Assembly: GCA_964436975.1 (NCBI GenBank)
Contig: CAYTET010000001.1
Span: 1 to 32,000, forward strand
Direction of reading: 5' to 3'
DNA: 32,000 nt
From: an uncultured Erysipelotrichaceae bacterium
Lineage (GTDB): Bacteria > Bacillota_I > Bacilli_A > Erysipelotrichales > Erysipelotrichaceae
The notes beneath the pieces were generated by a model. The model did no database searches, was not told the origin of the DNA, and saw nothing but the letters and a program-made list of their open reading frames with translations. The translations under genes and the position numbers were made by a program. This document shows positions 1 to 32,000 of this stretch, one piece after another. Position 1 is the first letter of the stretch, and each line of letters opens with the position of its first letter.

Positions 1-1
1 T

Positions 2-1711
2 TTATTTTGTGTTACCCTCAACTCCCACTGAAACAGAATTAAACAGCGCCGTGGACAGGAAAATCTGGCCGTCGGTGATGGAAATGACATTAGTGGGAAT
101 ATAAGCTGAAATATCGCCGGCCTGGGTTTCCACGATTGGCAGAGCGGTCAAAGACCCGCCGCCCAATTCATCGGAAAGCTTGGCGCTGCGTTCCAGCAGA
201 CGGGAATGCAGATAGAAAACATCTCCGGGATAAGCCTCCCGTCCCGGCGGCCGGTGCAGCAACAGCGACAGGGTCCGGTAGGCAATGGCATGCTTGGACA
301 GGTCATCATAAACTATCAGGACATCTTTGCCCTGCTCCATCCATTCCTCGCCGATGGCACAGCCCGCATAGGGTGCCGCATACTGCAAAGCCGGCAGATC
401 AGCGGCCGAACTAACCACCACAGTGGTGTATTCCATGGCTCCGAACTGCTTCAGCTTTTCAACCAGCCGGGCCACCGTCGCGTTTTTCTGGCCGATGCTG
501 ACATAGATGCAGTAAACATTCTTATTCTTCTGATTGATGATGGTATCCACCGCAATGGCCGTTTTGCCGGTCTGGCGGTCGCCGATGATCAGCTCACGCT
601 GGCCCCGGCCGATAGGAATCATCGAGTCAATAATCTTCAGTCCCGTCAATAGCGGCTGTTTGACCGGCTGGCGGCTGATAACACCCGGCGCCAGTCTTTC
701 AATCGGTCTGCTCTTGCGAGTATCAATTTTGCCCAGGGCATCCAGCGGATGGCCCAAAGAGTCGACAACCCGGCCAATCAAAGCATCACCGACCGGAACT
801 TCCATAATCCGCTGGGTTGCCGTGACCGGCGATCCCTCGGTTATATTGTTGTCTTCATTCAGCAGAACAGCTCCGACATTGTCTTCTTCCAGGTTCATTA
901 CCATGGCACTGGCGCTGCCGACTTTCAGGATTTCACCGATCATCGCCTCGCGCAGGCCCTTGATATTGATGATGCTGTCAGAAATGCTGTAAACGTAGCC
1001 GGTGGTATTGGCCAGGGCATCGTCCAGCTCATTGCGGCTGTTCAGACCGTCCAGCTGCTGTTTTATCAGGGATGAAATATCCTTGGTATCCAGCGGGGTC
1101 TGGTAGTCATCCAGCTTCTGCTGAATCAGTTTGGTGATATCCGAGGACTCCAGGGGAGCCTGCTCGCCTATCCGCAGAAGGCTCTGCTTCAGCTGGTCCA
1201 GCTTATAGCGGTAGGAGCCGTCATAAGACTGGTTGTCAACAACGACTTTAATGCCGCCCAGCATCTTGGTATCGACTTTGCCCGTCAGCTGGACATTCTT
1301 GCCCAGCCGCTGGCTCATGGCCTGGCTGATCTGGGTTACCTGCTCAGCGGTCAGCGGACTGGCCGAATAGACCGTGCCGCGGCTGACCCGGCCGGCCTCG
1401 TCGCTTTCATTTAAAAATTCCTTCAGCGTCTTGCCGGGGATTTCCGGGTGCTGCATATCAGCACTGTCGCTGATGACATCCAGAAAGGCATCAATAAAAT
1501 CAGCATCCAGCTGCTGCTTGAATACCTGATTGATGACATTAGTTTTTTCGCTTTTGGAAATGCGCGGGTTGCACAGATACCAGTTCAGATCTTCCGACGT
1601 CTTTAACGTATCAGCCAGGGCATTGGCCCCGACCCGGTACGGAGTGGTTTTTTTCTGATCGGCAGCGCGTTTCAGCATCACCAAAGCGTTGTGTTGCGTT
1701 ACCGTACTCAT
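2..1711 (-). CDS. atpH-atpA: Fused F1F0 ATP synthase delta subunit - alpha subunit (AtpH-AtpA), runs off left edge
   Basis: One uninterrupted ORF. Residues 1-~180 end with a delta-type C-terminus ([35 protein letters not shown]). From ~191 it is alpha-like ([15 protein letters not shown]...), with alpha P-loop GDRQTGKT and [18 protein letters not shown]. No ATG at the junction. Confidence 0.93.
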
Positions 1712-2229
1712 TTTTTCATTACTTCCTTAACAAAGTCCTCAACCGCCTGTTTCTGGCCGACGGCGCCTTCGTCAGTGGTCTTCTGCTTCAATACTTTAGC
1801 GGAAGCTTCCATGGCGACATCTACAATATCGTTATACATATCGGCCCGCATCTGCTGCTTCTGGGCGTCAATATCCTGCATGGCCTTATCCATAGCCAGT
1901 TTGGCCTGGCTGCGGCCTTCGCTGATCAGTTCGTCTTTAACTTTCTGCCCCTCAATTTTGCCTTCTTCGATATAGGCATGGGCCTGTAAGGCGGCCTGCT
2001 CGCTGTCAGCCTTGCTCTGCTGCTGCAGACGGGCTGTCTCTTCTTTCATCTTAACGGCATCATCCAGCTGCTGCTGCTCAAAATCGGCTCTTTTGGTCAG
2101 AATCTGCTTGACCGGTTTCCAGGCCAGTTTCTTCATGACAAAGAAAAGAACAGCGGTTGCACATAACTGGGTGACAAACGTCAGGAAGTTAGGAATCAGT
2201 TTTTCCAGAACATCCAGAGTAATATGCAT
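1708..2229 (-). CDS. atpF: F0F1 ATP synthase subunit b
   Basis: N-terminal TM helix then long charged coiled-coil helix; operon position; 4-nt ATGA overlap with atpH-A start. Confidence 0.9.
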
Positions 2230-2238
2230 GATTAATCC

Positions 2239-2469
2239 TTACTGTCCTAAAACGAAGATGATCAGAAAGGAAACCAGCATGCCGTAAATAGCGCAGGTCT
2301 CTGAGATAGCCGCGCCGACAATGGCCATTGACCGTATTTTATCGGTCGCATCCGGATTCTTGCCGATAGACTCAACAGCCTGCCGGGCGACACCGGCTTC
2401 GCCGATAGCCGTCAGCATGCCGGTCATAACCGCTAAAGCGGCTCCGATTGCAACTAAACCTTTTTCCAT
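2239..2469 (-). CDS. atpE: F0F1 ATP synthase subunit c; likely start is the internal ATG of the 2239..2490 ORF (MEKGLVAIGAAL...)
   Basis: Two-helix proteolipid, GEAGVARQAVESIGKNPDA loop region, ISETCAIYG ion-binding segment. Confidence 0.93.
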   Translation of the reverse strand: MEKGLVAIGAALAVMTGMLTAIGEAGVARQAVESIGKNPDATDKIRSMAIVGAAISETCAIYGMLVSFLIIFVLGQ

Positions 2470-2486
2470 GTTTTTAATTCTCCTTT

Positions 2487-3173
2487 TCAACTTTCTTTGG
2501 GCAACGCGTTGCCAATAAAGGTAATAGACAAAGTTATGAAGATATAAACCTGCATCACTCCGGCAAACAGATCAAAGTAGAAATGCAGGGCCGGAGCTAC
2601 CACAATGCCGACAATATTGAAATTGCCGATAAGCGGTATCTTGGAGGAGATCAGGGCCATCATCTGATAGATGATTTCCATGATCAGCGAGCCGGACAGG
2701 ATATTACCGAACAGACGCAGTGACAATGACGCCCATGTCGACAGCTTATCAATAATGTTCAAAGCCAGAAACGGCGCCATCGGCTCGCACAAGCTCTTGA
2801 AATAAGCCTTGAAGCCCACCGCTCTGATACCATAAACTTCAATCATGACAACCGTAACCGTAGCTAGCGCCAGGGTTACCGAGAAGTTGGCCGTTGGGCA
2901 CTCCAGGGCAAACAGACCAGCGATGTTACATAAGAATATATAGACGGCAACTGAACCGAAATAAGGTCCCAGCTGGTCGGTCACTTTCTTATTTTTGGTT
3001 TCCTGCATCAGCATGCCATCGATGAACTGAACCAGTATCATCGTCAGCAGCACAACACCTTTGGGTTTAGATAAAGGATCAAACTTTTTAAGCTTTGAAT
3101 TGATATACAGCAGTAACAAGATGATTAAAACCGTAATCAGAAGAATATACCAGACTGTGCTTTGCACTACCAT
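2487..3173 (-). CDS. atpB: F0F1 ATP synthase subunit a
   Basis: SLSLRLFGNILSG motif with conserved Arg, multiple TM segments, operon position. Confidence 0.93.
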   Translation of the reverse strand: MVVQSTVWYILLITVLIILLLLYINSKLKKFDPLSKPKGVVLLTMILVQFIDGMLMQETKNKKVTDQLGPYFGSVAVYIFLCNIAGLFALECPTANFSVTLALATVTVVMIEVYGIRAVGFKAYFKSLCEPMAPFLALNIIDKLSTWASLSLRLFGNILSGSLIMEIIYQMMALISSKIPLIGNFNIVGIVVAPALHFYFDLFAGVMQVYIFITLSITFIGNALPKES

Positions 3174-3187
3174 AACGTCACCTCCCT

Positions 3188-3529
3188 TCAGCCTTTTTTG
3201 ATGGCGGCATCAATGATTGTAACAATCTTGAAGGCCATCAATCCGCCGAAAATGCCGAAAATATTGACATAATCAGGCCACACAGCGCCAATTGCCAAAG
3301 CCACTGCGAATACCAATAATCTTACCATTCTAGCCAAAGTTGTCAATAATTTCGGGCCGGGACCGCCGGCAATCTGATCATCGATGTCTTTGGTCAGCAG
3401 CAGCATGTACACCGCAAAGAAAGCCGTGCCTGTGATTATGCCGGCCGCCACCGGAACAGAAAAGAAAAAAGCGATGGCCGCCGCCGCCAGTGCCGCAATT
3501 ACAGAGATACGGTAAGTAGGGGTGTCCAT
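3188..3529 (-). CDS. atpI: AtpI-like ATP synthase accessory membrane protein
   Basis: Four hydrophobic segments, directly upstream of atpB in the ATP synthase operon. Confidence 0.65.
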   Translation of the reverse strand: MDTPTYRISVIAALAAAAIAFFFSVPVAAGIITGTAFFAVYMLLLTKDIDDQIAGGPGPKLLTTLARMVRLLVFAVALAIGAVWPDYVNIFGIFGGLMAFKIVTIIDAAIKKG

Positions 3530-3550
3530 CGCTAATTCCTCCTGATCTGT

Positions 3551-4171
3551 TTACTTGGTTCCGAAAATACGGTCGCCGGCATCACCCAGCCCCGGAACGA
3601 TATAGCCAATCTCATTGAGATGGTCATCCTTGGCAGCCAGGTAGATATCCACATCCGGATGCGCCTGCTGCACAACATCTATGCCCTGCTGAACGCCGAC
3701 CAGACAGACCATTTTAATGGTCTTGGCGCCATGCTTCTTAACAACATCAATGGCCGCCTTGGCACTGCCGCCGGTGGCCAGCATCGGATCCAGAATCATG
3801 ACAATGGCCTTGTCCAGATCCTTGGGGAACTTGGCATAGTATTCATGCGGCTCCAGAGTCTTCTCATCGCGGTACAGGCCGACATGACCGACTTTGGCTG
3901 TCGGAATCAGATTCTGAATGCCGCCGACCATGCCTAAGCCGGCTCTTAAAATCGGCACCAGGACAACCGGCTTATCCAGTTCATAGCCCGTGCACCCTCC
4001 CATCGGAGTGGTGATTTCAACCGGCCGCAGAGGCAGATCCTTGCTGATCTCATAAGCCATCAGGCTGGCGATCTCATCCAGATTCTGCCGGAAATCCTTG
4101 GTTCCGGTTTCAACCTTTCTCATCGTAGTCAGCTTGTGGATAATCAGCGGGTGATTCAATACGTTTACCAT
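3551..4171 (-). CDS. upp: Uracil phosphoribosyltransferase
   Basis: [19 protein letters not shown]..., [31 protein letters not shown] motif. Confidence 0.97.
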
Positions 4172-4188
4172 TTCAATGTTCCTCCCAT

Positions 4189-5412
4189 TTATTTATAAAG
4201 CGGCAGCCGGTCGGTCAATTCGCTGACCTGCTGGCGCACTTTATCTAAAGTCTGGCTGTCCTGGCCGTTTTTCAGAACCGTTCCAATCCAACTGCCGATA
4301 GCGGCAAAGTCATTTTCATCGCAGCCTCTGGTCGTCATGGCCGGAGTGCCCAGTCTGATTCCCGAAGTCTGCATCGGCTTTTCCTGGTCAAAGGGAATGG
4401 TGTTCTTATTGACGGTAATGCCGACGCTGTCCAGCAGCGTCTCGACCTGCCGGCCGGTCAGGCCGGTGCTGGCTTTGACGTCAACCAGAACCAGGTGGTT
4501 GTCGCTGCCCCCGCTGACCAGACGGAAACCCTGCTGTTTTAATGAAGCGCACAGGGCCTGGCAGTTGGCCAGAACCTGTTTCTGGTAAGCAATGAATTCA
4601 GGCTGGGCGGCTTCATAGAAGCAGACCGCTTTAGCCGCAATGATATGCTCCAGCGGACCGCCCTGCACTCCGGGAAAAACCGCCCGGTCCAAATCTTTGG
4701 CATATTTTTCCTGGCACAGAATGGCGCCGCCGCGCGGACCCCGCAGCGTCTTATGGGTCGTAGTGGTCACAAAATCAGCCGTCAGGCAGGGATTGGGATG
4801 CAGACCGGCCGCAATCAGGCCGGCCACATGGGCCATATCCACCATCATGTAGGCCCCGCAGGCATCGCAGATCTGTCTGATCCGGTCATAGTCAATGAAG
4901 CGGGAATAGGCACTGGCTCCGGCCACAATCATTTTGGGCTGGTAGGCCATGGCCTTGTCATACAGGGCATCATAATCAATCCGTTCGGTTTCAGGATCAA
5001 CGCCGTAGGCTTCAAACCGGTACAGCTTGCCGGAGAAAGACAGCGGATGGCCGTGGGTCAGATGACCGCCGGCGGTCAAATCCATGCCGAGCACCTTATC
5101 ACCCGGCTGCAGAACCGTAAAGTAAACCGCCATATTGGCCTGGGAACCGGAATGAGGCTGGACATTGGCATGGTCCGCCTTGAAAAGAGCGGCCAGCCGC
5201 TGGCGGGCAATCTCTTCGACCGTGTCAACATTGACACAGCCGCCATAGTACCGGTGGTTCGGATAGCCTTCGGCATACTTGTTAGTCAGAACCGAGCCCA
5301 TTGCTTCCCGGATTTCATCAGATACATAGTTTTCCGAGGCAATCAGTTCGATGTTGTGCTGCTGCCGCTGCTGTTCGGCATTAATGGCGGCGGCGATTTG
5401 GGGATCTTTCAT
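4189..5412 (-). CDS. glyA: Serine hydroxymethyltransferase
   Basis: [42 protein letters not shown]-lysine motif. Confidence 0.98.
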
Positions 5413-6014
5413 TCGGCCAGCTCCTTTTCTATTTCAGCCAGACTGATCTGGCCTTCTCTTAAACAGACTAATTTTTCTTTGGTGCAATCAATTACTGTTG
5501 AGGCCACATGGGAAAAGCTGGATCCGGTGACGACAGCCGCAATCCGGCCGTCCAGCTGGGCCAGCACCTGTTCATCGGTGTTAGCGGCAGGATGATCGGA
5601 CAGATTGGCACTGGTCACAAACATCGGACCGGTCAGCCGCAGAAGGGCTAATACAAAATCGTCATCAGGGATCCGGATGCCAACGGTTTTGAAACCATTG
5701 ACACTTTCATCACTGATGACGTCTTTCTTATTCAGTACAACGGTTAAAGCCCCGGGCATAAAACGAGCCGCTATGGCAGCGGTACGTGAATCAACAGCGG
5801 CCACTTCTGCCATCTGACTGACATCGGCAACCATTAAGGGAAAAGGTTTGTGGGGATCGCGTCCCTTGGCCTGCCGCATCAGCTCAACAGCCGCCAGATC
5901 ATCATAGCGGACCCCGATGCCGTAAACCGTATCGGTGGGAAAAGCGACAACCTGACCGCTGATAATTAAAGAAGCGGCCTTTTGGATCTCTTCTCTGCTC
6001 AGCACCAGTGTCAT
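5409..6014 (-). CDS. L-threonylcarbamoyladenylate synthase, Sua5/YwlC/YrdC family; probable start [11 protein letters not shown] inside the longer ORF 5409..6074
   Basis: [37 protein letters not shown] motifs; ATGA overlap with glyA. Confidence 0.9.
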
Positions 6015-6094
6015 GATTCTCACCCCTTGCTCGCCTAATATCATAGCACAGATTAAGGTAAACTGATGTATCAATCCGCAAATTGAAACGGGTT

Positions 6095-7189
6095 CTATTC
6101 CTGGGCCTGGGCAATGCTCTGGCGCAGGATCCGCATAATGGTGGCGGCGCCGGCGCGATTGGGATTGATGCGGATCATTCGCTTCTTTAAAGACGGATCC
6201 ATCTTCAGGAAAGTGCCGCTGACCTTATAGAACATCGGAGCCAGCTCATATTTGGATTCGGCGCCCACCGGATTGGGCAGGGCGCCTAATTCAGCCGCCC
6301 GGGCTAAAACCGCCTCGGCGATATCATCTTTAAATTCCACCAGCAGAACCTTGGACTGGCTGTTGGCCAGAAAAGCGTCCTTGATCTGGGGAATGGCCGC
6401 CGCCTTAAGCTCTTTGACCAGCTTCTCATTCTGCTCGGCCTGCACTGCCAGCAGAACCGGAGCACTGACCAGACCGCGCAGAACTTCCATTGCCTGCCAG
6501 CCCTGGACTTTAGAACCGCCGGAGTAATTCATTTTATCAATGCGTTCAATAATATCCTTTCGGCCCACAACAATGCCGACTCCCTCCGGTCCCAGCAGTT
6601 TAAAGGATGAAAAGGCAGAGATGTCAGCACCGCATTCAACGCCGATTTTTTCAACCTTCATCACGGCATAGTTGTCATCAACGATGACCGGAATGTTTTT
6701 TTCCGCCTTGATCGTCTTTATGACATCGGCCAGCTGATAGCTGTCAGAGGGAACCTGACGGGTGTGCTGCAGAAGGACTACATCGATATTGTTGCTCTTA
6801 AGCGCCGCCGTGATACTGGCAGCTTGATTGAAATCGGCCCGGACAATCCGCAGATTCAAGCCCTGCAGTGTGGTTTCACTGCTGGGGTAGATGGGTGCCT
6901 GGTGAACCAGGATAGTGCTGTTGGGCTTAACCGCTCCCATCAAGGCCCACCGGATAGCTCCGGTGCCGGCTCCGGTCACCAGCTGGCAGGCCTGACTGCC
7001 GAAGAAAGCCGCAATGACCCGCTCCGCCTTGGCGGCCGTCTGCGGCTTGTTGATTCCGGCTGTACAGCCCAAATCACCCAGGCTGAGTGACGCGGCGCCC
7101 GCAAATTCTTTTGTGATGCAGTCAACCAGGGCGAACTGCTTTTCTTCCGCCTGGGTCAGGGAGATGCTGTGTAAAGGATAAGTCTTCAT
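6095..7189 (-). CDS. yhfS: YhfS-like PLP-dependent aminotransferase-fold protein
   Basis: PLP-lysine segment SAFSSFKLLGPEGVG, DDNYAV; same order and strand as yhfT/yhfU. Confidence 0.8.
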   Translation of the reverse strand: MKTYPLHSISLTQAEEKQFALVDCITKEFAGAASLSLGDLGCTAGINKPQTAAKAERVIAAFFGSQACQLVTGAGTGAIRWALMGAVKPNSTILVHQAPIYPSSETTLQGLNLRIVRADFNQAASITAALKSNNIDVVLLQHTRQVPSDSYQLADVIKTIKAEKNIPVIVDDNYAVMKVEKIGVECGADISAFSSFKLLGPEGVGIVVGRKDIIERIDKMNYSGGSKVQGWQAMEVLRGLVSAPVLLAVQAEQNEKLVKELKAAAIPQIKDAFLANSQSKVLLVEFKDDIAEAVLARAAELGALPNPVGAESKYELAPMFYKVSGTFLKMDPSLKKRMIRINPNRAGAATIMRILRQSIAQAQE

Positions 7190-7234
7190 AACGATCTTTC
7201 TCCTGTCTTTTTATACGATACCGATAAAAGGAAA

Positions 7235-7291
7235 CGGACGTCAATCCTTTTAGATACATCATCGTATCCGCCGAATCAGAATTGACGTCCG
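7235..7291 (-). repeat. Perfect 11-bp inverted repeat with nested 5-bp stem between yhfT and yhfS
   Basis: CGGACGTCAAT (7235-7245) ... ATTGACGTCCG (7281-7291), inner GATAC-atcatc-GTATC (7253-7268). Confidence 0.8.
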
Positions 7292-7325
7292 CTGCTAATA
7301 TCAGGAAATGATAATCAGATTACGG

Positions 7326-8609
7326 CTAGGCTACAGTATACAGGCCGACTAAAGCCAGTATATTGATGACAACGCCGACAATGATCATTGCAATCGGGCC
7401 GACGGCCAGACGGGTAATCGGCTTTTTGAAATACTCATTCATGACAAAGAAGGCCGAGACAATCAGGAAGCCATAGCCGGGAGCCATGCCTTCGGCAGCA
7501 TACATGGAGCCGACCAGCAGAGCAACTTCCAGCAGTTTTGTCATCGCAACCCGCATATCATCACCCAGCTTCTTGAAAGCCGGGAACTTGTCAAACAGCT
7601 TGGCAATCCAGACCAGACCGAAAGCTTCCAGCGACATGGTCAGAGCACCCAGAATGGCGGCCACAATGGCATTGGGAGCCAGCAGACCGACCGTGGCCGT
7701 AAAGCCGATACCGTCAGTAACAAAGGTTCCGGTCATGATGCTTGTTAAACCCTTCAGAGGAATAAAACTGAGCGCCCGGGCGATCGTAATGGGAATAGCC
7801 GAACTGATGTTGCCTTCACCTACGGCAATCAGCGACTGCGGGCCTTCCATCAGCAGACCGATATTGCAGGCCACGCCGTAAATGGCGCCCATCGCGGCAA
7901 TCCAGCCGATATTCTTGCGGATGTTGCCGATGCGGTCAGCAAAAACAGTGGAAAGATTGGTGCTCTTCTGACTCTTGTCGAGACCGGCAAAAATCATAAC
8001 AATAATCAGACCGGCCAGCATGGTGATGCCATCGGCGATGCCGGAATTGACAATTTCCATGATGGATCTGATTAATACCACAATGCCTAATGAGCCAAGT
8101 CCCTTCTTCCAGCCGTAATCCATAGCGATAACCACGCACGGGAAGACGCTGAAGCAGGCGATGACAGGATTGGAAATCTCCTGCCAGGAATTGAAGATGT
8201 TGACCGGCAGTTTGGCCGCCAGATCAACTACGGACTGCAGGCCGCTCAGCAGCAGAACGCCATAAACGCCGCCGGCTAAAGCTGCCAGCAGGGAGAACAG
8301 CAGACTCTTGTTGTTCTTATACCATTTGTCACTCATGTCAGCCGGGAAGGCAATGCCGATGATATCGGTGCCCAGCCACAGGCAGTGGACCAGAATGATG
8401 CTGTACATCAGCGAATACGGAATACCGAAACCGATAACCAGACCAAAACTCAAGCCAAACGTCGTGGCCAAAAATTCACCGTGTTTCAACCGCCCCTCGC
8501 GGTACTCCGGTACAATCGGCCTGACTGCATCGTTGAAGACAGCGATGCCGCGGTTAGCTTCGAAGGCGCCCATGGCACCCGCTAAAAAGATAATAATATA
8601 ACGTAGCAT
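7326..8609 (-). CDS. yhfT: YhfT-like polytopic inner-membrane protein
   Basis: 427 aa, about 11-12 hydrophobic segments, position between yhfS and yhfU homologues. Confidence 0.78.
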   Translation of the reverse strand: MLRYIIIFLAGAMGAFEANRGIAVFNDAVRPIVPEYREGRLKHGEFLATTFGLSFGLVIGFGIPYSLMYSIILVHCLWLGTDIIGIAFPADMSDKWYKNNKSLLFSLLAALAGGVYGVLLLSGLQSVVDLAAKLPVNIFNSWQEISNPVIACFSVFPCVVIAMDYGWKKGLGSLGIVVLIRSIMEIVNSGIADGITMLAGLIIVMIFAGLDKSQKSTNLSTVFADRIGNIRKNIGWIAAMGAIYGVACNIGLLMEGPQSLIAVGEGNISSAIPITIARALSFIPLKGLTSIMTGTFVTDGIGFTATVGLLAPNAIVAAILGALTMSLEAFGLVWIAKLFDKFPAFKKLGDDMRVAMTKLLEVALLVGSMYAAEGMAPGYGFLIVSAFFVMNEYFKKPITRLAVGPIAMIIVGVVINILALVGLYTVA

Positions 8610-8664
8610 ATTGTTAATCCCCTTTTCTTTTTTCCTGCTTTATGATTTCCTGCCGCCCAATGTC

Positions 8665-9045
8665 TCAGCCGGTCACCTCCGCATCCTTTTCCAGATAATG
8701 ATTGATGATGACGGGTACGACCCGCTTTATATCTTCAGGCACCATGCCAAAGGCCTGCTTGCCCTCATCAATTCCCTTGCATATTTCTTCTTCGCCAAGC
8801 ATCCGTCCCGGCATGCTGACGGTCAGGCATTTACCGTAGCCGATGATGGCAATGGCCATCGCCAGCGCTCCGCCGCCGCCGGTATCGCAGGCTCCCAGAT
8901 ACAGATCTGCGGTGCCGCTTTTAATCTCCATGGCCGCTTCAATATCGCCCATTACCCGGCATTCAATCCGGCCGGCGGCTGTTTCTTCGGCGGCTTTCAA
9001 AATCTCTTCCTTGGCCAGCTGGCCTCCAATAACGATTTTCAGCAT
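8665..9045 (-). CDS. yhfU: YhfU-like protein (DUF2620 type); probable start MLKIVIGGQ inside longer ORF 8665..9081
   Basis: Small glycine-rich protein YLGACDTGGGGALAMAIAIIG; operon context. Confidence 0.75.
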   Translation of the reverse strand: MLKIVIGGQLAKEEILKAAEETAAGRIECRVMGDIEAAMEIKSGTADLYLGACDTGGGGALAMAIAIIGYGKCLTVSMPGRMLGEEEICKGIDEGKQAFGMVPEDIKRVVPVIINHYLEKDAEVTG

Positions 9046-9053
9046 TGTCTGTT

Positions 9054-9401
9054 TCAGCCCTCCCTGTTCATCAGATTGCACAGATGCATGATCATAAACT
9101 GCTTCTCACTTTCCGGAAAAACCACCGGCGCCGGCTGGCTGATCTGTTCAAACAGCACGGCCGCATTCTGGTAATATGGCGATCTGACAACCTGCTGCCA
9201 GATATCAGCACCCAGCTGACCGGCCGGCTCATTGTTTTTTATCCGCTGGCTGGCCATGGCCAGGTGGGTGGTGAATACTTCCATTTTGCGCTGGTCATAA
9301 TCCGCGGCAGTCAAAAAATCAATGATCTGATTGGTATACTCCGCCACATCATCATCGATAACCCCGGCCGTCTGAAGAAGTTTAACGCGCTGTTTCAGCA
9401 T
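9054..9401 (-). CDS. yhfY: PRD-domain protein, YhfY-like; start uncertain (ATG at 9401 or TTG at 9410; the ORF track start at 9509 falls in a terminator)
   Basis: MLKQRVKLLQTAGVIDDDVAEYTNQIIDFL ... HLAMASQRIKNNE, typical PRD His region. Confidence 0.65.
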   Translation of the reverse strand: MLKQRVKLLQTAGVIDDDVAEYTNQIIDFLTAADYDQRKMEVFTTHLAMASQRIKNNEPAGQLGADIWQQVVRSPYYQNAAVLFEQISQPAPVVFPESEKQFMIMHLCNLMNREG

Positions 9402-9494
9402 AATATTCAAAATTTTGTATATTGTTCCTGCCCTTATAATAGTTTGCCCGGGCTGACTTGTCAATGCCTTGAAAAAATAAAGCGCCCCTGACCG

Positions 9495-9516
9495 CAAAAA
9501 AACGCCCAAAGGCGTT
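9495..9516 (-). terminator. Rho-independent terminator downstream of yhfZ
   Basis: Minus strand AACGCC-tttg-GGCGTT followed by T tract (plus strand A8 at 9495-9502). Confidence 0.7.
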
Positions 9517-9563
9517 TAGCAACAGGCAGCAGCTCCCGACCGGCCGGCTGGGCGCTGATTATT

Positions 9564-10490
9564 CTAATAGCTGGGAATGCGCTGGCCGGTTTCAACGCTG
9601 TGCTGGATGCGCAGTATTTCATCCCGGTCAATTATCCGCTTCAGCAAAAGGCCAATGATCGGCTCGTCTTTTTTGGTAATAATGACGGCATTGGTATCTT
9701 CTGATTTGCCGTAAGAAACCGGCACGCAGTGCACATCACTCATTTTCTCGATTATCTCATCCTCATTCCAAACCGTCGCATCCAGATCCCCGCTCTGAAC
9801 CAGTGACAGCAGCCGGTTGTACTCCACCGGACAGTACTGGACTGTTTTGCCGCGGCAGGCATTGTGCGTCATATCGCTCTGGTCAATGGAATCGGCATCA
9901 ATGCCGATCCGCATGCCGTCTTTGATGGCGCTGTCGGCCGGATTATGGAAAATGATTACATGCGACGAGCAGTATGTGCCGATGCCGAATTCACAGACGA
10001 TGTCGATGCTGTCGGCATGCTGACGGATATACTTTTTGGCCGCATATTTAGAGACAACCGCAAAATCATAGCGGTTTTCCAAAACCATGGCGATCCGGTT
10101 TTTGGCTCCCCGCATATAAGACAGGCTGACCGGAATCTCATCCTTGTTTTCCATTTCACTGATAAGACCGGTGGCCAGGCCTTCGTATTTTTTTGAATAT
10201 GGCAGCGGCATGGCCCCGACCAGCATTTCAATGCCGGCAAACTCTAAAAGGATGTGGTCGTTCTTCTGCGTCAGAAAGGAACCCAGATAACCCCGGCTGG
10301 TGATATGGATAGCCTCATTGTCCTGCAGGGTGCGGATGGCCGACTGCACTGTTCCCCGCGAGATCTGCAGCTTTTCGCTCAGCTCGGTGACAGTCGGGGT
10401 CTTAGCCAAAACCGCGCAGATTAAAAATTCTTTGGCAATGCTTTTAACGGCCAGGCCGTTCTTGCTCATTAAGATGTTTTGATAATCCAT
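9564..10490 (-). CDS. yhfZ: YhfZ-like transcriptional regulator: N-terminal HTH plus periplasmic-binding-like C-terminal domain
   Basis: TVTELSEKLQISRGTVQSAIRTLQDN HTH; C-terminal segment YDFAVVSKYAAKKYI; operon context. Confidence 0.75.
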   Translation of the reverse strand: MDYQNILMSKNGLAVKSIAKEFLICAVLAKTPTVTELSEKLQISRGTVQSAIRTLQDNEAIHITSRGYLGSFLTQKNDHILLEFAGIEMLVGAMPLPYSKKYEGLATGLISEMENKDEIPVSLSYMRGAKNRIAMVLENRYDFAVVSKYAAKKYIRQHADSIDIVCEFGIGTYCSSHVIIFHNPADSAIKDGMRIGIDADSIDQSDMTHNACRGKTVQYCPVEYNRLLSLVQSGDLDATVWNEDEIIEKMSDVHCVPVSYGKSEDTNAVIITKKDEPIIGLLLKRIIDRDEILRIQHSVETGQRIPSY

Positions 10491-10612
10491 TTTGCGGGCT
10501 GCCTTTTCTTTTCATCCGTATCATAGCACGGAATAAACCCCTAAGAGAATATCCATTATGCTTTTTGCCGCCGGAATCAGACCGGCCGCCGTTTTATCAA
10601 AACTTTTTTTGT

Positions 10613-10625
10613 GATATCGTATATC
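10613..10625. promoter_or_regulatory. Small palindrome GATAT-cgt-ATATC in the divergent yhfZ/esterase intergenic region; operator candidate
   Basis: Seen directly; 29 nt upstream of the esterase ATG. Confidence 0.3.
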
Positions 10626-10653
10626 TAAAGAAGATTATCTACAGGAGGATAAT

Positions 10654-11778
10654 ATGCCCAGAAAATATGATCCGGCAATAATTGAGGCAATGAACCGGAA
10701 GGCCTGTACTGTTGAATATGAAGGTGTAAAGGTTTTGGTAAAACCGATTCCGGAAGGCGGGGATGACGGGGACATGGATCCCCGGCTCTACCAGTCCATG
10801 AAGAAACTACCGTTTCTAGCCCATTTCATGCCCAAGCCCAAAAAGGACGCAACGGTGCTGGAGCAGATCATGCCGCTGCGCAAGATGTTTGGCGAGTATA
10901 AGGGTGAAATCCTCGTGACGGAAGGCCTTCATAAAGAAGAAATCACCGTGCCCAGCGCTGACGACTATGCCGTCCCGGTCCGGATTTACCGCCGGCAGTC
11001 AGCCGGCCAGAATTTGCCGGTGATGGTCTATATCCACGGCGGCGGCTTTTTTGGCGGCGGCATGGATATCGTCGAACAGATGTGCGAACTGCTGGTGACT
11101 GATCTGGACTGTGTCTGTCTGAATGTCGGCTACCGGCTCTGCCCGGAAAACCATTATCCCCAGCCTTTTGATGACTGCTGGGCCGCCGTTAAGTATATCT
11201 ATGACCACGCCGGCCAGTACGGCGCTGATAAGAATAAGATTGCGGTAGGCGGCGACAGCGCCGGCGGCAATCTGGCCGCCGGACTGGCCCTGAAGGACCG
11301 CGATGACAATACCGGCATGATTAAGCTGCAGGTGCTGATCTATTCTTCCGTCAACATTGCCGGTCAGAAAACAGCTTATTACAAGGGTGTTGACAACAGC
11401 CTGTACCATACTTCCCGCAAGCATGCCAAAGTTTTAAATGCCGTCTTTAATCTGATGGGCGGTCTGCTTAATGGCAATGGCAGCCTGCTCAACGATGTCT
11501 ATCTGCAGAACAGCGTTGCGCCTGACTGCATATACGTATCCCCGCTGCTGGATGACTTCCACAATCCGACCCCGGCTTTGCTGGCGTTCGGCGAGCATGA
11601 CATGCTGGCCTTTGAAGATTTTGCCTATGCCCAAACGGCGACAGCCGCCGGCATGGATCTGAAAACCATCATCTACCGCGGCTTAAGTCATGGCTTTGCC
11701 GATCAGATTGGCGTCATGCCGCAGGCAGAAGACCTGATGGCCGAAACGGCCCGGCGCATGCAGGAAGTCTTGAAATAG
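10654..11778 (+). CDS. Alpha/beta hydrolase, HSL/acetyl-esterase family
   Basis: YIHGGGFFGGG oxyanion motif, GGDSAGGNLAA nucleophile elbow, C-terminal GLSHGFADQ; RBS AGGAGG at proper spacing. Confidence 0.9.
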   Translation: MPRKYDPAIIEAMNRKACTVEYEGVKVLVKPIPEGGDDGDMDPRLYQSMKKLPFLAHFMPKPKKDATVLEQIMPLRKMFGEYKGEILVTEGLHKEEITVPSADDYAVPVRIYRRQSAGQNLPVMVYIHGGGFFGGGMDIVEQMCELLVTDLDCVCLNVGYRLCPENHYPQPFDDCWAAVKYIYDHAGQYGADKNKIAVGGDSAGGNLAAGLALKDRDDNTGMIKLQVLIYSSVNIAGQKTAYYKGVDNSLYHTSRKHAKVLNAVFNLMGGLLNGNGSLLNDVYLQNSVAPDCIYVSPLLDDFHNPTPALLAFGEHDMLAFEDFAYAQTATAAGMDLKTIIYRGLSHGFADQIGVMPQAEDLMAETARRMQEVLK

Positions 11779-11849
11779 CGGTTCAGATTTTCGATTGATC
11801 CGCAGATAGGCATAAAGCCGGCCTTAATGCCGGCTGAAAGGAGTCAAAC

Positions 11850-12761
11850 ATGAACCGGAAAACATATCTGGCTGTCGATATCGGCGGCACGGAAATAAAG
11901 TGGGCTCTGATTGATGAAGAGCTGCAGATAATCAAGCAGGGCCGGTCGGCCAACAATATTAAAAGCACAGCTAAAATGGTTGATGCAATTGAACAGCTGG
12001 CTAAAGAAAACCAGGATTGCGGCGGCATCGGAATCAGCGTGCCCGGCACGGTTAAGATGGATGATCCCGACGGCACCGTCTATGGCGGCGGCAACTGTTA
12101 TTTTCTTGACAGGGCCCCTTTGGGAAAACAGGTCAGGGAAAGATGCCAGCTGCCCGTGGCGGTGCTTAATGACGGCAAGTGCGGCGTACTGGGTGAATAT
12201 GAAGCCGGCGTTCTGAAAGGTGTTTCCAGCGGAGTGGTTCTGGCTTTGGGAACCGGCGTCGGCGGCGGCATTATCATCAACGGCAGCATTCTTGAAGGCT
12301 TCCATAGTTTTGCCGGCGAATTCAGCTTTCTGAGCACCAATACCGAAAAGCCTTTCTCCATCAGCTCGGCCGTCGGCGGGGTATGCGGCTGGCCGGCCCT
12401 AAAAAACGATGTCCTGACCGCCATGAATAAAAAAGACAGTGCTGGTATCAACGGCTACACCATCTTCCAGTGGATTGAAGAAGGCAATAAAGATGCCCAG
12501 AAGGGTCTGGACACCTATGCCTTCCGGATTGCCCAGCTGATCATGCAGCTGCAGTCTGTCGTTGATCCGGAATGCTTCGTTATTGCCGGCGGTATCAGTG
12601 CCCGCCCGGCGCTGCTTAAGGCCATTCAAAACCAGCTGGATGCCATCCGCAAAGCCATCCGCTTCAGCCAGATTCCGGCCCCCACGGTCAAAGCGGCCGC
12701 CCTGGGCAATGATGCCAATCTGGTCGGAGCCGCCGCTTTTCTGCTGAAGCAGCTATCGTAA
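11850..12761 (+). CDS. ROK family sugar kinase (short form without the CXCGXXGC zinc motif; BglK-like candidate)
   Basis: LAVDIGGTEIKWALID, GVVLALGTGVGGGIIINGSILEGFHSFAGEFS. Confidence 0.88.
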   Translation: MNRKTYLAVDIGGTEIKWALIDEELQIIKQGRSANNIKSTAKMVDAIEQLAKENQDCGGIGISVPGTVKMDDPDGTVYGGGNCYFLDRAPLGKQVRERCQLPVAVLNDGKCGVLGEYEAGVLKGVSSGVVLALGTGVGGGIIINGSILEGFHSFAGEFSFLSTNTEKPFSISSAVGGVCGWPALKNDVLTAMNKKDSAGINGYTIFQWIEEGNKDAQKGLDTYAFRIAQLIMQLQSVVDPECFVIAGGISARPALLKAIQNQLDAIRKAIRFSQIPAPTVKAAALGNDANLVGAAAFLLKQLS

Positions 12762-12772
12762 TATTCCTCTGA

Positions 12773-12800
12773 CAGGGCTGGCTGACAGCCCTGTTTTTTT
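12773..12800 (+). terminator. Rho-independent terminator after ROK kinase
   Basis: CAGGGCTG-gctga-CAGCCCTG followed by T7. Confidence 0.92.
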
Positions 12801-12900
12801 ATTGCTAAAAAGAGTCAGCCGATTTCCGCCATTTTATGGTCATATTGTTGATGGCATCGGCAGATGCCGTCAGCTATACTTTCAATGGAGGAATTGTCAT

Positions 12901-13716
12901 ATGAATTACTATCATCACCAAATTCTGTCACCCCGGATTATCCGCATTATCGATTTTCTGGATGTCTGCTGCTACCTGGTCATCGGAAATGAAAAAGCCG
13001 TTTTAATTGATACCTGCGATGGTTTCGGCAATATACGGCAGTATGCGCAGACTTTGACCGATAAGCCTGTTTTTGTCATTCTGACCCACGGTCATATTGA
13101 TCATGCGCCCGGCGCGGTCTATTTTGATGAAATATATATGAATCATAACGACATGGCTCTGCTCAGCGAATCCGCCAGCCGGGCTAACCGGCTGCAGTCT
13201 TTCGGTCAGGATCCCAGATGCGCTGGCATCGCCGAGAGTGAATATGCACCCGACATCAGCCAGCCGATCAAGGATATTGCGGATGGTCAGGAATTTGATC
13301 TGGGCGGCTGTACCGTAAAAATGCTGCTGTGCCATGGCCATACCCAGGGAATGATGATGGCTTTGATCAAAGAAGAGAGAACAATCGTTTTCGGAGACGG
13401 CTGCGGTGTCGGCGTGCTGCTGTTTGGAGAGCACTCCTCCTGTGTGTCCGCTTACCGGAAAAGCCTGCTGGCAATCAAGCAGCATGAAGACGAATATGAT
13501 ACCGTCATCCGCAACCACGGCACTTTTGAATCACCGAAGCAGCTGCTGGACAATGTCATCGGCTGCTGTGATGATATCCTGAACGGCCATGCCTGCGGTC
13601 AGACCATTGTGACCCACGGCATCAAGTTCTTTATCGCTGAAGCCATTGACGAAAAAGAAAACCGTCTGGACGGTTTGCAGGGCAATATAAAATACACGGC
13701 CGACAAGGCCTGCTGA
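12901..13716 (+). CDS. Metallo-beta-lactamase-fold hydrolase
   Basis: LTHGHIDHAPGA motif, CHGHTQG, IRNHGT; RBS tggagga upstream of ATG at 12901 (ORF track start 12802 is upstream). Confidence 0.85.
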   Translation: MNYYHHQILSPRIIRIIDFLDVCCYLVIGNEKAVLIDTCDGFGNIRQYAQTLTDKPVFVILTHGHIDHAPGAVYFDEIYMNHNDMALLSESASRANRLQSFGQDPRCAGIAESEYAPDISQPIKDIADGQEFDLGGCTVKMLLCHGHTQGMMMALIKEERTIVFGDGCGVGVLLFGEHSSCVSAYRKSLLAIKQHEDEYDTVIRNHGTFESPKQLLDNVIGCCDDILNGHACGQTIVTHGIKFFIAEAIDEKENRLDGLQGNIKYTADKAC

Positions 13717-13720
13717 ATAA

Positions 13721-15737
13721 TCAGTTAAAGCTGCGGCCGTTGAGCAGAATCTGCTCGTTATACTGCCGCAGATATTTTTTAAGCTGCTCCAGATCCATTC
13801 CGTCCAGCAGCATCTTGGTTACAGTTTCGTCTGAAACGGTAATGTTTATGAGGTGGGGCAGCGACTCATTTTCAAAATTGTTAGCCTCGGATGTGACCAG
13901 GCCCCGGTCCCAGTAGACAATGATCTGGGCCTTGTGCAGTTTCCACTGAATAGCCTTCTTCAAAATGAAGATGCCCACAAACACCTTGGCGGTATGCCCT
14001 TCCAAAGGCGTCAGGTAAACAACATTGTTAAGGTCCATGCTCTGAAAATAGCGCTCGGATTTCAAAAGCGAATCATAGACCCCTTTTTTGGTGGCTGATC
14101 TGGCTTCAACATAGGATGCAATATAGCGGAAAACCTCATCCTTATTCTTAGCCGGCAGACCGTTTTCAATGCTGATTCCCTCATTCATATAGACATGATT
14201 GGAAATGCCCTTGGAAGCAATGTGCTGAACGATAGTCCAGCGAATCTGCTGCTTTTCCTTCTCGCTGAAAAAGACGTCGGTATTGATGACGGTTATATTA
14301 GATGGCATGATAGGCAGGGTCTGAGACGGTACGGAGGTAAAGACAAAATCATAATGTGAAAGGTCAAGATTATGCAGTTCATAGATATTGCAGGGCACAA
14401 AATCCTGAATCTTTCCGCCAAAATTACGCTGCAGTCTTTCGGCCATGCCCTTGGCAACCGATTTATTTACCTGGGAAACCACCAGAGCCTTGGCTGACCG
14501 GAAACTGAAGGGATAGCGGCCGAATACCGGATGAATCAGGCAGGCCAGCTTATAGATTTCATCAGCATCAAGTTTAATCTTGTACTGCTCCTCCAGAAAT
14601 ACGGCCGACTGAATAGCCAGTTTGCGGGCCATCAGACCCAGCGGAAGACCGGACAGCCGGTAGTTAGTGTGCAGATGAAACTCCATCCGCATGCTTATCT
14701 GCAGCAGATTCATGCTGATAGTATCAATCAGTTCCATATCTTTGCCGATATAATCAAAATCGTTGATATCGTGCAGGTAGTTTGAAACCGCAAACGCCAT
14801 CTCGCGGCAGGTCAGATAGTTCTCCCTGAGGGGGAAATCAGAGGGCTGCAGCATATTGCGGTTGGCAATAATGAAGATCGCGATATAAATATCATCGCAG
14901 GTATAAAAGGCCGTCTTGAGCAGTTCCGCGGCTTTTTTAGTTATAATTTTAGCCGTGTAATAGGAATTGCGGGCCAAAAAGCGGTCCTGGACATCATCAT
15001 CATAACTTAGCCGGTAACCCTGCCTGTTGCGCTGGCCCATAATGTAAATGCTGCTGGCCAGACTGGCAATTTCAGTGTCGGACAGGTCATTGCGGGAATA
15101 AGCATCCACATTTTCCAGCACAATCTGCTGCAGAGCATACATTGTCTCTTCCGGCATCTGGTATAAGGTCCCGTAGTCTTCAGCCAACTGCAGCTGGCAG
15201 CGCTGATAATAGTAGTTTTCACAGTTCAGGCAGGCCCGGATGTCAGCTTCCCTGCCATCGATATACAGACCGTGCTTGCTGCGGGTCTTAACTTCAATCG
15301 CAAAACCAGCCAGAATCTCTTTGGCATTATTGTAGTCATTCAGCACCGTCGTCCGGTTCAGGTACATCAGTGATTCCAGATCCTCGATCCGGCTGTATTC
15401 TTTCTGGCAGAGCAGGTAGCGGACGATCAGGTGGGCCCGCTGCTCAAACAGCGGAATCATCTGGTCGGTCTGATTATCATAGGCGCAGGCTTTGATGTAA
15501 TTGTCCAGCTTGGCTTCGTCATTGACGATCAGAAGATAGCCGGCCCCGGACCGGCAGTCCAGTTCTGCCCCGTTTTCTTTAAGCTTGTCCTGCATGTCCG
15601 CCAGAATCGTGCGGATTGTCTTGCTGGAAAAACCCAGATTGCCGGCAAAAAAAACCGGAACTCAGCCGCTGCTGGCGGTCCCGCATCAATTCAACTATTT
15701 TGATCTGAATCCGGTTCAGCTGTTCTGCCATATTCAT
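13721..15737 (-). CDS. PRD-containing transcriptional regulator/antiterminator family (BglG/LicR/MtlR-like). Intact ORF is 13721..15595; its HTH start is encoded out of frame up to about 15737
   Basis: 624-aa ORF with PRD-like helical repeats, EIIB-like segment (YDFVFTSVPSQ) and EIIA-like tail. Upstream frame encodes MAEQLNRIQIKIVELMRDRQQRLSS, joined to FFAGNLGFSSKTIRTILADMQDKLK only by removing one T from a T8 run. Confidence 0.75.
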
Positions 15738-15826
15738 ATTTTAGCATATTAGCCCGGCCGGGGCTAATGACTGCTCCTTTCAATCAGGCCCGAAAAACGA
15801 TAAAATAAACGGGAAAAGAGTCTGCC

Positions 15827-16369
15827 ATGACAAATCATCTGTCGCTTTATATCCCGGCTGTCAGCCAGCTTGGCTACCGGCAAAAACTGCTGGCTGATCC
15901 GTCTACCATGGCCTGCAATAAGGACTGCCCTCTGCCAACCCCTAATTATCACAATGACACCGGCTGTCTTGATTTTTTTGAAACGCAGTGGCAGGACTGG
16001 TACCGCCGCTTTGTCACAGCCTGACCTGACCGCTTCTATGCCTATATCCGGCGCGATGAGGATAACATCTTTATCGGTGAAACCGTACTGCGCAGAGATG
16101 ACATCGGCTCATTCTATAATATGGGCGTAGTCATCCAGCATAAGTTCCGTAACTGCGGATATGGCGCCGTCGCCCTGGACCTGCTGCTGAAGCAGGCCTT
16201 TGAGCAGATGGCCATTGCCGAACTGCATAACGATTTTGAAGTCAGCCGCATCGCAGCTCTTAAGATTCATCTTGCGGCCGGTTTTACAGTTGTATCCCAG
16301 ACCGGGCCGCTGACCCATCTGGTGCTGACCCGTCAGCAGTATGCTGCCAGCCGGAAAAACCAACGTTGA
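15827..16369 (+). pseudogene. GNAT-family N-acetyltransferase interrupted by one in-frame TGA at 16022-16024
   Basis: Same frame before and after: ...WQDWYRRFVTA*PDRFYAYIRRDEDNIFIGETVLRRDDIGSFYNMGVVIQHKFRNCGYGAVALDLLLKQAF... Confidence 0.75.
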
Positions 16370-16372
16370 ACA

Positions 16373-16394
16373 AAAAGCGGCTCGGACCGCTTTT
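16373..16394. terminator. Bidirectional terminator between convergent genes
   Basis: AAAAGCGG-ctcgga-CCGCTTTT. Confidence 0.85.
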
Positions 16395-16403
16395 AGTAGG
16401 CTA

Positions 16404-17462
16404 TCAGTCAAGGCTGCCGAATTCCTTCTGCAGATCAACACACTGAAACTTTTTATCATAGTCATAGATCAGCTTTTCAACCTGCGGCTGCAGGGTCTGA
16501 TCAAAAAGGAAGTAATCAAGGTACTCATAATGCCGGCCGCGGGCGCTGTTGACCACCGCTCCCTGACCGGCCAGCAGTTCCGTCAGCCTTCTTTCCATGG
16601 TATCGCGCAAAGCCTGGTCAGCCGCATTATTGCCGACTGTCCGCTTGAAAACCAGAGAATAGTAACCGACGCCGCATGAAATGACGTAGGCGGTTTTATA
16701 GTGATTGGCCTGCTGCTGGTCATTGAGCAGATCAAGGCAGTAGGAAGTCCCCTGGTAAATATCCTTGCGCACTTCATTTGACCGGGCGGCCGTCTCATAA
16801 CTGTCAGCCACCAAAGTAATGTCTTTGGGCAGCGTCCAGCTGCTGGCAGCACAGGCGTTGAGCATATAACTGTCCAGCTCATCTAAAGCCATGATCTGAC
16901 CTTGGTGCAGCAGACGCCCCAGCCGGGTCAGCAGCCCGATTCTGCCGATATAGGCTTCGGTGGCCAGTTCACCGATATAATCCTGCAGCAGCAGGAATAA
17001 AACCGTATAAGTATCAGCCGGAACAAAACCGGCAAAATGTTTTTGATTGGAAAAATCAACATCGAACCTTTTTCTTTTCTTATCCACACTGACCGATACC
17101 TTCATCGCATGGCCGTCAAACTGGCGCTGCTTGTATTCCAAAACTCCCTTATAGGCATGATGGTAATAGTTAAAATTCCACAGCCCCTTCAGACAGGGAT
17201 CCATCTGATCGCACAGATACTTGAACAGCACAAACTTGCTGCCGTCACTGCCGGCATTGAATTCCAGAATATACCGCTTTTCCGCCGCAGGCTTGTAAAG
17301 CCGGAAGATGGCCTGCCCGATGACCGGTTCTAAATGCTGGTGCATGACCGCCGCCGCCTTTTCAAAACTGCCTTCATCAAGCAGGGCTGAAATTTTCTGC
17401 TGGTTGGATGCCAGCCACTGGCTGAAAGTCTGGCAGCGCTGTCGGTAATCGGGAGTCATCAC
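16404..17462 (-). CDS. Hypothetical protein, 352 aa
   Basis: Long ORF with RBS (AGGAGG) before the start; no family recognised. Confidence 0.7.
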   Translation of the reverse strand: MMTPDYRQRCQTFSQWLASNQQKISALLDEGSFEKAAAVMHQHLEPVIGQAIFRLYKPAAEKRYILEFNAGSDGSKFVLFKYLCDQMDPCLKGLWNFNYYHHAYKGVLEYKQRQFDGHAMKVSVSVDKKRKRFDVDFSNQKHFAGFVPADTYTVLFLLLQDYIGELATEAYIGRIGLLTRLGRLLHQGQIMALDELDSYMLNACAASSWTLPKDITLVADSYETAARSNEVRKDIYQGTSYCLDLLNDQQQANHYKTAYVISCGVGYYSLVFKRTVGNNAADQALRDTMERRLTELLAGQGAVVNSARGRHYEYLDYFLFDQTLQPQVEKLIYDYDKKFQCVDLQKEFGSLD

Positions 17463-17488
17463 GGCATACCTCCTGGTGTCTGTTTGAA

Positions 17489-17532
17489 CAAAAAAGCCGG
17501 GCAGACATATCGTTTAGGTATGTCTGCCCGGC
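17489..17532 (-). terminator. Strong terminator downstream of PTS EIID gene
   Basis: 14-bp perfect stem GCCGGGCAGACATA/TATGTCTGCCCGGC, T-run on minus strand. Confidence 0.95.
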
Positions 17533-17546
17533 CGCTAAACTTGCTG

Positions 17547-18350
17547 TTAAGCTAAAAAGCCGATAGCGCCTAACAGAATACCTACTGCAATAATAATCCA
17601 AATCATCTTGGTTGAAGTCATCTTTTTCAGACCCAGGCCCCAATAAATCAGGGCGACAGCCACAACGTTGCCAAAATGAGGGACAATGGTGTTCAGCAGA
17701 TCATTCAGATTCTGGGAGACTTCCCCGATAGTGAAGGTCAGGCCGAATTTGACATTGACCGTAGAAGCCACCAGCGCACCGACGACGGTAATGCCGACGA
17801 TGGAGGCGACTTCAGTCAGATTATGCAGCTGGGCCGTCCGGTTAGTAACAAAGGAAACACCCTGGTCATAAGCAACATAGAACAGTCTGTTGAAAGTAAA
17901 CCAGATCACCAGTTGGACTGCTTCGGCAATGACCCAGCCGAAGATGTTGCCGGCTAAAGCCTGATAGGCGGCAATAGCCCCGAAGATAGTCGGGAACAGA
18001 ACCCAGATGATGGCATCGCCGATACCGGCCAGCGGGCCCATCAGAGCAGTTCTTAACTCAACAGCTGTAAAGGTGGCATCATCGCTCTTGCTTGACTCAA
18101 TGGCCAGGCAGGCTCCCAGCACCAGGTTGCCGCACCAGGGATGCGTATTATAGAATTTGAAATGGCTTCTGTATTTTTCTCTGAGAACTTCGTCATCGCC
18201 ATAAATCTTCTTCATGGCCGGATGAATGGACCAGACCCAGCCGCCCGACTGCATTGTTTCATAGTTGAACGGTGCCTGCCGGGTCCAGATGTATCTGTGC
18301 AGAACCTGCGATAGATCTTTTTTGGTCAGAACGGAATTGTTGTTACTCAT
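17547..18350 (-). CDS. PTS mannose/fructose/sorbose family EIID component
   Basis: MSNNNSVLTKKDL..., NTHPWCGNLVLGACLAIE, MGPLAGIGDAIIW; overlaps EIIC end. Confidence 0.93.
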   Translation of the reverse strand: MSNNNSVLTKKDLSQVLHRYIWTRQAPFNYETMQSGGWVWSIHPAMKKIYGDDEVLREKYRSHFKFYNTHPWCGNLVLGACLAIESSKSDDATFTAVELRTALMGPLAGIGDAIIWVLFPTIFGAIAAYQALAGNIFGWVIAEAVQLVIWFTFNRLFYVAYDQGVSFVTNRTAQLHNLTEVASIVGITVVGALVASTVNVKFGLTFTIGEVSQNLNDLLNTIVPHFGNVVAVALIYWGLGLKKMTSTKMIWIIIAVGILLGAIGFLA

Positions 18351-19134
18351 CTTCGTTAGCTCCTCCCTTAACGGCATTCTGCTGAATAGCCGCCATTTTG
18401 TCGTTATTCTCCAGATACAGATAGATTATGTAGGCAACTACGGCTGCCAGACAGGCAATGGCCAGCATCGGCAGATTGGCATAGGCATACAGCACAAAGC
18501 CGAAGACCAGGAAGATGCCCCATTTTTTGACCGGCAGATACTTCATCAGAATCGCAAAGCCCAATCCAGGCAGCAGACCGGCGCAGACTGACAGGCCGTT
18601 CATCAGCCAGCCAGGAATAGCCGCTATCATCGAGTTGATAAAGTGGGAGCCGACAGTCATAACTAGCAGCACCGGCAGGGTATAAAGCAGGGAACGGGCG
18701 ATCATCCAGCCCCAGACCCAGAAGGTCATGCCCTTCCAGTCGCATTTCTCACTGCAGGCCATCTCGCGATGGATGAACAGTGAACCCATCATCTTCATTA
18801 AAACGTCAAACTCGGTTCCTAAAGTGGCAACCGGAATACCGACAGCCAGACCGGCTTCAATACCGCTGCCGGATGAGATGGCAAACAGCGTGCCGACGGT
18901 TGTTCCCAAAGCATAATCCGGAACAGAAGATCCGCCGTAGCCGCCGATACCCAGACCCATCAGACACATCGTGCCGCCGACAGTAAGTCCGGTGGTCACA
19001 TCGCCCATGATCAGACCGATCACAAAGCCATACAATACCTGTACCCCGTAAGCGAAAACCTGCGCGCTCCAGCCAACCAGTGACATTACGAACACGAACA
19101 GGCAGCTTAACAGGATCTGCATAAATGTAAACAT
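18343..19134 (-). CDS. PTS mannose/fructose/sorbose family EIIC component
   Basis: Polytopic, GGTMCLMGLGIGGYGGSSVPDYALGT; gene order. Confidence 0.9.
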   Translation of the reverse strand: MFTFMQILLSCLFVFVMSLVGWSAQVFAYGVQVLYGFVIGLIMGDVTTGLTVGGTMCLMGLGIGGYGGSSVPDYALGTTVGTLFAISSGSGIEAGLAVGIPVATLGTEFDVLMKMMGSLFIHREMACSEKCDWKGMTFWVWGWMIARSLLYTLPVLLVMTVGSHFINSMIAAIPGWLMNGLSVCAGLLPGLGFAILMKYLPVKKWGIFLVFGFVLYAYANLPMLAIACLAAVVAYIIYLYLENNDKMAAIQQNAVKGGANEDE

Positions 19135-19176
19135 ATGTACACCTCTCCTTTTCTTTTTTCCTTGTTCAGCAAACTT

Positions 19177-19677
19177 TTAATCCAGAATAGTTGTGCAATG
19201 CGTAATAGGATCTTCCGTGCGGAACTGGCAGTCAATTTCGATACCGGCATCCCGCATTTCTCTCAGCATCTGCTTTTCATCATCATTAATCCGCACCGTC
19301 TTGGCTAAAACCAAAGTCGGATGCAGATTCTGGGTGACATCACCCAGGTTGAGCCGCTTGAACTTGACGCCGCCTTTGAAGATCTCATAGATGTCCTGAA
19401 TCTGCCGGCCGACAACAAAGACCCGCTGACCGGCATATTTATTGACCCCGAAATTTTCAATCGCCTTGCTGGGCGAGATACATGACAGGGCAACTCCGAC
19501 CGGAGTGGCCATTTTAATTGTGGAGCGGATCATATCATTGTGGGAAACGCTCTCGTTTATAACCATAGCCCGGGTGGCCTTGAGTTCGGGAATCCACTGG
19601 GTAGCGACGATTCCGTGAATCATCCGATCATCAATGCGGACATCGATAATGCCGTTTTCTGTTTCGTAGCTGTTCAT
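19177..19677 (-). CDS. PTS mannose/fructose/sorbose family EIIB component
   Basis: VRIDDRMIHGIVATQWIP phosphorylation-site motif. Confidence 0.93.
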   Translation of the reverse strand: MNSYETENGIIDVRIDDRMIHGIVATQWIPELKATRAMVINESVSHNDMIRSTIKMATPVGVALSCISPSKAIENFGVNKYAGQRVFVVGRQIQDIYEIFKGGVKFKRLNLGDVTQNLHPTLVLAKTVRINDDEKQMLREMRDAGIEIDCQFRTEDPITHCTTILD

Positions 19678-19718
19678 AGCTCCTCCTTTCTCTCACCAAT
19701 ATCCTGGTTTCTATTAAA

Positions 19719-19737
19719 GATTCTACCGACTAGAATC
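19719..19737 (-). promoter_or_regulatory. Perfect 7-bp palindrome GATTCTA-ccgac-TAGAATC about 40 nt upstream of EIIB start; operator or 5'UTR hairpin candidate
   Basis: Seen directly in sequence. Confidence 0.55.
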
Positions 19738-19779
19738 ACAGAATGGCATAAAAGGAAATGGCTTGATTTTGCGCTTTTC

Positions 19780-19793
19780 TGACAGCGCTTTCA
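19780..19793 (-). promoter_or_regulatory. cre-like (CcpA) operator upstream of PTS EIIB-C-D genes
   Basis: TGACAGCGCTTTCA (reverse TGAAAGCGCTGTCA) fits TGWNANCGNTNWCA at all positions. Confidence 0.75.
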
Positions 19794-19893
19794 GTCAAAA
19801 CAAGCCCGATTTACGGTCATTGCGGCAATCACTGTAACTAAAAAGCACCTTATTGTTTACTTTAGGTTGACGCCATTTGATAACCGGGCGGAC

Positions 19894-19918
19894 AAAAAAA
19901 CCGCTTCAGGATAAAGCG
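19894..19918 (-). terminator. Terminator downstream of EIIA gene
   Basis: Minus strand CCGCTT-tatcctg-AAGCGG followed by T7. Confidence 0.85.
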
Positions 19919-19946
19919 GCTGTGGCTGACATAATTGGCTGATTAT

Positions 19947-20357
19947 TTATTCGTCCTGATCGCCAAATGATTCAAATTTATAATCGTTCATGCAGACGGC
20001 TCCGTCTTTGCCGGCTTTCTCTAGGGCCTTGATTTCTTCCGCTGAAGCATCCGGCGGCAGGCAGCTGGCCTGGATAAGCATCGGCAGATTCATGCCGGAA
20101 AAGATAAAGGTGTCCGGCCGGCTCAGCTGGGGAATGACAAGCTGATTGACGCTGCCGCCCATGATATCCGTGAATATCAGCACCTGATCATCAGTCGCCG
20201 TCTGCTCCCAGAAGCGGGCCAAGTCAGCCTTAGGATCACAGTCATCCACGTAGGCACTGATGGCACTGTAGTTTTCTTTCTCCCCGATAAACAGCTGCAG
20301 CGAATTAAGCAGTCCTTTGGCCATGCCGCCATGGCTCAGCAGCAATATCTTTCTCAT
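19947..20357 (-). CDS. PTS mannose/fructose family EIIA component
   Basis: ILLLSHGGMAKGLLNSL, IFTDIMGGSVNQ. Confidence 0.9.
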   Translation of the reverse strand: MRKILLLSHGGMAKGLLNSLQLFIGEKENYSAISAYVDDCDPKADLARFWEQTATDDQVLIFTDIMGGSVNQLVIPQLSRPDTFIFSGMNLPMLIQASCLPPDASAEEIKALEKAGKDGAVCMNDYKFESFGDQDE

Positions 20358-20391
20358 TTGAAAATCTCTCTTTCTTTTTTAATTAAGTTCT

Positions 20392-21795
20392 TTAAACCGC
20401 AATGCGCTTCCAGCTGCCCTTCTTTAGCCGGCTGTTGGAAACAAGATTGCGGGTAATCTGGTCAACCAGCAGACCAATCCAGGCCCCCAGCAGACCCAGT
20501 CCGCACGGATACGCCAATAGATAAGCCAGACCGGGCCGGATGATCGTGACACTGATCAGCATCAGGGCTGCCACAAATTTGACATCACCGGCTCCCCGCA
20601 GGGCGCCGATGACAATTACCTGGGGAATCTGGAAGAGCACGGTAACCGACAGGATCACCAGCGGAATAGTTGAGGCCGCAATAACTTCGGCGTCATTTGT
20701 GAACAGTTCGGTAATCTGGGTGGAAAAGACGGCAATCACTATGGCAATGACAATGGCGATAACCATGCCGATCCGCTTGGCCACTCCGGTATAGATCTGG
20801 GCCATGTCGATTCGCCGCTGGCCCATTGACTGGCCGACCAGGGAGGTGTTGGCCACCTGCAGGCCGTCGCCAAAAGAGAATGTGATATTCATGATATTCA
20901 TGCAGACCTGATGGGCTGAATAGCTGACCGTGCCTAAAGAAGCAACAGCTTTGGAATAGACAAAAAAGCCAATCCGCATAAAGACCTGCTCTACCAGGGA
21001 ATGCCGGGAAATCTGCCAGATATCATTCAGATCCGACCGGCTCGGCTTAATGATGCCGGCAAGGTGCAGATGCAGGTAGCCCTTTTTGCCCAGCACCGAT
21101 ATAATGGCAATCAGACAGGCCACAATATTGCCAATCGCTGTGGCAATCGCGGCCCCTTGTACACCCAGTTTGGGAAAGCCGTAAAGGCCGTTGATCAGCA
21201 GGGCATTGAAAATTAGATTGATAATATTGGCCGCCAGATTGGTAATCATACTGATGCGGGTGTTGCCGATGCCCCGCTGACCGGCCGAAATAGTCAGGCT
21301 TATGGAGTAAAAGATGTTGCCGAATTCAGTAATCCGGAAGTAGAGAACAGCCAGATCAATGTAGTCATCTCCGGCGCCGGCCAGCCGCAGAAACGGCTCG
21401 GCAAAGATGATGCCCAGAACTGACAGGATGACCGCTGCCAAAGCACAGACAGCCAGCGAACTGTTCAGATAGGAATTGGCTTCGGCCTGCTTCTTTTCAC
21501 CCCGGCGCCGGGCTACCAGAACCGTCACCCCGATATTCAGGGCAAATATTGGGGCCAGGATCATATAGCGGGGCTGGGTGCAGATGCCGACAGCCGAGAT
21601 AGCTTCCTTGTTAAGGGTGCCGACCATAGCAGTGTCAACCGCTCCGATCAAGGCAATCAGCACCATTTCCAAAGCGCTGGGCCAGGCCATGGCCAGTGTT
21701 TTCCGGTAAATCTGCCGGTTGGAGGGTATCGGGCCTTCAATTTCGCTTTCCTTAAGCATGCCCTGCCACCCGAACAGTCTTTTTACTAGATTCAC
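20392..21795 (-). CDS. MATE family efflux transporter
   Basis: MAWPSALEMVLIALIGAVDTAMVG..., 12 TM pattern, VGQSMGQRR. Confidence 0.92.
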   Translation of the reverse strand: MNLVKRLFGWQGMLKESEIEGPIPSNRQIYRKTLAMAWPSALEMVLIALIGAVDTAMVGTLNKEAISAVGICTQPRYMILAPIFALNIGVTVLVARRRGEKKQAEANSYLNSSLAVCALAAVILSVLGIIFAEPFLRLAGAGDDYIDLAVLYFRITEFGNIFYSISLTISAGQRGIGNTRISMITNLAANIINLIFNALLINGLYGFPKLGVQGAAIATAIGNIVACLIAIISVLGKKGYLHLHLAGIIKPSRSDLNDIWQISRHSLVEQVFMRIGFFVYSKAVASLGTVSYSAHQVCMNIMNITFSFGDGLQVANTSLVGQSMGQRRIDMAQIYTGVAKRIGMVIAIVIAIVIAVFSTQITELFTNDAEVIAASTIPLVILSVTVLFQIPQVIVIGALRGAGDVKFVAALMLISVTIIRPGLAYLLAYPCGLGLLGAWIGLLVDQITRNLVSNSRLKKGSWKRIAV

Positions 21796-22046
21796 CGCCG
21801 CACTCCTTTTAACGTCCTTTTAAAGACAAACTATCTCTTTTATACCATATATCCCTCTGCCCTTGGCAAAGACCGCATCAAAATGCCGGCTTTTCCTCCT
21901 TTTTATAATAACAGGCGGACAAAAAACCGCCGGAAGTTGTTTTTCCCTCCTATTGTGTCCTTTAATTATATGTTTCAAACCCAACTCTTCTGGCCGGCCC
22001 AAGGGCCGCTTTTTATCTTATATAATTTTATTTTGTATTAGTCTGA

Positions 22047-23342
22047 TTATTTCTGCTGCCAGTAACCGGTCTTATTAGAACCCTGATGAATCAGACAGCC
22101 CTGACTGACAAGCTGCTTTATGGCCCGGTATATCGTACTCTCCGACACCTGAAGCATCTTGGCTAATTCACGGCGGCTTAAGGACGGATTCTCTTTTAAC
22201 TTTTCCAGTATCTTCTCATTCAGCCTTTTTGAACCGGTCTCATCCAATTCATTTGTTCCCCCGTTTGGACCGCCGGCAAAAGGGATTCTCACTTTGATAA
22301 AGTTTTTAGAGAAGCTGAAGACGTTTCTGTCATATACACGCAAAACCCTTCTTATTCCGGTTCCCAAAAACTCCACCAGTCCCAGATCATGAAACACTCG
22401 CATCAGTTGCGGATTCACCGACAGTGAAAAACCTCTGAAGAAATCTTCTTCACTGTAATTATCCGGCAGGCCGCCAAAAGAAGATATCTCAGCATAGCTG
22501 TCGAACACCTCGAATTTCGGCAGACCGCCGTCAACATAGTTATTATGAACAAAGGCATTAATTATCACTTCCCGCATGGCAATACCATCAAAGCGTCTGA
22601 CTTCCTGGCGCTGGCTGCCGGTTATTCTGGTATAAATGCAGTTTTCAGCCTGCATTCTCTGCAGAACCTGATCAACCGAAGTTATGACAGACTGATTGAT
22701 AAATTCGGCCCTTGCGGTAAGATCGAACACATCGTTGCCCCGGTATTTAGCAAATTGAAAGGGCAGTCCGTTTTCGTCGGCCAGAAGATAAGCCAGATAG
22801 TTATACAAACCATCTGCGCTGTATAGGCCGAACTGCTGATATAAATTAGGCCCTATTTCGCAGCCTTTATTGCGATAATAGATTTCCAAGGCTGAAAAAT
22901 GCAGATCCTGACGGGGCGACGTCTTAGTAGAAAGAGTAATCTTGTTCCTCTTCTGATATAGAGCAAAAATCATATCTTCCGGCATTTTTTCAACCGCTGT
23001 ACCAATTCTTATAAATGTCCCTTCCGGAGACATTCCCAAACGGCTCAGATAATAAGGCTTCTGATTTCCGGAAGAGACCATTACCTGAATATACTGCCGA
23101 TCCCCCTTTTTTAGCTTAATTATGTCAAATAAGCCCAGCGCTGACGGTTTGATTTTGTTCTTCAGACGGTCTTTTATTTTCAGTTCGGTTTCATCAACAT
23201 CAGGCACTCCGACAACCGTACCGCTGTCAGAAACGCCAATGTAAATACTGCCGCCGCCTTTTGAATTTAAAAAAGCGATGACTTCTTTTTCAAATTTATC
23301 ATTTAAAACTTCCTTAAATTCATTATGTTCATTTTCTATCAT
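22047..23342 (-). CDS. AlbA_2/Schlafen-type putative DNA/RNA-binding protein with C-terminal HTH; probable start MIENEHNEFKE inside ORF 22047..23417
   Basis: NEFKEVLNDKFEKEVIAFLNSKGGGSIYIGVSDSGTVVGV; C-terminal SRRELAKMLQVSESTIYRAIKQL. Confidence 0.85.
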   Translation of the reverse strand: MIENEHNEFKEVLNDKFEKEVIAFLNSKGGGSIYIGVSDSGTVVGVPDVDETELKIKDRLKNKIKPSALGLFDIIKLKKGDRQYIQVMVSSGNQKPYYLSRLGMSPEGTFIRIGTAVEKMPEDMIFALYQKRNKITLSTKTSPRQDLHFSALEIYYRNKGCEIGPNLYQQFGLYSADGLYNYLAYLLADENGLPFQFAKYRGNDVFDLTARAEFINQSVITSVDQVLQRMQAENCIYTRITGSQRQEVRRFDGIAMREVIINAFVHNNYVDGGLPKFEVFDSYAEISSFGGLPDNYSEEDFFRGFSLSVNPQLMRVFHDLGLVEFLGTGIRRVLRVYDRNVFSFSKNFIKVRIPFAGGPNGGTNELDETGSKRLNEKILEKLKENPSLSRRELAKMLQVSESTIYRAIKQLVSQGCLIHQGSNKTGYWQQK

Positions 23343-23369
23343 TATCAGCACCTCTGTCTCGGCTATTCC

Positions 23370-23405
23370 ATGAAGCAATAAATGAAGCAGTAAATGAAGC
23401 GATAA
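23370..23405. repeat. 3 x 12-bp tandem repeat upstream of AlbA/Schlafen-type gene
   Basis: ATGAAGCAATAA / ATGAAGCAGTAA / ATGAAGCGATAA. Confidence 0.85.
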
Positions 23406-23414
23406 CGGCTGCAA

Positions 23415-23441
23415 CAAAAAGAAAACGGCAGCGCTGCCGTT
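23415..23441 (-). terminator. Terminator downstream of nfnB-like gene
   Basis: AACGGCAG-CG-CTGCCGTT followed by a T-rich tract on the minus strand. Confidence 0.8.
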
Positions 23442-23465
23442 CTCTTAAGTGTATTATCAGTATCT

Positions 23466-24845
23466 TCAGCGGGCCTTGAGCCGGGCGTTGATAGCCGCGG
23501 CGGCCGCTTTGCCGGCCCCCATGGCTTTGATAACCGTAGCTGATCCGGTTACCGCATCGCCGCCGGCAAACACATTGGCCAGCGTTGTTTCTTCCGTGTC
23601 GGAAACAATCAGGCAGCCGTGGTCATTGACCTGCAGGCCGGCGGTTGTCTGGGTCAGCAGCGGGTTGGGGCGGGTGCCCAGCGCCATGATGACCATATCG
23701 ACATCCATCATGAATTCACTGCCTGCAACGGCCTTGGGCCGGCGCCGGCCGGATTCATCCGGCTGTCCTAATTCCATCTTAATGCATTTCATGCCGCTGA
23801 CATTGTATTGCTCATCCCCGCAGATTTCGACCGGGTTAATCAAAAGATCAAACCGGATGCCTTCCTGACGGGCATGCTCTACTTCTTCTTTACGGGCCGG
23901 CAGTTCTTCCATGGAGCGCCGGTAGACAATATGGACTTCATCCGCTCCCATCCGCAGAGCGCAGCGGGCGGCATCCATAGCCACATTGCCGCCGCCGACA
24001 ACGGCGACTTTACGGCCGACATGAACCGGCGTCGCGCTGTCCTTCTGATAGCCCTTCATCAGATTGATGCGGGTCAGAAATTCGTTGGCCGATAAAACAC
24101 CGTTGTATTCCTCCCCGGGAATGTTCATGAACATCGGCAGACCGGCGCCGGTGCCGATGTAGACAGCCCGGCAGCCCTGGGCGAACAGATCTTCAATGGT
24201 CGCCGACCGGCCGATAACGGCATCGGTAACCACCGCTACGCCCTTCTGCTTCAGGGCTTCAACTTCCCTGTCAACAATATCCTTAGGCAGACGGAAAGCC
24301 GGAATGCCGTAAGTCAGCACGCCGCCGGCCTGATGCAGAGCTTCATATATGGTTACTTCATAGCCCCATTTGGCTAATTCGCCGGCACAGGTCAGCCCGG
24401 ATGGGCCTGACCCGATGACCGCCACTTTTACCGCGTTGGGCAGGGCTTTTTTAACCGGTTCATTCTGGGCATTGTGCCAGTCGGCCACAAAGCGCTCCAG
24501 CCGGCCGATGGCCACTGCTTCGCCCTTAATGCCCCGGGTGCAGTTTTTCTCACACTGGCTTTCCTGCGGGCAGACCCGGCCGCAGACCGCCGGCAGACAA
24601 CTGGCCTGGGCAATGACATCGTAGGCCTGCTGATACTCTTTATTCTTGACATGCTGGATGAAGGCCGGAATATCAATGCCGACCGAACAGCCGGAAACGC
24701 AGGGCTTGTTGCGGCAGTTGATGCAGCGGTCAGCCTCACTTAAAGCCATTTCTTCGGTATAGCCTAACGCCACTTCATCAAAGTTGTGCGCTCTTATTTC
24801 GGCCGGCTGAACCGGCATTTCGTTTTTAACATTGCTGGTGTTCAT
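23466..24845 (-). CDS. Glutamate synthase small subunit-like oxidoreductase / NfnB
   Basis: EADRCINCRNKPCVSGCSVGIDIPAFI Fe-S motif, GSGPSGLTCAGELAKWGYEVTIYEA, GGGNVAMDAAR. Confidence 0.93.
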   Translation of the reverse strand: MNTSNVKNEMPVQPAEIRAHNFDEVALGYTEEMALSEADRCINCRNKPCVSGCSVGIDIPAFIQHVKNKEYQQAYDVIAQASCLPAVCGRVCPQESQCEKNCTRGIKGEAVAIGRLERFVADWHNAQNEPVKKALPNAVKVAVIGSGPSGLTCAGELAKWGYEVTIYEALHQAGGVLTYGIPAFRLPKDIVDREVEALKQKGVAVVTDAVIGRSATIEDLFAQGCRAVYIGTGAGLPMFMNIPGEEYNGVLSANEFLTRINLMKGYQKDSATPVHVGRKVAVVGGGNVAMDAARCALRMGADEVHIVYRRSMEELPARKEEVEHARQEGIRFDLLINPVEICGDEQYNVSGMKCIKMELGQPDESGRRRPKAVAGSEFMMDVDMVIMALGTRPNPLLTQTTAGLQVNDHGCLIVSDTEETTLANVFAGGDAVTGSATVIKAMGAGKAAAAAINARLKAR

Positions 24846-24847
24846 AA

Positions 24848-25690
24848 TCAGGCGACCTCCTTATTGAACAGATGGCAGGCCGCTTCGTAGGCATGCCGCT
24901 CATAATCTTTATAAGCCCGGCTGCGGGCGATGGTCTGGTCAAAATCGACCTGGTGACCGTCAAAATCCGGTCCGTCGACGCAGGCAAACTTCATCTTGCC
25001 GCCAACACTCAGCCGGCAGCAGCCGCACATACCGGTGCCGTCGATCATGATCGGATTCATGCTGACAACTGTTTTGATATTGTATTTTGCCGTCAGCTGG
25101 CAGACAAACTTCATCATGACCAGCGGGCCGATGGCGATGACTTCATCAAACTGCTGGCCGTCATCAATCAGTTTCTGCAGGGCCTGGGTGACCAGACCTT
25201 TGTTGCCGTTGGAACCGTCATCCGTCATCACGGTCAGCTGGCTGCTGGCCTGGCGGAATTCATCTTCCAGGATAATGAGGTCCTTGTTCCTGAAACCGGT
25301 AATGGCCGCAACCTCACAGCCCTGCTTATGCAGCTGCTTGGCTAAAGGCAGGGCAATGGCACAGCCCACTCCGCCGCCGACGATGGCCACTTTATGCAGG
25401 CCGTCAAGATGCGAAGGCGTACCCAGCGGACCGACAAAGTCAGCCAGACTTTCCCCGGCTTTCTTCTGATCGAGAAGGAACGTCGTCGCTCCGACGATCT
25501 GGTAGATAATGGTGACCGTTCCGGCTTCACTGTCGCTTTCAGCGATAGTCAGCGGAATCCGCTCGCCGTTTTCATCAACCCGCAGGATTATAAACTGGCC
25601 GGGCTTGGCTTTGCCGGCAACCAGCGGCGCCTCGATAACCATCTTGCCGACAGTCGGGTTGAGCGCCTCTTTAGAAATGATTTTGAACAT
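24848..25690 (-). CDS. Sulfide dehydrogenase subunit beta-like / NfnA (FAD/NAD-binding, 2Fe-2S); probable start MFKIISKEAL inside ORF 24848..25825
   Basis: KPGQFIILRV, GTGMCGCCRLSV...FACVDGPDFDGHQVDF 2Fe-2S motif. Confidence 0.92.
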   Translation of the reverse strand: MFKIISKEALNPTVGKMVIEAPLVAGKAKPGQFIILRVDENGERIPLTIAESDSEAGTVTIIYQIVGATTFLLDQKKAGESLADFVGPLGTPSHLDGLHKVAIVGGGVGCAIALPLAKQLHKQGCEVAAITGFRNKDLIILEDEFRQASSQLTVMTDDGSNGNKGLVTQALQKLIDDGQQFDEVIAIGPLVMMKFVCQLTAKYNIKTVVSMNPIMIDGTGMCGCCRLSVGGKMKFACVDGPDFDGHQVDFDQTIARSRAYKDYERHAYEAACHLFNKEVA

Positions 25691-25846
25691 TATCACAAGT
25701 TCCTTTCTGTTATTTATATTAATAGCCGTCTTCTGCCCTTTTATTGTACCGCTTACACTCACTTTCAGGCAAACCCAAACCCGTAAAGACGGCCTATACC
25801 GCTTCAAGAATGACACAAACGGCAATTTACAGCTTCCGGCAGTATT

Positions 25847-27022
25847 TCAGCGGGAAGTACCGGCCGGCAGTTTCTTGTAGACAGCCAGCAGGCTCAGGGG
25901 AATAACCGCAATAAGACCGATGATGATTAAAGCAGTGTTGATGCCGAATACGGTCTCCAGGACGCCTGACAGCAGCGGGGCTGCTAAAAGCGAGCCGCTG
26001 GAATACAGGGCCAAGGCGGTCTGCTGACCGCTGGACTTGAGATAAGCCGGTGTCTGTTCGTCAATAATCCGCTTGGCGGCCACCATCTGCAGGCCGAAAC
26101 TGAAAAACTGCAGCAGGCTCAGCAGAATCATCTGGGTGGCATTGGCCGCAAAGCCATACAGCACATAGCGGATTCCTAAAGCCAGGGCCGCCACCTTCAG
26201 CATGTCCAGCAGACCGAATTTCTTGTTTAAGAAGTCCCCGGCAAAAAACATCGGCAGTTCCACAATGGCCTGCAGCGTCCAGTACCAGCTGATCTGCATA
26301 TCCGTCGCCTTGAGAATGGTCAGTTTGTCAATGACGGCATAGTTGCACATATCGCCGATCAGAAAGATGAAAAACAGAATGGCAATCGCCAGCCGGTAGC
26401 GCTGGTTTTTCAGCAGCTGTCGGGTATCACTGAATTTGAGCGGGGTCGCGCTGCCCTTTTTCTGGGCATCGGGAATCAGCAGGGCAATCAGCAGAATGAT
26501 CAGACAGACGGACGCAAAGCCCCATGATAAGCCCTTATAGCCAAACTGGCTGACAATAAAAGCCGCCAGCGGCGAGCCGACCGCCCAGCCCAGCGAACCC
26601 TGGGCCCGGATCGTGCCGTAATGGCTGTTGCATTCGCTGTCAGACTCTAAAACCCAGCTGTCCAGCAGGCCGTCGCAGATATTCATCATAGCTCCGGTAA
26701 AGGCCGCCAGAAGCAGGTGCACCAGATAGTCATGCCCCGGATACAGGTAGAAAGCCGCATTTATGAAGATATAGAAGATAAACAGAATAAAGGCCAGCGG
26801 CTTGATGAAGCGGAACCGGTCGCACATAAAGCCGACGATTACCTGGCCCAGAATGGAGAAAACGGCCACGCCGGCAAAAATGACGCTGCGCTGCATGGTG
26901 GAATAGCCCAGGCTGATCAGATAGGCCATCATAAAACAGTAGGAAACCGCTTCGGCCACAAAGGCAAACAGGTAAATGGCGCTGAACTTCAGGCTTTTGG
27001 GAGTCAATTTCATAACTGACAT
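25847..27022 (-). CDS. MFS transporter (LacY/nucleoside-symporter-like, MFS_1_like)
   Basis: 12 TM, GYSTMQRSVIFAGVAVFSILGQVIVGFMCDRF. Confidence 0.85.
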   Translation of the reverse strand: MSVMKLTPKSLKFSAIYLFAFVAEAVSYCFMMAYLISLGYSTMQRSVIFAGVAVFSILGQVIVGFMCDRFRFIKPLAFILFIFYIFINAAFYLYPGHDYLVHLLLAAFTGAMMNICDGLLDSWVLESDSECNSHYGTIRAQGSLGWAVGSPLAAFIVSQFGYKGLSWGFASVCLIILLIALLIPDAQKKGSATPLKFSDTRQLLKNQRYRLAIAILFFIFLIGDMCNYAVIDKLTILKATDMQISWYWTLQAIVELPMFFAGDFLNKKFGLLDMLKVAALALGIRYVLYGFAANATQMILLSLLQFFSFGLQMVAAKRIIDEQTPAYLKSSGQQTALALYSSGSLLAAPLLSGVLETVFGINTALIIIGLIAVIPLSLLAVYKKLPAGTSR

Positions 27023-27118
27023 TGTAGCACAAAGTATCCGGCCCGTTTGTGAAAAGGGCGGAATTGCTATAGAATTGAGAAAATGCTTCGGCCAATCAAC
27101 AAAAGAAAGGTTACTGCC

Positions 27119-28570
27119 ATGACTGACTGTCTTAAAACTGCACCGTTTCCCGCCGATTTTATCTGGGGAGCTTCCAGCAGCGCCTATCAGTGTGAAGGCG
27201 CCTATAACCAGGACGGCAAGGGCTTATCTGTCCAGGATGTAACCCCGCATCTGCCTCACACCGCCAGCTTCAAAGCCGGCGTTGATCACTATCACCGCTA
27301 TAAGGAAGACATTGCCCTGATGGCGGAGATGGGCCTGAAGGCCTACCGCTTTTCCATTGCCTGGACCCGTCTTTTCCCTAAGGGAAGCGGCCAGGTCAAT
27401 CCGGCCGGCGTCGCCCATTATCATGACGTCATCAATGAGTGTCTGAAATACCACATTGAGCCGATTGTCACGCTTTATCATTTTGACCTGCCCCTGGCCC
27501 TGCAGCTGAAAGGCGGCTGGAACAACCGGGCCACCATTGACGCCTTTGTCAATTACAGCACCCTTTGCTTCCGGGAATACGGGTCTAAAGTTAAATATTT
27601 TCTGACCATCAACGAGCAGAATATGATGGTGCTTTATAATCTGGGCGGCTATGGCAGTGCTAAAAAGCGCTGGCAGGCCAGTCATAACATGCTGGTAGCC
27701 GCCGCCTTAGCCATGCAGCAGTGCCATTGCCTGTGTGCAGCCAAAATCGGGCCGGCACCCAACGTGCCCTGCATTTATCCGCTGACCGACAGCCCGGCCG
27801 ACCAGCAGGCTGCCTTGAATTTCGCCCAGCTGCGCAACCACATGTTCATCCAGCCCCTGGTTGACGGCACTTATCCGCCCCTGGCCGCGGCCTACCTGAA
27901 GAAGCATAACTGCTACCCGGAGTTTGAACCAGGTGACCAGGAGGCTTTGCGTCAGGCCCATCCGGATTTTATTGCTTTCAATTATTACGGAGGTGAAACG
28001 GTCCGCTATACCGATGCCGCCCAAAGCCGCCTGCTGATTGCCAAAGGCCGGAAGTACTGGCATGCCTTTACCGATTTTGACGGCTTCAAACAGGACTTTA
28101 CCACGGCTAAGATGACCTTTGCGGATTATGCTTCCCTGACGGTCAACCCGCGCCAGAAAATGACTTCCTATAAAATGGCTATTGATCCGGACGGTCTGCT
28201 GGTTATTCTGCATGAACTGACCGATCGCTATCATCTGCCGCTGCTGATAACCGAAAACGGCTGCGGGGTCAAAGACGTGCTTACTTCCGATGACCGCATC
28301 CATGACCCCTACCGCATCGATTATCTGCGGCTGCATATTAAAGCCTGTGCGGCCGCCATTAGCCAGGGCGTCGATCTGATCGGCTACTGCCCCTGGTCGG
28401 CGTTTGATTTGATTTCAACCCATCAGGGCATCACCAAGCGCTACGGCTTTATCTATGTTGACCGGGAGGAAAAGCATCTCAGGCAGCTGCGCCGGCTGCG
28501 CAAAGACTCCTTTTTCTGGTATAAAAAGGTCATTGCAGCCAACGGCAGCGAGCTGGACGATGATAAATGA
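27119..28570 (+). CDS. Glycoside hydrolase family 1, probable 6-phospho-beta-glucosidase; start MTDCLKTAPFPADFIWGASSSAYQ
   Basis: FIWGASSSAYQCEGA, acid/base TINEQN, nucleophile ITENG, C-terminal DLISTHQGITKRYGFIYVD. Confidence 0.93.
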   Translation: MTDCLKTAPFPADFIWGASSSAYQCEGAYNQDGKGLSVQDVTPHLPHTASFKAGVDHYHRYKEDIALMAEMGLKAYRFSIAWTRLFPKGSGQVNPAGVAHYHDVINECLKYHIEPIVTLYHFDLPLALQLKGGWNNRATIDAFVNYSTLCFREYGSKVKYFLTINEQNMMVLYNLGGYGSAKKRWQASHNMLVAAALAMQQCHCLCAAKIGPAPNVPCIYPLTDSPADQQAALNFAQLRNHMFIQPLVDGTYPPLAAAYLKKHNCYPEFEPGDQEALRQAHPDFIAFNYYGGETVRYTDAAQSRLLIAKGRKYWHAFTDFDGFKQDFTTAKMTFADYASLTVNPRQKMTSYKMAIDPDGLLVILHELTDRYHLPLLITENGCGVKDVLTSDDRIHDPYRIDYLRLHIKACAAAISQGVDLIGYCPWSAFDLISTHQGITKRYGFIYVDREEKHLRQLRRLRKDSFFWYKKVIAANGSELDDDK

Positions 28571-28618
28571 GCCGGCCGGTTGTGCTATACTAATCACGGA
28601 CTTATAAGGAGATACGGC

Positions 28619-29881
28619 ATGCATCAAGTACTTAAAATCGAAGGCGGACATCCTTTATCAGGCCGGATTGAAGTGTCCGGGGCTAAAAATGCGACTGTCG
28701 CCCTGATTCCGGCGGCCATTCTGGCCAGCCAGGTTGTCACCATCACCGGCATTCCTGATATTGACGATGTTGCTTCGCTGATGGAGATTCTGCATTACCT
28801 GGATGTCGATGTTCAGATTGTCGACACCGGCCATATTATCATTGACCCCTCCAGGATGACCAACAAACCGCTGGTCATTGATGCTGTCACCAAACTGAGA
28901 GCTTCCTACTATTTCATGGGCGCCCTGCTGGGCACGTATAAACATGTCATCATCAAAATGCCCGGCGGCTGCAATCTGGGCCCCCGGCCGATTGATCTGC
29001 ACCTGAAGGCTTTCGAGGCCCTGGGCGCCACGGTCAAATACAAAGACAATACTTATGAACTGACAGCTGACCGGCTGGTGGGAACCCGGATCTATCTGGA
29101 CTTCTGCTCGGTGGGAGCAACCATCAACATCATGATGGCGGCCTGTATGGCTATGGGCCGCACCTATATCCAGAATGCGGCCAAAGAGCCGGAGATCATT
29201 GATGTGGCCACCCTGCTGAACAAGATGGGCGCCCGCATCCACGGCATGGGCACCAATGTCATCACCATTGACGGCGTTGACCGGCTGGACGGCTGCTTTC
29301 ATGAAATCATTCCCGACCGGATTGAAGCCGGCACCTTCATCATCATGGCGGCAGCCATCGGTCACAATGTCACCGTCAACAACATCATTCCCAAGCATCT
29401 GGAAGCTTTGCTGTCAAAACTGACTGAAATCGGCATCGGACTGGATGTCGGCCTGGACCATCTGACCGTCAATTCATCATCCCTGCTGACGGCATCCGAT
29501 ATAATGACAATGGTTTATCCCGGCCTGGCCACTGATCTGCAGGCGCCTCTGACGGCTCTGCTGACCCAGGCCCAGGGCCGCTCCACAGTGACCGAGACCA
29601 TCTACCCCCAGCGCTTCAAGCACTGCGAGCAGCTCAACAAGATGGGAGCTGACATCAGCGTCACCGCTCCGACGGCGGTCATCAACGGTCCGACGGCCCT
29701 GCACGGGGCTGATGTGGTTGCCACCGATTTAAGATGCGGCGCCAGTCTGGTTGTTGCCGGGCTGCTGGCCCAAGGCATCACCACGATTGAAGACATTTAT
29801 CATATTGACCGCGGCTATGAAAACCTGGACGGCAAACTGCAGGCTCTGGGTGCACATATCTGGCGGCAGAACGTTGACTAA
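28619..29881 (+). CDS. murA: UDP-N-acetylglucosamine 1-carboxyvinyltransferase
   Basis: [45 protein letters not shown] catalytic Cys; RBS AAGGAG. Confidence 0.96.
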
Positions 29882-29909
29882 GTTGTTTTAACAATCACTA
29901 TTGACTGAG

Positions 29910-29935
29910 GCCGGAGTTCTATGCTCCGGCTTTTT
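29910..29935 (+). terminator. Rho-independent terminator after murA
   Basis: GCCGGAG-ttctatg-CTCCGGC-TTTTT. Confidence 0.92.
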
Positions 29936-30056
29936 GGCGGTCTGAATCATGTATTGATTTGATACCGGAGCTGAAAACTCTTATGATACTATTAAATATA
30001 TTGGCAAAGACCGATCCAAAATAATCATTCTTTTCAGCCCGCAAAGGAGATCAATT

Positions 30057-31190
30057 ATGCCGCTTCCTTATTCAGACACCCTGCCGATAGGCCGGCTGGC
30101 CAGGATATTTGACAGCACCAGCGAATGTTACAAGTTCTTCTGGTTCAAAGCCGTTTTTAATTTCACCATCGAGGGCCAAACGGTCATGCGCTATGAAGAC
30201 CTGGTTGATGAAATGATTGCTGACGCCTGGTATATGGTTACGGAATACCATCTGAATCTCGGCCCGGCCGATACCCTGGAAAAAGTTGTCAGCATGATAA
30301 GCCAGCGTTCGGCGCTGCGCTCAAATCAGAAAAAAACCAGCATCATTGACTGGCTGAAAAACTCCGAAGACAAGGAAATAATCCGCTGCAAAAACACTTT
30401 GATAATTAACGTCCCCTACCGCCTGCAGTCGCCTTTCTTTACGGCAATCCGCTCGTCAACCGGTGACTGGAAACTGCCAAAAGACGGGCTGATAGTCAGG
30501 CTGAACAGTTATACCGACGCGCTTTATTCCTATGGGCCTTATAAAGGCCTAGATACAGTCATCACCGTAAGACCGGAATGGGCTCTATATCTTATAGCCA
30601 ATCAGCAGGTTATCAGTGGCTGGGTTGAATACTGCATGATCCAGTATCTGCAGAAACGAAATCCGGGGATTCCCGGAATCATCGACAAAATATATCCGCC
30701 GTGTGAAAGAGACTTAAAACTGGTTAAGGTTTATTACAAAGAACTGCTGCAGATTAGAGCCATGCATGACATATATTCCAGCATCACTATAGACAGTAAT
30801 ACCGATATTTCGATAGACCATTTCATTCCCTGGTCATTTGTAGCTCATGACGAATTATGGAACCTGTGCCCGACTTTGAAATGCATTAACAGCAGCAAGA
30901 ATAATTCCCTTCCGGACTGGGTTTCTTACTTTCCGAGGCTTCGAGAACAGGAGTATGAAAACTGCCAGTTAATCTGGAGTTATGATTCTGTTCGCCGGGC
31001 CTTTGAAAGCTGTGCCCGTAAAAATCTTAATGATGATCACATTAAGGCGGTTTTATACCGGCCGGATATTGCCCGGGACGATTTTTACCGCCGACTGGAG
31101 GAAATAATCAAACCATCTTATTTATCAGCAAAAAACAGCGGTTTTGCGAGTTGGAAATATGACAAGGAAAGTTTAAAACATGGCGAATAG
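30057..31190 (+). CDS. HNH endonuclease domain protein with long N-terminal region
   Basis: IDHFIPWSFVAHDELWNLCPTLKCINSSKNNSLPDW HNH core; RBS AAAGGAG. Confidence 0.85.
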   Translation: MPLPYSDTLPIGRLARIFDSTSECYKFFWFKAVFNFTIEGQTVMRYEDLVDEMIADAWYMVTEYHLNLGPADTLEKVVSMISQRSALRSNQKKTSIIDWLKNSEDKEIIRCKNTLIINVPYRLQSPFFTAIRSSTGDWKLPKDGLIVRLNSYTDALYSYGPYKGLDTVITVRPEWALYLIANQQVISGWVEYCMIQYLQKRNPGIPGIIDKIYPPCERDLKLVKVYYKELLQIRAMHDIYSSITIDSNTDISIDHFIPWSFVAHDELWNLCPTLKCINSSKNNSLPDWVSYFPRLREQEYENCQLIWSYDSVRRAFESCARKNLNDDHIKAVLYRPDIARDDFYRRLEEIIKPSYLSAKNSGFASWKYDKESLKHGE

Positions 31191-31770
31191 AACTATTGCC
31201 TATTACGATGAAAATGCCGCTTCTTTTGCGGACGGTACAAAACAGGCCGACATGCACCTTACGGCTGATTTATTTCTGCGCCACCTTCCGGCAAACAGCC
31301 TGATTCTTGATTTTGGCTGCGGCACCGGCCGGGACAGTCTGTACTTCATTAAGCATGGCTGCCGGGTTTCGGCAATTGACGGCTCTGTTGAAATGTGCCG
31401 GATGGCGAGCTCTTTTACAGGACTGCCGGTCCGCAAGGAAGCCTTCGCGGATTTTGCGGATAAAGACACCTATAACGGCATCTGGGCCTGTGCTTCGATC
31501 CTGCATATGCCAAAAGACGATCTGCCTGACATGTTTACCAGACTTGCGGATGCTCTTTTAAATAAGGGTGTTCTATATGTCTCATTCAAGTATGGCGACT
31601 TTGAAGGAGACCGGGACGGCCGCTATTTCACGGACCTGAATGAAGCTTTGCTGCGGGGTATAGTTAATAATGTCTTATCGCTGCACGAGCTTACCATGTG
31701 GATCAGTAATGATGTGAGAACGGATCGTACTCAGCAGAAATGGCTTAATGCGCTGTATGTAAAAGGATAG
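31180..31770 (+). CDS. Class I SAM-dependent methyltransferase (TehB-like fold)
   Basis: LILDFGCGTGRDSLYFIKHGCRVSAIDGS; 11-nt overlap with HNH gene. Confidence 0.9.
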   Translation: MANRTIAYYDENAASFADGTKQADMHLTADLFLRHLPANSLILDFGCGTGRDSLYFIKHGCRVSAIDGSVEMCRMASSFTGLPVRKEAFADFADKDTYNGIWACASILHMPKDDLPDMFTRLADALLNKGVLYVSFKYGDFEGDRDGRYFTDLNEALLRGIVNNVLSLHELTMWISNDVRTDRTQQKWLNALYVKG

Positions 31771-31784
31771 AAATAAGTGACAGC

Positions 31785-31922
31785 GGCCCTTGCACCGAGG
31801 GCCTGAAAACAGTTCAAGTTAGCTTAAACTCGTCCTTGCATCACGGGGAAAGCTATGGTAGCATAATAGAGCACTTACTTTGATTCGATCAGAGATTCAA
31901 GGCAGAAGGAGAAAGAGAAAAA
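31785..31922 (+). promoter_or_regulatory. Possible structured leader upstream of rpmE
   Basis: Stems GGCCCT-tgcaccg-AGGGCC and AGTTcAAG-ttag-CTTaAACT followed by further short pairing before the RBS. Confidence 0.3.
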
Positions 31923-32000
31923 TGAAAAAAGAGATCCATCCTACCGTTTACGAGACCAAGGTTGTCTGCACTTCCTGCGGCAATGAGTTTACGACCCATT
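31923..32000 (+). CDS. rpmE: Ribosomal protein L31, partial (runs off right edge)
   Basis: MKKEIHPTVYETKVVCTSCGNEFTTH; RBS agaaggagaaag. Confidence 0.95.

Follow-up and report, generated by a model that had tools for sequence, protein, structure and literature searches.

The window, by which we mean the whole 32,000-nt stretch of DNA analysed, carries at positions 34-3529 part of the atp operon of an uncultured Erysipelotrichaceae bacterium. The operon has the gene order atpI-a-c-b-[delta-alpha]-gamma-beta-epsilon, with atpG, atpD and atpC coming after a gene in which the sequences for the delta and alpha subunits are joined (Table 1). An Rfam scan of the window gave zero matches.

Table 1. 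Features of the window that bear on the delta-alpha fusion (aa, residues of the fusion protein)
Feature	Position	Strand	Description
Non-atpA sequence giving a false stop at window 2-4	1..33		Homology to L001 and L016-L018 ends at window position 34
atpH-atpA fusion gene	34..1711	-	Window holds aa 1-559 of the 721-aa protein; zero mismatches to L016, L017, L018
Alpha beta-barrel (aa 237-305) and nucleotide-binding domain (aa 306-559)	35..1003	-	Pfam PF02874, PF00006; invariant columns in alignments A1 and A3
Alpha N-terminal helix proper, with connector	1004..1090	-	aa 208-236; TIGR00962 match begins at aa 208, profile position 3; AF2 helix aa 209-225
Extra alpha N-terminal helix copy	1091..1147	-	aa 189-207; insertion relative to 65/67 relatives; aligns to PS3 alpha N-terminus
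Linker IGEQAPLE	1148..1171	-	aa 181-188; AF2 coil, pLDDT <50; stands where unfused operons have the atpH stop, intergenic Shine-Dalgarno site and atpA start
Delta C-terminal domain	1172..1396	-	aa 106-180; Pfam OSCP match reaches profile position 172/172; aligns to the delta part of 9jc1_I
Delta N-terminal domain, canonical six-helix bundle	1397..1711	-	aa 1-105; Pfam OSCP match begins at profile position 11
atpF, b subunit, 173 aa	1708..2229	-	Pfam ATP-synt_B; stop overlaps fusion-gene start (ATGA), an arrangement shared with L016
atpE, c subunit, 76 aa	2239..2469	-	Pfam ATP-synt_C; helix-1 Glu, helix-2 ISETCAIY; motif conserved in all fusion-bearing loci
atpB, a subunit, 228 aa	2487..3173	-	Pfam ATP-synt_A
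atpI, 113 aa	3188..3529	-	Pfam ATP-synt_I

The delta-alpha gene and its truncated copy in the window

An earlier note, made from the letters of this DNA, had described one reading frame in which a delta domain runs into alpha with neither a stop nor an ATG at the junction, and both the ORF list, which gives window positions 2-1711 (minus strand) as a single ORF of 569 aa, and the Pfam matches bear this out. The OSCP/delta family (PF00213) matches aa 14-178 over profile positions 11-172 of 172 (94.2 bits, cut-off 22.3), covering the N-terminal helical bundle as well as the C-terminal domain, which in known enzymes binds the b2 stalk. It is followed by the alpha beta-barrel (PF02874, ATP-synt_ab_N; aa 237-299) and nucleotide-binding domain (PF00006, ATP-synt_ab; aa 357-559). 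The truncated copy in the window scores 554 bits with TIGR00962, the NCBIfam equivalog model of atpA, above its cut-off of 484.45, and two relatives, P0002 and P0037, reach 736 and 747 bits. PF00306 was found in the full-length proteins P0002 and P0121, the latter being the cluster mate of the exact window protein (P0001) through which the window gene was followed. The alpha part therefore has the beta-barrel, P-loop nucleotide-binding domain and C-terminal helical domain of an F-type alpha subunit, and gamma and beta come after it in the operon. Invariant in our alignments are its Walker A motif, GDRQTGKT, and a DGSY motif in the delta C-terminal domain.

The delta domain is divergent from the delta equivalog model NF009975 (PRK13436), with which it scores 90 bits (cut-off 129). 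Membership in the N-ATPase and Mycoplasma F1-like families was rejected because the scores fell under the cut-offs of TIGR03324 (485-611 bits, cut-off 750.5), NF045863 (368-464, cut-off 600) and NF045936 (266-343, cut-off 520). N-ATPases are not known to have a delta subunit, and delta is present in the operon here. NCBI names these proteins 'F0F1 ATP synthase subunit alpha' and leaves the delta part unmentioned, so that the fusion is hidden by the public annotation.

The stop codon at window positions 2-4, with which the ORF of the earlier note closes, is not the true end of the gene. In three assemblies of the same species (L016, L017 and L018; 99.9% identical) the gene is intact and encodes a protein of 721 aa, alpha C-terminal domain included, and window positions 1-33, in which the stop lies, are unrelated to atpA. 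These 33 nt are either an artefact of the contig end or the beginning of an insertion; within the window we found no second copy of them and no repeat or IS end that matches them. Nine contigs encode exactly this 721-aa protein, and across the junction the three assemblies, which are independent of one another, agree in their DNA at 100% of positions.

Structure and conservation of the junction

In an unfused comparator with a canonical Bacillus-type operon (L019), the atpH stop is followed by 12 nt containing the Shine-Dalgarno sequence AGGTGA and then by the ATG of atpA, whereas in the fused genes 6-10 coding residues take the place of these signals. Between aa 150 and 257 the window gene holds no in-frame ATG, GTG or TTG. 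The remaining two frames are crowded with stops at the junction, so a single-base indel could not account for the fusion, and this, together with the identical junction in independent assemblies, led us to reject an assembly error. The loci of relatives and the other assemblies were checked for a stop or start between delta and alpha, which the earlier note had named as the observation that would undo the fusion, and the outcome was negative: all relatives' loci (16/16) read through.

After the linker, which the earlier note put at about 10 aa, stand two segments resembling the alpha N-terminal helix, at aa 189-202 and aa 209-225, with a mutual similarity matched by only 2 of 5000 shuffles. 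The segment from the delta core to the alpha barrel is consequently 59 aa long; in most relatives it measures 34-38 aa, and one subgroup has 28 aa. Among the aligned sequences, the extra helix is specific to the lineage of the window and to P0002. In the relatives the linker is variable and acidic, with no conserved sequence motif. No other aligned segment varies as much as the alpha N-terminal helix (2.23 bits), which 13/67 sequences have in shortened form, a relaxation that would be expected if a covalent tether takes over from non-covalent binding.

The combination of PF00213 with alpha domains was found in more than 115 protein clusters (680-721 aa, 52-73% identity), and one relative's exact sequence occurs on 156 contigs. 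The fusion is present in 14 GTDB species, all of them uncultured Erysipelotrichaceae. This taxonomic range is a lower bound, since the scan of genome contigs with one strict peptide pattern returned 14 loci and missed the species of the window itself. Among the best 150 matches, drawn from representatives of 1.84 billion proteins, there was no other family of full-length delta-alpha proteins; fusions without the delta N-terminal domain (deltaN) would not rank there. Purifying selection acts on both domains of delta; in the N-terminal one dN/dS is 0.05-0.30. At the level of genes, the fusion is evolutionarily fixed across this group of gut Erysipelotrichaceae, all of them uncultured and represented by MAGs. 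The central claim of the earlier note, a genuine in-frame fusion at odds with the canonical ratio of three alpha to one delta, is supported.

Fused and supernumerary delta subunits in known ATP synthases

For a long time, c-ring size alone was held to set the ion-to-ATP ratio of rotary ATP synthases. Two studies from 2025 showed that the number of peripheral stalks and a-subunits, which is itself determined by the delta N-terminal domain, also sets this ratio (PMC12229609, PMC12002316). Ueno et al. (Nat Commun 2025; PMC12229609) engineered a Bacillus PS3 delta(deltaN)-alpha FoF1 (PDB 9JC1) that holds up to three stalks and three a-subunits and has an H+/ATP ratio of 5.8, as compared with 3.0, the ions moved per turn being the product of the numbers of c-subunits and a-subunits. 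A canonical delta N-terminal domain lying on the pseudo-threefold axis was argued to limit the enzyme to one stalk (PMC12229609, PMC12002316).

9JC1 is the best PDB match to the fusion region in both sequence and fold. In both proteins the delta C-terminus leads through a short linker, in frame, to the alpha N-terminus, an arrangement that places a delta C-terminal domain on every alpha of the engineered enzyme and would do so in the natural one. The engineered protein, however, is devoid of delta residues 2-104, the N-terminal domain, whereas the natural one keeps a complete and conserved N-terminal domain; and the assembly of up to three stalks and a-subunits, demonstrated for the engineered enzyme, is a proposal for the natural one. 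Our profile of the fused clade (A2) aligns to residues 6-177 of Bacillus PS3 delta (E = 4e-25), and the AF2 model of relative P0037 contains six N-terminal-domain helices (pLDDT 77-93) followed by a mixed C-terminal domain. When this template-free model is laid over chains I, J and K of 9jc1, 573-576 columns superpose (4.8-5.4 A rmsd; target-normalised TM-score 0.79-0.83). Its query-normalised TM-score is 0.70 against 9jc1 and about 0.59 against plain alpha chains, suggesting that the delta C-terminal domain is positioned as in the engineered fusion, although AF2 may simply be copying the known intermolecular delta-alpha interface in cis. Confidence is 50-60 in the linker and alpha N-helix, and the model of the window's own protein (P0121; pLDDT 64.7, rmsd about 14 A) is too poor for geometry.

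A natural delta(deltaN)-alpha fusion has been described in Acidaminococcus fermentans (UniProt D2RLW6; also G4Q3K6 and A0A1I2C5T3) and proposed to form a multi-stalk enzyme (PMC12229609, Discussion and Supplementary Fig. 9). Akin to the present case, it is an in-frame fusion in an atp operon, and its host is a member of the Bacillota that lives anaerobically in gut or rumen; by its published description it differs in missing the delta N-terminal domain, which is present here. Acidaminococcus is a Negativicute, and since the lineages differ, the two fusions likely originated independently. In Chloroflexus aurantiacus, the F1Fo enzyme has two peripheral stalks and the composition alpha3 beta3 gamma epsilon delta2 a2 b4 c10 (PMC12002316). 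In this natural F-type enzyme each F1 holds two deltas, and the a-subunit is likewise present twice; its delta is free and has a shortened, four-helix N-terminal domain that dimerises, in contrast to the six helices here. The profile of the fused clade matched Chloroflexus delta (9itj_S) over the C-terminal domain only (profile positions 109-175 to chain residues 89-154).

In mycobacteria (PDB 7JG5 chain d, 8J0S chain d) a stalk subunit is likewise fused with delta, and the delta part is detectably homologous, but the partner is b and the 1:1 stoichiometry is respected; here the ORF begins with delta at aa 1 and b is a separate 173-aa gene. Citing the mycobacterial protein as the known fused example is outdated, given the Acidaminococcus fusions and 9JC1 reported in 2024-2025. 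The canonical Bacillus-type operon (L019; PS3 6N2Y) shares gene order and domain set with the fused one, with delta homologous over its full length and alpha parts 53% (tblastn) or 66% (blastp) identical.

These precedents bear on the structural novelty that had been claimed: the fusion is real, but its novelty is reduced because both natural and engineered delta(deltaN)-alpha proteins were already on record. For a new stalk architecture, too, the published enzymes provide a direct precedent (PMC12229609, PMC12002316). A delta-alpha fusion that retains the full delta N-terminal domain was not described in the literature that we searched.

Delta copy number and the number of stalks

Our best reading, which we hold tentatively, is that of a genuine, fixed fusion in which all alphas carry a delta docked in cis, possibly allowing more than one stalk and more ions per ATP. 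Most likely, every alpha bears a cis-docked delta. An obligate fusion would endow each of the three alphas of the F1 head with its own delta, whose C-terminal domain would dock in cis on the N-terminal helix of the same alpha, as in 9JC1, so that each alpha would provide one docking site for a b2 stalk. With cis docking on every alpha, multiple stalks would become possible, and we propose that the enzyme may hold more than one, each with an a-subunit, and thereby move more ions per ATP. The complete and conserved N-terminal domain of canonical type runs counter to a triple-stalk reading: the central cavity has no room for all three such domains, so that the enzyme is hardly a plain triple-stalk copy of 9JC1. 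No more than a single N-terminal domain would occupy the cavity, the rest being displaced or packed above the crown.

A bolder form of this reading, which we consider doubtful, would make the enzyme a probably Na+-coupled ATPase with three full-length deltas on its alphas and two or three b2 stalks, each with an a-subunit, multiplying the ion/ATP ratio with the delta N-terminal domain kept. If true, this would be the natural counterpart of the engineered triple-stalk enzyme and would contradict the rule that the delta N-terminal domain limits stalks to one. On this bolder reading, the duplicated alpha helix in the species of the window could offer one copy to the cis-docked delta C-terminal domain and the other to a delta N-terminal domain.

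It is also conceivable, if unlikely, that the fusion is obligate and yet the enzyme has a single stalk, with one delta engaging b2 and the central cavity while the other two do nothing above the F1 crown; in that case the fusion would be tolerated, or of mild use in guaranteeing delta supply and linking stator to F1 covalently. Consistent with this, the six-helix N-terminal domain, said to restrict the stalk number to one (PMC12229609, PMC12002316), is kept and conserved, the space above F1 is unobstructed, and the a and b genes are single, with no obvious duplication in the operon. In the engineered enzyme, however, a delta C-terminal domain tethered to each alpha sufficed to recruit extra b2 and a (PMC12229609). 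Moreover, a single-stalk enzyme would still depend on binding in trans between the alpha N-terminal helix and the central N-terminal domain, although no segment is less conserved than this helix, which one subgroup has in truncated form, and two useless 20-kDa domains per enzyme would be a costly burden across a deeply diverged clade.

Rather improbable, in our judgement, is that the alpha3:delta1 ratio is restored post-transcriptionally, through free alpha from a non-canonical internal start, proteolysis of the acidic linker with turnover of the surplus delta, or a second, unlinked atpA. Internal initiation, one of the escapes suggested in the earlier note, is disfavoured by the sequences. 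The species of the window does have a weak GGAG, 9 nt ahead of an ATC codon (I192), with a pairing energy of -5.9, near that of the weakest true starts, but neither a start codon nor a Shine-Dalgarno site is conserved across the lineages examined, and in the window, L004, L009 and L011 the junction holds no ATG, GTG or TTG anywhere. Shine-Dalgarno pairing energies range from 0 to -6 at the junction, whereas true gene starts give -4.6 to -15.9, and the junction shows no dip in synonymous divergence (dS). As for proteolysis, flexible, acidic linkers of low AF2 confidence would be accessible to proteases, against which stands their lack of a conserved motif. A second unfused atpA or atpH, another of these escapes, did not turn up in the flanks: each locus holds one delta and one alpha, and the 272 kb of flanking DNA (20 loci in total) contains no further copy of either. 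The best unfused alpha (P0113, 66% identity) comes from another organism, which has a separate delta.

That the fusion comes from faulty sequencing or assembly, or that the gene is a pseudogene in decay, is highly improbable. The premature stop and missing alpha C-terminal domain of the window copy and some split or shortened database entries (e.g., P0090, 611 aa) might point that way, but the stop falls in the unrelated terminal 33 nt, the same-species assemblies carry the intact gene, the fusion is kept among divergent relatives with dN/dS well under 1, and P0090 derives from a contig of 2.6x coverage with several frameshifts; as regards the fusion itself, we take the artefact reading to be refuted by the sequences compared.

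Returning to the preferred reading of a delta docked in cis on every alpha, a widespread clade with a complete delta covalently attached to each alpha would offer a ready-made test of the N-terminal-domain rule. If the N-terminal domains are accommodated in a multi-stalk enzyme, the architecture would be new and would provide a way for fermenting gut bacteria to run at low ion-motive force; if two of the three deltas are idle, the enzyme would be a gauge of the stoichiometric excess that an ATP synthase tolerates.

Two 611-aa database entries, P0087 and P0090, were considered as natural N-terminally truncated variants, and for P0090 this was rejected on account of its frameshifted, low-coverage contig.

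A gene fusion of two complete subunits in the atp operon

The minus-strand ORF at window 2..1711 (569 aa) carries domains of both the delta and the alpha subunit, and the NCBIfam atpA equivalog scores 554 bits on this truncated copy (cut-off 484), its match starting at model position 3, which corresponds to aa 208. Directly upstream on the same strand lie atpF, whose stop overlaps the ATG of the fusion ORF, atpE, atpB and atpI, followed by upp, glyA and a Sua5/TsaC-like gene. The stretch aa 150-257 is free of in-frame ATG, GTG and TTG codons. The remaining two frames across the junction hold many stops, so that a one-base correction cannot undo the fusion.

Features of the fusion ORF
Feature	Residues (aa)	Window	Profile positions	Basis
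Delta/OSCP domain, complete	14-178		11-172 of 172	Pfam
Extra segment resembling the alpha N-terminal helix	189-207	1091-1147		Shuffle test against copy 2
Authentic alpha N-terminal helix (copy 2)	208-225	within 1004-1090		Resembled by aa 189-207
Alpha beta-barrel	237-299			Pfam
Alpha nucleotide-binding domain	357-559			Pfam

Several lines of evidence indicate that the delta domain is complete and would be functional. A profile of the fused clade aligned along its full length with mitochondrial OSCPs and with Bacillus PS3 delta (residues 6-177 of 178, E = 4e-25), and it matched the short Chloroflexus delta over the C-terminal domain only. AF2 predicted six N-terminal helices and the usual C-terminal sheet-plus-helices (pLDDT 77-93 in the better model). 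The dN/dS ratio was 0.05-0.30 in the delta N-terminal domain, 0.04-0.46 in its C-terminal domain and 0.02-0.11 in alpha, reaching up to 0.95 in the linker and alpha N-helix.

The window ORF breaks off where every alpha reads on as GxRPAVDxGLSVSRVG. Three independent metagenome assemblies of the same species, which share 99.9% identity with the window across as much as 11.7 kb and show zero mismatches within the fusion gene, lose homology at window position 34 and run on normally. The first 33 nt (TTTATTTTGTGTTACCCTCAACTCCCACTGAAA) are unrelated to atpA, take the place of the gene's remainder and generate a false stop at window 2-4; no second copy occurs within the window, and they represent either a chimeric end of the contig or the border of an insertion. 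In the other assemblies the protein (P0121), which clusters with the window's protein at 90% identity and is present on nine contigs, is 721 aa long and contains the alpha C-terminal domain; downstream of its gene come atpG, atpD, atpC and a DUF1146 gene. Since an intact gene exists elsewhere and homology ends at position 34, the truncation is a contig-end artefact or a strain-specific junction, outside the finding.

Distribution of the fusion and layout of its junction

Loci from three other assemblies of the species (L016, L017, L018) match the window without a difference across the 351-nt junction (window 950-1300). Across the 5.8 billion proteins searched, more than 115 clusters (680-721 aa) combine PF00213 with alpha domains and are 52-73% identical to the query. 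For several of them the NCBI name is just 'F0F1 ATP synthase subunit alpha [Erysipelotrichaceae bacterium]'; one fusion sequence was found unchanged on 156 contigs. Among GTDB species representatives, a single strict peptide pattern recovered the fusion in at least 14 species, a lower bound. These are mostly labelled uncultured Erysipelotrichaceae or Erysipelotrichia MAGs (one record reads Anaerovoracaceae bacterium), with named sources in the guts of goat, sheep, roe deer and horse; they include 'Candidatus Colivicinus equi' and 'RUG' isolates, which are rumen-derived. All 14 species' loci and the closest relative (L001) have a single open frame from delta into alpha with no stop/start at the junction and, where the flank suffices, the order a-c-b-[delta-alpha]-gamma-beta-epsilon. 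The in-frame fusion proposed in the earlier note is confirmed by this open frame, the identical junction and the clusters, and its interpretation, a conflict with the 3:1 alpha:delta stoichiometry, is supported. What we observe is that one fused gene encodes two complete subunits, in an operon that is otherwise normal, and the fusion looks obligate. Among the best 150 matches in a library of 1.84 billion representatives, this one family alone covered the delta-to-alpha profile, the others being free deltas of ~180 aa, which suggests a compact clade that probably arose by a single fusion event.

A 611-aa protein (P0090) was considered as an N-truncated fusion and rejected; its source contig has 2.6x coverage and several frameshifts. 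In that locus (L020 2328-5836) atpB falls into two ORFs, and a separate 72-aa ORF holds the delta N-terminal domain.

The ancestral arrangement is shown by an unfused locus (L019; alpha 66% identical by blastp), in which the atpH stop is followed by 12 nt, including AGGTGA, and then by the atpA ATG. Fused genes have 6-10 variable, acidic residues instead of such a spacer. Between the final delta helix and the alpha barrel, 52 of 67 sequences have 34-38 aa (a full alpha N-terminus plus a short linker), 13 have 28 aa with the alpha N-terminal helix shortened, and the window's species and a relative (P0002) have 59-60 aa. In the former, the likeness of the extra segment to the authentic helix was attained by only 2/5000 shuffles; each copy also resembles the N-terminus of alpha in PS3, E. 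coli and L019, and both are helical in the AF2 prediction. The segment appears to be a tandem duplicate of the delta-binding helix at the alpha N-terminus and to be lineage-specific, restricted to the window's species and P0002 and significant only in the former (1275/5000 shuffles in P0002). The alpha N-terminal helix is normally a conserved delta-binding element. In the fused clade no other aligned segment varies as much (2.23 bits, with delta at 1.49-1.75 and alpha at 0.68), and one subgroup has a truncated version, which fits a tether relaxing the non-covalent contact. An exact internal repeat of ~57 aa in the unfused alpha of L019 (P0113, 568 aa; L019 6340-8046) is probably an assembly duplication.

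Stalk number and the supply of free alpha

The best match in a PDB sequence search was, unexpectedly, 9jc1 chain I, 'ATP synthase delta subunit, ATP synthase subunit alpha', an engineered enzyme in which Bacillus PS3 delta residues 2-104 were deleted and residues 105-178 fused to the alpha N-terminus (Ueno et al., Nat Commun 2025, PMC12229609). According to these authors, two of the three alpha N-termini of the wild-type enzyme contact the delta N-terminal domain and the third its C-terminal domain, and the position of the N-terminal domain on the pseudo-threefold axis permits one stalk only; the engineered enzyme spontaneously bound extra b2 and a modules (PMC12229609). In the Chloroflexus enzyme, stalks and a-subunits are each present twice (Zhang et al., PNAS 2025, PMC12002316). 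Its two deltas are free, with N-terminal domains shortened to four helices (PMC12002316), whereas the Erysipelotrichaceae delta is fused and has six, and retains the domain removed from 9jc1. A 2017 survey of atp operons reported only a delta/b fusion (PMC5709465). Delta-alpha fusion is already a known kind, from engineered examples and natural ones without the N-terminal domain, and the novelty claimed by the earlier note was to that extent overstated; what stands is an apparently undescribed variant retaining the full delta, since the literature searched, which covers part of the journals, held no description of a full-length fusion or of this clade.

A template-free AF2 model of a fused relative (P0037) could be superposed on all three fusion chains of 9jc1 (573-576 columns, target-normalised TM-score 0.79-0.83, ~5 A rmsd), with linker confidence of only 50-60. 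Its query-normalised TM-score was 0.70 against the fusion chains and ~0.59 against plain alpha chains, and this modelling supports, as feasibility and not proof, a delta C-terminal domain seated on its own alpha as in the engineered enzyme. We infer that all three alphas carry delta. Each would then present a site formed by the delta C-terminal domain and the alpha helix, to which extra b2 and a modules could bind, and we tentatively regard a multi-stalk-capable enzyme as possible. The obstacle would be the retained N-terminal domain, for three copies of which the central cavity has no room; a single-stalk enzyme with two idle deltas would accommodate this, and we judge it somewhat unlikely.

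Free alpha might instead be regenerated through processing, a non-canonical start or a second gene, which would restore the 3:1 ratio. The window's species has its best candidate site at the junction in a GGAG ahead of an ATC codon, and this site is not conserved. No conserved canonical start codon was found at the junction, the window and three relatives' loci (L004, L009, L011) having none whatever. Shine-Dalgarno pairing energies before the scattered candidates were 0 to -6, compared with -4.6 to -15.9 at true atp starts (except a GTG-called atpG start in L015, at +1.3 with no pairing). Synonymous divergence at the junction is not depressed, giving no sign of an overlapping signal; together these features disfavour internal initiation. 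The linker holds no conserved motif usable as a cleavage site. As for the second atpA or atpH raised by the earlier note, no other delta- or alpha-like sequence was found in the window, and each of 20 loci (272 kb in total) has exactly one delta and one alpha. We consider such regeneration of alpha unlikely. The full-delta fusion is a direct test of the recently proposed rule by which stator-arm number, and hence the ion/ATP ratio, depends on the delta N-terminal domain.

The c subunit and neighbouring genes

All c subunits of the fused clade (window 2239-2469 (-); L002-L018, L020) have a helix-1 Glu (e.g., AIGEAG) and a helix-2 ISETCAIY, matching by eye 4/5 side-chain positions in the two-carboxylate Na+ site of Fusobacterium nucleatum (E32, E65, S66, T67, Y70; PMC3692424), a hint of Na+ coupling; the c subunit of L019 is of the Q...ETTGIY type. 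The a subunit, encoded by atpB, is normally the scarcest Fo subunit. The strongest Shine-Dalgarno pairing in the operon lies upstream of atpB (GGGAGGTGA, -15.9 kcal/mol; window 3174-3193, L016 8519-8538), with -4.9 to -10.3 kcal/mol at the other atp genes; it might bear on a-subunit copy number, but is absent in L015.

Upstream, the tsaC-glyA-upp-atp block adjoins a yhfZ/PRD/DUF2620/yhfT/yhfS-like aminotransferase cluster common to the window (6095-10490 (-)) and L016 (1222-5617). Two minus-strand ORFs (13721-15595, 624 aa; 16404-17462, 352 aa) match no Pfam family at E <= 1e-5 and adjoin a mannose-family PTS operon (IIA, IIB, IIC, IID; 17547-20357). Adjacent genes at 23466-25825 (-) encode a Fer4_20 + Pyr_redox_2 protein (459 aa) and a DHODB-type Fe-S partner (325 aa), arranged as in NfnAB or sulfide-dehydrogenase-like ferredoxin:NADP oxidoreductases, which would suit a fermentative anaerobe. 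A gene with Schlafen AlbA_2, HATPase_c_4 and HTH domains (22047-23417 (-)), a 377-aa protein whose sole Pfam match is the HNH_4 nuclease motif (30057-31190 (+)) and the methyltransferase that follows it (31180-31770) are possible defence or mobile-element genes.
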